IMG/VR virus record: IMGVR_UViG_3300032223_000334
Location: 1 to 54,230 of that record
Length of the DNA: 54,230 bases
Source of the DNA: a virus
Reading direction: 5' to 3' (one strand)
Shown: in pieces, positions 1 through 54,230 of the stretch
Layout of the letters: every line of letters begins with the position of its first letter
How positions within the stretch are numbered: the stretch's first letter is position 1
Notes under the pieces: model-generated
What the model was told of the DNA's origin: nothing
Database searches by the model: none
Seen by the model: the letters and a program-made list of their open reading frames with translations, nothing else
Position numbers and translations under genes: made by a program

Positions 1-123
1 CTCACAACGTCGTGTGTTTAAGATTCTTGGCCGTTTAAATCGTTGGTACTTGGATGACCAACGCAAAGGCGAGATGGTTGCTGACTTGCCAATAGCGACA
101 GATGATTGGATTAGCAACTCTGA
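1..123. repeat. Terminal direct duplication, identical to 54108-54230 (circular-closure overlap; unique genome length 54107 bp)
   Basis: Base-by-base comparison of the first 123 nt (ctcacaacgtcgtgtgtttaag...gcaactctga) with the last 123 nt of the window. They are identical and lie inside one continuous reading frame. Confidence 0.95.
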
Positions 124-1033
124 CGTTATCCCTGTAAGCGACCCACATATCTTTGCTGAGTCACAGCGTTATGCGCAGATACAGACGTTGGCTGCTCGCG
201 CTGCGGCTAACCCAGACTTGTACAACAGATTGGCAGTTGAGCGCCGTATCCTAAAGCAGATCAAGTTGCCTGAGATCAATGAGGTATTGCCTGATCCACA
301 GGAAACACAAGACATGAACCCTGCGTTAGAGAACGTGGCTATGACGCTAGGAAAGCCTGTAGGAGCGTTCCCACATCAAGATCATATGGCGCACTTCATT
401 TCTCATTTGACGTATGCCCAAGACCCTGTATTCGGCTCCAATCCGATTGTAGCCCCAACCTTTGTCCCTGCTTGCCTAGAACATATAAAGCAGCACTTAA
501 CGCTTTGGTATTTGTCTATGGCTGAAGGGTATACAAGTAATGCATTAGGACGGCACTTTGATGTATTGAAAGTGCAGCCAATCGCCCAAGAAGCTCAGAA
601 GTTATTATCTGCGGCATCACAGCATATTCATCAGGATAGTAAAGAGCAGCTAGGTGCGGTTATAGGAAGTATCCAGCAGATGTTACAGATGATGCAGCAA
701 TTGCAAGGTCAGCATCAACCTCCTGTTGATCCAAATATCCAAGTTCAAGTTCAGGGCTTAGTACAGACTTCTATGGCCGAGACTCAGCGTAAGGCTCAGA
801 AGGATCAAGCTGACATGCAATTCAAAGCGGCTGATATGCAGGTGAAATCTAAGGAAGCCACTGACAAGATACAAGCTGAAATCATACGTAACACTGAGAA
901 CAATCTGACGGCAGAGCGAATCAAGTCAGCAGAATTGACTCACGATGCAGCACAGCTACAGCATGAGCAACTGCAGACTGTTCTTGAAGCTCAAAACCAG
1001 ATTCAATCCCATTTAGGAGACCAAAATGTCTGA
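2..1033 (+). CDS. Portal protein, C-terminal part (continuation of 52594..54230)
   Basis: Frame is open from base 2. It contains a Q-rich coiled-coil C-terminal tail (QQMLQMMQQLQGQHQ...). Confidence 0.75.
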   Translation, partial: SQRRVFKILGRLNRWYLDDQRKGEMVADLPIATDDWISNSDVIPVSDPHIFAESQRYAQIQTLAARAAANPDLYNRLAVERRILKQIKLPEINEVLPDPQETQDMNPALENVAMTLGKPVGAFPHQDHMAHFISHLTYAQDPVFGSNPIVAPTFVPACLEHIKQHLTLWYLSMAEGYTSNALGRHFDVLKVQPIAQEAQKLLSAASQHIHQDSKEQLGAVIGSIQQMLQMMQQLQGQHQPPVDPNIQVQVQGLVQTSMAETQRKAQKDQADMQFKAADMQVKSKEATDKIQAEIIRNTENNLTAERIKSAELTHDAAQLQHEQLQTVLEAQNQIQSHLGDQNV

Positions 1034-1394
1034 AGCAATCAACATGCATAAGCGCATCGCCATGTACGGCGAAGGCGAAGCAAATCACATGAAAAAGGGT
1101 GGCAAGGTTCACAAGTATGCCAAGGGTGGCTCTGTCAAAGGCGGCACTATTGATGGTAGCGGCACTGGGTTGCCTGAAGAAATTTCCCATCAGAAGAACG
1201 TCAACAAAATTGGCCCATATCCTGAGAAGGGTGTTGACCGTCTACCTGCTAAGGGCGTGACACCAAAGATTACCAAACCTGTTCCAAATGCAATTGCCAC
1301 AATGAAAAAAGGTGGTCATGCGCATAAAGCTAAGGGTGGTTTAACTGTGGCAGTAGTTATGCCCATGAAGAAGAATGCTGGTAGAGGTCGCTAA
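1026..1394 (+). CDS. Small basic Lys/Gly-rich protein with MKKGG/AKGG motifs (virion-module protein, function unknown)
   Basis: 122 aa, start overlaps the portal stop. Motifs seen: MKKGGKVHKYAKGGSVKGG and MKKGGHAHKAKGG. Confidence 0.6.
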   Translation: MSEAINMHKRIAMYGEGEANHMKKGGKVHKYAKGGSVKGGTIDGSGTGLPEEISHQKNVNKIGPYPEKGVDRLPAKGVTPKITKPVPNAIATMKKGGHAHKAKGGLTVAVVMPMKKNAGRGR

Positions 1395-1579
1395 TGGATG
1401 TTAGAGCCTTGATCGGTTTGATCAAACAGAGGCGGCAAGATATTGCCGAATCGATGGTAGATGGACATTGTGTGAACTTTGAAAGCTATCAGCGTTTGGT
1501 TGGACAAAGCATGGGTTTGAATGAAACCCTTCAATTCATTAATCAACTTTTAGAAGAGGAAAGAAGAGATGTCGAATGA
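1394..1579 (+). CDS. Hypothetical small protein
   Basis: 61 aa. ATG overlaps the preceding stop (TAATG), so it is translationally coupled. Confidence 0.5.
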   Translation: MDVRALIGLIKQRRQDIAESMVDGHCVNFESYQRLVGQSMGLNETLQFINQLLEEERRDVE

Positions 1580-1991
1580 TATCGAACAAACGCTTGAAGA
1601 AGCGTTTCCAGTCCTAGACCCATTAATGGCTCCGTATGGAGCGCGAGTTCTTGTACAACTCAGAGCCGTTAAAGAAAAAGTAACTTCAGCAGGTATCTAT
1701 ATCCCTGAAGAGACTAAAGAAACAGAGAAGTGGAACACCATGATTGGCAAGGTAATTGCCATTGGGCCGTTAGCCTTTAAGAAACGTGACACGATGGAAG
1801 CATGGCCTGAAGGGGCTTGGGCTTCTGTTGGTGAGTATGTCCGTGTTCCTAAATGGGGCGGCGACCGTTGGGAGATTGAGTTTGAAGATGAACATGGTGC
1901 GAAAGGTCGTGCTTTGTTTACTTTCTTTAATGACCATGAACTTATCGGAAAAGTAACTGGTGATCCACGCGAAATCAAAGCGTTCATCTAA
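1569..1991 (+). CDS. GroES/Cpn10-like co-chaperonin
   Basis: 140 aa. The pattern RVLVQL..EKVTSAGIYIPE......IGKVIAIGP....VGEYVRVPKWGG......HELIGKV matches the Cpn10 layout: a beta strand, a mobile-loop (T/S)AGI segment, G.V.A.G, and VGD.V. Confidence 0.65.
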   Translation: MSNDIEQTLEEAFPVLDPLMAPYGARVLVQLRAVKEKVTSAGIYIPEETKETEKWNTMIGKVIAIGPLAFKKRDTMEAWPEGAWASVGEYVRVPKWGGDRWEIEFEDEHGAKGRALFTFFNDHELIGKVTGDPREIKAFI

Positions 1992-2010
1992 GTTTTGAAA
2001 GGAAACTGAA

Positions 2011-2997
2011 ATGACTCCTACTGACAAGATGGAGATGCAGGTTGCTGAAGGGCAGGATGGCGGTGCTACCGTTGTTTTACCCCCAGAAATTACATCTCCT
2101 GATGCTCCATTAGAGCAAAACGATGCTGATGAAGGGCAAGAGCATGTAGATGCTGCCCCAGAATCACATCAAGAAGACCAAGCATATGCTGACGATCCTG
2201 ACAGAGAAGCGGTAAGAGCTGCTCGTCGTGAAGAACGCAAGCTTAAAAAGCAGATTCATCGTGAGAAAGCGAAGGAATCTAACCATTTAATCTCTGCTTT
2301 GCGCAAACAGAATCAAGCAATGGCCGACAGATTGGCTGCTCTTGAGAAAAAGACAAGCGGAGCGGAACTGGCAAGGGTTGACAAGGCGATTGAAGACGCT
2401 GGAGTACAGCTCGAATACGCCAAAATGAAGATGAGTGAGGCTGTTGCATCTCAGGATGGACAAGCTGCAGCTCAAGCTGAAGAGCTTTTGTACGAAGCAC
2501 GACGTAAGTTGGAGTCTTTCCAGAACGTCAAGCAACAAGCTACTAAGCAAATGTCCCAACCTCAGCAGAATATTAATGTTCCTGACCCTATGGTTCAGCG
2601 AATGGCTGCAGAGTGGATGGAAGATAACCCTTGGTATGACCCAAATGGGGAAAACGAGGAGTCTCAGATAGCCCAGATGATTGATAAAAGGCTAACTGCA
2701 GAGGGATACGATCCTTCTACTCAAGAGTACTGGGATGAATTGACATATCGTCATCAAAAGTATGTACCACCTACGCAAAATCGTGGTTATAATGATGCTA
2801 ATGTTAGAAAACCTAGGTCTGTTATGACAAGTTCTGGACGAGAGGCTACAGCTACGACTAAATCTAATGAGTTTAGGTTAAGTCCACAGCGTGTTGCTGC
2901 TATTAAAGAGTCTGGAAATTGGGATAACGTCGAAAAACGTAACGCGATGATCCGCAAATATGCAGAGTGGGATCGTCAAAACAAACCTAGGAGCTAA
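2011..2997 (+). CDS. Probable scaffolding protein (acidic N-terminus, long coiled coil)
   Basis: 328 aa with a D/E-rich N-terminal third, then heptad-like charged helices. It lies between the portal and the major capsid gene. Assignment is by position and composition only. Confidence 0.45.
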   Translation: MTPTDKMEMQVAEGQDGGATVVLPPEITSPDAPLEQNDADEGQEHVDAAPESHQEDQAYADDPDREAVRAARREERKLKKQIHREKAKESNHLISALRKQNQAMADRLAALEKKTSGAELARVDKAIEDAGVQLEYAKMKMSEAVASQDGQAAAQAEELLYEARRKLESFQNVKQQATKQMSQPQQNINVPDPMVQRMAAEWMEDNPWYDPNGENEESQIAQMIDKRLTAEGYDPSTQEYWDELTYRHQKYVPPTQNRGYNDANVRKPRSVMTSSGREATATTKSNEFRLSPQRVAAIKESGNWDNVEKRNAMIRKYAEWDRQNKPRS

Positions 2998-2999
2998 TT

Positions 3000-3533
3000 A
3001 TGGACGGTCGTCTAAAAAAGAATATTAAGTCAGGTCGTGAAAGCCGTGCAGAAGATGATGCGCAGCGTGAAGCGCCTGAGCAGCAAATGGTTTCATCCGA
3101 GGAGCGCCGTAGAGCATTCCGCTCGGAGTGGCAGCAAGAAGCACTTCCGACCCCGCCCGATTTACCGGGCTTTCATCCATGCTGGTTATCTACAACTAAC
3201 CAATATGACCCAATACATAAGCGCATGCGCATGGGATACATCCCTGTTAAAGCCGATGAAGTTAAAGGCTTTGATCATTTCAGAGTGAAATCAGGTGAGC
3301 ATGAAGGTTTTATCGCAATTAATGAGATGTTGTTGTACAAGATTCCCTTGCAACTCTATCAAGAGATGATGGAAGAAATGCACCATTATGCTCCATTAGA
3401 TGAACAAGAGAAAATCAAAGTTCAACAGGATCAAATGCTTAATATGCGAGACAGTACTGGGAAACAATTGGTGCAGATTGAAGGTGGCGGCATGAATTTT
3501 GACCAAACAGCTAAGGTTCCTGTCTTTAGATAG
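3000..3533 (+). CDS. Hypothetical head-module protein
   Basis: 177 aa, tightly packed in the head operon. No motif recognised. Confidence 0.5.
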   Translation: MDGRLKKNIKSGRESRAEDDAQREAPEQQMVSSEERRRAFRSEWQQEALPTPPDLPGFHPCWLSTTNQYDPIHKRMRMGYIPVKADEVKGFDHFRVKSGEHEGFIAINEMLLYKIPLQLYQEMMEEMHHYAPLDEQEKIKVQQDQMLNMRDSTGKQLVQIEGGGMNFDQTAKVPVFR

Positions 3534-3555
3534 GAATTATTACAAGGAGTCTATT

Positions 3556-4158
3556 ATGTCAGCAACATCTGCTCCGTTTGGCCTGCGCCCTGCATACTTT
3601 CCAACAGGGTTGGAACGTGCTCAAGCGCTCGCTGGCGGTATTGCTTCGGGCTACAGCTCGAACATTCTCAAAGGTCAGCCTGTCGTTTATAACGCCTCGG
3701 CTGGCACAATCGCAGTTGCTACTGCTCCCGCAGCAGGCGCATCTGCAGCCTCGTATCCAGTTGCTGGTTCATTCCAAGGTGTTGAGTGGACTGACACAAC
3801 TGGTCGTCGTCGTGTTTCTAACTACTGGCCTGCAAGCACCTCGTATGTTACTGGTTCTTGCGTAGCTTATTTCTACAACGACCTAAACATCGTTTATGAA
3901 ATCCAAGCTGATGGCTCTATGGCTCAATCCACTATCGGTAATGAATACAACTTTAGTAACATTACTTCTGGTTCCACTACTACTGGTCTGTCTCAAGCAA
4001 CATTGAGCGCCACTGGTGTTGGTAATGGTGTTCAAGGCCAAATGCGCGTTGTTGATCTGGCTCCATATGCCGACAACGCTTGGGGGGATTCGTACACTAT
4101 CGTTCGTGTCCAGTTAGCAATCACGCAATTCTACGGTGCTTACACCGCTATTGCTTAA
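3556..4158 (+). CDS. Virion structural protein upstream of the major capsid gene (possible decoration or auxiliary head protein)
   Basis: The track ORF 3499..4158 is trimmed to ATG 3556, which is preceded by AAGGAG (3544-49). 200 aa, Ala/Ser/Thr-rich and beta-rich in appearance. Confidence 0.55.
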   Translation: MSATSAPFGLRPAYFPTGLERAQALAGGIASGYSSNILKGQPVVYNASAGTIAVATAPAAGASAASYPVAGSFQGVEWTDTTGRRRVSNYWPASTSYVTGSCVAYFYNDLNIVYEIQADGSMAQSTIGNEYNFSNITSGSTTTGLSQATLSATGVGNGVQGQMRVVDLAPYADNAWGDSYTIVRVQLAITQFYGAYTAIA

Positions 4159-4174
4159 TTAGGAGACTGACACC

Positions 4175-5089
4175 ATGGCAGCCCCAATGAGAAGTACAGA
4201 CTTTCGTTCGATAGTTGAGCCAATCCTCAACGAAGCGTTCGATGGCGTTTATGATCAACGTGCCGATGAATGGTCAACGGTTTTCCGTGAACAACAAGGC
4301 ATTCCACGTAACTACCACGAAGAACCCGTCCTGTACGGTTTCGGTGCAGCCCCTCAGTTGCCTGATGGCTCGCCTGTAACCTATCAACAGGGTGGTGTGC
4401 TCTTCCTGCAACGCTATGTTTACCAAGTATTTGGTTTGGCATTTGCGTTGACCAAAGTTCTGGTGGAAGATGGTGACCACATTCGTATTGGTCAAGTTTA
4501 CGCAAAACACTTGGCTCAATCGTTGGTTGAGACTAAAGAACTGTTGTGCGCAAACATTCTGAACCGTGCTTTCAATAGCTCGTATGTTGGTGGTGACGGC
4601 GTATCGCTGATCAACACTGCTCACCCAATCGCTACTGGTACTTTCAGCAATCAGCTTACATCGGCTGCTGTTCTGTCCCAGACATCGCTTGAGCAGATGC
4701 TGATTCAGATTCGTCAAGCTGTTGACAACAACGGTAAGAAAATCCGTCTGCAACCACTGAAGCTAGTTGTTGCTCCGGGTAACGTATTCCAAGCAGAAGT
4801 TCTGCTGAAATCAGTCCTGCGTACTGGTACTGCTAACAACGACATCAACCCAATCAAATCGATTGGCTTGTTGCCTGAAGGCGCATCAGTAATCAGCCGT
4901 CTGACTTCGGCAACTAACTGGTGGGTACAGACCGATGCACCTGAAGGCTTGAAGCTGATGATGCGTCGTGTTCTTGAGAAGACCATGGAAGGTGACTTTG
5001 AAACTGACTCAATGCGCTACAAGGCGACTGAGCGTTACATCCCTAACTGGACTGATCCACGTTGCTTGTTCGGTACACCGGGCGCGTAA
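4175..5089 (+). CDS. Major capsid protein, HK97 fold (Mu gpT-like)
   Basis: 304 aa. The N-terminal FRSIVEPILNEAFDGVY and the overall pattern resemble Mu-gpT-type major head subunits. A strong intrinsic terminator follows, as is typical of highly expressed capsid genes. Confidence 0.8.
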   Translation: MAAPMRSTDFRSIVEPILNEAFDGVYDQRADEWSTVFREQQGIPRNYHEEPVLYGFGAAPQLPDGSPVTYQQGGVLFLQRYVYQVFGLAFALTKVLVEDGDHIRIGQVYAKHLAQSLVETKELLCANILNRAFNSSYVGGDGVSLINTAHPIATGTFSNQLTSAAVLSQTSLEQMLIQIRQAVDNNGKKIRLQPLKLVVAPGNVFQAEVLLKSVLRTGTANNDINPIKSIGLLPEGASVISRLTSATNWWVQTDAPEGLKLMMRRVLEKTMEGDFETDSMRYKATERYIPNWTDPRCLFGTPGA

Positions 5090-5095
5090 TACACG

Positions 5096-5119
5096 GGGGG
5101 AGGTAACACTCCCCCTTTT
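5096..5119 (+). terminator. Rho-independent terminator after the capsid gene
   Basis: GGGGGA (5096-5101) pairs with TCCCCC (5110-5115), with an 8-nt loop, followed by TTTT (5116-5119). Confidence 0.7.
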
Positions 5120-5154
5120 CTACAATTTGTCATACTTTTCATGGAGCAGACAAA

Positions 5155-6207
5155 ATGCCACAATTTTCAGATGATTTGTTTTTAGGTTCGGCTCAGTCGT
5201 TTGTTGGTACTAATCCCAACAACGCTTTTGCCAACCCAGCACCAATGGACTTGGGCTTTGGCCCAATGGGTCGTGTTTACTTATTGGATGAGACTCCAGC
5301 TACTGTTACTACAGCCGCTGTTCTTGCCGCTAAGACTCCTACTGTCGCTACTACTTATAGTGGCACTCAGTTGGCTACTGCTTCAACTACCGCAGGTACA
5401 ACGCAGGTAACTCGTAGCGATGGCACGATTGTTCTTCAATTAGATTACCCACGCGCAGTTTCTTTGACAGTTGGCTCAGGTTCGCCAACAGCCTCTAACG
5501 TAACTGTGTCTGGCTATGACTATTACGGTCAATCAATGTCTGAAATTATTCAGACTGGCACTACACAGTCAACCACTGTAAATGGTCGTAAGGCATTCTT
5601 CCAAATCTCTAGCGTAGCTTTCTCGGCTGCTACTACGGTAGCTGTGTCGGTTGATACGACTAAGATCATGGGCTTGCCTGCTAAGGTAACTGATCCTTCG
5701 TATGTTCTGACTGCTAAGTTCAATGCTGGCACGATTGACAATACTTCTGGCGTAGTTGCTGGTTTGGGTGGTGGTTCAACTACTTACTCAACACAAGCAA
5801 TCACAAACTTTACTGCTGCTACTCCCGGCGTTATTACTGTTGCTTACTCTCCACCAAGCGGTACTTTAGTGTCGTTGACTGGTGCTTTGGGTACGTTGAC
5901 TGGCGTTTCGTTGAACACCACTTACTGGTGGACTAACGTATCTGGTACAACTGGTAAGCTGTCAACCACTCAAGCTAACTACTTGGCTGGTACGTTTGCG
6001 GCTACTGGCGGCACAACAATTACTAGCGGTATGAACTTGGTTCCTTCAAGTGTTTCTAGCGCTGTAACTCCAGATGTACGCGGTACTTACGCAATTTCTG
6101 GTACTCCAGACGGCTCTAAACGTCTGTTGATCAGCATGGGTTTGACAGCAATCCAAGTTGGCCCAAATTCAACCCGTTCAGGCTTGCTTGGCTCAGACCA
6201 AGCTTAA
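5155..6207 (+). CDS. Thr/Ser/Gly-rich virion structural protein
   Basis: 350 aa with beta-rich low-charge composition, in the structural operon. Confidence 0.55.
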   Translation: MPQFSDDLFLGSAQSFVGTNPNNAFANPAPMDLGFGPMGRVYLLDETPATVTTAAVLAAKTPTVATTYSGTQLATASTTAGTTQVTRSDGTIVLQLDYPRAVSLTVGSGSPTASNVTVSGYDYYGQSMSEIIQTGTTQSTTVNGRKAFFQISSVAFSAATTVAVSVDTTKIMGLPAKVTDPSYVLTAKFNAGTIDNTSGVVAGLGGGSTTYSTQAITNFTAATPGVITVAYSPPSGTLVSLTGALGTLTGVSLNTTYWWTNVSGTTGKLSTTQANYLAGTFAATGGTTITSGMNLVPSSVSSAVTPDVRGTYAISGTPDGSKRLLISMGLTAIQVGPNSTRSGLLGSDQA

Positions 6208-6219
6208 AGGAGAACCGTT

Positions 6220-7257
6220 ATGGCAACTAAATTTAAGCGTGAGCCTAAAGAGAAGACTACAGAGCCTTCAGTTGACGAGGTTGGTCATGGCATGAAGAAG
6301 GGTGGCCATGCTCATAAGAAGCATATGATGATGGGTGGTGCTCCTATGGGTGCTGCTTCTATGGTTCGTCCACGCACTCGTATGGCAATGGCTGCTGCAG
6401 CTCCAACTCGCGCTCCTATGATGCGCAAGCATGGTGGCGAAGTTGAAAGCAAGGCTGAGCACAAAGCTGAGATGCATGAGATGCACAAGATGGAGAAGGA
6501 ACTCAAACATCATGAGCATATGCCTGCAAGCAAGGCGCATCGTGGTTTGAAAAAGGGTGGCATTTATAAGCCAACTCCCGGCGGTTTGCTGGAAGAGGGT
6601 AAGCCACACCACAAGGCAATGACTGGTGCTGTTGAAGGCCCCGGTTATAAGCATGGTGGTCATACCAAGAAGCACCACAAAGCTGCTGGTGGCGTTATGT
6701 CAACTGTCCATGAAGGTGGTAAGCAGTTAAAGCACGGCGGTCATGCTAAGCATCACATGGCTAAAGGCGGCACACTGCACCCACATATTGATGTTCAGGA
6801 CAAAGTGGTTGAGGCTAAGCAACGCAAGAGCATCAGTTCAAAGACTGGCGCGCTTGAGGGCGTTGGCTACAAACACGGTGGTCATACTAAGAAGCATCAC
6901 TATGCTAAGGGCGGCACAGTGTCTCAGAACGTAGCAAAGCGTTATGAGAACACTATGGTTCATGATGGCGTTCATAGCCCTATGCAAAAGAAAGCAGGAA
7001 CTGGTGCGATCAAACAAGTTCCGGCTGGCTACAAAAAGGGCGGTCATGTGAAGCATCACGCTCATGGCGGTCATGTAGCGCATCACACTACGCACGGTCA
7101 TGATGATCACGGTCATACTCATATGCATCAGCATGTGGCTAAGCACGATCACGGTCATGACAAGATGGATGGTCATCCTATGAAGCACGGTGGTAAAGCT
7201 CACCATACTTCTAAGGTGTCTACACATCACAAAAAGGGCGGCAAATGTAATTACTAA
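6220..7257 (+). CDS. Histidine-rich basic protein with reiterated K-[KH]-G-G-H motifs
   Basis: 345 aa, about 54 His by hand count. Repeats seen: MKKGGHAHKK, YKHGGHTKKHH (twice), LKHGGHAKHH, YKKGGHVKHHAHGGH. The C-terminus has an H-x-H run: HGHDDHGHTHMHQHVAKHDHGHD. Confidence 0.7.
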   Translation: MATKFKREPKEKTTEPSVDEVGHGMKKGGHAHKKHMMMGGAPMGAASMVRPRTRMAMAAAAPTRAPMMRKHGGEVESKAEHKAEMHEMHKMEKELKHHEHMPASKAHRGLKKGGIYKPTPGGLLEEGKPHHKAMTGAVEGPGYKHGGHTKKHHKAAGGVMSTVHEGGKQLKHGGHAKHHMAKGGTLHPHIDVQDKVVEAKQRKSISSKTGALEGVGYKHGGHTKKHHYAKGGTVSQNVAKRYENTMVHDGVHSPMQKKAGTGAIKQVPAGYKKGGHVKHHAHGGHVAHHTTHGHDDHGHTHMHQHVAKHDHGHDKMDGHPMKHGGKAHHTSKVSTHHKKGGKCNY

Positions 7258-7268
7258 GAAGTAAAATG

Positions 7269-7285
7269 GGGGGGCATGTCCCCCC
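7269..7285 (+). other. GC hairpin after the His-rich gene (G6/C6 stem, 5-nt loop), no T-tract
   Basis: GGGGGG (7269-74), loop CATGT, CCCCCC (7280-85). It could be a weak terminator or an mRNA stabiliser. Confidence 0.4.
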
Positions 7286-7335
7286 AGCTGTCTCAGCCTA
7301 TTACCACTTCACTTTTCTATTACTAAGGGCGCAAA

Positions 7336-9987
7336 ATGGCACAGTTAGTTGTTTATACAAATTCTTCCTCTAAGACGGAAGATCAACTGCGTACACAAAA
7401 ATCTCAACTGTCTGGAGCCTATGATGCTGTAGACAAGATGAGGGTATCGCAGCCTCAATCTTTGATCGACACTGACTTTGAATACGGTCAGCAGCCCAGT
7501 AAGTGGGAACAACTTGATCTTGAGAACAATCGTCAGAGCTGCTGGTACAACCAAAATGCTCCTGTTCCTGTAACGTCTATTACAGGTAACGGCACAACAA
7601 CTCTTGTAATTTCCACTACGGCAACAGTTACTGTTGGCACTCCAGTCTTTATTGAAGATGCACTAGACACTAACGCCAATGGTTGGTGGTTAGTCTCTGC
7701 TTCTACTGGCGGTACATCGTTTACTGTTATTACGACGAGTGTTGTAGCTTCTGGTGAGCAATACAACGCTACTGCTACTTATGTTTACTCCGGTTATTTC
7801 TTTACTAACGCTGGTATTGCAGTGGCTGCATCAAGCACCACAGCTATTACGACTAGCGGTACAGCAATCACAGTTAACACTACGTATCCGCATGGATTGA
7901 GTGCTAACTCACAAGTTTTTATTACAACAACTACTGGCGGTACAGGTGTTAACGGTGCTTGGGTAGTTGCTACAGTTCCTACAGCCAATTCGTTCACTAT
8001 TGCAACGACTGGTGCTTCTGGCACAGTCACAACGGTTGGTGCTCGTACTACGGTTTATGCTCGTCCTTCTGGTTACGTAGAGACTCGCGCTTATGATGGT
8101 TCTGTGAACTTCACAGCAGGCGCTGCAGTTCCTAATCAACAGATGGCTCGTCAGACCCGTCGTTACTTCCGTTACCAATCAGGTAAAGGCATTCAGTTTT
8201 CGACTGGTTCGATTTTGAAGCCACGTTTGTTTGTTACTTCGGTAACCAACAATGGTTCTAATACGACTGTTACTGTGACCACTCGTTGGGCGCACAATAT
8301 GACAGTTGGTTCTTACATTCAGATAAGTGGCGCTATTGTTGCTGCCTATAACGGCATCTTTAAGATTGCTTCTGTCCCAACAGCAACCACATTAACTTAT
8401 ACAACAAACAACGTCATTCCTTCATCTAGTCCTGCGTTGACTAACACTGGTTTGCCTGTTGTTGTCAGCCCTTACAGCTGGTATGGCTCAAGCAACAAGA
8501 TTGGTTTCTTTGACTCACAAAATGGTTTGTTCTTCCAATTTGACGGTCAAACTTTGTATGCTGTTTGGCGTAATTCGATTAACCAATTGAGTGGCACAGT
8601 TTCTGTTACTCAGGGTAACGGTACAGTAACTGGTACAGGTACAGTATTTACCAACCAATTAAATCCCGGCGATTACATTGTAATTCGCGGTCAAACTTAT
8701 CGCGTATTGAATATTGCTAGTGACACATCATTAAATATCAGCCCTGAGTATCGTGGTGTGACTATTGCGAATGCGTTGGTATCTAAGACTATTGATACTA
8801 AGATTCCTCAGTCACAATGGTATGACCCATTAGATGGTACTGGCCCAAGTGGTTATACCCTTGATCTGACAAAGAATCAGATGTGGTTCATTGACTACTC
8901 ATGGTACGGCGCTGGTGTGGCTCGTTTTGGTTTACGTACATCAGGCGGTGCTATTGCTTATGTCTATGCTTTCCAAAGCAACAACATCCAATATCAAGCG
9001 TACATGCGTTCTGGTAACTTGCCATCGCGTTATGAGTCTAATGGTCAGGGTGCTATTACTACGTTGTATTCGACGATTACAAGTGGCGTAACAACCATTC
9101 CTATCGTTAATTCGGCTGGCTTTAATCCAAATGGCGGTACAGTAAAAATTACGGCTGCAGCAAGTGGTGGTGCGGTTGAGTATGTGACTTACACAGGCAT
9201 TACAACTGCGGCTGCATCTGGTTTGGCTTACGACCAATTGACAGGTTGCACTCGCGGTGCGACTGGTGGCGGTGCTGCATCTGCATTTACTGCGGCAACT
9301 CCTGCTACCAATGCTATTCCTCCTGTATCTATTGAATATTCCCCGCCTGATTCAGTAGCGGTTATATCGCACTGGGGTTCGTCAGTGGTTATGGACGGTG
9401 GCTACAGCCAAGACGTATCGTTGATTTATAACTACGGTACAACGGCAACTGTCAACGTACCAGCAAGCGGTACTGTCCCCATTATGGCTATTCGTGTAGC
9501 TCCTTCTGTGGATAACGGCCAAGTTGGTACGTTGGGTCAAAAGGAAGTTATTAACCGCCTTCAGTTGCAATTGCGTGAGTTGGGTGTCATTACTTCTGGC
9601 GCGTTTCTAATTCAATTGAACTTAAATGGGTATACAAGTGGTGGCTCTCCATCATGGACTTCATTTGCTTCCCCAACGCAGAACAATACAAATACAAGCT
9701 CTATTGTTCAAGTTGCAACTCAAACATCAACAACAGCGACATTTACTGGTGGTGAGTCGATTGCAGCTGCGTTTACTAACAGTTCTGGTCAGACAACACT
9801 AGATTTGACTTCTGTTGCTGGTATCGGCAATGCAATTCTTGGTGGTGGTTTGAACAATACAGTTCCAACTAGCTATGCTGGTCAGTATCCTGATGGCCCA
9901 GATGTTCTTTATGTTGTAGCTACAAATACTGAAGCTTCCGCAAAAACAATCATCGCCCGTCTAAGCTGGTCAGAAAGTCAGGCTTAA
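7336..9987 (+). CDS. Large Thr/Ser-rich virion protein (883 aa; tail or particle-associated, function unknown)
   Basis: Long ORF with beta-rich composition and repeated TT/GT tracts, in the structural operon. Confidence 0.6.
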   Translation: MAQLVVYTNSSSKTEDQLRTQKSQLSGAYDAVDKMRVSQPQSLIDTDFEYGQQPSKWEQLDLENNRQSCWYNQNAPVPVTSITGNGTTTLVISTTATVTVGTPVFIEDALDTNANGWWLVSASTGGTSFTVITTSVVASGEQYNATATYVYSGYFFTNAGIAVAASSTTAITTSGTAITVNTTYPHGLSANSQVFITTTTGGTGVNGAWVVATVPTANSFTIATTGASGTVTTVGARTTVYARPSGYVETRAYDGSVNFTAGAAVPNQQMARQTRRYFRYQSGKGIQFSTGSILKPRLFVTSVTNNGSNTTVTVTTRWAHNMTVGSYIQISGAIVAAYNGIFKIASVPTATTLTYTTNNVIPSSSPALTNTGLPVVVSPYSWYGSSNKIGFFDSQNGLFFQFDGQTLYAVWRNSINQLSGTVSVTQGNGTVTGTGTVFTNQLNPGDYIVIRGQTYRVLNIASDTSLNISPEYRGVTIANALVSKTIDTKIPQSQWYDPLDGTGPSGYTLDLTKNQMWFIDYSWYGAGVARFGLRTSGGAIAYVYAFQSNNIQYQAYMRSGNLPSRYESNGQGAITTLYSTITSGVTTIPIVNSAGFNPNGGTVKITAAASGGAVEYVTYTGITTAAASGLAYDQLTGCTRGATGGGAASAFTAATPATNAIPPVSIEYSPPDSVAVISHWGSSVVMDGGYSQDVSLIYNYGTTATVNVPASGTVPIMAIRVAPSVDNGQVGTLGQKEVINRLQLQLRELGVITSGAFLIQLNLNGYTSGGSPSWTSFASPTQNNTNTSSIVQVATQTSTTATFTGGESIAAAFTNSSGQTTLDLTSVAGIGNAILGGGLNNTVPTSYAGQYPDGPDVLYVVATNTEASAKTIIARLSWSESQA

Positions 9988-9988
9988 T

Positions 9989-10507
9989 ATGCCATTAACT
10001 AAGAGCAAATCAGCGGCTGCATTCCAAAAGAACGTATCTACTGAGGTAAAGGCTGGTCGCCCTGTCAAACAGGCAGTAGCGATTGCCTACTCCGTTAAAC
10101 GTGCTGCGAAGAAAAAGGATGGTGGTCTCTATGAAAACATCCACGCCAAGCAGGAGCGGATAGCTCACGGTTCTGGTGAGCACATGAGAAAGCCCGGCAG
10201 CAAGGGTGCTCCTACTGCTGATGCTTTCAAACAAGCGGCTAAGACAGTTAAGAAGAAAGACGGTGGTGTTTCTTTGGCTGTAGGGCGCGGTGAGAAGCTC
10301 TCAGTTGAACGCGGAGCTGGTCTGACTGCCAAGGGTAGGGCTAAGTACAACAAAGAGACTGGAAGCCATTTAAAGGCTCCTCAACCACAGGGTGGATCAC
10401 GTAAAGATTCATTTTGTGCTCGGATGAGTGGTGTAGTAGAACATGCGAAGGGTGATGCTCCTAGAGCTAAAGCCTCATTGAAACGCTGGAAATGCCCTAA
10501 TTGGTAA
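9989..10507 (+). CDS. Basic protein with two KKKDGG motifs
   Basis: 172 aa. Motifs AAKKKDGGLYE and VKKKDGGVSL. The C-terminus is KRWKCPNW. Confidence 0.6.
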   Translation: MPLTKSKSAAAFQKNVSTEVKAGRPVKQAVAIAYSVKRAAKKKDGGLYENIHAKQERIAHGSGEHMRKPGSKGAPTADAFKQAAKTVKKKDGGVSLAVGRGEKLSVERGAGLTAKGRAKYNKETGSHLKAPQPQGGSRKDSFCARMSGVVEHAKGDAPRAKASLKRWKCPNW

Positions 10508-10516
10508 GGAATAATC

Positions 10517-10789
10517 ATGGCAGAAAACAACTACCTAAAGAACGCTCGTCAGGATGCCCTTTTAAAGAAGGAAAATGAAGAGTACAAAAAGTCTTTAGAG
10601 CAAGAAAGAATAGAGAACGAAGCTCCTCGTAAGGCGTTATCTGATGCTTACGATTATGTTAAGAACAAGTTTTCTGGCATGGGCGAAAGCGCAACTAAGT
10701 TTGCTAAAGAAAGTTTAGGTTTTAAACATGGTGGTGCGACAACGTGCAAGATGTCTACCCATGTCCCTAAAAAGAACGCTAATTGGTAA
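10517..10789 (+). CDS. Small charged protein with FKHGG motif
   Basis: 90 aa. The C-terminus KKNANW resembles the end of the preceding ORF. Confidence 0.55.
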   Translation: MAENNYLKNARQDALLKKENEEYKKSLEQERIENEAPRKALSDAYDYVKNKFSGMGESATKFAKESLGFKHGGATTCKMSTHVPKKNANW

Positions 10790-10792
10790 GCC

Positions 10793-11851
10793 ATGAGCAC
10801 AAGCGGAACAGTCAGCACTACCGTTATTACTGTCCAAAACTTGATAGACAGTGGGGCTAGACGCGCAGGTAAGCTTGCAGAAGACCTAAGTGTTGAGCAA
10901 GTGCAGGCTGCTAAGCAAAGCCTGTACTACATTCTGTCTAATTTAGTTAACTATGGCATTCAATACTGGTGTATTGAAAAGTATGTCTATGGTCTGACCC
11001 CAGATCATTACATTAACTACTTGCCAACTAAGTATAATGACGTATTAAACGTCAATTTTAGGACAACGACGAACAATACTATGGGCGGTTATAGCTCATC
11101 TGGTAATTCTTCGTATGCTTTTGACGGTCAATACACTAATATTTGTCAATTATCAAACAATACTGGGTACATTGGCATCAATAATGGCTCAGGAAACCCT
11201 GTTTACATTGCTACTGTAGGTATTTTGCCTGCAGTTTCCGGCTCTGTTGACATTGCGATTCAGTATTCTCAAGACAATACGAACTGGACGACCATTTATG
11301 ACCCCGGTTCAACTACTTGGACTGCTGGAACGTGGATATATTACGACCTAGACCCCTCTGCATCTGCTCCTTATTGGAGAATTCTGCAGACATCTGGCAT
11401 TAATATGGGTGTATATCAGGTAACTTTTGGTTCTTCCCCTATTGAAATACCAATGGCACGGATGAATCGTGATGATTACACCAATTTGCCTAATAAAAAC
11501 TTTACAAGTTACCGTCCATTGCAGTTTTGGTTTGATAGGAATATCCCACAGCCAGCAATGTATCTATGGCCTACGCCAAGCAGTTATCAGCCGCAGGTAG
11601 TTGTATGGGCGCAGCGTTATATTCAAGACGTTGGAGCGCTTTCTGGCTCGTTAGAGATACCTCAGCGGTGGTATTTGGCTATCCAGAACATGTTAGCGCA
11701 CCAAATGGCTATGGAATTGCCTCATGTTGACCCTAGCCGTATAGTTTATTGTGAGCAGCAGGCTGAAAAGTCCTTCTTACTTGCTGAGCAAGAAGAAAGA
11801 GACAAGTCGCCTATATATTACGCACCTAACATTAGCCCATATACAAGATGA
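10793..11851 (+). CDS. Virion structural protein (possible adaptor or tail component)
   Basis: 352 aa, in the structural operon. Assignment is by position only. Confidence 0.5.
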   Translation: MSTSGTVSTTVITVQNLIDSGARRAGKLAEDLSVEQVQAAKQSLYYILSNLVNYGIQYWCIEKYVYGLTPDHYINYLPTKYNDVLNVNFRTTTNNTMGGYSSSGNSSYAFDGQYTNICQLSNNTGYIGINNGSGNPVYIATVGILPAVSGSVDIAIQYSQDNTNWTTIYDPGSTTWTAGTWIYYDLDPSASAPYWRILQTSGINMGVYQVTFGSSPIEIPMARMNRDDYTNLPNKNFTSYRPLQFWFDRNIPQPAMYLWPTPSSYQPQVVVWAQRYIQDVGALSGSLEIPQRWYLAIQNMLAHQMAMELPHVDPSRIVYCEQQAEKSFLLAEQEERDKSPIYYAPNISPYTR

Positions 11852-12204
11852 GCCTTTGGTTAGATACTCATGGTAATTCTGTCTTATCGATTGCAATTTG
11901 TGATCGATGCAAGATGAAACGTGCGTACTCAGACATATCGGAAGACAGAAATATCCCCGGTCTTCGCGTCTGTAATGAAGGTTGTAACGACGAGCGTGAT
12001 CCTTATAGGTTGCCAGCAAGACAGCCTGAGAAGATAGCAATACGATTTCCACGGCCTGATGCTGATGTTGCAGAGTACCAAGACGCGATTACTACTGATC
12101 CTAACGTAGTAAATGACGGTCTATCATCAGCTGGTGAATGGGGTATTGCTCCTGAGACATCACAGAACCCATTAGATGGCAATTTGGATAATTTGAGTCC
12201 TTAA
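11848..12204 (+). CDS. Hypothetical virion-module protein (Cys-containing)
   Basis: 118 aa, ATGA-coupled to the upstream gene. Contains C..C...C....C (CDRCKMK...VCNEGC). Confidence 0.5.
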   Translation: MSLWLDTHGNSVLSIAICDRCKMKRAYSDISEDRNIPGLRVCNEGCNDERDPYRLPARQPEKIAIRFPRPDADVAEYQDAITTDPNVVNDGLSSAGEWGIAPETSQNPLDGNLDNLSP

Positions 12205-12206
12205 TC

Positions 12207-13877
12207 ATGGCTAACGTAAGAATATCTCAGTTACCAACTCCACAAACTGGCTTGACTGGCTCAGAGTTAGTCCCTGTTGTGCAGAATGGTCAGACAGTAC
12301 AGACGACTGTAGCTGCTATTGCTGCTACTTCTGGCGCGGTTGTTTTTCAAGGTACATGGGACGCTAGTACAAACTCACCTACATTAACTTCGTCTGTAGG
12401 CACTAAAGGCTATTACTACATTGTCTCTGTAGCTGGTACAACCAATCTTGATGGTATTTCTTTGTGGTCGGTTGGTGATTGGGCAGTATTTAATGGATAC
12501 ACTTGGCAGAAGATTGATGGTTCTAGTTCAGAGGCATTTACTAGCATTACAGTAACTAGTCTCAATGGTTACATGTATGCCAATGGTAATAACCCAGTTA
12601 CTTCATCGTCAAGTATCCCAACGTCAGCTCTTTCTGGGACTATTACTAACGCTCAGCTTGCTAACAGTGCAATTACGATTAATGGTAATTCCGTTAGTTT
12701 GGGTGGCTCAACCACAGTTACGGCAACGACTACTAGTACGTTAACGATTGGTACTGGCTTATCTGGTGGTACTTTTAACGGTTCAACCCCAGTAACTATT
12801 GCTTTAGCCAATACAGCGGTAACAGCTGGTTCTTACGGTTCTGCTACTCAGGTAGGCACGTTTACTGTCAACGCTCAGGGTCAGTTAACTTTAGCTGGCA
12901 ACACAACAGTGACTCCAGCGGTTGGATCAATTACTGGCTTAGGTACTGGCGTAGCAACGGCTTTAGCGGTCAATACAGGCTCAGCAGGGGCGTTTGTAGT
13001 TAACGGTGGTGCTTTAGGTACTCCTAGTTCTGGAACGCTTACAAACGCTACAGGATTGCCTTTAACTACTGGTGTTACAGGAACTTTACCTGTTGGAAAT
13101 GGCGGTACAGGAATTACTAGTTTGACTGCTGGCTATGTTCCTTACGGTAATGGCACAAGTGCTTTTGCGTCAAACTCAGGATTTTATTACACAGGTACTA
13201 CGCTTTATTCCCCTACTTTATCTGTAACATCAACAATTAGCACAACGCCAAATTTAACATTTAATGCAAGCAATTCAGGCATTACTTCAGGCGCAGCGGT
13301 ATCCGGCAATTATTTGCAAACTGTTATTCAAAACAGCAGTAGTACAGCAGGAGCTTCTACTAATTATGTATTAAGCAATGATTTAGGAACAGACTCTACC
13401 TATTATGGTGAGTTTGGTATGAATTCATCTTTATATTCAGGTGCTGGTGTTCCTTCTGATTTTTTTAGCCTTAATAATGGAATTTATTTTTCTGGCCATG
13501 ATGGAGATATTTCTTTTGGCTCAGGAAACGGTAAGAAAACTTACTTTGCGTGGGGTTCGTCAGGACAATCAGCGCACGTAATTAATTCGTCAGGTGCTAT
13601 AGGTTTAAATACAAACTTAGCTGCCGGAACTGGTTCAGGAACGACAAATTTTGGAACAAGTGGTCAAGTATTAACTTCAGCAGGTAGTGCGGCAACACCG
13701 ACTTGGACAACGCCAAATGCTGCGACTGTTACTTTGGCAGCTGGTGCTGGAGCAACCAATTACCTAACATTTTCTGCCACAGCTACAGGCAATCAACCAC
13801 TTACTACAAATACTTTATTGACTTACAATTACACTAATAATGCCCTAACGGCTGGTATTAATGGTGGGACTTTCTAA
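12207..13877 (+). CDS. Tail fibre protein
   Basis: 556 aa. The N-terminus MANVRISQLPTPQTGLTGSELVPVVQNGQTVQT is the classic fibre/spike anchor motif. Later fibre repeats include GNGGTGITSLTAGYVPYGNGT and GTSGQVLTSAGSAATPTW. Confidence 0.8.
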   Translation: MANVRISQLPTPQTGLTGSELVPVVQNGQTVQTTVAAIAATSGAVVFQGTWDASTNSPTLTSSVGTKGYYYIVSVAGTTNLDGISLWSVGDWAVFNGYTWQKIDGSSSEAFTSITVTSLNGYMYANGNNPVTSSSSIPTSALSGTITNAQLANSAITINGNSVSLGGSTTVTATTTSTLTIGTGLSGGTFNGSTPVTIALANTAVTAGSYGSATQVGTFTVNAQGQLTLAGNTTVTPAVGSITGLGTGVATALAVNTGSAGAFVVNGGALGTPSSGTLTNATGLPLTTGVTGTLPVGNGGTGITSLTAGYVPYGNGTSAFASNSGFYYTGTTLYSPTLSVTSTISTTPNLTFNASNSGITSGAAVSGNYLQTVIQNSSSTAGASTNYVLSNDLGTDSTYYGEFGMNSSLYSGAGVPSDFFSLNNGIYFSGHDGDISFGSGNGKKTYFAWGSSGQSAHVINSSGAIGLNTNLAAGTGSGTTNFGTSGQVLTSAGSAATPTWTTPNAATVTLAAGAGATNYLTFSATATGNQPLTTNTLLTYNYTNNALTAGINGGTF

Positions 13878-13887
13878 GGAATAGGCC

Positions 13888-14286
13888 ATGGCAGCTACTG
13901 GTTACACCCCAATTATCTTATTTAACAGCACCTCTGCTGGTAATCAGCCGACAACAAGTAACCTTGCTGTGGGTGAATTGGCGCTGAATGTTCCTGATGG
14001 AAAGTTGTACTACAACAAGTCTGGAACCATTACTGTATTGGCAACGGCTGCAACTGCATCTATAACCTTGCCATTATCGATTGCCAACGGTGGTACTAAT
14101 GGATCAGCGACACCAACTGCAGGTGCGGTTCCATACGGTACAGGTACTGCGTATGCGTTTACTTCGGCTGGTACTAGTGGCTACGTACTGACATCTCAAG
14201 GTTCTAGTCCACCTATTTGGTCAGCAGCTAGTGGCGGTGTTTCTATAGGTAAAGTAGTGGCTATTTCAATGATTTTTGGTTTCTAA
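13888..14286 (+). CDS. Short tail-fibre-like protein
   Basis: 132 aa. Contains LAVGELALNVPDGKLYYNKSGT, and shares ANGGTNGSATPTAGAVPYGTGT and GTSGYVLTSQGSSPPIW with the 556-aa fibre. Confidence 0.7.
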   Translation: MAATGYTPIILFNSTSAGNQPTTSNLAVGELALNVPDGKLYYNKSGTITVLATAATASITLPLSIANGGTNGSATPTAGAVPYGTGTAYAFTSAGTSGYVLTSQGSSPPIWSAASGGVSIGKVVAISMIFGF

Positions 14287-14287
14287 A

Positions 14288-14803
14288 ATGACAACATTTA
14301 CTCAGGATAAAGCCAGAGAACTTTTTGAGTATCACAAAGATGGGTACTTAATAAGAAAGATTTCTGGAATGGGCAGAGCAAACCAAGCTGGTAGCAAAGT
14401 TGGTAATTACTCTGCTAAAAACTTGGGTGAAAGAAATGCTCGGTACATAACTACAAAGATAAATGGACAACACTGGTGCGTTCATAAGTTGATATATTTA
14501 TGGCATCACGGTTATGTACCTAGTCAACTTGATCATATAAATAGAGACACGTTGGATAATAGGATTGAAAATTTACGACCAGCAACGTCTTCTCAAAACG
14601 CAAGCAATAGAAAATTATTTTCTAATAGCACTTCTAAAGTAAAAGGAGTGTCTTGGAACAAAATAAGAAATCAATGGTTTGTGTATGTTGATGCAAATAA
14701 AAAGCGTAAGAATATTGGATACTTTGAAGATTTAGAATTTGCTGAACTTGTCGCAACTGAAGCTCGTGAAAAGTATCACGGCTCTTACGCTAATCACGTT
14801 TAA
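14288..14803 (+). CDS. HNH homing endonuclease with AP2-type DNA-binding domain
   Basis: Contains DHINRDTLDNRIENLRPATSSQNASNR (HNH_3-like) followed by VKGVSWNKIRNQWFVYV...GYFEDLEFAE (AP2-like). ATG 14288 is preferred over TTG 14276. Confidence 0.8.
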   Translation: MTTFTQDKARELFEYHKDGYLIRKISGMGRANQAGSKVGNYSAKNLGERNARYITTKINGQHWCVHKLIYLWHHGYVPSQLDHINRDTLDNRIENLRPATSSQNASNRKLFSNSTSKVKGVSWNKIRNQWFVYVDANKKRKNIGYFEDLEFAELVATEAREKYHGSYANHV

Positions 14804-14815
14804 AGGAGAAAATCT

Positions 14816-15223
14816 GTGCCAAACCCGAACATTATCAACGTAACAAGTATTTACGGAAACGTCGGTTACGTTATTCCTTCGTCGGCGGCTACTGCCACGA
14901 CTTCATGGACGTACAACGGTACGACTTCGCTAACGGGCTTAACCCCAGCGGCAAGCACTGTGAACCGTATTACGTCGATCACCGCATCAAATACGACTTC
15001 TAGTGCTGTGACTGCAACGATTGCGATTGGTAACAACGCGACGTTCGGTTCAGCTACTGTGGTTACGTATCCTGCGTATCAGATTTCAGTGCCGCCAAAT
15101 GCGACGTTGATTATCATCGACAAGACCAACTCTGTGTACATCACTGAGAATCAGTCTGTTGCTGCTTATTCTGGTACGGCTAGTGCGCTGACATTTACAG
15201 CGACGTTTGAGCAAATCACCTAA
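14816..15223 (+). CDS. Thr/Ser-rich tail-cluster protein
   Basis: 135 aa, GTG start 7 nt after AAGGAG. Confidence 0.55.
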   Translation: MPNPNIINVTSIYGNVGYVIPSSAATATTSWTYNGTTSLTGLTPAASTVNRITSITASNTTSSAVTATIAIGNNATFGSATVVTYPAYQISVPPNATLIIIDKTNSVYITENQSVAAYSGTASALTFTATFEQIT

Positions 15224-15234
15224 TCGGGGCTGAC

Positions 15235-16083
15235 ATGGGACTTCGTTATCCCGGTGGTTATGTCACGGCAACGTACAACCCGTTAGCCTTAACTGCACTT
15301 GCGTATAACCTTTTGGTTGTGGCTGGAGGGGGTTCTGGTGGTGATACTGATGCCGCTGGCGGTGGTGCTGGTGGAGTTATTCTTACTTCATTTGGTTTGA
15401 TAACTGGCACTACGTATAGCATTACTGTTGGCGCTGGTGGGGCAACGCAAAGCACTAACTGGACTAGAGGCAACAACGGTTCCAATTCTGTATTTACTGG
15501 CGTTACTGCTACGGGTGGCGGTGGTGGTGGCTCTGGCTCTTTGGCGGCTGGGGTAAATCAACTCGGTGCTGATGGCGGTTCTGGAGGCGGCGCAGGTTCA
15601 TCTTGGACTAGCGCAAATATTGGAAAAGGAACGGCTGGGCAAGGTACAAACGGCGCGGTTGGAGTAGTTTCTGGAAATGGTGGCGGCGGTGGCGGCGGTG
15701 CTGGGACAACGGGAAGCCCCGGTGGTACGGTATCTCCAGCTGGAAATGGTGGATTTGGCATAACTTCCACAATAACAGGCACTCAAATTTTTTACGGTGA
15801 CGGTGGCGGTGCAGGTCACAACGTAGGAATTACAACTGTTGGCGGGTCTGGTAGGGGTGGATATGGTGTTCAAAACGGCAACGGAACTAATGCACAAGCA
15901 AATAGCGGCTCAGGTGGTGGCGGTGGCGGCGGGGGTAATGGAACCGGCGGCGCGGGGGGCAGTGGCATAGTCATCGTTCGTAGTCCAAGAGCAGCAGCTT
16001 CTTACACAGGTTCTCCTACAATTACTAACGTCGGTAGTGACTACGTATATACATTCACTGGCAACGGATCAATAACATTCTGA
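15235..16083 (+). CDS. Glycine-rich tail-cluster protein
   Basis: 282 aa. Contains LLVVAGGGSGGDTDAAGGGAGGV plus several poly-Gly runs (GGGGGGSGS, GGGGGGGAG, GGGGGGGGNGTGGAGGSG). The C-terminus IVIVRSP...YTFTGNGSITF is beta-like. Confidence 0.65.
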   Translation: MGLRYPGGYVTATYNPLALTALAYNLLVVAGGGSGGDTDAAGGGAGGVILTSFGLITGTTYSITVGAGGATQSTNWTRGNNGSNSVFTGVTATGGGGGGSGSLAAGVNQLGADGGSGGGAGSSWTSANIGKGTAGQGTNGAVGVVSGNGGGGGGGAGTTGSPGGTVSPAGNGGFGITSTITGTQIFYGDGGGAGHNVGITTVGGSGRGGYGVQNGNGTNAQANSGSGGGGGGGGNGTGGAGGSGIVIVRSPRAAASYTGSPTITNVGSDYVYTFTGNGSITF

Positions 16084-16091
16084 GGTAGCAC

Positions 16092-16514
16092 ATGGCGCAT
16101 TTCGCAAAGATGGATGACAACAACGTGGTGCTAGAAGTTAACGCACTCAGCAACCATGAGCTAGAGATTAGCAAGACTACGACAGACGAGAACGGTAATG
16201 TACTTGTGTCTCTTGTTGAGTCTGAAGAGAAGGGTATTGCTTTCCTAACTTCTTGGTCGGGCGGTCATACTAATTGGAAGCAGACAAGCTACAACGCTAC
16301 CTTCCGTGGCAAATTTGCAGCTATTGGCGATACGTTTGATGCAGAAAATAATGTATTCGTGGCTCCTGCGTATGAAGTACCGGCTGGTTTGCCTACGATG
16401 GATTTAACTGCGCTAGAGACTCAGCCAGAACCAGCGATCACTACACAGGCTACTGTTGACTTAACCTCAACTGACATTCCTGCATTAACTTCAGACCAAA
16501 TATCGGGGCTATAA
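16092..16514 (+). CDS. Hypothetical tail-cluster protein
   Basis: 140 aa, tightly packed. Confidence 0.5.
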   Translation: MAHFAKMDDNNVVLEVNALSNHELEISKTTTDENGNVLVSLVESEEKGIAFLTSWSGGHTNWKQTSYNATFRGKFAAIGDTFDAENNVFVAPAYEVPAGLPTMDLTALETQPEPAITTQATVDLTSTDIPALTSDQISGL

Positions 16515-16515
16515 A

Positions 16516-18537
16516 ATGCCACAATACCAAGGTGTATGGACGCTAGAAGCTCAGGCTCAGGCGCTGACCAATCAACAATGGGTAACTGACCCTAATTTCA
16601 AGAACACCACTCTGCTATTACAAGCAGACGGTACAGGCAGCGGCTCGCAGAATCAGACCTTCTTAGATGGCAGCACCAATAACTTTTTCATCACAAGAAA
16701 CGGCAACACTACCCAAGGATCGTTCTCGCCGTTTAGTCAGGCTCCGGGGTATTGGGGGAATTACTTTGATGGAAGTAGCAGATTAACTATTGCCAATAAC
16801 ACCGCAATGGTTTTTGGTACTGGCGCATTTACTGTTGAATGTTGGTATTACTACACTACTTCTACTACCTCTGGAACTGCTTTTATAACAAAAGGGGTTG
16901 GTGGTGCTGATTGGCAATTTTATACAAGCGGTGCGAATAATTATTTAAGTTGGTCAAAAAGCGGAACAGTAATTAACTCATCAACAGTCCCAATTCCAAA
17001 TACTTGGAACCATTTAGTGTATGTGCGTGATGGCTCTAACAATAACGCCATATTTTTAAATGGCACAAGAATTTATAGCGGAACTGATACAACAAATTAT
17101 TCAGGCACAGGAAGTGTGTATTTAGCCTCTGATGGAACATCGTATTATTTTACTGGCTATCTATCAAACGCTCGTCTTGTAAAAGGCACTGCTATTTACA
17201 GCGCAACCGCAACAAGTTGTGTAGTTCCATCTACTCCGTTAACTGCGGTGTCTGGCACTGGATTACTTACTTGTCAAAGCAATTATTTTGTAGACAATAG
17301 TGGCAATAGTCTTACAGTAACAGTTGGTGCTGGAACCCCATCAGTCCAAGCCTTCGGCCCTTTTGCTCCTGCGCTGCAATGGACACCAGACGTAGTAGGC
17401 GGGTCTGGGTATTTTGATGGTACGGGGGATTATTTACTTCTTGCAAGCAATGCAAATTTAACTCCAGCAAGCAGCACGTACACATTTGAATGTTGGGTAT
17501 ATAGAACAGCATCTGGTGCAATGACTATATGGGATACCGCAGTTAATAGTGGTTTTTACATACATATTAACGGGTCTAACAAAGTTGTTTTGCGTTCGTA
17601 TAATACTGCAGACATTATTACTTCTTCTATAAATGCTCCTGTTAATGCTTGGTTCAGCATCATAGTTGCTAGAGGTGCTGCAAACTCCACTAAGATGTGG
17701 ATAAATGGTTCTTCCACTGATGGCGGCTCAGCTACAGATGCAACAACATATGTTGCTGCTTCAACGTATATTGGAATTTACGACAATATAACTATTGGTC
17801 TTACTGGTTATATTTCGGGTATGCGTTTTGTTAAAGGCTCTGATGTGTATGGTGTGTCAAACGCCACAATTTCTGTTCCTACAGCGCCTCCTACTGCAAT
17901 TACTAATACACAGCTACTCCTCAACTACACCAACGCTGGTATATACGACGGCAAGATGGGTAACGTATTAGAGACAGTAGGCAACGCACAGGTAAGCACA
18001 AGCCCTGTGAAGTACGGTAGTGGGAGTATGTACTTTAATGGTACGTCTGATAATTTAAAAGGCGTTACAGGAAATATAAATGCTTTTGGTACAGGCGATT
18101 TTACTGTTGAAATGTGGTTGTTTCCTACGGCTTTTGCTACAAACAAAACAATTTATTCTTGTAATACTTCAGGAGCAAGCGCAACTGGCTTCCATTTTGG
18201 AGCGAACGCATCTGGACAAATTTTTATTTATTCTAATGGTGGTTATGCAATTTCTTCATCTGCAACTTCAGGTGTTCTTACAATAAATACATGGAATCAT
18301 CTTGCTGTTGTTAGAACAGGATTGATTGTAAAAGTTTATGTAAACGGTATTGCCGCTACTTCTACTTGGACATTAACTACGCAAACATTTACAGACGGAG
18401 TTTTGTTAATTGCCATAGCCCCTTCTGGAAGTCCTGAATATTATTCAGGCTATATAGACGATCTACGCATCACCAAAGGTGTTGCACGTTACATAGCAAA
18501 CTTCACGCCTCCACAACAGGCACTGCCGAGACAATAA
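16516..18537 (+). CDS. LamG/concanavalin-like repeat protein (about 3 modules), probable receptor-binding fibre or spike component
   Basis: 673 aa. Reiterated signature FTVECW.Y....W.H.A.VR.G....Y.NG......GYIS..R..KG.A.Y, then ..P.TPLTA...T.LL.CQS..VDNS. The N- and C-terminal segments are paralogous to 18548..21937. Confidence 0.7.
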   Translation: MPQYQGVWTLEAQAQALTNQQWVTDPNFKNTTLLLQADGTGSGSQNQTFLDGSTNNFFITRNGNTTQGSFSPFSQAPGYWGNYFDGSSRLTIANNTAMVFGTGAFTVECWYYYTTSTTSGTAFITKGVGGADWQFYTSGANNYLSWSKSGTVINSSTVPIPNTWNHLVYVRDGSNNNAIFLNGTRIYSGTDTTNYSGTGSVYLASDGTSYYFTGYLSNARLVKGTAIYSATATSCVVPSTPLTAVSGTGLLTCQSNYFVDNSGNSLTVTVGAGTPSVQAFGPFAPALQWTPDVVGGSGYFDGTGDYLLLASNANLTPASSTYTFECWVYRTASGAMTIWDTAVNSGFYIHINGSNKVVLRSYNTADIITSSINAPVNAWFSIIVARGAANSTKMWINGSSTDGGSATDATTYVAASTYIGIYDNITIGLTGYISGMRFVKGSDVYGVSNATISVPTAPPTAITNTQLLLNYTNAGIYDGKMGNVLETVGNAQVSTSPVKYGSGSMYFNGTSDNLKGVTGNINAFGTGDFTVEMWLFPTAFATNKTIYSCNTSGASATGFHFGANASGQIFIYSNGGYAISSSATSGVLTINTWNHLAVVRTGLIVKVYVNGIAATSTWTLTTQTFTDGVLLIAIAPSGSPEYYSGYIDDLRITKGVARYIANFTPPQQALPRQ

Positions 18538-18547
18538 GGAGTAAAAC

Positions 18548-21500
18548 GTGTCAGACAAATTTCCCGGCAATTTTGTGACTACTGGTGCGCCAGCAGGGTT
18601 TTCTGTTGCGTTTGATGGGAGCACGGGTTATTTAACGGCGACTACAAGCACTGCGTTTTCACTTCCTGCTGATTTTACTGTCGAGGCTTGGGTATACCCG
18701 ACTGCCACAGGCACTACTAATGGCCCTATGATTATTGGGTCAACAACTACTAACGCATTAAAGTTTTTCCAAAACTCTAGCGCATATACCGTAGCAGTTG
18801 CTTTGTATGGTTCTAGTTCTTTTTTAAGCTCAACCAATGCAATGAATGCAAATGCTTGGAACCATGTTGCGGTAACACGATCTGGTTCCACTGTTACTTT
18901 ATGGGTTAATGGCGTTTCTTCTGGAACCGCTACACAAGCGGCAGCGTTTGCTTCAACACAAGTGTTAATAGGTGGTGGTCAAACTAGCGCGTATTTGTCT
19001 GGCTACATTTCAAATGCTCGTGTTGTTAAAGGTACAGCGGTTTATACGGCTGCATTTACTCCACCAACACAATTATTCCCTATAACAAATACAACATTAC
19101 TTACTTGCCAAAGCACGACTATTGTTGACAACAGCACTAGCGCACTCACTCTTACGGCAAGTGGTTCTGCTACCGTCAGCAATTTCACACCGTTTGCTGG
19201 ATACACAGGATTTAACCCTGCGCTTGGTGCTGCGGCTGGTGGTGTATGGACGTTAGATCAAGCTGAGTATTACCAAGCTAACCGTAAGTGGCCTATCTAC
19301 GACCCGTACTTCAATCAGACTACACTGATGCTGCATGGTAACGGTACTAACGGCGCACAGAACAATACGTTCTTAGATAGCTCAACGAACAACTTCACCA
19401 TCACCAGAAATGGCAATACGACTCAAGGTACATTCACGCCTTTCTCACAGACGGGGTGGAGTAATTATTTTGTAAACACAAGCTACCTTGGATTGCCTGT
19501 GGGAAGTTCAACTGTTGGTGCTAGTGACTTTAGCTTAGAAGCATGGATATACCCATTAGATAGAAGTAATGCGTATTACATTTTTGGTGGTCAATCAGAT
19601 AGAGCAACAACTTCTGGAAGTTCATATAACTTTAATATGCCATCTAGCACGGGTTATTTAAGTTGTGAGTTATATGTTGGCGGTAGTAATTATAATTTTG
19701 CTTCAACTACAGCCCCCGCATTAAATACTTGGAGTCATGTTGCTCTTGTGCGTACTGGTGGAACAGTTAGTTTGTTTATTAATGGAGTTATAGTTGCAAC
19801 AAATTCCACGTTAGGCACAAGCACAATTAATACGGGTTCTACAACGTACACGCCTGCAATAGGCGCTAATGGCTCTGCTTCTTCTACTACGTTTAGTGGG
19901 TATATATCAAACTTTAGATTGATTATTGGCTCTGGTGGCTATAACGCTACTCAAAACTTTACACCACCTACTTCGCCATTAACGGCTACAACAAACACTA
20001 GAATATTGTCATGCCAAAGCAATAGATTTGTAGACAACAGCGCGACTAATAACACGCTAACCCCTGCAAACTCACCATCCGTCCAAGCCTTCTCCCCGTT
20101 CGTCCCTGCATACATCACGCCGACGACGTATAGCAATTGGTTTAACGGAAGCACGGGATATTTATATGTTTTGAACAATACGGCTATTACCCTTAGCGGT
20201 GATTTCACTATTGAGTTTTGGGTTAATTTAAATAGCGTTAGCGCATCACAACCTTTTACTTCATATGGAACGACAGGCTCTGCTTCAAACTTGTTATTCC
20301 TATTTAACAACTCTGTTGGTTTGCGTTGGTATTACTCAGGTGGAACGGTAGATATAAACCAAGGAAGCACATCTGGTTGGAGTGCTAATACGTGGTATCA
20401 CGTTGCTGCTGTTCGCAGTGGGACAACAATCACTTTATACAGAAATGGTGTTTCCCTTGCATCTGGAACTTCAAGCCAGACATATCAAACTGCAAGTCAA
20501 ATTAATATTGGCGGCAGCCCCGGTGACTCTGTTTATTTAAATGGATGCATTAGCAACTACAGGGTTCTTAAAGGCACGGCTCTTTATACGTCGGCGTTTA
20601 CACCGCCTACTGCGCCATTAACAGCAATCACAAACACTAGTCTGTTGATTTGCCAGAGCAGCACGATTGTTGATAACAGCGGAAATGCATTTACTGTAAC
20701 AGTATCAGGTACAGTCTATCCAGTAACATCCCCTACCCCATTCCCAGCAGTGGTAGATCAAACTACATTAAACACTGCCTACAGCACATCATTGATAGGT
20801 GGTAGTGCGTATTTTGATGGTAATGGGGATAATTTAACTGCGCCACAAGGTGCAGCTTTCCAATTTTCCGGTGACTTCACTATTGAATGTTGGGTTTACG
20901 CAAACAATAGTACGGGTGGAGCAAGCTACGATGGCGTTTTTGATACACGTTCTGGAAACGTAGTAAGTAGTAATTCTGCTGGTGTAAATTACACCCCGAG
21001 TGGATATTTAAATATGTATGTTGGTGGAGCTAATACTGCATCATCTACGTTACTTGGCGCAAAACAATGGGTGCATGTGGCTTTAGTAAGAAGTGGTTCA
21101 GCAGTCACTATGTACCAAAATGGTGTTTCTGTAGCTACAGCAACTACTAGCACAAATTTATCTGATGGTTATTTTACTGTTGGTGGATTTGTTTCTTCTG
21201 GTTATTGGAATGGTTATATATCTAATGTTCGTGTAGTTAAAGGAACTGCTGTTTATACAAAAGCTTTTGCTCCACCATTAGTACCATTAACAGCAATTAG
21301 CAATACTCAGTTACTTCTGTCTACCACCAACGCTGGCATCTACGACAACACGGCTAATAACGCATTAGAGACTGTTGGTTCAGCTCAGATTAGTACTGCA
21401 CAGAGTAAGTTTGGCGGTAGTTCTATGTATATGCCTGCAACAAATGGCAATTACTTTAACGGGAAAACTAATCCAATAAACCTTTTTTTTGGAACAGGTA

Positions 21501-21937
21501 ACTTCACTATTGAGTGTTGGGTGTATCCGACCGCATTTACAAATTCGGCAGCAGGAATTTTGGGTGTAGGTACTTCGGGTGGATATATTGATTACGTTTT
21601 GGAAGTAGGTACTTCAGGGGCTGTATCATATATTGACGCTAATGCCTCGCGTTTTACGTCGTCATCTAACTTGTCTACAAACACATGGACTCATGTTTGT
21701 TTGGCTAGAACTAGCTCTGCTGTTACGCTTTACTTTAATGGTGTAAGTGTTGGCACAGTTAGTACAATTAGTAATATATCTGGCACATCCACTTCCAGTT
21801 TGTATGTAGGTACTGGCCCTCAAGTTCCCGGAAGCCGTCAGTTTATTGGCTACATCGACGACCTCCGTATCACTAAAGGCGTAGCACGTTACACCACAAA
21901 CTTCACACCACCAACATCACAACTACAGGATCAATGA
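18548..21937 (+). CDS. Giant LamG/concanavalin-like repeat protein (about 6 modules), probable receptor-binding fibre or spike component
   Basis: 1129 aa, GTG start after AAGGAG. FT[VI]E[AC/F]W[VI]Y occurs 6 times (5 times followed by GYISN.R and once by GYIDDLR). The C-terminus YIDDLRITKGVARYTTNFTPP is almost identical to the end of the 673-aa paralog. Confidence 0.7.
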   Translation: MSDKFPGNFVTTGAPAGFSVAFDGSTGYLTATTSTAFSLPADFTVEAWVYPTATGTTNGPMIIGSTTTNALKFFQNSSAYTVAVALYGSSSFLSSTNAMNANAWNHVAVTRSGSTVTLWVNGVSSGTATQAAAFASTQVLIGGGQTSAYLSGYISNARVVKGTAVYTAAFTPPTQLFPITNTTLLTCQSTTIVDNSTSALTLTASGSATVSNFTPFAGYTGFNPALGAAAGGVWTLDQAEYYQANRKWPIYDPYFNQTTLMLHGNGTNGAQNNTFLDSSTNNFTITRNGNTTQGTFTPFSQTGWSNYFVNTSYLGLPVGSSTVGASDFSLEAWIYPLDRSNAYYIFGGQSDRATTSGSSYNFNMPSSTGYLSCELYVGGSNYNFASTTAPALNTWSHVALVRTGGTVSLFINGVIVATNSTLGTSTINTGSTTYTPAIGANGSASSTTFSGYISNFRLIIGSGGYNATQNFTPPTSPLTATTNTRILSCQSNRFVDNSATNNTLTPANSPSVQAFSPFVPAYITPTTYSNWFNGSTGYLYVLNNTAITLSGDFTIEFWVNLNSVSASQPFTSYGTTGSASNLLFLFNNSVGLRWYYSGGTVDINQGSTSGWSANTWYHVAAVRSGTTITLYRNGVSLASGTSSQTYQTASQINIGGSPGDSVYLNGCISNYRVLKGTALYTSAFTPPTAPLTAITNTSLLICQSSTIVDNSGNAFTVTVSGTVYPVTSPTPFPAVVDQTTLNTAYSTSLIGGSAYFDGNGDNLTAPQGAAFQFSGDFTIECWVYANNSTGGASYDGVFDTRSGNVVSSNSAGVNYTPSGYLNMYVGGANTASSTLLGAKQWVHVALVRSGSAVTMYQNGVSVATATTSTNLSDGYFTVGGFVSSGYWNGYISNVRVVKGTAVYTKAFAPPLVPLTAISNTQLLLSTTNAGIYDNTANNALETVGSAQISTAQSKFGGSSMYMPATNGNYFNGKTNPINLFFGTGNFTIECWVYPTAFTNSAAGILGVGTSGGYIDYVLEVGTSGAVSYIDANASRFTSSSNLSTNTWTHVCLARTSSAVTLYFNGVSVGTVSTISNISGTSTSSLYVGTGPQVPGSRQFIGYIDDLRITKGVARYTTNFTPPTSQLQDQ

Positions 21938-22104
21938 TGAATATAATTTTAAACTTCACTATTGATGAAGTAAACGCTTTGTTAACGGCTTTAGGACAGC
22001 TTCCTTACGTTCAAGCTGCACCTTTGATTCAGGCTATTCATAATCAAGCTATACCACAGGTGCCTGCCGCTAACACTGAAGAACCAGAGGTCGTAAATGG
22101 CTGA
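21934..22104 (+). CDS. Small hypothetical protein (56 aa, below the ORF-track cutoff)
   Basis: ATG overlaps the upstream TGA (ATGATG). Translation MMNIILNFTIDEVNALLTALGQLPYVQAAPLIQAIHNQ... Its end overlaps the next start. Confidence 0.45.
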   Translation: MMNIILNFTIDEVNALLTALGQLPYVQAAPLIQAIHNQAIPQVPAANTEEPEVVNG

Positions 22105-22294
22105 CGATACAGATACACGCTTGGCAGTCCATGAGGCTGTTTGTGCTGAGCGATATGAAAGCATTCAACGTAGATTCGATGAAGGCTCTAAGCGTATGCA
22201 GAAGATTGAGTATCTTTTGTATGGCGTAATAATTCTTGTTTTGCTAGGCCCCGGCGTAGCCGCTGAGTTTTTTAAAAAACTTATAGGATTATAA
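22097..22294 (+). CDS. Small membrane protein (one C-terminal TM); holin or antiholin candidate
   Basis: 65 aa with hydrophobic LLYGVIILVLLGPGVAAEFF, at the head of the lysis cassette. Confidence 0.5.
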   Translation: MADDTDTRLAVHEAVCAERYESIQRRFDEGSKRMQKIEYLLYGVIILVLLGPGVAAEFFKKLIGL

Positions 22295-22388
22295 AATTGA
22301 TCCCCTCACTATTCTTGCGGCTGCAAAAACTGCTGCAGCAGCTATACGAAAAGGCTGTGAGCTTTATCAAGAGTATAAAGCTCAAGGC

Positions 22389-22907
22389 ATGGAACTGGTG
22401 GACGCTTACGGTCAAGCCAAGGACGTCGTTGCTGACATTAGCGGTCATTTGGGGCACTTTTTTAAAGCGCATGAGCAGCTTGAAAAGCATGTTCACGAAG
22501 AAGAGTTAAAGACCAAGAAAGCGCGTGATCCTGAACTGTCTGTAAACCAAGAAGCATTTAACAGGGTCATGGCTGTTAAAGAGATGCAGAGGCTGGAAAC
22601 CGAGTTACGCGAAACCCTCGTGTACTCGGCACCCCCGCAGCTCGGTGCAATTTGGTCTGAATTTGAGGCAATGCGCGATAGGGTAAAAGCAGAACGGGCA
22701 GAAGTACAACGTCAAGAACTACATAAGCAACAGGTGGCTCAATGGCGACGGGCAAGTATAAAAAGAAAAATCGCGGAGCAGATGACGTCAATACTCGCGG
22801 TCGCGTTCATAATATTGTGGTTCCTATGGGTGATGATTCTAATAAGGACGAGCCAAACATTCCGTGGAGCTTACTCATTACCGTACTGGTACTGTGTATT
22901 GTGTTAG
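22389..22907 (+). CDS. Coiled-coil protein with C-terminal TM segment (lysis-region protein). The true start is uncertain because the frame is open from 22287.
   Basis: 172 aa from the first ATG. The same frame reads as plausible protein (DPLTILAAAKTAAAAIRKGCELYQEYKAQG) for about 100 nt upstream with no ATG, GTG or TTG. TM segment: ILAVAFIILWFLWVMILI. Confidence 0.5.
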   Translation: MELVDAYGQAKDVVADISGHLGHFFKAHEQLEKHVHEEELKTKKARDPELSVNQEAFNRVMAVKEMQRLETELRETLVYSAPPQLGAIWSEFEAMRDRVKAERAEVQRQELHKQQVAQWRRASIKRKIAEQMTSILAVAFIILWFLWVMILIRTSQTFRGAYSLPYWYCVLC

Positions 22908-23038
22908 TCCTAGTTTTGCCGGTGATGGGGATTGCTTACATGGACATGAACAACGCTACTGTTAGAGCAATGGAAGAGACGAGAAAGATGCGTGAATTAC
23001 GTGCAAAGATAATGTTAGAGATTCAGGGTGAGCAATGA
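22742..23038 (+). CDS. Small membrane protein (one TM); holin-class candidate. Its 5' part overlaps the previous ORF.
   Basis: 98 aa. TM segment WSLLITVLVLCIVLVLVLPVMGIAY followed by a charged C-terminal helix. An alternative start is ATG 22823. Confidence 0.45.
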   Translation: MATGKYKKKNRGADDVNTRGRVHNIVVPMGDDSNKDEPNIPWSLLITVLVLCIVLVLVLPVMGIAYMDMNNATVRAMEETRKMRELRAKIMLEIQGEQ

Positions 23039-23205
23039 GGTGGTTTGTCTTATTTTTGTTGATTACAGGATGCGAGGAACGTATTCGGTATTACTGCCAA
23101 GACCCTAAGCATTGGGAAGAGCAACGGTGTAAGAAGCCTGATTGTGAAGTCAAAGAAGACTGTCCTGACATGTTAATTAAGCCTAGAGATGAAAGAAATC
23201 ATTAA
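23035..23205 (+). CDS. Small Cys-rich lipoprotein (56 aa, below the ORF-track cutoff)
   Basis: ATGA overlap with the upstream stop. MRWFVLFLLITGC forms a signal peptide plus lipobox (L-I-T-G-C). The mature part has 5 further Cys. Confidence 0.55.
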   Translation: MRWFVLFLLITGCEERIRYYCQDPKHWEEQRCKKPDCEVKEDCPDMLIKPRDERNH

Positions 23206-23653
23206 AGAATTGTTGTTGCGAAAGAAAGAAAAACTGACAGTCGAAGAATACGATGTCAGGTTGAGATTCTTTGCTGGCAAGATGCTTGTATTGGTTTTCT
23301 CTTCAGCTATGGCAGTAATTCTGTACAACTTAGTGTTTGTTGAGCAGCCGATGTCTGGGATGGCTCCAGCGGATAAGGCGTTCTTTGAGATTTTAAAGAT
23401 GATGGTGGCGTTCTTGTCTGGCGTTATTACTACGCTAGTGGCAAAGACCCCTTCATTTAGCCCTCAGCAGCCTCTAGGATGCCCTCCAACGATGCGTCAA
23501 GGGCTTGGTGCTACTACACCATTCCAAACTCCTTTTCAGGCTCCTACAGCCCCTTGGCAGCCTTCTAATATAGTACCTGCAGCACCTCATTTAGATGACG
23601 ATGACGAACGCGCTAGGCATGCTGAAGCTAGGCATTTACATAAGGATTGGTAA
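23189..23653 (+). CDS. Membrane protein (2 predicted TM) with Pro/Gln-rich tail; holin candidate
   Basis: 154 aa. TM segments MLVLVFSSAMAVILYNLVFV and MMVAFLSGVITTLVA. It lies immediately upstream of the spanins. Confidence 0.5.
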   Translation: MKEIIKELLLRKKEKLTVEEYDVRLRFFAGKMLVLVFSSAMAVILYNLVFVEQPMSGMAPADKAFFEILKMMVAFLSGVITTLVAKTPSFSPQQPLGCPPTMRQGLGATTPFQTPFQAPTAPWQPSNIVPAAPHLDDDDERARHAEARHLHKDW

Positions 23654-24135
23654 TGTTTAATCCATGGGTAATTATTGGTCTTATCACTTCACTAATAGGA
23701 GTCTATTTCTATGGACATCATGAAGGCTATCAAGAGTGTGCTACAGAAAATGCTATCCAAGTTGCAAAACTTAACGAAGAAGCAAGAAGAAAAGAAGTAG
23801 AGTTAACTGAGCAGGTTAATGCTACGTCTGCTAATTTAGTGAAGGCGAACAACGATGCTAAACGGAAAATTGATAAGCTCAATTCTGATCTTGCTACTGG
23901 TTCTGTCAGGTTGTCAGTTCCTGTCAAAACCCACTGTCCCGTATCAGCCCCCAGCGATACCAGCGTTGCCAGCGGAGATAGCGTTCAAGAGAGAGCCGAA
24001 CTTGACGGAACGGTTGCTCAATCTCTTGTCGCCATCACAAACGACGGTGACGCAGGGATCAGGCAACTCAACGCCTGCATCGATGCCTACAACCAAGTCA
24101 GAGACAAGTACAACCAAGCAGTAGGTGTTAAATGA
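23653..24135 (+). CDS. Rz: i-spanin (Rz-like)
   Basis: N-terminal TM segment NPWVIIGLITSLIGVYFYG, a coiled-coil periplasmic domain, GSVRLSV and C-terminal DGDAGIRQLNACIDAY as in Rz family proteins. TAATG coupling at 23653 (the track start, TTG 23647, is less likely). Confidence 0.8.
   Translation: MFNPWVIIGLITSLIGVYFYGHHEGYQECATENAIQVAKLNEEARRKEVELTEQVNATSANLVKANNDAKRKIDKLNSDLATGSVRLSVPVKTHCPVSAPSDTSVASGDSVQERAELDGTVAQSLVAITNDGDAGIRQLNACIDAYNQVRDKYNQAVGVK
23855..24124 (+). CDS. Rz1: o-spanin (Rz1-like), fully embedded in the +1 frame of Rz
   Basis: The signal peptide plus lipobox LLLVLSGC is followed by a Pro-rich mature peptide (PTVPYQPPAIPALPAE). This is the classic embedded Rz/Rz1 architecture. 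Confidence 0.75.
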   Translation: MLNGKLISSILILLLVLSGCQFLSKPTVPYQPPAIPALPAEIAFKREPNLTERLLNLLSPSQTTVTQGSGNSTPASMPTTKSETSTTKQ

Positions 24136-24728
24136 CGGCAGATCAGTTACAAGCGATGGGGATAGGTCAAGAGTGGTTACAGCCACTTGAGAATACTTTC
24201 CAAATGTTTAACATTATTCATCCTCATCAGCAAGCATCATTTATAGGGCAATGTGCTCACGAATGTAATAACTTTAGAACCCTTCAAGAGAATTTAAATT
24301 ACAAGGCAGAAACTCTTGTCAAACTTTGGCCAAAACGATTTCCTTCTTTGTCCGTTGCTCAATCATATGCTCATCAGCCCGAGAAGATTGCCAACAAGAT
24401 TTACTCAGACAGGGGTGGCAATCGGGGAGAAGCCAGCGGTGATGGGTTTCGTTTCCGTGGTCGAGGATGCATTCAGCTTACCTTCCATGACAACTACTGG
24501 CACTGTGGACAAGCTATCGGAGAAGACTTAGTATCTAATCCTGACATTGTGGCAACACCTCAGTACGCAGCCTTGTCTGCAGGGTGGTTCTGGGCTACTC
24601 ATGGACTCAACAATCTTGCGGATAGGCAAGATGATGAGAAGATTACTAAATTAATAAATGGTGGTTTATTTGGACTAAATGAGCGAGTCGCATTGACTCA
24701 GCATGCATATAGTGTATTAACGGCTTAA
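24132..24728 (+). CDS. Endolysin, glycoside hydrolase family 19 (chitinase-like)
   Basis: SFIGQCAHECNNFRTLQE (catalytic Glu region), FRGRGCIQLTFHDNY and WFW...NGG are hallmark GH19 lysozyme-like motifs. ATGA-coupled to Rz. Confidence 0.85.
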   Translation: MTADQLQAMGIGQEWLQPLENTFQMFNIIHPHQQASFIGQCAHECNNFRTLQENLNYKAETLVKLWPKRFPSLSVAQSYAHQPEKIANKIYSDRGGNRGEASGDGFRFRGRGCIQLTFHDNYWHCGQAIGEDLVSNPDIVATPQYAALSAGWFWATHGLNNLADRQDDEKITKLINGGLFGLNERVALTQHAYSVLTA

Positions 24729-24762
24729 AAGTTTTATAATTGCTATGTGTTGAGGGAATGAG

Positions 24763-25392
24763 ATGACAGCATCGTTTGTTCTTACTTATGACAATCTAAT
24801 CACTACTGTCGAGCAATATCTCGAACGTAATGATGCGGCTGTCGTCAATCAAATCCCTACGTTCATCACTCTTTGTGAATTTGAAATAGCTCAGCAGATT
24901 AAGACTCTAGGGCAACAGCAGGTTGTTGAGAGTGTAATGACTGCTGGGAATCCTGTTATCCCTAAACCTGCACGTTGGCGTAAGACAGTATCGATGAACG
25001 TGACTAGTAATGGTACGCCTTCTCCTGTTTTACTGCGCAAGTACGAGTATTTACTAAATTACAATAGTGGTGGTACTTCTGGTTTGCCTTTGTACTATGC
25101 AGACTATGATTACGGCCATTGGTTAGTTTCCCCTACACCCAACCAGTCTTATGCGTTTGAGGTTCTCTATTACGAGCGGATTAACCCTTTATCGTCAACA
25201 AATCAGACGAATTGGCTAACCCAGAATGCCCCAAATGCCATGGTTTTTGGCACATTACTGCAAGCTATGCCGTTCTTAAAGAACGATCAGCGGCAGATAT
25301 TCCAGCAGAAATACAGCGAAGCCATTGAATTATTGTCTATAGAAGACAAACTTCGTATTGCTGATCGTCAATCTATTGCTCAGGATTCGTAA
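24763..25392 (+). CDS. Virion-associated protein (possible head-tail joining component)
   Basis: 209 aa, first gene of the second structural block. Assignment is by position only. Confidence 0.45.
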   Translation: MTASFVLTYDNLITTVEQYLERNDAAVVNQIPTFITLCEFEIAQQIKTLGQQQVVESVMTAGNPVIPKPARWRKTVSMNVTSNGTPSPVLLRKYEYLLNYNSGGTSGLPLYYADYDYGHWLVSPTPNQSYAFEVLYYERINPLSSTNQTNWLTQNAPNAMVFGTLLQAMPFLKNDQRQIFQQKYSEAIELLSIEDKLRIADRQSIAQDS

Positions 25393-25394
25393 TC

Positions 25395-26630
25395 ATGACG
25401 ACCTACACTAATCCGTTCACCGCTCAAACCATATCTCCTGCTCAAGTTGGTTATGAATATCTAACACTTTCAGCTGATACGACTCTCCAGTGGCCTATTA
25501 ACGGTAACGACACTACTAATGTAGCTGCAAACATTATTGAAGTAACTGCAGGGGTTCCTCCCTCACCTGCAACAGCCTACAACTTGTTGATGCCTTCGGC
25601 TTACCAAGTATCGACAGGTCAAGCAGTTATTGTTCGTAACGTCGGTGCTAATACGTTTAACGTAACAAATGCTAGTGGCGCAACCATTAGTGCCGTGGCT
25701 TCTGGTGTTGCTGTCTACATTTATCTAACTGACAACACTACAGCTAACGGTACGTGGTCAACAGTTACCTTTGGAGCGGGTACATCTGCAGCTAATGCAG
25801 CTACCTTGGCTGGATACGGTTTAACAGCCATTAGCACTACCTTAAATCAATCGTATTACGTTCAGACTATTAGCTCTACCTATACCTTAACAAGCACTGC
25901 TAGAGCGCAGATGAACGTCTGGACAGGTGGTGTAGGTACGATAACTCTGCCTTCTGCTTCTACGGTAGGTGCTAATTGGTTTACGATCATTAAGAACGAC
26001 GGTACAGGTATTTTGACTATATCCCCCGTTGGTTCTGACACGATTGATGGAAACGCTAATCAACAGCTTCAGTTAACAGAGTCTATTGTTTTAGTTTCTA
26101 GTGGTTCGACTTGGTACACCTTTGCTTATGGTCGTTCTAACTCATTTGCCTACACTCAGTTAGCGTTGACTTTAACTGGTGGTACGTACACTGAAACCTC
26201 AGCTCAGGCTTCTAATACGATTCAGACTATTTCTGGTACGTTAACCAGCAACCAAATACTTATTATTCCTTCAACTGTTCAGCTATACAGTTTTACCAAT
26301 AATACGACTGGTTCATATTCGTTAACAATTAAGACAGCTGTATCAGGTGGTGCTTCAATAACAATTGGTCAAAGTACCTCATTGATTGTTATTTGTGATG
26401 GTACAAACGTCTATAACGCTGCTTCTGGTTCTGCCAGCTCTATTGTTTCCTTGACTTTAGGTAATGGATCAACTGCTGTTCCTTCGTTAAAGTTTACTGG
26501 TGATACAACGACAGGTCTTTACTTACCTGCTTCTGGTCAGTTGGGAATTGTTATTAGTGGCTCTCTTAATTCGTACTTTAGTAGCTCAGGATTTACCTCT
26601 TTAAATGGTATTTCTGGAGGCACGTTTTGA
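25395..26630 (+). CDS. Thr/Ser-rich tail or virion protein
   Basis: 411 aa with beta-rich composition. Confidence 0.55.
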
Positions 26631-28639
26631 CCGCTAAAGTCATATCGTTAGCAATAAACCCCGGAATACAGAGGGACGGTACTCTATTTGACTCTCCCAT
26701 GTATGTGGATGGTCAGTGGGTACGGTTTCAACGTGGCCGCCCTAGAAAGGTGGGAGGTTATCGTGGAATATTTATTAATGCTCCTGAGATAAGCCGAGGA
26801 ATGGTAATGCAGTCCCAATCGGGGCTGAACTATGTTTATTCTGGAAGTGCTAGTTATTTAAAATACTGGCAGACGGCCAATAATGCAGGTACTGGCGCTG
26901 GCCCATTTGATGTTACTCCGTCGTCTAACTTTACGGCTAACGCTAATAATCTTTGGCAGTTTGATGTTGGTTACAACTCTTCTCAGACTGGCTTACAGGT
27001 TATAGCGCATGCAGGTCAGAATTTAACAAATATTGATAGCACGATTAATACGCCTGTTTTATCTGGTGCATTCCCCGGTGGAACATTAAGTAAGGTTGGT
27101 ATCTTCACGATAACTGGTTCAGCTAGTTTGCCTACGTATCAAAATGGCACGACTATTATTATTGGTCAGTCAGATTACAGGATTGGTTTAGGCCAACTTG
27201 TTACTGGAACAGGTATCCCTTCTAATACAACGGTTGTATCTCCTCCTCCTATTGTTTACGCTAACAGTGCAATTACTGGCTATATTTCTGGAACGACGTT
27301 AACTGTAACGGCTAATTTAGGAGCCTTATATGTTGGCCAGACGCTTAGTAGCACTGCGACTGTAGGTATAGCTGCAGGAACAACAATTACTGCCTTGGGA
27401 ACTGGTATAGGCGGTCTTGGAACGTATACAGTCAGTGTTTCACAAACCGTAGGTTCTTCTGGTTCCCCTGTAACTTTTACAGGAAGTGCTAATACAGTAG
27501 TAACAGTATCGGCATCCGTTACTACATCACAAAACAACGCAATTACTTTTGACAATCAGATTTCTGTATCTGGTGGGGCATGTATGTTGTACCCCTATCT
27601 TTTTGTTTATGGAAATAATGGATTGATTCAAAATAGTAGTGCTGGAGACTTTACTAATTGGACTGCAGCTGATGCAAATGCTACTAACGTATCTGCTACC
27701 AAGATTGTTAAAGGGATGGCTTTACGAGGTGGTACAACGTCTCCTTCAGGATTATTTTGGTCACTTGATCAGTTAACCCGTGTTTCTTTAGCCCCTCAAC
27801 AAGTAGGAACTTCTACCGTTTATTGGCGGTATGACATTATTTCTACTCAGACATCTATTATGTCTTCTCAGAGTGTTATTGAGTACGACGGCATTATTTA
27901 TTGGTGCGGCGTAGATAGATTCTTGGCATATAACGGTGTTGTTCAAGAACTAAATAATGCTGTTAACTTAAATTTCTTTTTTGACAATCTTAATTATAGT
28001 CAACGTCAAAAAGTATGGGCTACAAAAATTCCTCGTTGGGGTGAAATTTGGTGGTTTTATCCTTCTGGTACATCCACAGAGTGCAACAACGCCATTATTT
28101 ATAACGTGCGTGAACAAACTTGGTACGACGCAGGCTTTGCTGAAGGCGCTAATCGTTCAGCTGGAGTGTTTTCTGAGGTTTTTAGATACCCTATTTGGGC
28201 TGATAATATTGTTAATCCTACTAACAATACGTATACGTTATGGCAGCAAGAGGTTGGCACAGACAAGATTTATCTAACGTCGGTTAATGCTGTTAATTCT
28301 TATTTTGAGACAAACAGTATTGGTTGGGTAGGTGGAGGCCCCGGAGTTCGTTCTATTGAGGGCGCTAACAAATGGATTCGCTTAGAACGTGTTGAGCCTG
28401 ACTTTGTTCAATCAGGTCAAATGAGTTTGACAGTTACTGGTAAGGGTTACGCAGACGATAAAGACATTACGTCTGACCCTTATTATTTTGATGGTACTAC
28501 TTTAAAGATTGACATGCGTGAACAACGTCGTGAGATGCGTTTACGGTTCACAAGTAATGTATACAATGGCAACTATGAAATGGGTAGTGTGTTGTTAAGC
28601 GCTGATATTGGTGATGAACGCTCGACAGGAAATCCATAA
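26627..28639 (+). CDS. Large tail structural protein (670 aa)
   Basis: TTG start overlaps the upstream TGA (TTGA), with GGAGG 6 nt upstream. N-terminus [36 protein letters not shown]. Confidence 0.6.
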
Positions 28640-28887
28640 TGATTGTCTATGATCCTCGTGGAATGACTTGGGAGAAATGGTGCTCTTTAATGGCAGAACT
28701 ATTTGCTTCTAATCAGTTAGGAACTGTCACTGAAGATAAGTGGCGTGATTGGGCTGATGGTATGCAAGGTATTGGTTATTTTGTGAACTCTGGGATTCCT
28801 GATTCAAGAGGATTTAAGACTTGGCAGGATTGGGCTTCTAGTTTAGTTGGGATCATGTCTATTAATCCTACGCAGGCAAAAGTATAA
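28639..28887 (+). CDS. Small Trp-rich hypothetical protein
   Basis: 82 aa, TAATG-coupled. Confidence 0.5.
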   Translation: MIVYDPRGMTWEKWCSLMAELFASNQLGTVTEDKWRDWADGMQGIGYFVNSGIPDSRGFKTWQDWASSLVGIMSINPTQAKV

Positions 28888-28889
28888 AC

Positions 28890-31562
28890 ATGGCTACTAA
28901 AGCACCTACTCAAGCTCAACTCCAGCAAGACCTAATTAATGCTGTTGCTAAGATTCGCGTATCGAATCAAGGCGCACCTATGGACGTTAAGTTTTCCGAT
29001 GGGAAAACATACACGGTTTATAACGATGGTAGTGGTGCTGGTGATGCTTTAGGCATTGATTTTAGGAACATGACGGATCAGTTTAATTCTGCTGAATCTG
29101 CATTGCGTCCTAAACCTACTGCTGCTCCTGCCCCACAATCAGCTCCTGCCCCACAACAGGCAAGCCCACAATCATCATCACAAGGTTCATCATCACTTGC
29201 ATTGCAAGGTGCTGCTTCTGAATGGTTCCCCAATCTTGATGCAAATGGGCTGCCAATAGTGAAGGAATCAGCAATTGATGCTGAATTAAAGAAACATGGA
29301 AATATTTTAACTGCTAACAACAGTAACATTAGAGATGCTATCTATGGTACTGGTTGGAATGCAAAGTCTGATGCTGTTACGGTATTAAATGGTGCTGCTG
29401 TTTTTGGCATCAACAAAGGCTCAGGTGTTATGGGTGTGCCTTTGTGGTCAGATATACAAGGCAATTCAGTAGGCGATAAAGAATTTTTAGCTGCTGCGAA
29501 AGCTGCAGGGATTGACCCTAGCACTTATTACCACAAAGAAACTGTTGGAATGGGTGGTTCGCAGAATGTATTAGATAAAAATGCTTTATACAACGACATT
29601 AATGCTAAAGGTAAAGATTTATATCAGATAACAAATGCTATTGGCTCAACGGGTGGTCGTGGATCAGTTGATCCTCATGCAACCATTTTGTTTAAATCAG
29701 ATGGCAGTGGAAATCTTGTAACTTTAGATAATCCACAAACCAATCAACCATTAGTTAATTATTCTAAAGCCGTTAGTTATAACAAAGACCCCGGATTTTT
29801 AGCTGACTTTGGCCCACTTCTTGGAATAGCGGGTCTTGCTTTTGGTGCTCCATTATTGGGAGAACTTTTTGCTCCTGCGGCTGCTGCAGAAAGCACTCTT
29901 GGTTTAGCGGCTGGCGCTGGTCTTGGCACTGGAACTATGGCTGGAGAGATGCTAGGTGCTGGTGTACTTGGCGCTGGCGCAGCTCCAATTCTTGGAGAGA
30001 CTGCTGCTTTAGGTGCTGGCGCTCTTAGTGCATTAGCTCCTGCAGCTACTTCAGGTGGTTTGAATTTACAGTCTTTAGCTAATCAAGCTGGACAAGGTGC
30101 AGTAAAAGGCGTTGTTCAATCAGCCCTTTCAGACATTGTTTCTGGCAAAGGTTTAAATACATCAGACTTACTTAAAGGTGCATTCTCTGGTGGTTTAGGT
30201 GGTGGCGTTGGTAATGTAGCGACTCAGTTTGGTGCAAATCCTATAGTTTCTCAAGGCTTGTCTGGAGCAACGACTGCCGGAACTAATGCTGCTTTAAACA
30301 AAGGCAATGTATTAAAGAGCGTTGAATTAGGTGGTGGTTTAGGTGCATTAACTGGTGGCACTAACATGCTGCTTAGTGGTAAGGATGCTAACGGAAACCC
30401 TGTTTATAGTCCTGTAGAGAAGGGCGCTATTTCTGGTGCTATACAAGGTGGTGCGCAAGCTTTATTAAATAAGAAAGACCCAATTACTGGTGCGTTAGTT
30501 AATGCCGCAGGTGGTGCTGCAGGTGCAGCGGTTGGTAATGCGACAGGAAATCCTGTTGTAGATAAGTCTCTTGCTGCGCTAGCGTCTGTTGGAACTAAGA
30601 TGGCTGCAACAAACATCTTAGGCCAATCCACAGGCGCACTAGGATTAAACCAAGTAAGTTCGTTAGTTCCCACGACTCAAGGCACTACTACGATAGACCC
30701 AATTACTGGTCAGCCTATACAACAAACAACCCAAAATGGGCAGTTGATGGATAGTCAATTAGCTGCTCTTCAGGAAGAATTAAACTTTTTAAATCGTCAG
30801 AACTATTTAAAGAATGCTAACGAATATTCTGTTTCTGACTATATTAATGCCCAAGCTGGTGTTCCTAGTGGAGAAAAAGGATACACAGGCTTTTTAACTC
30901 CCGGTGTCATGACTACTTCGGCGGCTCCTATGCAAGAAACACAACAACAACCTGTTGACACTTATCAACAGATTTATTCTCAATTAGCTAATGTTGATCC
31001 TAGACTACTTAATATCTTGAATCAGCGAGCTGCCAAGAATGGTGGTGCTATAAGAATGGCTGATGGTGGCAGTGCTTTAGCTGCTCTTGAAGCCCATGCA
31101 CAGAAGCTAAAAGATCAACAAATGCTAAGACATTTTGAAGATGCGTCAAAACAGTTAGCTTTGCCTAACCAACATATGGGGAATGTTCCTTACGGAAACC
31201 CCACTGGCGGTGCTTTAATGCACCCTGTAAGCCCCGGATACTTTGTGACTAGGGCTAAGGAAGGCGGTGAGATGGAACATCAACCTGAGTTCATTACAGG
31301 GGCTACAGGACACTATGTAAAGGGCAAAGGCGATGGCCAATCTGACGATATCCCTGCTATGTTGGCAGATGGTGAATATGTATTCGACGCAGATACTGTT
31401 GCAGCTTTGGGGAATGGATCATCTGACGCGGGAGCCAAGCTATTAGACCACTTTAGAGAGTCTTTAAGAGAGCACAAGCGTTCTGCTCCTGCAGATAAGA
31501 TTCCACCTAAAGCAGCTCCGTTACAATATATGAAAGAAGCATTGAGAAGGCATAAAGGATAA
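28890..31562 (+). CDS. Large internal-virion/ejection-type protein with a long Gly/Ala-rich hydrophobic core
   Basis: 890 aa. Has a PAPQ-rich linker, about 350 aa of GA-rich hydrophobic repeats (LGIAGLAFGAPLLGELFAPAAAA...), and MADGG and KEGG motifs near the C-terminus. Confidence 0.55.
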   Translation: MATKAPTQAQLQQDLINAVAKIRVSNQGAPMDVKFSDGKTYTVYNDGSGAGDALGIDFRNMTDQFNSAESALRPKPTAAPAPQSAPAPQQASPQSSSQGSSSLALQGAASEWFPNLDANGLPIVKESAIDAELKKHGNILTANNSNIRDAIYGTGWNAKSDAVTVLNGAAVFGINKGSGVMGVPLWSDIQGNSVGDKEFLAAAKAAGIDPSTYYHKETVGMGGSQNVLDKNALYNDINAKGKDLYQITNAIGSTGGRGSVDPHATILFKSDGSGNLVTLDNPQTNQPLVNYSKAVSYNKDPGFLADFGPLLGIAGLAFGAPLLGELFAPAAAAESTLGLAAGAGLGTGTMAGEMLGAGVLGAGAAPILGETAALGAGALSALAPAATSGGLNLQSLANQAGQGAVKGVVQSALSDIVSGKGLNTSDLLKGAFSGGLGGGVGNVATQFGANPIVSQGLSGATTAGTNAALNKGNVLKSVELGGGLGALTGGTNMLLSGKDANGNPVYSPVEKGAISGAIQGGAQALLNKKDPITGALVNAAGGAAGAAVGNATGNPVVDKSLAALASVGTKMAATNILGQSTGALGLNQVSSLVPTTQGTTTIDPITGQPIQQTTQNGQLMDSQLAALQEELNFLNRQNYLKNANEYSVSDYINAQAGVPSGEKGYTGFLTPGVMTTSAAPMQETQQQPVDTYQQIYSQLANVDPRLLNILNQRAAKNGGAIRMADGGSALAALEAHAQKLKDQQMLRHFEDASKQLALPNQHMGNVPYGNPTGGALMHPVSPGYFVTRAKEGGEMEHQPEFITGATGHYVKGKGDGQSDDIPAMLADGEYVFDADTVAALGNGSSDAGAKLLDHFRESLREHKRSAPADKIPPKAAPLQYMKEALRRHKG

Positions 31563-31565
31563 ATC

Positions 31566-32633
31566 ATGGCACTCCCAAACTATGCGACACCGCCCAATCT
31601 TGGCGTAACAGCAGGTTCAGCTGCAGGCTCTGGAAGCGTATTTCAGGGTACAGCGCTACCTAACATTACGACGACCCAACAGCAGGCGACAGCTACACCT
31701 CAGTTCTATACTGACTATCTGAATCAGTTAGCTACACAAGGTGCTGGAGTTGCTCAAAATGCTCGTTATGTAGGTGCTCAGCCTTTGCAGACTCAAGCTT
31801 TCCAGCAAGTTGCTCAGAACGTAGGAAACTATCAGCCTGCTTTGAATGCAGCGATGAATTATGCAGGTAGTGTAGGCGATTCAAATTTATCTCAAGCTTT
31901 AGGTAATTTAAATCAACAAAATATTGCTACTAGCTTAGCTCCTAATGCAGTAGCTGGAATTGCTGGTACGGGTCAGTTTGGATCACAACGTGGTGCTAAT
32001 GCTTTGGGAAGTGTTATTTCTAACGCAAACATATCTACACAAGCTCAGCAAGCTCAGGCTATGCAGCAAGACTATGCTAATCGATTGGCTGCAGCTAGTC
32101 AGTTGGGATCATTAGCTGGTCAACAGCAACAGTATGGTTTAGGTGATGTTAATGCGTTGGCTACTTTGGGTTCTCAGCAACAACAAATAGCTCAGAATGC
32201 TCAGTTGTTCCCTATGCAACAGTTAACTGCTGAATCTAACTTGTTGAAGGGTGCGACTATCCCAACGTCTACTAGCACAGCGTACACAGGCCCAATACCG
32301 GGTGCATATAACTTGTCTCCGTTACAACAGATTGCTGGTTTGGGTTCGTTGGCTGCAGGCACTGCTGATCTTTTACCTAAGCTTGGGGCTAGTCTTGGTG
32401 ATTTAACTAAAACTATTGGCGGTGCGTTACCTAGTCTTGGTAATATTTTTAGTGGAACATCTACTACTCCAGATGCATCAATTAATCCAAGCACAGCTGA
32501 TTTAATAGCTGCTAATGCAAAAATGCCTTCTCAACAAGACATGATTGATTACAACAGCGTTCTTCAGCAAGAATTACAAAATAGATATTTTGGCACTTAC
32601 AACACTGATTTGCCATACGACGCTCAAATATAA
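31566..32633 (+). CDS. Gln/Ala-rich virion protein
   Basis: 355 aa with low-complexity Q/A/G composition. Confidence 0.5.
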   Translation: MALPNYATPPNLGVTAGSAAGSGSVFQGTALPNITTTQQQATATPQFYTDYLNQLATQGAGVAQNARYVGAQPLQTQAFQQVAQNVGNYQPALNAAMNYAGSVGDSNLSQALGNLNQQNIATSLAPNAVAGIAGTGQFGSQRGANALGSVISNANISTQAQQAQAMQQDYANRLAAASQLGSLAGQQQQYGLGDVNALATLGSQQQQIAQNAQLFPMQQLTAESNLLKGATIPTSTSTAYTGPIPGAYNLSPLQQIAGLGSLAAGTADLLPKLGASLGDLTKTIGGALPSLGNIFSGTSTTPDASINPSTADLIAANAKMPSQQDMIDYNSVLQQELQNRYFGTYNTDLPYDAQI

Positions 32634-32642
32634 GGATAAATC

Positions 32643-34406
32643 ATGGCATCCAAAACAGGTGTTTCAGCAGATGTATTAAATCCTCCTTTAAGTATGGCGA
32701 GTGATCCTAGTGCTCAGACTGAACTAACAAATGCTTATCAGAAAATTCTTGATTCTCTTGAGCAAAGAAATAAGATTAACTGGTTCAACGTAGCTGGTGC
32801 ATTACTTACGCCCGGACGTACTGGATCATTTGGTGAAGCTTTAGGTGGTGCTTCTCAAGTTATTGGTAAGGACTTAGATCGTCAGCAAGAGATGCAGTTG
32901 CCTATTGCCCAAATGCGAGCACAGATTGCTCAGGGTAAGTATCAGCTTCAACAAGATGCACAAGGTTTGCAGATGCTTGGCCAGATTTTAGGTACATCAC
33001 CAGAAGCTGCTAAGCAAAAGCTTGAGACAGGTGACATATCTCAACAAGAACTAGACAATGTTAATCCTAAGTTATTTGCTGCATTAGCAGTCACAAGCCC
33101 ACGTATTGCTGAGATTCTCAAGACAACCATGGGGTTGACTACAGAACAAGGCAAGTTGGCTGAGACAAAACGTGCAAACCTAGCTAATGAGAACATTAAA
33201 GGGCTTGAGACAAAATTAGCATTCCAAAAGTTTGATTTAGATATTCTCAAAGCTGGTATGGATGTTGAAGCTCAGAAGAGAGCTATTGTTGAGCTTATTG
33301 ATAAAGTTGGTATGGATACTGTCAAGGCATCTGGCATTACTTTGCCTGCTGCTTTAAAAGCTCCTACAGCCCCTCCAGCACCTGCTATTCCTTCAGCGGT
33401 TACTCCTCCTGTAGCTAAGTCTTCTGAACCCGCGTTCCCTGACAAGGCTTCTGTAGTAGCTCCTGTTGCACCACAAAAATCCCCAGAACTATCTGATCTT
33501 GATAACAAAATCAGAAAAGCTATGGATGATAGGAATACTGCATTTAAAGCTGGCGATGGCAAGACTGCTGCAAATTTAGATAAGCAGATTGGTCAGATGA
33601 CCAAGGCAAGAGATAATCTTTTAAAAGGCTCTACTGCTACATCAACTGCTGCTGAGCCAACATCAAAAGTAAATATTATTCAGCCTACACAAACTGCTTC
33701 ATCTGAAGAATCTGCTTTACCTCCTGCTACTCAACGTGCCATTGCTGAGGCAAGAGCTAAATCTGATATAGCTATCAAAGAAAAGCAAGCCACAACAAAC
33801 ATTGAGCAAACGAATAAAGATTATGCTGAAAAACGTGCAGGTATAATTGCTTGGGATCCGCAGGTAACTGACGCAAGCAATCGTGATTTAAGAGAATTGA
33901 TACAGTTAACCCAAAAGAAACCTTACATTGTAGGTTTGATGCAAAAGTCTGGAGTTATTTCAGGTTTGCAAGCAGCTGCTCAAGAAGGTGTATCAACTCC
34001 TTGGGGATCATTTAATTTGCCTGTAGAAAAGTATTTGACTGCAGCCAAGATTCCTGAAAAGGATAAGCCTGATGCAACAAGAGTTGCTCAGATATTGGCT
34101 CGTCAGTTTTTTGCTAACGCTAAAACAGTTAAAAGTGTTGTTGGGCCACAAATTAGTAACTCTGACACTACTTTAATGAAAGCTCCAATGGTAACGGTAT
34201 CTGATAGTGCTAAAGCTATTACGTATTGGGCTAAAGAGAATGTACTGTTGAATAAGCAGCGTGGTGAATTGTTTGATGCACTCCATCAACACGATACACA
34301 GCGAGGAACTTCTGGCTCTCCTGCAGAGTTCTTTAGCTCTAAGCCTTATACGAACATCATTAATAAATATGGCCCATTGTTTCAGTATCTTCAAACTCAT
34401 CATTAA
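32643..34406 (+). CDS. Large virion-associated protein (587 aa)
   Basis: Coiled-coil-like N-terminal half and a PAP-rich linker. Confidence 0.5.
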   Translation: MASKTGVSADVLNPPLSMASDPSAQTELTNAYQKILDSLEQRNKINWFNVAGALLTPGRTGSFGEALGGASQVIGKDLDRQQEMQLPIAQMRAQIAQGKYQLQQDAQGLQMLGQILGTSPEAAKQKLETGDISQQELDNVNPKLFAALAVTSPRIAEILKTTMGLTTEQGKLAETKRANLANENIKGLETKLAFQKFDLDILKAGMDVEAQKRAIVELIDKVGMDTVKASGITLPAALKAPTAPPAPAIPSAVTPPVAKSSEPAFPDKASVVAPVAPQKSPELSDLDNKIRKAMDDRNTAFKAGDGKTAANLDKQIGQMTKARDNLLKGSTATSTAAEPTSKVNIIQPTQTASSEESALPPATQRAIAEARAKSDIAIKEKQATTNIEQTNKDYAEKRAGIIAWDPQVTDASNRDLRELIQLTQKKPYIVGLMQKSGVISGLQAAAQEGVSTPWGSFNLPVEKYLTAAKIPEKDKPDATRVAQILARQFFANAKTVKSVVGPQISNSDTTLMKAPMVTVSDSAKAITYWAKENVLLNKQRGELFDALHQHDTQRGTSGSPAEFFSSKPYTNIINKYGPLFQYLQTHH

Positions 34407-34417
34407 TAGGTCATACC

Positions 34418-35572
34418 ATGGCTGAAGACAAGAATCCATTGACAGAGGTTGATCCTATATTTACTGAGGGTCATGCTAGTCATGAAGAACATAAAACAGA
34501 AGAAGACCCATTAAAGGGGTTTGATCCTATATTTAATGAGCCTAGTAATGCGCATTCGTCTGAGCTAACAAATGAAGAGGCTGCTAAATTAGCTAACGCT
34601 CAGGCACAAGATCATATTGGTGAGGTTATTGGTGGTGTTACAGGAGCTATTGTTGGCTCTGGCGTTCCTAAGTATGTACCTCCACAGACAGCTACAGCTC
34701 AAAAGAATGTTGCTGGTCAACGTGCTGCTTATCAAGCTGCTCAAGAGATGCTAGGACATCAGCAAGGACAACGTGCGCAGACTGTTGCAGACATTATTAA
34801 TCAGCATCAAGCAGCTCAAGCGGGTTTGAATACCACAAGACAAGAGTTAGAAGCTGCTCATCAAGCGGCAAGAGAATTAAATGCCTTGCCTGAGCCAATT
34901 GTGGTTGAGCCAGTTGTAGAGCCTGAAGCTCCAAAACTTTCTGCAGGTGCTGAAAGACATGCAAATAAAATGTCTGAAGTACGTCATGCAAATAAAGTTC
35001 AGCGTGGATTAGAAGGCGTTAAAGAGTTTTCTGGCACAGGCGGTAATCTTTCTGGGTATACAAGAAACAGTCGTTTGATTGTTCCTCAAGAACTTAAAAA
35101 TGCTCCTGTTCATACTCCAGAACAATTAGAAGCGTTAAAAAGATTTGAGAAAGCTGAGGCTGCTCATCAGCAATCTATTAGAGAAGCAGCTAAAGCAGAA
35201 GCATTAAAAGCCAAACATACTGCTCCTACTGCAACTAAGCCTAATGAATTACGTCAAGCTGAAACAGCTGCAGAACGAACTAGAGTTGGTTTATCTAAGG
35301 CTGAGGCAGAACTTGCAGAGTTAAACAAGGCTAAGTCTTTTTTGTCTAAGATTCCCTACTTCAATACGATTATGGGTGGTCTATCTGGCGCTGAATTGAT
35401 GCATGCTTATGATGCATTATTTAATCGAGGTGAAACTCTTGAGGGTGTGATGGCAGGTCTTGGCGGTATTGGAGGGTTAATCTCTTTAGTTCCACATCCA
35501 GCTGCAAAAGTAGTAGGGACTGCTATGACAATCCCACCACTCATGTATGAAGGTTACAAAGCGTTGAAATGA
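34418..35572 (+). CDS. Coiled-coil protein with C-terminal hydrophobic segments (last gene of the rightward late block)
   Basis: 384 aa. Has an N-terminal duplicated DPIF(T/N)E motif and the C-terminal segment GVMAGLGGIGGLISLVPHPAAKVVGTAMTIPPL. Confidence 0.5.
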   Translation: MAEDKNPLTEVDPIFTEGHASHEEHKTEEDPLKGFDPIFNEPSNAHSSELTNEEAAKLANAQAQDHIGEVIGGVTGAIVGSGVPKYVPPQTATAQKNVAGQRAAYQAAQEMLGHQQGQRAQTVADIINQHQAAQAGLNTTRQELEAAHQAARELNALPEPIVVEPVVEPEAPKLSAGAERHANKMSEVRHANKVQRGLEGVKEFSGTGGNLSGYTRNSRLIVPQELKNAPVHTPEQLEALKRFEKAEAAHQQSIREAAKAEALKAKHTAPTATKPNELRQAETAAERTRVGLSKAEAELAELNKAKSFLSKIPYFNTIMGGLSGAELMHAYDALFNRGETLEGVMAGLGGIGGLISLVPHPAAKVVGTAMTIPPLMYEGYKALK

Positions 35573-35582
35573 TCCTTCGGTG

Positions 35583-35609
35583 CTCAGGCTTTCCCTCGCT
35601 TAGCCTGAG
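35583..35609. other. 8-bp perfect hairpin at the convergent junction
   Basis: CTCAGGCT (35583-90) pairs with AGCCTGAG (35602-09), with an 11-nt loop. Confidence 0.5.
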
Positions 35610-35940
35610 ACTTTTCCCCAGCTGAGTCTGGGGATTTTTTTCGCCAATCTTCTAAGACCTCAAACAAGTGCTTACGGAAGTTAATTCGCATGATGAGTTC
35701 ACCCGGCTGATACATATTGATAAACCTCTGTAGGGGGTCTAATTCGCCTTGTATTTGGTCTGTAGCTTCAGGAAGTGACTTAATCCCATCTGTATTAAAT
35801 TGAGGAATTCTGCCGTAGATTTCATCTGTCATAGGGGCATCTCTGCCTTCTCTGATCTTCTCTACAAGGGCAGCAATCTCTTTCTCTGATAGCTTGTCAA
35901 CCTTTTCGCCAATGAACAGCTTTGCTTCTTCTTTATCCAT
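35584..35940 (-). CDS. Hypothetical early protein
   Basis: 118 aa, last gene of the leftward operon. Confidence 0.5.
   Translation of the reverse strand: MDKEEAKLFIGEKVDKLSEKEIAALVEKIREGRDAPMTDEIYGRIPQFNTDGIKSLPEATDQIQGELDPLQRFINMYQPGELIMRINFRKHLFEVLEDWRKKSPDSAGEKSQAKRGKA
35616..35641 (+). terminator. Rho-independent terminator of the rightward late operon
   Basis: CCCCAG (35616-21) pairs with CTGGGG (35628-33), followed by A plus T7 (35635-41). It lies inside the 3' end of the convergent - strand ORF. Confidence 0.75.
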
Positions 35941-35942
35941 GA

Positions 35943-36155
35943 TTACCTCAATAGTTTGCGTTCTAGTTTTAGTTTGATTTTGTCAGCTGTTTCTTTGTCT
36001 GTTTCTGATTCAATTATCTGAGAGGCAAGCATAATGACTTGCCTCCAAGACTCATCCCAAATAGCTTTAGGGTCATCTAAAAGGTCTGTGGCTTTAGCAT
36101 CCCTAAGAAGCCTCTCCCAATCCTCATAGGCTATTTCCCACTGTTGCTTACTCAT
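35943..36155 (-). CDS. Hypothetical early protein
   Basis: 70 aa, acidic and Trp-containing. Confidence 0.5.
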   Translation of the reverse strand: MSKQQWEIAYEDWERLLRDAKATDLLDDPKAIWDESWRQVIMLASQIIESETDKETADKIKLKLERKLLR

Positions 36156-36345
36156 TGGGGGTTACCCTAGCTTTCATCATTTCATCTGCAACTATATAGG
36201 CTGCTTTTGTAATTTCTTTTATTTCACCAACAGTCATTTCTAAAGGATTATAAAAAGATGCAGCCATTACTTTAGCCGCAAAATAATCACGTAAGTTCAT
36301 GCCACGTTGATATTCATCGTAAGGAAAAGCTTTTATGTTAATCAT
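36148..36345 (-). CDS. Hypothetical early protein
   Basis: 65 aa, overlapping the neighbouring gene. Confidence 0.5.
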   Translation of the reverse strand: MINIKAFPYDEYQRGMNLRDYFAAKVMAASFYNPLEMTVGEIKEITKAAYIVADEMMKARVTPNE

Positions 36346-36521
36346 GTTTTATCTGTCCTTTCTCTTTGTTTTAATACTTTTATATATTCTTCTTCAAGAA
36401 TTTCTATAGCATCTTTTAATACATCTGCTTTTACAATCCATCCAGAGTTATTAAATTCATCCATATAAACTACTCTTGTTTTGTCTATGTTTGGATTCCA
36501 ATAAAAATTAAATGTTTTCAT
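36342..36521 (-). CDS. Small hypothetical protein (59 aa, below the ORF-track cutoff)
   Basis: Reverse-strand ATG at 36521. Translation MKTFNFYWNPNIDKTRVVYMDEFNNSGWIVKADVLKDAIEILEEEYIKVLKQRERTDKT. Its stop overlaps the next start (ATGA). Confidence 0.45.
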   Translation of the reverse strand: MKTFNFYWNPNIDKTRVVYMDEFNNSGWIVKADVLKDAIEILEEEYIKVLKQRERTDKT

Positions 36522-36527
36522 AAACCC

Positions 36528-37286
36528 TCACTCATGGTTATTTTTTATTTGCCAAAATTTTAGAATGCAGAGAAACATTTCCCAGCTCTTTTTTAAATCT
36601 TCTTGATCCCACTCTTTTACGACCGCCAAGTCAGGATTTGTACGAGAGACAAACACATTCGCACATCGTGCATTGGGCAAACCTAGCCCTACACGGTAAG
36701 CAGCAAGCTGCATCCCCATCTCTTCGTATGTTGTAACTTTATTAACATCATCAAACTCTTTACTTTTGATGTCTACAACAATTCCAGAAGGGCTAAAAAG
36801 GTCACATTTACCGCCAAACCCTAATTCATGACCAAAAGACCTCTCAGAAATCCATTCTAAAACCCCAAAATGGGCTTCTATGGCGTTTTTACAGGCTTGT
36901 ACATGGTGTGGATACCGCGAGGCTGTTTTGCCCTCGTAGAACGCCTGTATTGCAGCGTGGATTTCTGTACCCTTGTCTGCAGCATCTCGACCAGTCTGCT
37001 TAGAGTCTTGGATAATCCGTTGAAGGTAGACAGCTTCAGATTCTGTTTCCATCCGTGGAAGGGTTAATGCTGCTAAGAGCATATTCTCCATCTTCCATTT
37101 CTCAAGAGCTGGCTTGGCTAAGACGTTTAGCAGAGTGGTCACTGAGGGGATTAAGTTAAGTTCCCTCGCGTCTTTTAACGTCGTGTTTCTAAACCTACCT
37201 GTACTCTTGCCCATGATCGTGTACATGGGTTCGCCATTACGGGTATACCAATGTCCTGCTTCTGAGCTGTGATCTTTAACTATCAT
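36528..37286 (-). CDS. PD-(D/E)XK exonuclease (RecB/Cas4-like nuclease family)
   Basis: Motifs in order: GTEIHAAIQ, GGKCDLF, VVDIKSKE (the D...(D/E)xK core) and MQLAAYRVGL (QhxxY). Confidence 0.75.
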   Translation of the reverse strand: MIVKDHSSEAGHWYTRNGEPMYTIMGKSTGRFRNTTLKDARELNLIPSVTTLLNVLAKPALEKWKMENMLLAALTLPRMETESEAVYLQRIIQDSKQTGRDAADKGTEIHAAIQAFYEGKTASRYPHHVQACKNAIEAHFGVLEWISERSFGHELGFGGKCDLFSPSGIVVDIKSKEFDDVNKVTTYEEMGMQLAAYRVGLGLPNARCANVFVSRTNPDLAVVKEWDQEDLKKSWEMFLCILKFWQIKNNHE

Positions 37287-37708
37287 GTGACCTTTCTAAA
37301 TGTCTCAGTAGGAATTAAAACTATAGGTTCGACATCTTGTAGATCATTCCTATCTCTTCTGCCGCCAAATCCATACTTAACTTCATGTTTGCCAGCCACA
37401 TGAAAATAAACACCATTAGTCCATCTGACAATAACAATAAAAGGAATATTTAATTCCTTAGCCAGTTCCTTACCTTTCATCCATTTAGACAAAGATAAAA
37501 GAAGGGTTGGGTATTTAGTGCTTTCGTTATTGCGGCATTTAAGTTCTGCAAAAGCCTTGGGTTTTTCTGTAGTGTCAATTAATAGCCAATCGACGTTGTA
37601 TGAAATAGGTAATTTCTGAAATAAACAATTCCATTTGTCAGAAAGATAACTAGCAACATCTTTTTCATTAGACAGATCAGTTTGACTTTCATACATTGGT
37701 CTAGTCAT
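37283..37708 (-). CDS. Possible second PD-(D/E)XK-fold nuclease
   Basis: 141 aa. DWLLID....AFAELKCR resembles a D...ExK core. The assignment is weak. Confidence 0.4.
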   Translation of the reverse strand: MTRPMYESQTDLSNEKDVASYLSDKWNCLFQKLPISYNVDWLLIDTTEKPKAFAELKCRNNESTKYPTLLLSLSKWMKGKELAKELNIPFIVIVRWTNGVYFHVAGKHEVKYGFGGRRDRNDLQDVEPIVLIPTETFRKVT

Positions 37709-37907
37709 GTAAGAACTTTCGTATCTCAGCTACTTCCATGCCTGTTTTTTCATGAATCATTAAGATTAAATCAGCACTTAAATTATGAGACTGAGACCGC
37801 ACCCTGCTTATAACGGCAGGATGCGAACCTAACAAATGCGCAAGCTCTCTGTCAGAGCCAATCTCATACTCTTTCTTTAAAAAATCAAACAGTTTGTGCT
37901 CGCGCAT
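37701..37907 (-). CDS. Small helix-turn-helix DNA-binding protein
   Basis: 68 aa. SDRELAHLLGSHPAVISRVRS looks like a helix-turn-helix. Confidence 0.55.
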   Translation of the reverse strand: MREHKLFDFLKKEYEIGSDRELAHLLGSHPAVISRVRSQSHNLSADLILMIHEKTGMEVAEIRKFLHD

Positions 37908-37915
37908 AAGTCACC

Positions 37916-38533
37916 TTAAAAGTCTATGTCATCATCAAATGGGTCTTTGTCATCATCAACTGATTTTTTACCTTTTGAATTCCACTCAGGGCTAGACATA
38001 ATTTTGTCCTTTGTGTACTTCCCTAAAGACTCAAGCAGCTCCATGTCTGGCTTGTCAATATCAAAAGACTTTGTTTCATTGACGGCTTCAGGTAGTCCAT
38101 GTTTCTTAATGGCTGCAGGCACTGGGTTGATGCCATCAATGTTGGCGTATTGCTTGTCACCAGATGTTGAATGAACAACTGTAACCATTCCCCAAATGCC
38201 TAAAATCTTTTGCAGGTCAAAACCTTTGCGCTCAGCTGGAGTGAATGCCACACCGCGCCAAGACTCTAAGTGAGCTGACAACGTAGATGCTTCGTTTAGG
38301 GAGTTTGTATAGGTTTTGGAGATTGATAGAGGGTCTCCGTTAGAGGTCAACAAAGGATTACCTTCTTCGTCCTCGCCATGGACTTCAAACTGAATCATTA
38401 CTTGGTGTTTATCACCAAACTTTGTGGGCTGTGTGCCTAAGTCAATGATTCGATAGCATCGTGCTAAATGCATTCCTGCTGGAACTAACGCAAATGATCC
38501 GCTGCTTTTTGTTTCTTTTGCAATTAATGACAT
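37916..38533 (-). CDS. Single-stranded DNA-binding protein (DUF669-like) with SSB-type acidic C-terminal tip
   Basis: 205 aa. The N-terminal FALVPAGMHLARCYRIIDLG pattern is typical of DUF669-type phage proteins. The C-terminus DPFDDDIDF mimics the SSB DDDIPF tail. Confidence 0.6.
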   Translation of the reverse strand: MSLIAKETKSSGSFALVPAGMHLARCYRIIDLGTQPTKFGDKHQVMIQFEVHGEDEEGNPLLTSNGDPLSISKTYTNSLNEASTLSAHLESWRGVAFTPAERKGFDLQKILGIWGMVTVVHSTSGDKQYANIDGINPVPAAIKKHGLPEAVNETKSFDIDKPDMELLESLGKYTKDKIMSSPEWNSKGKKSVDDDKDPFDDDIDF

Positions 38534-38567
38534 GTCTTGCTCCTGTAGTTAAGTTTCGCTGCTTGTC

Positions 38568-38789
38568 TTAATTTTTAGTTAAGAATATTACTAAGAATAA
38601 AAATGCTGATACTGCAACAACGCTTCCAACGCTTTTTAACTTTTCTTTGCGGATAGATGCCATGTCGTTTAACAAAGACATTTGAATCATTTCCATGTCA
38701 AAAGTCATATCTTTGCCGTTTGAAGGGCGTTGATAATATTTACCAATTTCAATACCAGTCTTTGTCCTATATGGAGTGATTTTTTCCAT
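38568..38789 (-). CDS. Small membrane-anchored protein, first gene of the leftward operon
   Basis: 73 aa. C-terminal TM segment VVAVSAFLFLVIFL. AAGGAG RBS on the - strand. Confidence 0.5.
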   Translation of the reverse strand: MEKITPYRTKTGIEIGKYYQRPSNGKDMTFDMEMIQMSLLNDMASIRKEKLKSVGSVVAVSAFLFLVIFLTKN

Positions 38790-38881
38790 AATTTAACTCC
38801 TTGTTTGACAGTATTACTTTACACCATGTAATTTTGTATTACAATACCTCAAATGATTTAATTTATTCTTTAAGGCATAGC
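38790..38881. promoter_or_regulatory. Divergent early promoter/operator region
   Basis: Rightward promoter: TTGACA (38805-10), 18 nt, TAATTT (38829-34). Leftward promoter (- strand): TTGTAA (38844-39), 17 nt, TAAAGT (38821-16). An inverted repeat TGTAAT-N5-ATTACA (38827-43) and a direct GTATTAC repeat (38811, 38836) overlap both promoters. Confidence 0.55.
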
Positions 38882-39085
38882 ATGACATTACAAGAGTTTT
38901 TTAAGAATGAGCCTTACGGTAGTAAAGCAGCCATGGCTAAAACATTGCGTGTAAGCAAGACATGGCTAAGTCTAATTATTGGTAAAAAAGCATTGCCATC
39001 ACCTGCTCTTGCGGTAGCTATTGCCAAATATACCAAAGACAAAGTTACCAGAAACAGTTTGCGTCCCGATATTTTCGGTGTATGA
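38882..39085 (+). CDS. Cro/YdaS-like HTH regulator
   Basis: Track ORF trimmed to ATG 38882. The 67-aa protein GSKAAMAKTLRVSKTWLSLIIGKKALPSPALAVAIAKYTKDKVTRNSLRPDIF matches the YdaS/Cro-like pattern, including the terminal LRPD.F. Confidence 0.65.
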   Translation: MTLQEFFKNEPYGSKAAMAKTLRVSKTWLSLIIGKKALPSPALAVAIAKYTKDKVTRNSLRPDIFGV

Positions 39086-39187
39086 TCAATGGGACTAGCT
39101 AGGGAGTGCAACCCGAAAAGCCGATTCATCACCGGCCTGCTGTGTCCCGCCTTATTTAAGTGATGAACCTTCTGATGAGAGGTCTAT

Positions 39188-39415
39188 ATGCATTTCAATT
39201 ATCCCAGTGTCAATGACACTGAAATTTACGTATCCGATTCTGGATATGTATGTTTTAAACAAAACAATTATCCCCAAGAAGATCAGCTAATACTTTTGAC
39301 TCCTCACCAAACTGAGTGGTTACTTAGTAAATTGCCACAAATGCTTCAAGAGGCAGAAACTCTTTTTGACCAAAAAATAAGGTTAGAAAGGAGTTCAAAT
39401 GAATCTGAAGCCTAA
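39188..39415 (+). CDS. Hypothetical early protein
   Basis: 75 aa. Confidence 0.45.
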   Translation: MHFNYPSVNDTEIYVSDSGYVCFKQNNYPQEDQLILLTPHQTEWLLSKLPQMLQEAETLFDQKIRLERSSNESEA

Positions 39416-40025
39416 AAACTGGGATAAGTTTCAGCATTACAAAGATCGTTGCCCACCATGGATTAAGCTTCATAGAGACATCCTAAACGATAGGATATTT
39501 GCAAGCTTGCCTATTGCTAGCAAAGCACTAGCACCCTTACTTTGGTTGCTAGCAAGTGAGTCAAAAGACGGTAGCTTTAATGCTGATAGCGAAGAGCTAG
39601 CATTCCGCTTGCATATTGCTAGCAAGGAGATAGCAGAAGGACTTAAGCCTTTGATTGATAAAGGTTTCTTTGTTGATGCTAGCACAATGCTTGCACCTAG
39701 CTTGCAAGTTGCTATCCCAGAGAGAGAGAGAGAGACAGAGAGAGAGGGAGAGAGAGAGCAGAAGAAACAATCTCGCGGAACTCGATTGTCTGCTGACTGG
39801 ATTCCTACTGAAGACCAAATCCAATTCTGCAAAACACAACGGACTGACCTAAGCCCACAGACTACTGCTGAACGCTTTCGTGACTTTTGGATTTCCCAAC
39901 CCGGTTCCAAGGGGGTGAAGTTGGACTGGGACGCAACTTGGAGAAACTGGGTTCGTAATGAACGTGTTTTGCCTGCTGCCCAAACTTCTGGTAGCCGTCC
40001 AAGTTGGGATAGGAGACAGCGTTGA
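39399..40025 (+). CDS. Probable replication initiator/organiser protein (carries the internal iteron and GA tract)
   Basis: 208 aa. The N-terminal NWDKFQHYKDRCPPWIKLHRDIL...LPLLWLLASES pattern resembles phage replisome-organiser (DUF1376-like) proteins. It lies immediately upstream of the helicase. Confidence 0.5.
   Translation: MNLKPKNWDKFQHYKDRCPPWIKLHRDILNDRIFASLPIASKALAPLLWLLASESKDGSFNADSEELAFRLHIASKEIAEGLKPLIDKGFFVDASTMLAPSLQVAIPERERETEREGEREQKKQSRGTRLSADWIPTEDQIQFCKTQRTDLSPQTTAERFRDFWISQPGSKGVKLDWDATWRNWVRNERVLPAAQTSGSRPSWDRRQR
39514..39685. repeat. Cluster of palindromic CTAG-core iterons (TTGCTAGCAA three times, plus variants)
   Basis: Perfect TTGCTAGCAA at 39514-23, 39546-55 and 39616-25. 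ATGCTAGCAC at 39676-85. Further CTAGC cores occur near 39528, 39597 and 39697. Confidence 0.7.
39719..39758 (+). repeat. (GA)n polypurine/polypyrimidine microsatellite
   Basis: agagagagagagagaga-c-agagagagagggagagagagag. It encodes ERERETEREGERE within the replication gene. Confidence 0.9.
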
Positions 40026-40366
40026 GAGGCTCTGATGCTTTGATGACTATGCGTAAAGCTGGCAAGCGTCCTGTTGGCGTTTGGATAAGCCACAGACCGT
40101 CTCCGTTCTGCAATACGTGGCAAAAGTACGATGACATGCATGCATGGCCAGAAATTGAAATCTTGCAATCAGAGAATCCTGAGAACTTAGACTTACGTTT
40201 TGTAGTTGGTCTGATAGTTCACGTATCAGGGTGCTTTGATTACAAAGTAGCAAAAAAGCTACATGAGGCTTTGTTAAAAGCTTCGGCAAAACGAGTGATC
40301 ACAACTGTTGGCAAGGTGATCATTGACAGCGAAACTGGAGAGACTGATGACTATGTACCTGAGTGA
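40022..40366 (+). CDS. Hypothetical replication-module protein
   Basis: 114 aa from TTG 40022. Internal ATGs follow shortly, so the start is uncertain. Confidence 0.45.
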   Translation: MRGSDALMTMRKAGKRPVGVWISHRPSPFCNTWQKYDDMHAWPEIEILQSENPENLDLRFVVGLIVHVSGCFDYKVAKKLHEALLKASAKRVITTVGKVIIDSETGETDDYVPE

Positions 40367-41303
40367 TGACGACATTGACTTTAATTCATATTTGGCAATG
40401 ACCGAATATGAGACAAAGATTAAAGACATGCGGTTGACGGTTGATCAACTGATTGAAGAAGTTAATCATCCACCTGTCGATAAATCGACACTAATGCCGT
40501 GGTCTACGACTATGGATTCTTTTTCATTTCGCCCCGGTGAGGTAACTGTATGGGCTGGTAGCAACGGCGGTGGTAAGTCTTTGATGACTGGCCAAGTTGC
40601 TTTAGGGTTGATTAAGCAGAGTCAGCGTGTTTGCATAGCCAGCTTTGAGATGAAGCCTAAGATGACTGCTAAGCGCATGGTACGTCAGTTTGCGGGCAAG
40701 TCATTGGAGTCTACGAATTACGTTACAACTCCACGGGAACAGCAGTTAGATGCCTTGATTCGTTTCAAAGAATTTATCGGTAATCGGATGTATGTTTACG
40801 ACCAACAGGGTACGGTTGACTCACAAAGAATTGAGGCATTGGTTTGGCATTGTGCTACAAAGCTAGAAATTGACCATGTGTTTATTGATAGCCTAATGAA
40901 GTGTGTGCCGGGCGAGGATGCTTACAATGAGCAAAAGAACTTTGTTGACAAGCTGTGTTCTTTAGCGCGTGACCATGACATTCACATTCACTTAGTTCAT
41001 CACATACGTAAACTAAGCAATGAAGAGGTAAGACCAAGTAAGAGTGATTTACGTGGGTCTAGCGCAATTACAGACCAAGTTGATAATGTTTTAATCGTCC
41101 ATAGGAACAAGCGCAAGGAACACGCTAGAGAATCTGGTAAGGATTATGACGAGAATGATCCAGATGCTTACTTGATGTGCGAGAAGCAAAGAAATGGAGA
41201 GGGTGAGCCTTGGTTTGACTTTTGGTATCACAAAGACAGTCAGCAATTCTTAGACCGTCGCAATGGTATGCCAATGTCATTTGATACGAAGGGGGAATTT
41301 TGA
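40323..41303 (+). CDS. DnaB-like (RecA-fold) replicative helicase
   Basis: Walker A WAGSNGGGKSL, Walker B-like HVFIDSLMK, plus HIHLVHHIRK and RGSSAITDQVDNVLIVHRN. The start may instead be ATG 40347 or 40353. Confidence 0.75.
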   Translation: MTAKLERLMTMYLSDDDIDFNSYLAMTEYETKIKDMRLTVDQLIEEVNHPPVDKSTLMPWSTTMDSFSFRPGEVTVWAGSNGGGKSLMTGQVALGLIKQSQRVCIASFEMKPKMTAKRMVRQFAGKSLESTNYVTTPREQQLDALIRFKEFIGNRMYVYDQQGTVDSQRIEALVWHCATKLEIDHVFIDSLMKCVPGEDAYNEQKNFVDKLCSLARDHDIHIHLVHHIRKLSNEEVRPSKSDLRGSSAITDQVDNVLIVHRNKRKEHARESGKDYDENDPDAYLMCEKQRNGEGEPWFDFWYHKDSQQFLDRRNGMPMSFDTKGEF

Positions 41304-41524
41304 ATGACATTGAAAAATACAAATACGAATGCCTTGTTAGAGAAGTCATTCGCATGCGGCTCAGGAGCAGGGATGAAGCATATCGGTTTTTATCTGGATG
41401 GGTACGAGCTGATGGTGGTTGGCAGAAAGGGTGGAATGAATTACATCCCAGAAGTACACTTGAAAATGACGTTAAGAAACAGTGGGCACTTGGAAATCGT
41501 GGAGAACATGGAGATTGGAAATGA
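41300..41524 (+). CDS. Small Trp/Arg-rich protein
   Basis: TTG start overlapping the helicase stop, 74 aa (..QWALGNRGEHGDWK). Preferred over the alternative frame 41304..41528 because its TGA stop (41522-24) is ATGA-coupled to ATG 41521, the next start, and because of its composition. Confidence 0.45.
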   Translation: MNDIEKYKYECLVREVIRMRLRSRDEAYRFLSGWVRADGGWQKGWNELHPRSTLENDVKKQWALGNRGEHGDWK

Positions 41525-41799
41525 GTGAACTAAGTAACTTTCAAAAGAATTTTCTAGCAGGCAGTGGTCACGTAGAAGTGTTCACTCAAAAAGAGTTTGA
41601 TGATGCTTTGACGTTAGCCAAGGCTGAGATTATGACTGTAGCGATAGACACCACAAAGCAAGCAATCTTTATTGAACGTGAAGAATGCGCAAAAATAATT
41701 GAAAAGCTTTCTGATGAAGAAGATGAAGGCGAGCTATGTACTGCTTTAAAAAATGCAGCCGATGCTATTCGTAACCGCATACCGACACAGAGACAATAA
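41521..41799 (+). CDS. Hypothetical acidic protein
   Basis: Track ORF trimmed to ATG 41521 (ATGA coupling). 92 aa. Confidence 0.5.
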   Translation: MSELSNFQKNFLAGSGHVEVFTQKEFDDALTLAKAEIMTVAIDTTKQAIFIEREECAKIIEKLSDEEDEGELCTALKNAADAIRNRIPTQRQ

Positions 41800-42260
41800 T
41801 GCCGGTATGGATAGGAATTGATCCGGGTCTTCGTTCTGGAGCTATCGCATCGATAGACCATAACGGTGGGTTTATTTGGGTTGATGACATCAAAGCTGAT
41901 GGTGACAAGATAGATGTCAAAGCGTTGAAGGAGCAGATTTACCGTATGACAGTGCCGGGTGATGCTTACGCTATCTGCATTGAACAGGTGGGGGTCAGAC
42001 CGGGGCAAGGAATATCTAGCTCAGGTAAGTTTATGAGGGCGTTTGGTGCTATTGAAGCCGTTGCTGCATTAACGTCAGATAGAGTTGAGATGGTGTTACC
42101 GCAGGCTTGGAAAAAGACAATGGGTTTAAAAGCAGACAAAGAACAATCATTAGCTATGGCAAGAACATTATTTCCTGATGCCATGCTTAATCTAAAAAAA
42201 CATCATGGGAAAGCAGAGGCCCTTTTACTAGCTGAATATGCGAGGAGAACATTTACATGA
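41799..42260 (+). CDS. RuvC-like Holliday junction resolvase
   Basis: WIGIDPGLRSGAIA (first catalytic Asp), ICIEQV (Glu), and C-terminal HHGKAEALLLAEYA. 153 aa. Confidence 0.7.
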   Translation: MPVWIGIDPGLRSGAIASIDHNGGFIWVDDIKADGDKIDVKALKEQIYRMTVPGDAYAICIEQVGVRPGQGISSSGKFMRAFGAIEAVAALTSDRVEMVLPQAWKKTMGLKADKEQSLAMARTLFPDAMLNLKKHHGKAEALLLAEYARRTFT

Positions 42261-42433
42261 TTGAGAGTGATGAGATGCGGTGCATGTTTGCAGCGTTTGC
42301 CCTTCAAGGATTAATGTCTGGAGTTGACCCAGAGATTTTAGACAGTGAACATAATCGAAAGTTTTTAGCTGAGACAGCTTTTGATATGGCTGATGCAATG
42401 ATGGGGGTGCGTAATGCGACAACACGACACTAG
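42257..42433 (+). CDS. Small hypothetical protein (58 aa, below the ORF-track cutoff)
   Basis: ATGA-coupled to the resolvase gene. Translation MIESDEMRCMFAAFALQGLMSGVDPEIL...AFDMADAMMGV. Confidence 0.45.
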   Translation: MIESDEMRCMFAAFALQGLMSGVDPEILDSEHNRKFLAETAFDMADAMMGVRNATTRH

Positions 42434-42611
42434 CATTTACGAAGCGTTTATGAGTGGTCATTCAATTGGCTCATTAGCCAAGAGACATAAATTAGACAAG
42501 TCACAGATTAGGAAGGTAATTAGCCGTGTCAGTAGCGAAAGAAGCAGCACAGAATCCGAGGTTTTGCACGAACTGCATGATGACCAAGCCCATAGTGGGC
42601 GGCACATATAA
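42414..42611 (+). CDS. Small HTH-like protein
   Basis: 65 aa. SIGSLAKRHKLDKSQIRKVISR resembles a sigma-region-4/resolvase-type HTH. Confidence 0.45.
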   Translation: MRQHDTSIYEAFMSGHSIGSLAKRHKLDKSQIRKVISRVSSERSSTESEVLHELHDDQAHSGRHI

Positions 42612-42616
42612 GGTAT

Positions 42617-42799
42617 TTGCTGATGGCAAACGACAGAGATGGATTTGCGAGAGCTGCTCGCTTAGAAAAAGCAAAGCCGACAGAGAAAGAGGAGCGTGAC
42701 TTTAGGTCTCTTGTTTTAATGTTAATTGTTGTTTTGTTTTCTATATTTGTAATGGGGATAGTAGGTAGCGCCATATTATTTTGGAGGTTATTCGGATGA
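42617..42799 (+). CDS. Small membrane protein
   Basis: 60 aa. TM segment LVLMLIVVLFSIFVMGIVGSAILFW. The start is TTG 42617 or ATG 42623. Confidence 0.45.
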   Translation: MLMANDRDGFARAARLEKAKPTEKEERDFRSLVLMLIVVLFSIFVMGIVGSAILFWRLFG

Positions 42800-43131
42800 G
42801 CGAAAGAGAGATAGACCCACAAAAAGCCGTAGACTTTATTCGTGATCATGGAGCTAAGCTTGCGCATGCCAAGGCTACACGGATATACCTTGAAGAGTTC
42901 CGCAAGTCTAAGAAGGCGTTGCTAATGAAGCAATCTTTAGAGACTGCGGTGAATGCGCAGGAACGAGATGCTTACAGCCACCCAGAATACCTGCAGCTTC
43001 TAAATGACCTTAGGGCGGCTGTAGAGGCTGAGGAAGCGCTTAAATGGCACATGGTGGCAGCTGAGGCTAGGATCGAGGTTTGGAGGTCACAGGAAGCCTC
43101 TAATCGCGCCGAGTACAGGGCTACGATTTGA
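42796..43131 (+). CDS. Hypothetical helical protein
   Basis: Track ORF trimmed to ATG 42796 (GGAGG upstream, ATGA coupling). 111 aa. Confidence 0.5.
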   Translation: MSEREIDPQKAVDFIRDHGAKLAHAKATRIYLEEFRKSKKALLMKQSLETAVNAQERDAYSHPEYLQLLNDLRAAVEAEEALKWHMVAAEARIEVWRSQEASNRAEYRATI

Positions 43132-43421
43132 ACAACAAACTCACAGCTGCTGAGCGCAGACATCTACACAGGGTCAAGAGCTTGCCCTGTTCGGTCTGCA
43201 ATATGCCCCCTCCAAGCGATGCTCACCACGTTAAACAGCATAGGCAGTACATCTGTATAGCCTTATGTAAAGATTGCCACCAAGGGGCATTTAATGGCTT
43301 CCATGGGCAACGTAGGATGTGGGCAGTCAAGAAGATGGACGAGCTAGATGCCTTAAATGTAACTATTGAACGGTTACTGTCTGATGGCTTGCCAATAGAA
43401 AAAGATGAAAAAATATTTTAA
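43128..43421 (+). CDS. Cys/His-rich zinc-finger protein, HNH/Ref-like nuclease candidate
   Basis: 97 aa with CSVC...DAHHVKQH...CKDCHQG. Confidence 0.45.
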   Translation: MNNKLTAAERRHLHRVKSLPCSVCNMPPPSDAHHVKQHRQYICIALCKDCHQGAFNGFHGQRRMWAVKKMDELDALNVTIERLLSDGLPIEKDEKIF

Positions 43422-43429
43422 TTAGGGTA

Positions 43430-43502
43430 TTGACAGACCGTTTAACTCCGAATTAAAGTGTAGTCACTGCGATGTGCAGGACAAGCGAAATAGGAGCGAA
43501 CC
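43430..43502 (+). promoter_or_regulatory. Promoter plus conserved leader cassette, copy 1
   Basis: TTGACA (43430-35), ACCGTTTAACTCCGAATTAAAG, a small hairpin, then GCGAAATAGGAG (43485-96) 6 nt before ATG 43503. Confidence 0.55.
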
Positions 43503-43790
43503 ATGAAAAACGATCTCAACACTATCGACAGCTTAGGTTCATTACTGGCTCAAATTGCTGAGCTGACTAAACAAGCTGACCAAATCAAAGATGAGTTAAA
43601 AGACTCAGCCACAGCCTTAAACGGTTCTAAAGTTTTCGAGGGCAACATTTTCAAAGCCACAGTCATTGAGTCCAATCGTTCAACGATTGATTGGAAAGCC
43701 TTGTCTAAAGACTTAGGCATCACTGACGAACAGTTGGCAGCTTACACAAAGACATCAGCAGTCTTCTCAGTCAAAGTTACTTCACGTTAA
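43503..43790 (+). CDS. Hypothetical protein
   Basis: 95 aa, with a strong leader and RBS. Confidence 0.55.
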   Translation: MKNDLNTIDSLGSLLAQIAELTKQADQIKDELKDSATALNGSKVFEGNIFKATVIESNRSTIDWKALSKDLGITDEQLAAYTKTSAVFSVKVTSR

Positions 43791-43801
43791 TAGGGGTCAA
43801 G

Positions 43802-44014
43802 ATGACTAAAGATGACATTATTCGCATGGCTAAAGAAGCTGGGTTTGAAAGAACAAAAATGCATAAAGCACTTGAACGCTTTGCATACATAGTCGCAGCA
43901 TCCGAGCGCGAAGCGTGTGCGAAGACTGTAGAAAACCATCGCGTCGGTTGGACAGATGAAGACATGGAGCTGAATGATATAGCCGCTGAAATACGCGCAA
44001 GGGGGCAGAAATGA
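43802..44014 (+). CDS. Hypothetical protein
   Basis: 70 aa. Confidence 0.5.
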   Translation: MTKDDIIRMAKEAGFERTKMHKALERFAYIVAASEREACAKTVENHRVGWTDEDMELNDIAAEIRARGQK

Positions 44015-44142
44015 ACGAAATGGGAAAAGCATTAGTGCTACATATCTACGGCTTAGTGGTAATAATTTGCTTTGTATTTATGGCTAGTACCGCTGGGGTT
44101 TTGATAGCGAAGTATGTGAAATGGTTATGGAGCGTTTTATGA
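44011..44142 (+). CDS. Tiny membrane protein (43 aa)
   Basis: ATGA-coupled at both ends. TM segment LVLHIYGLVVIICFVFMASTAGVLI. Confidence 0.4.
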   Translation: MNEMGKALVLHIYGLVVIICFVFMASTAGVLIAKYVKWLWSVL

Positions 44143-44597
44143 CTGACGAAGAAATGATGAAGCGGGTAATGGATGGGATACCTGACATGCCAATAAAAGT
44201 ACAAGATAAAAGGTTTGATAAGTTTAAAAGTTTTGAAGAGTTTGCGCAAAGTTTTGCACAGAGTGCTCAAGTAATTGGCATAGCGCAGCCTGAACCAGTA
44301 GCATATATCAACGTCGAAGAACGTAAACTTGAATGGGCAACGCCTATTAAATGGGAAACGCCGACAGTCGTGAAGATGGATAAGGTTCCGCTGTACACAA
44401 AGAAAGAATGGGTCGGGCTGACGGAGAAAGAAACGATTGATCTTGCGCTTAATGCTTTTGCTCTTCCTGAAGTATCGCTTGAAACGCGGTTGCATTTACA
44501 GTTTGAACTAGTCAAAGCTATGAACGAACCAGACAGCCGTTTGATGATTTTTGCCGCGACTATAGAAGCCAAGCTAAAGGAAAAGAATGATTATTAA
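44139..44597 (+). CDS. Hypothetical protein
   Basis: Track ORF trimmed to the ATGA-coupled ATG 44139. 152 aa. Confidence 0.5.
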   Translation: MTDEEMMKRVMDGIPDMPIKVQDKRFDKFKSFEEFAQSFAQSAQVIGIAQPEPVAYINVEERKLEWATPIKWETPTVVKMDKVPLYTKKEWVGLTEKETIDLALNAFALPEVSLETRLHLQFELVKAMNEPDSRLMIFAATIEAKLKEKNDY

Positions 44598-44745
44598 TAA
44601 GTCGCCACCATCGAAAGAGTTATGTTTGCATTTGGCTGAGGTTTATTTTGATATGGGTATGCCAGAACGTAGTTGGCAATATCTCTTGTGTTGGGCTGCT
44701 TACGATGATTATTTAGACATTTTTTGGGGGGTTACCAATGATTGA
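44587..44745 (+). CDS. Small hypothetical protein (52 aa)
   Basis: Fills an otherwise non-coding gap and overlaps both neighbours by a few nt. Confidence 0.35.
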   Translation: MIINKSPPSKELCLHLAEVYFDMGMPERSWQYLLCWAAYDDYLDIFWGVTND

Positions 44746-44824
44746 TCCTGATGAGTGGGTGATGTGGGCATGCATGGCATTAACATTTGTTGTGGTCATT
44801 ATGATGGTTGAGGGAGTAATTTAA
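44738..44824 (+). CDS. Tiny membrane peptide (28 aa)
   Basis: MIDPDEWVMWACMALTFVVVIMMVEGVI. Its stop overlaps the next ATG (TAATG). Confidence 0.3.
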   Translation: MIDPDEWVMWACMALTFVVVIMMVEGVI

Positions 44825-45030
44825 TGTTATCTAAACATCATCAGTTCATGTTAGTGGTAGCTGCAGAGTCTAAAGACCCTGAAGTTATTGATAGGGTAAT
44901 CAAAAAGGTAATGATTCTGTCTCCTAAAAGTTTCTTGCAAACTGAGCAAGATTTTAAGGGTCGAGTCTTTCACCACAGACCATTTGGTACTCATTGGTCT
45001 GGGGATTACGTGACGGACAAAATAATTTAA
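44824..45030 (+). CDS. Hypothetical protein
   Basis: 68 aa. Confidence 0.5.
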   Translation: MLSKHHQFMLVVAAESKDPEVIDRVIKKVMILSPKSFLQTEQDFKGRVFHHRPFGTHWSGDYVTDKII

Positions 45031-45049
45031 AAATAATTGAAATAGGGGG

Positions 45050-45124
45050 TTGACTCGCCTAAACCGTTTAACTTAGAATTAAACCACTGACACATTGGTC
45101 AGGTTAGCGAAACAGGAGAAAAAC
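45050..45124 (+). promoter_or_regulatory. Promoter plus conserved leader cassette, copy 2
   Basis: TTGACT (45050-55), 18 nt, TAGAAT (45074-79), embedded in ACCGTTTAACTTAGAATTAAAC. Then hairpin CTGAC/GTCAG (45087-102) and GCGAAACAGGAG (45107-18) 6 nt before ATG 45125. Confidence 0.6.
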
Positions 45125-45433
45125 ATGAAATATGCAAACCACTACGGCTACAGCGACGTTGACCCATATGAGATCGTTCGTGTTATTAGCGACAAGACTA
45201 TTGAGATCCGCGAGATGAAGGCAGAGCGTGACGACTCAGTAAAGCTTGAGTTCCATGTTGGCGGTTTTAGCGCCCACTGCTCTAATCAGCGCGACCAGAA
45301 GTGGACTATTAGCAGCGACGAGACAGCAAAAGTAATTCGTATTCGTTTAGGCAAGCGTGGCTGGAAATGTCCGCACGGTCGTAAGTTTTCCCTGAGCGAC
45401 AAGCCTGTTAAATTTTACGACTACAACTTTTAA
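45125..45433 (+). CDS. Hypothetical protein
   Basis: Track ORF trimmed to ATG 45125. 102 aa. Confidence 0.55.
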   Translation: MKYANHYGYSDVDPYEIVRVISDKTIEIREMKAERDDSVKLEFHVGGFSAHCSNQRDQKWTISSDETAKVIRIRLGKRGWKCPHGRKFSLSDKPVKFYDYNF

Positions 45434-45438
45434 TTTGC

Positions 45439-45454
45439 GGGGGCGAAAGCCCCC
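45439..45454 (+). other. GC hairpin with GAAA tetraloop, directly upstream of leader copy 3
   Basis: GGGGGC-GAAA-GCCCCC with no T-tract. GCGAAACAGGAG (45461-72) follows. Confidence 0.6.
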
Positions 45455-45478
45455 AGATAAGCGAAACAGGAGAGCCAA

Positions 45479-45742
45479 ATGAAACCAGTACAGATCGAAT
45501 ACACATTAGACATCTCGGCTTTAGAAGAGCCAATCGAGGTAATTCTGAGCGTGAACTATTTCCATGAGACCAAAGCTAATCGCAGCAGTTGGGACAGTGA
45601 TTGGGATTACAACGGATATTACGAAGTTGACTACGACATTATTGTTGATGGCAAGGTATCACGCGAGCTGTGGGACAAACTTACTTCTGCAGAAGACGAA
45701 GATATCAAAATTAAAATTTATGAGGAGATGACTGAAAAATGA
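45479..45742 (+). CDS. Hypothetical acidic protein
   Basis: 87 aa. Confidence 0.55.
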   Translation: MKPVQIEYTLDISALEEPIEVILSVNYFHETKANRSSWDSDWDYNGYYEVDYDIIVDGKVSRELWDKLTSAEDEDIKIKIYEEMTEK

Positions 45743-45909
45743 GTCTTTACTTTAAAGCCTATAAGGATGGAGCTACAGCTGCCTTGGTCGCCATGGAAGC
45801 CATACTTCATGACAGGACTAGCCCAGAAATGATGCAGCAAATGATAGACAGGATTAGAAAGATAATTTTAGAAGCAGAAGAAGTAAAAGAAGTTGACCGA
45901 CTGCAATAA
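45739..45909 (+). CDS. Small hypothetical protein (56 aa, below the ORF-track cutoff)
   Basis: ATGA-coupled. Translation MSLYFKAYKDGATAALVAMEAILHDRTSPEMMQQMIDRIRKIILEAEEVKEVDRLQ. Confidence 0.45.
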   Translation: MSLYFKAYKDGATAALVAMEAILHDRTSPEMMQQMIDRIRKIILEAEEVKEVDRLQ

Positions 45910-45954
45910 ACTACTTAATATTGACCAACTGCAACAGCGAAACAGGAGAGAAAC

Positions 45955-46278
45955 ATGTACAAATTTGACGACAGACTAATAGACGTTTCAGAGCATGCGG
46001 GTAGCTTTGTACCCGGACACCGTTACATTGCGTCGAGAGACTTTGACCCAGATGAGCCGTATGGCTACGGAGACACGTTTAAAGACGCGATTAAGGATTT
46101 GCTGCTGATAGAGGTCGAGCGCGAAGAAGACCGCCGTAATGAGGCTCTATTCGCTTCCCAAGAGGCTTTTGAGCAAGCCATAGATGCTGAGGCTGACGCT
46201 ATGCTCAAACGTATTGATGACATTCTTTCTGCTGAGCTTGATTACACATATCGCAACGAACCTACGGAGGCTGTATGA
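45955..46278 (+). CDS. Hypothetical acidic protein
   Basis: 107 aa, preceded by leader copy 4 (GCGAAACAGGAG at 45937-48). Confidence 0.55.
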   Translation: MYKFDDRLIDVSEHAGSFVPGHRYIASRDFDPDEPYGYGDTFKDAIKDLLLIEVEREEDRRNEALFASQEAFEQAIDAEADAMLKRIDDILSAELDYTYRNEPTEAV

Positions 46279-46535
46279 GCTTTTTTGACACACTTTTAGA
46301 GTCCACTGAGCCAGCACTGGGCAAAGCCTTTTTTAGCGATCAGGTGGCGTACTGTGATTACATTGCTCACACGATGCGTGAGGCTTTAATCGCTGAGAGA
46401 AGCCCACTAATCAGTTTGGTTGGCAAAGTTCAAATGGATTTAAACGAACATGGCCACTTCATGAGCACCACGAAAACTATTGAAGTTACTGACAAGAACG
46501 CCAATAAGTACAAGATTACAGTGGAGCAATTATGA
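46275..46535 (+). CDS. Hypothetical protein
   Basis: 86 aa, ATGA-coupled. Confidence 0.5.
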   Translation: MSFFDTLLESTEPALGKAFFSDQVAYCDYIAHTMREALIAERSPLISLVGKVQMDLNEHGHFMSTTKTIEVTDKNANKYKITVEQL

Positions 46536-46801
46536 GAGCCTTATTACTTTTACCGTTACTTTTAGCGGCTTGTACTACCCATGAGCCGATTAGAAGTACG
46601 CAGATGCCTGTTGTGCCTGTGGTAGTTGATCCGCAGGCTCAGCAGATGAGTAGGAATGAGGTAATCCATGCGGTGGGTGACTGCGAGTCCAACGGATTAC
46701 GAGCAGTCCCTATCATCAGTAAGCGGTTAGTTTCAGGCATGATGAGTGACATTATCATTGATGTTCAGTGTATGCCACGATTGAGGTGGTTCAATAATTA
46801 A
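46532..46801 (+). CDS. Lipoprotein
   Basis: MRALLLLPLLLAAC forms a signal peptide plus lipobox (L-A-A-C). 89 aa. Confidence 0.6.
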   Translation: MRALLLLPLLLAACTTHEPIRSTQMPVVPVVVDPQAQQMSRNEVIHAVGDCESNGLRAVPIISKRLVSGMMSDIIIDVQCMPRLRWFNN

Positions 46802-46869
46802 TGTAAAATCAATGTGTTGGGAAAGCTAGATATGGTGGAACGCGGAGATACGTTTTGCCAAGGGTGGTG

Positions 46870-47510
46870 AGTACCAACACCAAGACGCATGAGGATTGGG
46901 AATAAGGCAGAGACTGGCGTATATCGCTTAGTTGTCTAGGCCCCTCACCAGAGGGAGGTTTGCCGAGTATTCTGGTCATGCAGTCCTCAGCCGTGTTGGT
47001 AACAACAATGATCGTTTCCTCCCGCGATTGCATGAAAAGGTAGGTGTAGGCCAGCATTGTCGACTGATGAAGCGAAAGCAGAAACCGAAAGGTCTCGACA
47101 CTGCCCCGAGCTGGCTACGATGGGCAGACAGGCAATCTGACGTCTCGGAAAGACGAGAACTTACACGCATGAGGATTGGCACATAGATTTTCGGTCAGTG
47201 AGAATGAAGTCGCGCTCTGCATTGCAAGGCAACGTGTACGGCTCTTAATCCCGAATGAGTGCAGCAGGTAGCGCCTGCAAACAGTCCTCAGCCGTGTTGG
47301 TGTAAGAAGGTGCGGTGATCGGGCGTAGGCTTGTCCTCGTTCCCCATTTGCGGCTTATACCAACAACCTAGTCGGCATGGGCCAATGTAGCATCGACACA
47401 TGCGCTGGATAATCGTAACCAGCTGGGAAAGCGGATACTGATGTGAAGCATCGCGGCATGCACGAAGGTAGCGACATCAGGCGCAGCGAGTACCAACCTA
47501 GACAACGCAT
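46870..47510 (+). ncRNA. Candidate large structured non-coding RNA (class undetermined). The boundaries are approximate, within the 46802-47557 ORF-free interval.
   Basis: A 756-nt gap with only short ORFs that lack an RBS in a genome that is otherwise densely coding. It is visibly more GC-rich than its flanks. It has exact internal repeats (20-mer cagtcctcagccgtgttggt twice, 15-mer acgcatgaggattgg twice, 10-mer gagtaccaac twice) that are complementary to each other. The helices contain G-U pairs that are valid only on the + strand. Confidence 0.45.
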
Positions 47511-47557
47511 AAACATCAAGTTAAACTTCAGACAATCAAAATATTTAGGAAATAAAT

Positions 47558-48082
47558 ATGTCTGAACCATCTAACAAAGTTGCAGAGACGCAACCTAAAG
47601 TCCCCAAGAAGACTGGGAGACCTTCCAAATACACTCCAGAACTAGCCGCAGAGATATGTGAACGCCTATCAGATGGAGAACCATTACGTCAGATATGTAG
47701 AGATGATCACATGCCTGCGTGGACAGCGATATATGCTTGGGCAGCTCAAGACAAGGCTCTTTCCGAACGCATCGCGCAGGCGCGTGAGCAAGGCTACGAC
47801 GCTATAGCTGAGGATTTACTGGCTATTGCTGACACACCACTGATGGGTGAGGAGGAGACAAGCAGCTCAAATGGTCTAACGATTACTCGTAAAGATATGC
47901 TTGGCCACCGTAAGCTGCAGATTGAGACAAGGCTGAAGCTACTAGCTAAGTGGAACCCCAAGAAGTATGGCGACCGTCAGATATTGGCGGGGGATGCTGA
48001 GAATCCTTTAGTGGTTCAAGACGCTAACAACGACTTGTTCGTTAAGATGATGGCTGACTTAGAAGCTGCTCGTCAGAAATGA
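47558..48082 (+). CDS. terS: Terminase small subunit
   Basis: KKTGRPSKYTPELAAEICERLSDGEPLRQICRDDHMPAWTAIYAW (HTH) and the C-terminal KLLAKWNPKKYGDR are typical terS signatures. ATGA-coupled to terL. Confidence 0.8.
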   Translation: MSEPSNKVAETQPKVPKKTGRPSKYTPELAAEICERLSDGEPLRQICRDDHMPAWTAIYAWAAQDKALSERIAQAREQGYDAIAEDLLAIADTPLMGEEETSSSNGLTITRKDMLGHRKLQIETRLKLLAKWNPKKYGDRQILAGDAENPLVVQDANNDLFVKMMADLEAARQK

Positions 48083-49497
48083 CCCTTGACCAAGCCCTAA
48101 GAGACCCAAACCTACAGAAGAAGTTCTTTGACATGCCGCCTGCCTACAGGGCGGCCATCACAGCTAGAGTCAAGTGGTTAAAGGAAGCGCATAAGCACCA
48201 GATACCACCTGCGGGTGATTGGTACACGGTTCACCTACTTTTGGCTGGTCGTGGCGCAGGCAAGACTAGAGCTGCGGCTGAATGGACATGGTGGCAAGCT
48301 TGGAGCCAACCAAAGACTCGGTGGTTAGTATCTGCTCCGACATCAGGGGATGTCCGTGACGTTTGCTTTGAGGGTGAATCAGGAATCCTGAGTGTCATGC
48401 CTCCTGAGCTAATTGACAACTATACCAAGACCCTTCATGAACTAAAGCTAATCAATGGAAGCCTGATCAAAGGCATTCCTGCTAGTGAGCCTGAGCGCTT
48501 TCGTGGCCCTCAGTTTCATGGTGGATGGCTCGACGAGTTGGCAGCTTGGGAGTATTTGGACGAAGGCTTTAACATGCTGATGTTTGGCATGCGATTGGGT
48601 CAAAAGCCGCGGATATTCTGCACGACGACTCCAAAGCCTAAGCCACTGATCTTTGACTTAGTGGACAGAGACGGCGAGGACGTATGCTTCGTTACTGCCA
48701 CAACGTATGACAACATTGACAACTTAGCGCCTACGTTTAAGCAGCAGATTTTGCAGTATGACGGTACATCTCTTGGTCGTCAGGAGGTCTATGCTGAGCT
48801 GATTGACCCTGAAGAGTCAGGTATCGTTAAGCGTAATTGGTTCAAGTTATGGCCTGCTGAGAAGCCTTTACCGAGGTTTGAGTATGTAGTTCAGAGCTAC
48901 GACTGCGCAACGTCTGACAAGACGAGGAACGATCCTACAGCGTGTGTGACGCTAGGGATATTCAGACCATCTGAAGACAAGGCGATGAGCGCCATGGTGA
49001 TTGACTGTTGGACTGAACACTTGCAGTACCCTGACCTACGTCCCAGAGTTATTGAAGAAGCAACGTCTATCTATGGTGATGAGAACGAGTTCGGTCACGG
49101 CAAGAAGGTAGACATGATTCTTATTGAAGACAAGTCTGCAGGCATATCCTTACTTCAAGACTTGAGGCGAGCTGGTCTACAGGTGAGGGACTACAACCCC
49201 GGCATGGCTGACAAAACCCAGCGGTTAAACATTGTGGCTCCTATTATCCAGAAGGGCTTAGTGTATGTGCCTGAGTCCTCAAACAATCCGGGCAGTGCTA
49301 GAGATTGGGTTGAGCCATTGATCAATCAGCTGTGTAGCTTTCCTGAAGTGCGGCATGATGACTTAGTAGATGCCATAACGCAGGCGTTGCGCTTACTGAG
49401 AGATCAAGGTTTACTTGTGACTGATTATCTATATAATAATGACGATGATTACGTTGACGAGACTCGTCCACGGCGTGTCAACCCTTACGCGGTGTAA
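48079..49497 (+). CDS. terL: Terminase large subunit
   Basis: Walker A LAGRGAGKT, Walker B GGWLDELAAWE, and C-terminal RNaseH-like nuclease acidic residues (SYDCATSD, LIEDKSAG, HDDLVDA). Confidence 0.9.
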   Translation: MTLDQALRDPNLQKKFFDMPPAYRAAITARVKWLKEAHKHQIPPAGDWYTVHLLLAGRGAGKTRAAAEWTWWQAWSQPKTRWLVSAPTSGDVRDVCFEGESGILSVMPPELIDNYTKTLHELKLINGSLIKGIPASEPERFRGPQFHGGWLDELAAWEYLDEGFNMLMFGMRLGQKPRIFCTTTPKPKPLIFDLVDRDGEDVCFVTATTYDNIDNLAPTFKQQILQYDGTSLGRQEVYAELIDPEESGIVKRNWFKLWPAEKPLPRFEYVVQSYDCATSDKTRNDPTACVTLGIFRPSEDKAMSAMVIDCWTEHLQYPDLRPRVIEEATSIYGDENEFGHGKKVDMILIEDKSAGISLLQDLRRAGLQVRDYNPGMADKTQRLNIVAPIIQKGLVYVPESSNNPGSARDWVEPLINQLCSFPEVRHDDLVDAITQALRLLRDQGLLVTDYLYNNDDDYVDETRPRRVNPYAV

Positions 49498-49499
49498 AT

Positions 49500-52301
49500 A
49501 TGCCAGCATATACCAAGCTACTTGAAGAGGCGTTGGCCCGACTCCCTAAAGGATCAGCTGAAGCACAAGCCGCAGTTGCCAATCAACTAACTGCAGATGC
49601 AATGAAGGCTGAGTTATTAAAGAAGAGTCTTCAATACAATCAGCCAACAAATGCAGGTAATGCAACGTTAGAACGTATCAAATCTATTGTGCCGCCACAA
49701 AAGATGGCTGATGGTGGTGTACCTTCCCAAGAATTCCCTATTCGTCCAGACCTCGATGAGATGCGCTTAGCCATAGCTAGGAACCGCGCAGGTCAGCCAG
49801 TACAGAATGCAAGCGACATGATCCCCGGAGCTATTCGTGGCTTAGGCAATACGATTGTAGGTGCTGGTCGTGGAGCTATTACATCAGGTGCTGGATGGAT
49901 GACAGACTTGATTAACAGCGTAGACATTCCCCAGATAATGACTGGTCAGTCATATCAAATACCTTATGGCACAGAATATTTAAAAGAAAACTTACCATTA
50001 GCGCCTACGTCACAAGAAGGTAAAGTAGCGCAACAACTTGGTGAGTTTGCTCCATTGCCTATTGCCGAAGGCGTACAAGCCGTTAAGGCCGGGGTTAAGA
50101 AGATGTCTCCAGAAATTGCAGCTGCTTTGCACCGTGCTTACATGACTGGCGAAGGGCCGTTAGGTAAGTTGGTAACCGCTGGTGGCACTGAACCTATGTT
50201 TGCTATTCCGCCTAAAAGTAAATCGATTGCAAAGGCTGAAGCCAAATCTGAGGCGGCTGCTGAGTCGGCGTTAACTGCGGAAGAACAAAACTTAGTTGAT
50301 TTGTTCAATAAAAAAGCAGAACGTGAAGCTAAGCTGGCTAAAAAAGTTGAGAAGCAGGCGGCAGCGGAGCCAAAAGAAAAAGGTGAATCCAAGGGCCGGA
50401 AGGGCGCTATCTCTCCTGATTACTTCCGTGCCATGTTGGCGGCTGAAGGCGAAGATGCAGTACTCAAAGCGGCCCAAGCTGGTGAGCATATCAAGCGTGA
50501 TGCATATGGTAATTATGTTGGCTTCCCTCGCCATGTAACAAGCCCACAAGCTTTAGGAGCTATGCGCAAATCATTAGATGAGCAGTTTGCTGATTCTGTG
50601 AACGCAATTGCTATGGCCGATCCAGAACGATTAGGAACATGGTATGACCGCGCAAAAGAAGGCATAGCAATGAGCGCCGAGCCCCACCAGCTGAATCGGA
50701 TTTTAGAGCACCACGGTGTATATAGCGCAGGCGTATCTCCTGAAAGTGAACTTGGTTTTGCATTGAAGCATTTAAATTCACGCGCCGTTGGAGTGCCTGA
50801 AATGGCGTACCGTGGAGCTCCTATGCGTACACTAGATAAAGCAATAGCTGAGGACAGAGCTGCTAAGCTTGGGTTCAAAATAGGCGAGTACAAAGAAAAG
50901 AATGATCCTCGGCTCCCCAACGCTGGCCCGTTTGGTGTAAACGATTTTAGAGCTGCTCAAGGTTTTGGATACACAGACCCGGCAGGTGATATATGGAAAG
51001 GTGGAGTGAGCGGTACTATGCACCCTGTAATGGATGCAGAGACGGCATTGCTAGTAGATAGAGCTAACCAAGCTAATGTTGGTGGCCGTTCTACTTGGGC
51101 TGGCCCCCACATTCAAGAGATGCCTTGGGTACTTGGTAAAGCTCAAGACTTGTATTCGCGTGGTAAAGAGGCTAGGTTTGCTGGCTCTCCGTTAGAAGGT
51201 GTTAAAGCCGCAATACGTGAGGCCAACAATACCGCACAAGATTACATGTACAAACATGCAGCGTCGTCAACGCATGAGGCGATACCCGGAGCTTCGACTG
51301 GCCATGTACCGTCAATGCTTGCCGCAACTCCTGAAGAGAAGGCTGCTTATACTGCCACAGGGCGTTGGGATCAACCGACTCCATATACATCAGCAGAGGC
51401 CCCCACAGTTGGCGCTGGAAATCGTGATGTTCTGTATTCCGCTTTAGGTATGCGGCAGTTGCCTGCAGTGGAGTCAACAGGTGCTTACTTAAACAGCGCA
51501 GGTCAAATGGAACATAATCCTATGACCATATCTCGGCCTTTGTTCGATTTTCCAACTGGCGGCGGTGGTGGTAAAGCTTCTCCGCAAACAGTTAAAACAG
51601 CTAGCGCTTTGGAAAAGCTTCGTGCTGTAATTGATGCCCAAGAGGCTGGCGCATTGAATTTGCCAAACACTAAGGGTTCAGTTTCTGGTAAGAACGCTTT
51701 GGTGCTTGACACTAGGGGTTCGCATCCTACTGATCCAACTCTTGGGGTTATGCCAACTAAAGAACAACTAGCAGCTATAACCAGAGAGCTAGAGGGCACT
51801 GGATATGGAGCAACTGCAACGAGTAGGGGGATAACAATATTCCCATATGACAGTGATGCTATGGGCGGCAAAGACCTTGCGAAGTTAATGAAGTCAAAGG
51901 GTAAAGAGCTGCAAAAAATTTATCCTTCTAAGCCAATGAAGTCTGTTAACACTTCTATTTATACGCCCGGTATAGGCAAGTTTGGCGAGAAGGAAATTGA
52001 ACCTACGGCCCCATACAGTGGTGAGGCAACGTCGGCGGTGTTACAGGAATTTGCTGGATTGCCGCACTCTGTTGCTCAAAACATAAGCGAGTCAGAGGGC
52101 GTACGTAATGTTATCCGAGCAAAGATGGAACGCGATGCGGCTATGCAAGGTGCGCGTGAAGATATACAAAACACACGAAAATTTTTTGCGAAAGAAGATT
52201 GGCCTAAAGTAGTAGAGCTAGTACGCAAGGGCGCAACACCAGCTGCAGCTTTAGCTACCCTAGGTTATTCGCTTAATTCTTTGGCAGAAGAACGCCGATA
52301 A
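49500..52301 (+). CDS. Large protein of unknown function between terL and portal (933 aa; carries a MADGG motif)
   Basis: Long uninterrupted ORF. Has QKMADGGVPSQEFP near the N-terminus, a Lys/Glu/Ala-rich linker, and a PTGGGGGKASP loop. Confidence 0.6.
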   Translation: MPAYTKLLEEALARLPKGSAEAQAAVANQLTADAMKAELLKKSLQYNQPTNAGNATLERIKSIVPPQKMADGGVPSQEFPIRPDLDEMRLAIARNRAGQPVQNASDMIPGAIRGLGNTIVGAGRGAITSGAGWMTDLINSVDIPQIMTGQSYQIPYGTEYLKENLPLAPTSQEGKVAQQLGEFAPLPIAEGVQAVKAGVKKMSPEIAAALHRAYMTGEGPLGKLVTAGGTEPMFAIPPKSKSIAKAEAKSEAAAESALTAEEQNLVDLFNKKAEREAKLAKKVEKQAAAEPKEKGESKGRKGAISPDYFRAMLAAEGEDAVLKAAQAGEHIKRDAYGNYVGFPRHVTSPQALGAMRKSLDEQFADSVNAIAMADPERLGTWYDRAKEGIAMSAEPHQLNRILEHHGVYSAGVSPESELGFALKHLNSRAVGVPEMAYRGAPMRTLDKAIAEDRAAKLGFKIGEYKEKNDPRLPNAGPFGVNDFRAAQGFGYTDPAGDIWKGGVSGTMHPVMDAETALLVDRANQANVGGRSTWAGPHIQEMPWVLGKAQDLYSRGKEARFAGSPLEGVKAAIREANNTAQDYMYKHAASSTHEAIPGASTGHVPSMLAATPEEKAAYTATGRWDQPTPYTSAEAPTVGAGNRDVLYSALGMRQLPAVESTGAYLNSAGQMEHNPMTISRPLFDFPTGGGGGKASPQTVKTASALEKLRAVIDAQEAGALNLPNTKGSVSGKNALVLDTRGSHPTDPTLGVMPTKEQLAAITRELEGTGYGATATSRGITIFPYDSDAMGGKDLAKLMKSKGKELQKIYPSKPMKSVNTSIYTPGIGKFGEKEIEPTAPYSGEATSAVLQEFAGLPHSVAQNISESEGVRNVIRAKMERDAAMQGAREDIQNTRKFFAKEDWPKVVELVRKGATPAAALATLGYSLNSLAEERR

Positions 52302-52498
52302 TCACGGAGATGCCATGACTTTGCGCCTTTTTCCATTTCACGAAACATTGCATCAATTTCTAGTTGTTTCTTTTTTGAAATTGGTTTTTGTTCAAGCAAA
52401 AAAACTCGATGCAAAAGTTCTTGAATTAGTTCAGCGCACTCTTCATGGTAGCCGCCCTGTTGTTGCAAAAACTCTATTGCTTCATCGTATTTATCCAT
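52265..52498 (-). CDS. Small helical protein encoded antisense to the late operon
   Basis: 77 aa from ATG 52498, with GGAGA 5 nt upstream on the - strand (the track start GTG 52510 is less likely). Its 3' end overlaps the 933-aa gene by 37 nt. Confidence 0.45.
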   Translation of the reverse strand: MDKYDEAIEFLQQQGGYHEECAELIQELLHRVFLLEQKPISKKKQLEIDAMFREMEKGAKSWHLRDYRRSSAKELSE

Positions 52499-52593
52499 GT
52501 TATCTCCCACTGATGGACTTTTAATTTAACAATAAATTAAACGGAAGTCAATAAAAGGATTGATTAAATGAAGTATAAACTGTTAAGAGGTAA

Positions 52594-54230
52594 ATGATGG
52601 CTGTTGAGATGCCCATACCGCAGGACTACAACAGGCACATCGCCCCGTTGTCTGAGGACACTGCTGAGTCTGATGAATCTATTAGTGAGCTGTTTGACCA
52701 AGAAGACCCAGAGGTTGAAGAGCTAGAAGATGGCTCAGCGATTGTACGCATGAGTGACTTGAAGGGGCCAGAGGAAGACCCTGACTTCTATCAGAACTTA
52801 GCTGAGTCAATAGAGTCTTACGAGCTGTCTGACATCGCTATGAAGTACCTAGACCTTATTGAGAAAGATAAGGAAGCTAGGGAAGAGCGTGATAAGCAAT
52901 ACGAAGATGGTCTACGCCGTACTGGTCTAGGGCATGATGCACCGGGTGGTGCTCAGTTCATGGGTGCATCTAAGGTAGTTCACCCTGTGATGGCTGAGGC
53001 GTGTGTTGACTTTGCAGCCCGTGCCATTAAAGAACTATTCCCACCTGACGGCCCTGTACGTACCAAGATCATTGGTGAGGTTACGGAAGAGAAGACTAAA
53101 CGCGCAGACCGTAAGCGCGACTACATGAATTGGCAGCTGACTGAGCAGATCGAAGAGTACCGCGACGAGCAAGAGCAGATGCTGACACAGCTACCATTGG
53201 GTGGCTCACAGTACATGAAGCTATGGTGGGATGAGCAGCGTAAGCGTCCTACTGCTGAGTTTGTACCTATTGACAACATCTACCTGCCCTTTGCAGCTGG
53301 TAACTTCTATACCGCAGCACGGGTGACTGAAGTTCAAGACATTACGCAAGAGGAGTATGACCTGCGTGTGGCGACTGGTTTGTATGCTGACCTTGGTGTG
53401 TACCGTGCGCCGATGGAGCCAGACCAAAGCAAGCCTGAGAAGGCTAACGACAAGATTGAAGGTAAGAAGCGCCAATCTGCAAACATCGATGGTGTGCGTC
53501 GTGTGTATCACATACAGACATGGCTAGACCTTGAAGATGACAAGCGCACTAAAGGTGAGCGCGCTCCTTATATCCTGATGATTGATGAGAACGAGCGTGA
53601 CGTTATTGGCTTGTATCGTAATTGGGAAGATGGCGACGATACATTAACAAAACTGGATCACATAATTGAGTTCAAATTTATTCCTTGGCGTGGGGCTTAT
53701 GCAATCGGACTCCCTCATCTCATTGGCGGTCTTAGCGCTGCTCTTACTGGCGCTCTTCGTGCTCTTCTTGATAGCGCCCATATTAATACCGCTCCGACTA
53801 TGCTCAAGCTTAAAGGAGCGAAGATTAGCGGTCAGTCCCAAGTTATCGAACCTACGCAAGTCGCTGAGATTGAAGGCGCTCCGGGGGTAGACGATGTACG
53901 TAAGATTGCGATGCCTGTGCCGTTCAATCAGCCCTCGCCTGTTCTATTCTCCCTATTAGGATGGCTAGATAACGCCGCAAAGGGCGTGGTGACTACGGCT
54001 GAGGAGAAGATAGCCGACATTACTTCTAACGCTCCTGTAGGCACTACACAGGCTTTAATTGAGCAAGGCGCTGCAGTCTTTAGTTCTATTCATGCTCGCT
54101 TACATGACTCACAACGTCGTGTGTTTAAGATTCTTGGCCGTTTAAATCGTTGGTACTTGGATGACCAACGCAAAGGCGAGATGGTTGCTGACTTGCCAAT
54201 AGCGACAGATGATTGGATTAGCAACTCTGA
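52594..54230 (+). CDS. Portal protein, N-terminal part. The ORF runs off the window end and continues at 2..1033 after circularisation, about 848 aa in total.
   Basis: Frame is open from ATG 52594 (a second ATG is at 52597; AAGAGG at 52585-90) to the window end with no stop, so it is absent from the ORF track. It is in frame with ORF 14..1033 through the 123-bp overlap ((54121-52594) is divisible by 3). The length, an acidic N-terminus, and its position near terL and upstream of the scaffold and capsid genes fit a portal. Confidence 0.75.
   Translation, partial: MMAVEMPIPQDYNRHIAPLSEDTAESDESISELFDQEDPEVEELEDGSAIVRMSDLKGPEEDPDFYQNLAESIESYELSDIAMKYLDLIEKDKEAREERDKQYEDGLRRTGLGHDAPGGAQFMGASKVVHPVMAEACVDFAARAIKELFPPDGPVRTKIIGEVTEEKTKRADRKRDYMNWQLTEQIEEYRDEQEQMLTQLPLGGSQYMKLWWDEQRKRPTAEFVPIDNIYLPFAAGNFYTAARVTEVQDITQEEYDLRVATGLYADLGVYRAPMEPDQSKPEKANDKIEGKKRQSANIDGVRRVYHIQTWLDLEDDKRTKGERAPYILMIDENERDVIGLYRNWEDGDDTLTKLDHIIEFKFIPWRGAYAIGLPHLIGGLSAALTGALRALLDSAHINTAPTMLKLKGAKISGQSQVIEPTQVAEIEGAPGVDDVRKIAMPVPFNQPSPVLFSLLGWLDNAAKGVVTTAEEKIADITSNAPVGTTQALIEQGAAVFSSIHARLHDSQRRVFKILGRLNRWYLDDQRKGEMVADLPIATDDWISNS
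54108..54230. repeat. Second copy of the terminal duplication (equals 1-123)
   Basis: Same as above. Confidence 0.95.

Follow-up and report, generated by a model that had tools for sequence, protein, structure and literature searches.

Mitochondrial tRNA punctuation, the synthetic tRNA scaffold and tRNA-gRNA arrays are all arrangements in which tRNAs alternate with other RNAs in one transcript. Phages carry tRNA islands with adjoining large RNAs, GOLLD and ROOL among them, and to our knowledge neither the islands nor these RNAs have a known function. GOLLD and ROOL have been described as 'often near tRNA islands': in the case of GOLLD env-38 a tRNA-Met precedes the RNA, and some GOLLD RNAs have tRNAs within them (PMC12286853). 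Gut phages that infect Bacteroidota and Bacillota carry theta ribozymes, which adopt the HDV double-pseudoknot and lie 3' of tRNA genes; only 4.5% of these tRNAs encode CCA, and the ribozymes have been proposed to set the 3' terminus of the tRNA (Kienbeck et al. 2024, PMC10879173). A role in cutting long transcripts has been suggested for hammerheads located between phage genes (PMC3088659).

Here we analyse an array of small structured elements that lies immediately upstream of the terminase gene terS in the IMG/VR virus record IMGVR_UViG_3300032223_000334. The whole stretch of DNA that was analysed, 54,230 nt in length, is referred to as the window. A preliminary description had noted that the interval 46802-47557 is without a credible ORF, and we find the same: the longest ORFs are 68-84 aa, occur on both strands and overlap one another, and a conserved reading frame is impossible since these small ORFs run across modules that are found apart in other phages. 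The exact repeats reported for the interval are present where they were placed (a 20-mer at 46981 and 47282, a 15-mer at 46885 and 47165, and a 10-mer at 46869 and 47488). The interval had also been called GC-richer than its flanks, which is true of the upstream side (0.52-0.53 versus 0.44-0.47); downstream GC is 0.50-0.54, so that the statement is valid for the upstream flank only. Compared with shuffled sequences, the folding of the interval gives z = -1.48 on the + strand and z = -0.35 on the - strand. The earlier argument for a + strand transcript, based on T-G pairs, holds strongly, there being 319 G.U and 12 A.C cells in the family of clamp hairpins described below. Covariation in the clamp, in the insert of element A2 and in module D bears out the view that the interval is non-coding and structured at the RNA level on the + strand.

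Sequence and comparative analysis resolve the interval into about seven RNA modules, independent of one another and all on the + strand, arranged as B1-A1-X-A2-C-D-B2, with the following features.

46781..46809, + strand: weak sigma-70-like promoter candidate, TTGAGG-17-TAAAAT, 9/12 match
46812..46880, + strand: module B1, with closing GUGUUGG (46814-20) paired to ACCAAC(AC) (46873-80)
46879..47000, + strand: clamp element A1, with S1 ACCAAG at 46879-84 and 5' half ACGCAUGAGGAUUGG at 46885-99
47003..47170, + strand: module X, homologous to contig L090 2000-2169 at 75% identity, holding the candidate hammerhead
47049..47116, + strand: candidate type I hammerhead core, predicted cleavage between C47094 (C17) and U47095
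47159..47301, + strand: clamp element A2, with S1 ACUUAC at 47159-64, 5' half at 47165-79 and 3' half at 47282-301
47294..47366, + strand: module C, T-type, in which the clamp's GUGUUGGU extends into a 12-bp stem (47295-306/47354-365); terminal ACCAACAAC
47366..47424, + strand: module D, with GCAUG/CAUGC (47375-79/47399-403) and GCUGG/CCAGC (47404-08/47419-23)
47424..47497, + strand: module B2, UGGGAAAGCGGAUACUG ... CAGGCGCAGCGAGUACCAAC
47498..47557, + strand: terS leader, with half-clamp remnant AACGCAUAAAC (47504-14) and a ribosome-binding site
47558..48082, + strand: terS, the downstream gene, outside the RNA array (Pfam Sf6_terminase PF20901, E=3e-35)

The weak promoter candidate would initiate transcription near 46816, at the first module. 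Its TAAAAT is kept 5-7 nt before (G)TGTTGG in contigs L209 and L182; across the family, the frequency of promoter-like sites upstream of arrays is raised two-fold only (14% versus 7%). The interior of B1 is a 10-bp hairpin with the motifs GGAAAGC and GAGUACCAAC, and homologous modules in L209, L127, L084 and L149 are conserved, with zero compensatory changes among the five sequences. Between its 5' half and its 3' half (CAGUCCUCAGCCGUGUUGGU, 46981-47000), A1 carries an 81-nt structured insert (46900-80) with homologues of 84-85% identity in L095 and L148. The hairpin at the 3' end of module X, UCUCG-GAAAGA-CGAGA, covaries with CCUCG/CGAGG in L090. In the 102-nt insert of A2 (47180-281) at least three helices meet at a junction, AUAGA, UCGGUCA and AAUCCCGAAUGAG being conserved as single strands, and an alifold comparison of 13 sequences finds compensatory changes at 11 of its 31 pairs. 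The same comparison for module D (six sequences) gives compensatory changes at 4 of 12 pairs, and the loop of its second helix (GCUGG/CCAGC), AUAAUCGUAA, is invariant. For the interior of module C no homologue was found by sequence in other contigs, and BLAST returned no significant match to B2; the end motifs of B2 recur in B1 and in modules from L209, L182 and L193, a likeness at the level of motifs only. Positions 47511-57 of the terS leader are common to the window and L182. In the window itself the array is devoid of canonical tRNAs.

Several individual pairings had been proposed within the interval. The helix 47295-306/47354-365 fits the pattern of the family, in which GUUGG at the clamp end pairs with a downstream CCAAC. 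A 9-bp pair between 46872-80 and 46993-47001 is probably in the wrong register; the MFE fold, taken with the grammar of the family, places 46873-79 with 46814-20 and 46879-87 with 46991-99. A 10-bp pair between 46931-40 and 47497-506 is likely fortuitous: an interval of 756 nt should contain about 0.3 such pairs by chance, and at the corresponding position the A1 homologue of L095 differs in sequence.

The most widespread component of the array is the clamp, a 20-bp hairpin with the consensus ACCAAS-ACG-CA-UGAGGAUUG...CAGUCCUCA-GC-CGU-GUUGGU, represented in the window by A1 and A2. At least 350 copies are found in IMG/VR and lake metagenome contigs, and those contigs with recognisable sample names are of lake origin, Trout Bog being one of the lakes represented. 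Two bacterial isolate genomes also match the 3'-half pattern: Polynucleobacter sp. UK-Kesae-W10 has a complete clamp (L206), and in Pseudomonas petrae P2653 the 3' half alone was seen. The helix tgaggattg/cagtcctca, which had been noticed in both copies, is real: over 173 distinct copies of the clamp the 18 core pairs are 95% paired. Double (compensatory) changes affect 11 of these 18 pairs and amount to 60 cells compared with 10.8 in shuffles, a value that 0 of 500 shuffles reach, and entire helices have been swapped (GACCAUUG/CAGUGGUC, GGCGAUUG/CAAUCGUC and GAGGGCUC/GAGCCCUC). In the lower clamp helix (S1:S2) changes are mostly one-sided, through wobble pairs, without full compensation. The layout is 9 bp, a 2x2 mismatch and 9 bp, with a conserved U.G pair; the mismatch, at positions 3/10 and 4/9, is retained in about 99% of copies with varying bases (CC/AG, CU, GG/CU). 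An apparent isosteric replacement of U.G by C.A in 27 cases was an artefact of detecting a near-palindromic element on both strands, and one case was left after strand resolution. The clamp encloses a variable terminal structure of 23-105 nt, its smallest versions being a plain hairpin with a short 3' bulge, and 170 distinct inserts fall into about 100 clusters, mainly singletons.

Searches for a described relative of the clamp yielded little. It has no match in Rfam 15, its only match in INPHARED is an uncultured metagenome-assembled phage, and BLASTN of the region against 50,697 phage records gave no match. At E<=10 in phage records, the sole true match to the clamp is the uncultured Manatee Spring phage; two further records at this threshold reflect a chance 22-nt match in Gordonia phage Bachita. 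Among the papers covered by a full-text search, the motif strings matched unrelated primers only. Known structural motifs were also considered. A K-turn or loop-E reading of the 2x2 mismatch was ruled out because the identities of the mismatched bases vary. RNase III stems comprise about 20-22 bp of dsRNA, in many cases interrupted by an internal loop where the enzyme cuts, and the clamp (9 bp, 2x2 mismatch, 9 bp) is like such a stem in structural resemblance only; RNase III has no need of a conserved sequence, so that the near-invariant sequence of the clamp is left unexplained by this enzyme. The clamp may have a sequence-specific partner. Bacterial Y RNA of the YrlA type combines an Rsr-binding motif, GNCGAAN0-1G, in the closing stem with a tRNA-like domain (PMC4201824); a Y RNA or Ro-binding stem was rejected here, this motif being absent from the clamp consensus and Rfam giving no Y RNA match.

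Variable cargo is bracketed by two kinds of constant helix, of which the clamp is one and an acceptor-like stem the other. The latter, in most units, reads UGUUGGU(G)...(C)ACCAACA with A-CCA after it, and the 3' strand of a clamp doubles as the acceptor-like stem of the next tRNA-like module. An inward extension of S2:S3 by at least 2 bp is seen in 124 of 150 cases, as against 26 of 150 with the extension shuffled. The form of an RNase P substrate, an acceptor-like helix of at least 7 bp followed by single-stranded RCCA, is present in most units. T modules have T-arm-like hairpins more often than random segments do (16/214 versus 4/642); in some relatives a tRNA-like body that has canonical D and T arms is closed by the stem, and many T modules, lacking a T arm, are bare hairpins. 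The 'CCA' of S1 reads CUA or UCA in about a quarter of copies, with C at positions -5 and -4 in about 80% and 68% of copies, respectively, and U otherwise, and this degeneracy fits pairing with GUUGG better than it fits a strict RCCA tail.

True tRNA genes occur beside the same elements in related phages. There, exactly 2 nt separate the clamp from the CCA encoded by the preceding tRNA (Met, Asn, Thr or Gly), and the junction invariably reads NCCA + 2 nt + ACGCAUG for all four, MW202484 being among the sources and contigs L352 and L288 offering further examples. Of 57 tRNAs in clamp-bearing loci, 54 adjoin the array and share its strand; these comprise 27 of 29 in IMG/VR loci (1.31 Mb) and 27 of 28 in metagenome loci (0.72 Mb), in both cases within 0.7-1.2 kb of the array. 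Seven tRNAs in the IMG/VR set and seven in the metagenome set lie within 8 nt of it, among them five canonical tRNAs in each set that end 2-3 nt before a clamp. True tRNAs and tRNA-like modules take the same slots in arrays; the majority of clamps come after non-tRNA modules.

Module X is predicted to hold a self-cutting RNA of the hammerhead type. The core C3-U4-G5-A6-N7-G8-A9, G12-A13-A14, A15.1-U16.1 and H17 can be read at 47059-47099, with CUGAUGA at 47064-70 and GAA at 47081-83. Stem I is open with an internal loop (GGCCAGC..GUCGA paired to UCGAC..GCUGGCU), and stems II (A-GC-GAAA-GC-A) and III (ACC-GAAA-GGU) both bear GNRA loops. The Rfam model Hammerhead_HH9 (RF02275) aligns over its full length at 47046-47115 with 17.6 bits (E=0.029 in a 106-nt search), a score below the gathering value of 52 for RF02275, and the match is absent from larger Rfam searches (the whole window at gathering thresholds; a 1.1-kb region at E<=10). 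Default Rfam thresholds had overlooked the hammerhead, and it emerged only once the search was confined to about 100 nt. An A.A mispair stands at 10.1/11.1 in the window (A47071, A47080) and again in L090, and Perreault et al. 2011 regarded such a mispair as grounds for rejecting candidates unless activity has been measured (PMC3088659). The L090 homologue keeps every core base and, in this comparison of two sequences, shows compensatory changes in stem I (GUCGA/UCGAC to GUCGC/GCGAC; GGCCAGC/GCUGGCU to GGUCAGAC/GUCUGACU) and in stem II (GC-GAAA-GC to GCU-GUAA-GGC). Scanning 5 Mb with a hammerhead descriptor returned three matches, two of them within arrays, and 2 of about 160 arrays examined carry the core. 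A second candidate in the A2 insert (CCGAUGAG ... AAAC) was rejected: U4 is replaced by C, G12 is missing and Rfam gives no match.

Segments of the interval recur singly, in other combinations and orders, in other contigs. A2 is 97% identical in L020 and L084, phages that have no other DNA in common with the window, and module D is matched at 100% over 66 nt in L149, again with no further DNA in common, and at 91% in L040. The converse is seen in L209, with a TerL 99% identical to that of the window and flanks at 94-98%, yet with the modules between 46898 and 47603 replaced; L182, with a TerL at 89% identity, also has a module set unlike that of the window. We examined 80 TerL relatives: 78 lack an array and encode a terS that is not homologous, and the remaining two have the window's terS, each with different modules. 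The closest GenBank phage, MW202545 (TerL 61%), was set aside, its unannotated gap being coding and not RNA.

Arrays are consistently oriented and lie outside coding sequence. Clamp copies of mixed strand were never seen within a locus, 129 of 144 arrays fall outside ORFs of at least 120 aa, and the nearest downstream ORF is co-stranded with the array in 106 of 126 cases (84%). The 15- and 20-mers are found in hundreds of contigs, beside genes for DNA polymerase, helicase, SSB-like and HNH proteins and tRNAs, and also beside terminases. When 1,673 neighbouring ORFs from 4-15 kb per locus were clustered, the clusters resembled terminase subunits, a helicase, a primase and HNH-type proteins (judged from sequence, with Pfam applied to the window's terS only), terminase genes being the commonest neighbours of arrays. 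No recurrent cluster among these 1,673 ORFs corresponds to a conserved partner, an RNA enzyme or a recombinase or integrase.

We consider it somewhat better than an even chance that the interval is a polycistronic cluster of small RNAs, a horizontally exchanged and tRNA-punctuated operon with processing and a cargo function that we infer. In related phages, such a putative stable-RNA island also holds tRNA genes. The array would be transcribed together with downstream genes, here terS and terL, and the transcript would be cut in cis by the hammerhead after C47094. Host RNase P would cut at the 5' edge of each acceptor-like stem and RNase III could possibly cut the 20-bp clamp helix, and these cuts would release tRNAs, tRNA-like RNAs and cargo-bearing clamp hairpins. 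The 2-nt register after CCA, the acceptor-like stems and the hammerhead offer concrete candidate processing sites. The constant sequences represent portable homology, through which modules would be exchanged between phages. The diversity and turnover of the cargo suggest RNAs that act on host factors. A more speculative proposal, which we hold as a possibility of less than even weight, is that uncultured lake phages possess a natural RNA cassette system, in which the clamp and acceptor-like stem would be scaffolds for the expression, processing and stability of more than 100 mutually unrelated families of structured small RNA, traded between unrelated phages in the manner of integron cassettes or anti-defence genes, with the cargo acting as aptamer-like effectors or decoys against host factors such as translation, RNA-repair or defence proteins. 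If cargo RNAs are effectors, the insert families, approximately 100 in number, would offer a large and unexploited reservoir of natural structured RNAs, and the scaffold could serve in RNA expression.

Other explanations assign the array a different role. The preliminary description had proposed one large ornate RNA of the GOLLD/ROOL type, or else a pac/cos region with the repeats acting as TerS sites, and we regard both as very unlikely. The interval does total about 750 nt, belongs to a phage, lies directly upstream of terS and has a family found near tRNA islands; but cmscan of the whole window at gathering thresholds produced 0 matches to any Rfam family, GOLLD, ROOL and other large RNAs included, and at E<=10 the region 46600-47700 gave nothing and three shorter stretches within the window matched no GOLLD, ROOL, OLE, HEARO, raiA or intron family, the hammerhead being all that emerged on short stretches. 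The suggestion of a single domain closed by a 560-nt helix also fails, since the segments are independent and shuffled, the closing helix is not conserved, and a phage with a 99% identical TerL has other modules. As for packaging, the 15- and 20-mers are widespread beside unrelated neighbours, at hundreds of loci with no terminase gene nearby, and the arrays differ in the two phages that have the window's terS. Alternatively, the array might be a cis-acting leader for the late genes terS and terL, working as an attenuator or antiterminator switch through ACCAAC:GUUGGU:ACCAAC alternatives or as a translational enhancer. An ACCAAC on either side, upstream or downstream, is available to each GUUGGU for pairing, arrays terminate in CCAACAAC a few tens of nt ahead of the ribosome-binding site of the following gene, and both the 84% co-orientation and the prevalence of terminase genes would suit such a role. 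We nevertheless think it unlikely, because the same elements stand between tRNA genes and ahead of many unrelated genes, the cargo differs without limit among near-identical phages with the same terS, no terminator follows the array in the window, and the hammerhead would sever the 5' part of the leader.

Two further readings concern the clamp itself. Integron attC sites carry R''/R' boxes of the form RYYYAAC / GTTRRRY, and the clamp's NACCAAC / GTTGGTG has the AAC/GTT core in common with this consensus as generally given, with the R/Y pattern broken at one or two positions. Clamps might be DNA-level recombination sites in the main, attC-like single-stranded hairpins bound by a recombinase, with RNA folding secondary. 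The likeness of ACCAAC/GTTGGT to the attC boxes, the unpaired centre and variable terminus, and the mosaic nature of the arrays would agree with this, as would the left breakpoint with L209 (46898), which falls within the 5' half of the A1 clamp, the shared modules that start and stop at clamp or junction sequences, and the direct ACCAAC repeats that flank units in the manner of duplicated tRNA 3' ends at integration sites. Such a role is nonetheless improbable: no recurring integrase-like cluster, integron integrase included, or recombinase was seen within 4-15 kb per locus (clusters judged from sequence), the cargo is covarying structured RNA that includes a hammerhead core and tRNA-like bodies, the register after the tRNA CCA is fixed at 2 nt and arrays are co-oriented with genes, and the clamp, unlike attC, is near-invariant across hundreds of contigs. 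Homologous recombination at 20-nt identities would suffice for exchange. The clamp could instead belong to a new ribozyme, either as the self-cleaving RNA itself or as its substrate helix, and remove the 3' trailers of tRNAs as a functional analogue of the theta ribozyme. Its position at a fixed 2 nt past the encoded CCA of about four to five tRNA types invites the idea, as do the invariant U.G wobble, the obligatory internal loop, the hammerhead in the same array, the known self-cleaving ribozymes of phage intergenic regions and the theta precedent itself. It is a decidedly improbable one, however, given that the sole constant non-helical feature is a 2x2 mismatch with varying bases, that the smallest clamps are plain hairpins with too little for a known catalytic fold, and that most clamps follow non-tRNA modules. 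At E<=10 the clamp stretches match no model for HDV-family, hatchet, twister, pistol or hammerhead ribozymes, and covariation backs a single interrupted hairpin in place of an HDV-like fold.

The tRNA-punctuated operon that we favour can be set beside the described systems. It resembles GOLLD and ROOL in being phage-encoded, non-coding and several hundred nt in total, and in its tRNA-island niche (the window itself being without a tRNA), and differs in having interchangeable modules of 60-170 nt in place of one architecture. Within that niche, the clamp family appears to be an undescribed element, simpler and much more frequent. Theta ribozymes likewise are structured RNAs placed directly 3' of phage tRNAs at a fixed distance, as seen in the relatives and not in the window, whereas the clamp is a plain interrupted hairpin with variable cargo, stands after an encoded CCA and mostly follows non-tRNA modules. 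With type I hammerheads (Rfam clan CL00010) the candidate in module X shares a full core, three stems and a phage intergenic location, although the core in the window scores low, has A.A at 10.1/11.1 and belongs to one of seven modules. Arrays of attC sites are also built from imperfect hairpins with outer boxes of the AAC/GTT type, an unpaired centre and a variable loop, in tandem cassettes of fast turnover; here the clamp is near-invariant, and the cassettes are RNAs of 60-250 nt, not ORFs; the elements are linked with the 3' ends of tRNAs and with transcription direction. Compared with tRNA punctuation and the tRNA scaffold, the present system has many bare hairpins and a CCA-like tail that is degenerate in about a quarter of copies, and its processing by RNase P would be by analogy, but some T modules are composed of the same acceptor, D and T frame with foreign RNA replacing the anticodon region. 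If the RNA cassette proposal is true, these arrays would parallel the accessory-gene islands of phages, with RNA as their sole product, and the synthetic tRNA scaffold would have a natural equivalent in them.

The array that precedes terS in the window belongs to a widespread modular system that is structured at the RNA level on the + strand, is tied to phage tRNA islands and is horizontally exchanged; the window copy comprises seven modules, one of them a probable hammerhead, in the order B1-A1-X-A2-C-D-B2. It occupies a gap between a small lipoprotein-like gene (product starting MRALLLLPLLLAAC) and terS (Pfam Sf6_terminase, E=3e-35) that, as the preliminary description held, contains no credible ORF, only mutually overlapping ones of 68-84 aa on both strands. 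Every exact repeat reported there was recovered at its coordinates; the claimed GC enrichment holds against the upstream flank (0.52-0.53 versus 0.44-0.47) but not the downstream one (about 0.50). The + strand fold of the interval is somewhat better than its shuffles (z = -1.48, equalled by 0/20) and the - strand fold is no better than its own (z = -0.35). No tRNA gene is predicted in the window, BLASTN of the region against 50,697 phage records gave no match, and MW202545, the phage's closest GenBank relative (TerL 61%), has nothing resembling it. The features are as follows, L-numbers denoting fetched phage and metagenome loci.

46802-47557, ORF-free interval between the lipoprotein-like gene and terS
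46812-46880, + strand, module B1, also in L209, L127, L084 and L149
46879-47000, + strand, module A1 (clamp), also in L095 and L148
47003-47170, + strand, module X (hammerhead), also in L090
47159-47301, + strand, module A2 (clamp), also in 15 loci
47366-47424, + strand, module D, also in L149 (100%), L040, L020, L070 and L182

When 46701-47600 was compared by BLAST with all fetched loci, every segment recurred separately; C and B2 have nothing but end motifs in common with other modules. L020, L084, L149, L127, L040 and L148 have no other nucleotide-level sharing with the window, yet A2 is 97% and D 100% identical. In L209, the same phage by its TerL (99% aa) and flanks (94-98% nt), the whole stretch 46898-47603 is replaced by a different, CC/GG-swapped clamp, a B-type module and a 77-aa ORF; L182 (TerL 89%) has yet another module set, and no array is present in the 78 further TerL relatives examined (72-78% aa), whose terS is non-homologous. 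The modules therefore move horizontally, and the interval is not a single RNA of a single architecture. The L209 ORF (3411-3643, MNESQYEVAKLQQELDRMNTLGYELY...) lies between array and terS and lacks a counterpart in the window.

The A modules are built on a clamp, a helix of 9 bp, a 2x2 mismatch and 9 bp that encloses a variable insert. Its consensus is A-C-C-A-A-S / A-C-G / C-A / U-G-A-G-G-A-U-U-G before the insert and C-A-G-U-C-C-U-C-A / G-C / C-G-U / G-U-U-G-G-U 3' after it. Across 173 distinct copies the 18 pairs are 95.4% paired, falling to 23-42% in slid registers, and two-sided changes at 11 pairs amount to 60 cells against 10.8 in column shuffles, a value reached by 0/500. The mismatch is almost never Watson-Crick and its bases vary (C.C/A.G, C.U, G.G), while the U.G at pair 11/2 is retained in 164/173 copies. 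G.U outnumbers A.C by 319 cells to 12, so that the + strand is the one that folds, as first proposed; 27 C.A pairs at the wobble position were an artefact of scoring the element on both strands. Whole helices are swapped to GACCAUUG/CAGUGGUC in L209 and L125, and elsewhere to GGCGAUUG/CAAUCGUC and GAGGGCUC/GAGCCCUC. The near-invariance of the clamp sequence hints at a specific partner.

An exact-pattern scan found the 20-mer CAGTCCTCAGCCGTGTTGGT in 93 IMG/VR contigs and the 15-mer ACGCATGAGGATTGG in at least 120; a 19-mer variant occurs in at least 120 metagenome contigs and, among the matches listed, every recognisable sample name points to a lake. The 3'-half pattern is present in just 15/185,579 species genomes, mostly MAGs of many phyla together with Polynucleobacter and Pseudomonas petrae isolates. 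At E<=10 INPHARED gives a single clamp match, MW202484, an uncultured Manatee Spring phage; the remaining two records reflect a chance match of 22 nt (Gordonia phage Bachita). Tolerating a few mismatches, and resolving strand because the element is nearly palindromic, we collected at least 212 elements in 160 loci and at least 144 in 118 metagenome loci, in tandems of 1-4 copies per locus spaced 56-226 nt; mixed strands within a locus were never seen in either set. The family may be wider than the collecting pattern. Clamp-like starts with a different upper helix also occur at L090 2163-2200 (ACGCAUAA...UUAUGCGU-GUGGGU) and at window 47504-47514, where the 5' half alone (AACGCAUAAAC) remains, shortly before the terS ribosome-binding site.

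The inserts span 23-105 nt, and the 170 distinct ones in the first set form about 100 sequence clusters, mostly singletons. At the lower end stands a hairpin of 8 bp with a small 3' bulge; the larger inserts fold into several helices that covary in their own right. In the A2 family (13 sequences) compensatory changes affect 11/31 predicted pairs, and the single-stranded stretches AUAGA, UCGGUCA and AAUCCCGA(A)UGAG are invariant.

In MW202484 the clamp directly follows tRNA-Asn (...GAG-CCA-AC-ACGCAUGAGG). Among IMG/VR loci, 27/29 predicted tRNAs are on the same strand within 700 nt of the array and seven lie within 8 nt, of which five are canonical tRNA-Met genes that stop 2-3 nt short of a clamp. 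The independent metagenome set agrees: 27/28 are same-strand within 1.2 kb, whole tRNA islands included (L346, L402), and seven lie within 3 nt, five canonical and ending 2-3 nt before a clamp. The junction is always NCCA, 2 nt and ACGCAUG, for tRNA-Asn, two tRNA-Met types, Thr and Gly, and the clamp's conserved 5' flank ACCA is thus the discriminator and CCA of the preceding unit; CCA is degenerate in about a quarter of units.

A second partner of the clamp 3' strand, (U)GUUGGU(G), is a (C)ACCAACA further downstream, and the helix 47295-306/47354-365 singled out earlier proves to be one instance of this family-wide stem. CCAAC follows within 330 nt in 150/176 clamps; the stem extends inward by at least 2 variable complementary bp in 124/150, against 26/150 with the extension shuffled, and its median interior is 79 nt. 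After it come A, CCA (or CUA), 2 nt and the next clamp. Of the T modules so enclosed, the simplest is a bare 7-bp hairpin (L008) and the most elaborate are tRNA-like bodies. A T-arm-like hairpin is present in 16/214 of them, against 4/642 random segments; in some modules both the D and the T arm are canonical and a large insertion takes the place of the anticodon arm, and ARAGORN labels one a 90-nt 'tRNA-Ala'. Real tRNAs and T modules thus hold equivalent slots in a single grammar, (tRNA or T)-CCA-NN-(clamp + cargo)-(T or tRNA). One T module, TGTTGGTGTAACTCAGTTGGTAGAGTC...GCTGGTTCGAATCCAGCCACCAACA (metagenome or IMG/VR), is a tRNA-like gene whose D and T arms are both canonical; its acceptor stem is the constant one of the arrays, UGUUGGUG/CACCAACA, and about 60 nt replace the normal anticodon and variable region. 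ARAGORN makes no tRNA call here. The commonest (e.g. L193 620-760, L009, L010, L015, L020, L108) has two constant hairpins, UGCGCA-GGCUGA-UGCGCA near the 5' end and GCCGG-AGAUCAGCA-CCGGC near the 3' end, with complementary loops (GCUGAU/AUCAGC). They look like a kissing-loop or pseudoknot clamp round a further variable region, and would then make up a third constant scaffold.

Module X, read against L090, has the layout GUCGA / CUGAUGA / A-GC-GAAA-GC-A / GAA / ACC-GAAA-GGU / C / UCGAC, with stem I extended by GGCCAGC...GCUGGCU; this is a putative type I hammerhead, predicted to cleave after C47094. The L090 homologue retains all core bases, while compensatory changes turn A-U into C-G and C-G into U-A in stem I, and GC-GAAA-GC into GCU-GUAA-GGC in stem II; both copies have an A.A mispair at 10.1/11.1. 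Rfam Hammerhead_HH9 matches full-length at 47046-47115 with 17.6 bits, E=0.029 for 106 nt searched alone and below the gathering value; it is absent from results for the whole window and for 1.1 kb at E<=10, and short ribozymes can be lost to speed filters in larger searches. A simple descriptor scan of 5 Mb of loci returned three type I candidates, two being these. The hammerhead is probably a new member of the known class. The other window modules match no Rfam family, short stretches included.

Several further observations concern the window and its relatives. Its ends (1-2069 and 52562-54230) are contiguous in L209 7005-10619 (97-98% nt), so it represents an entire phage genome of about 54 kb, either circular or circularly permuted. 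Window 49641-52562, about 2.9 kb and most of a 933-aa ORF (49500-52301), corresponds to about 1.2 kb in L209 (5766-7005); the difference falls between TerL and the next common block, a putative second replacement hotspot directly after the terminase genes. No homologue of the Sf6-type terS is detectable in the 78 contigs L210-L287 (TerL 72-78% identical), and terS seems to be swapped independently of terL in this group. Neighbouring genes at 16516-21937 encode a pair of large proteins, of 673 and 1129 aa, made up of repeated Laminin_G_3/concanavalin-like lectin domains (lowest E 1e-94); they probably serve as tail fibres or in receptor binding. In Caulobacter phage GB2A (OR260089) the annotation divides the large terminase (2445-5248) into two CDSs, 2445-3113 and 3773-5248, one on each side of a DNA methyltransferase gene, in or beside the 2.9-kb terminal repeat; terL may be split or interrupted there. 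In MW202545, 1997-3372 (1.4 kb, unannotated in GenBank) was rejected as non-coding DNA, as five or more closely spaced ORFs, 62-131 aa in length, lie there on the same strand as the genes.

The arrays are intergenic (129/144 without overlap to an ORF of at least 120 aa) and co-oriented with the next downstream ORF in 106/126 and the upstream ORF in 80/112, a pattern expected near transcription-unit starts; sigma-70-like sites upstream are just two-fold enriched, and a 9/12 match in the window predicts a start at B1. We lean, with rather more belief than doubt, towards reading the array as a polycistronic precursor of stable RNAs with cleavage sites of three kinds. The hammerhead would cut in cis, RNase P would cut at the acceptor-like stems, which are helices like RNase P model substrates with an RCCA tail, and RNase III might cut the 20-bp interrupted clamp helix, releasing tRNAs, tRNA-like RNAs and cargo RNAs held in clamps; modules would be swapped through homology that the 20-nt constant sequences supply. 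The near-invariant clamp sequence and the CCA degeneracy in about a quarter of units are among the weakest points of this reading. It is unlikely that the clamps are instead attC-like recombination sites acting as DNA; neighbouring genes are diverse, their commonest clusters resemble terminase subunits, and no recurrent recombinase or RNA enzyme is apparent among clusters judged by sequence.

A cis-regulatory leader using competing ACCAAC:GUUGGU pairings is equally improbable. That the clamp is a new tRNA-trailer ribozyme we consider more doubtful still, and the single large RNA or pac site of the preliminary description very improbable: its closing helix, 46931-40/47497-506, is not kept in the A1 homologue L095, and chance alone would give about 0.3 such 10-mers.

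Neither the clamp nor the two-scaffold, many-cargo organisation was found in Rfam 15 or the searchable literature. We rate the array as a kind of phage tRNA-island ncRNA; there is a smaller but real chance that it embodies a principle of its own, new to biology, as a natural system of RNA cassettes and scaffolds. GOLLD and ROOL, among which the preliminary description tentatively counted the region, share its genomic niche, but it is a member of neither, by model match or by architecture. In function, the theta ribozymes come closest as a precedent for a structured RNA held at a set position 3' of phage tRNAs, but their fold differs from that of the clamp.
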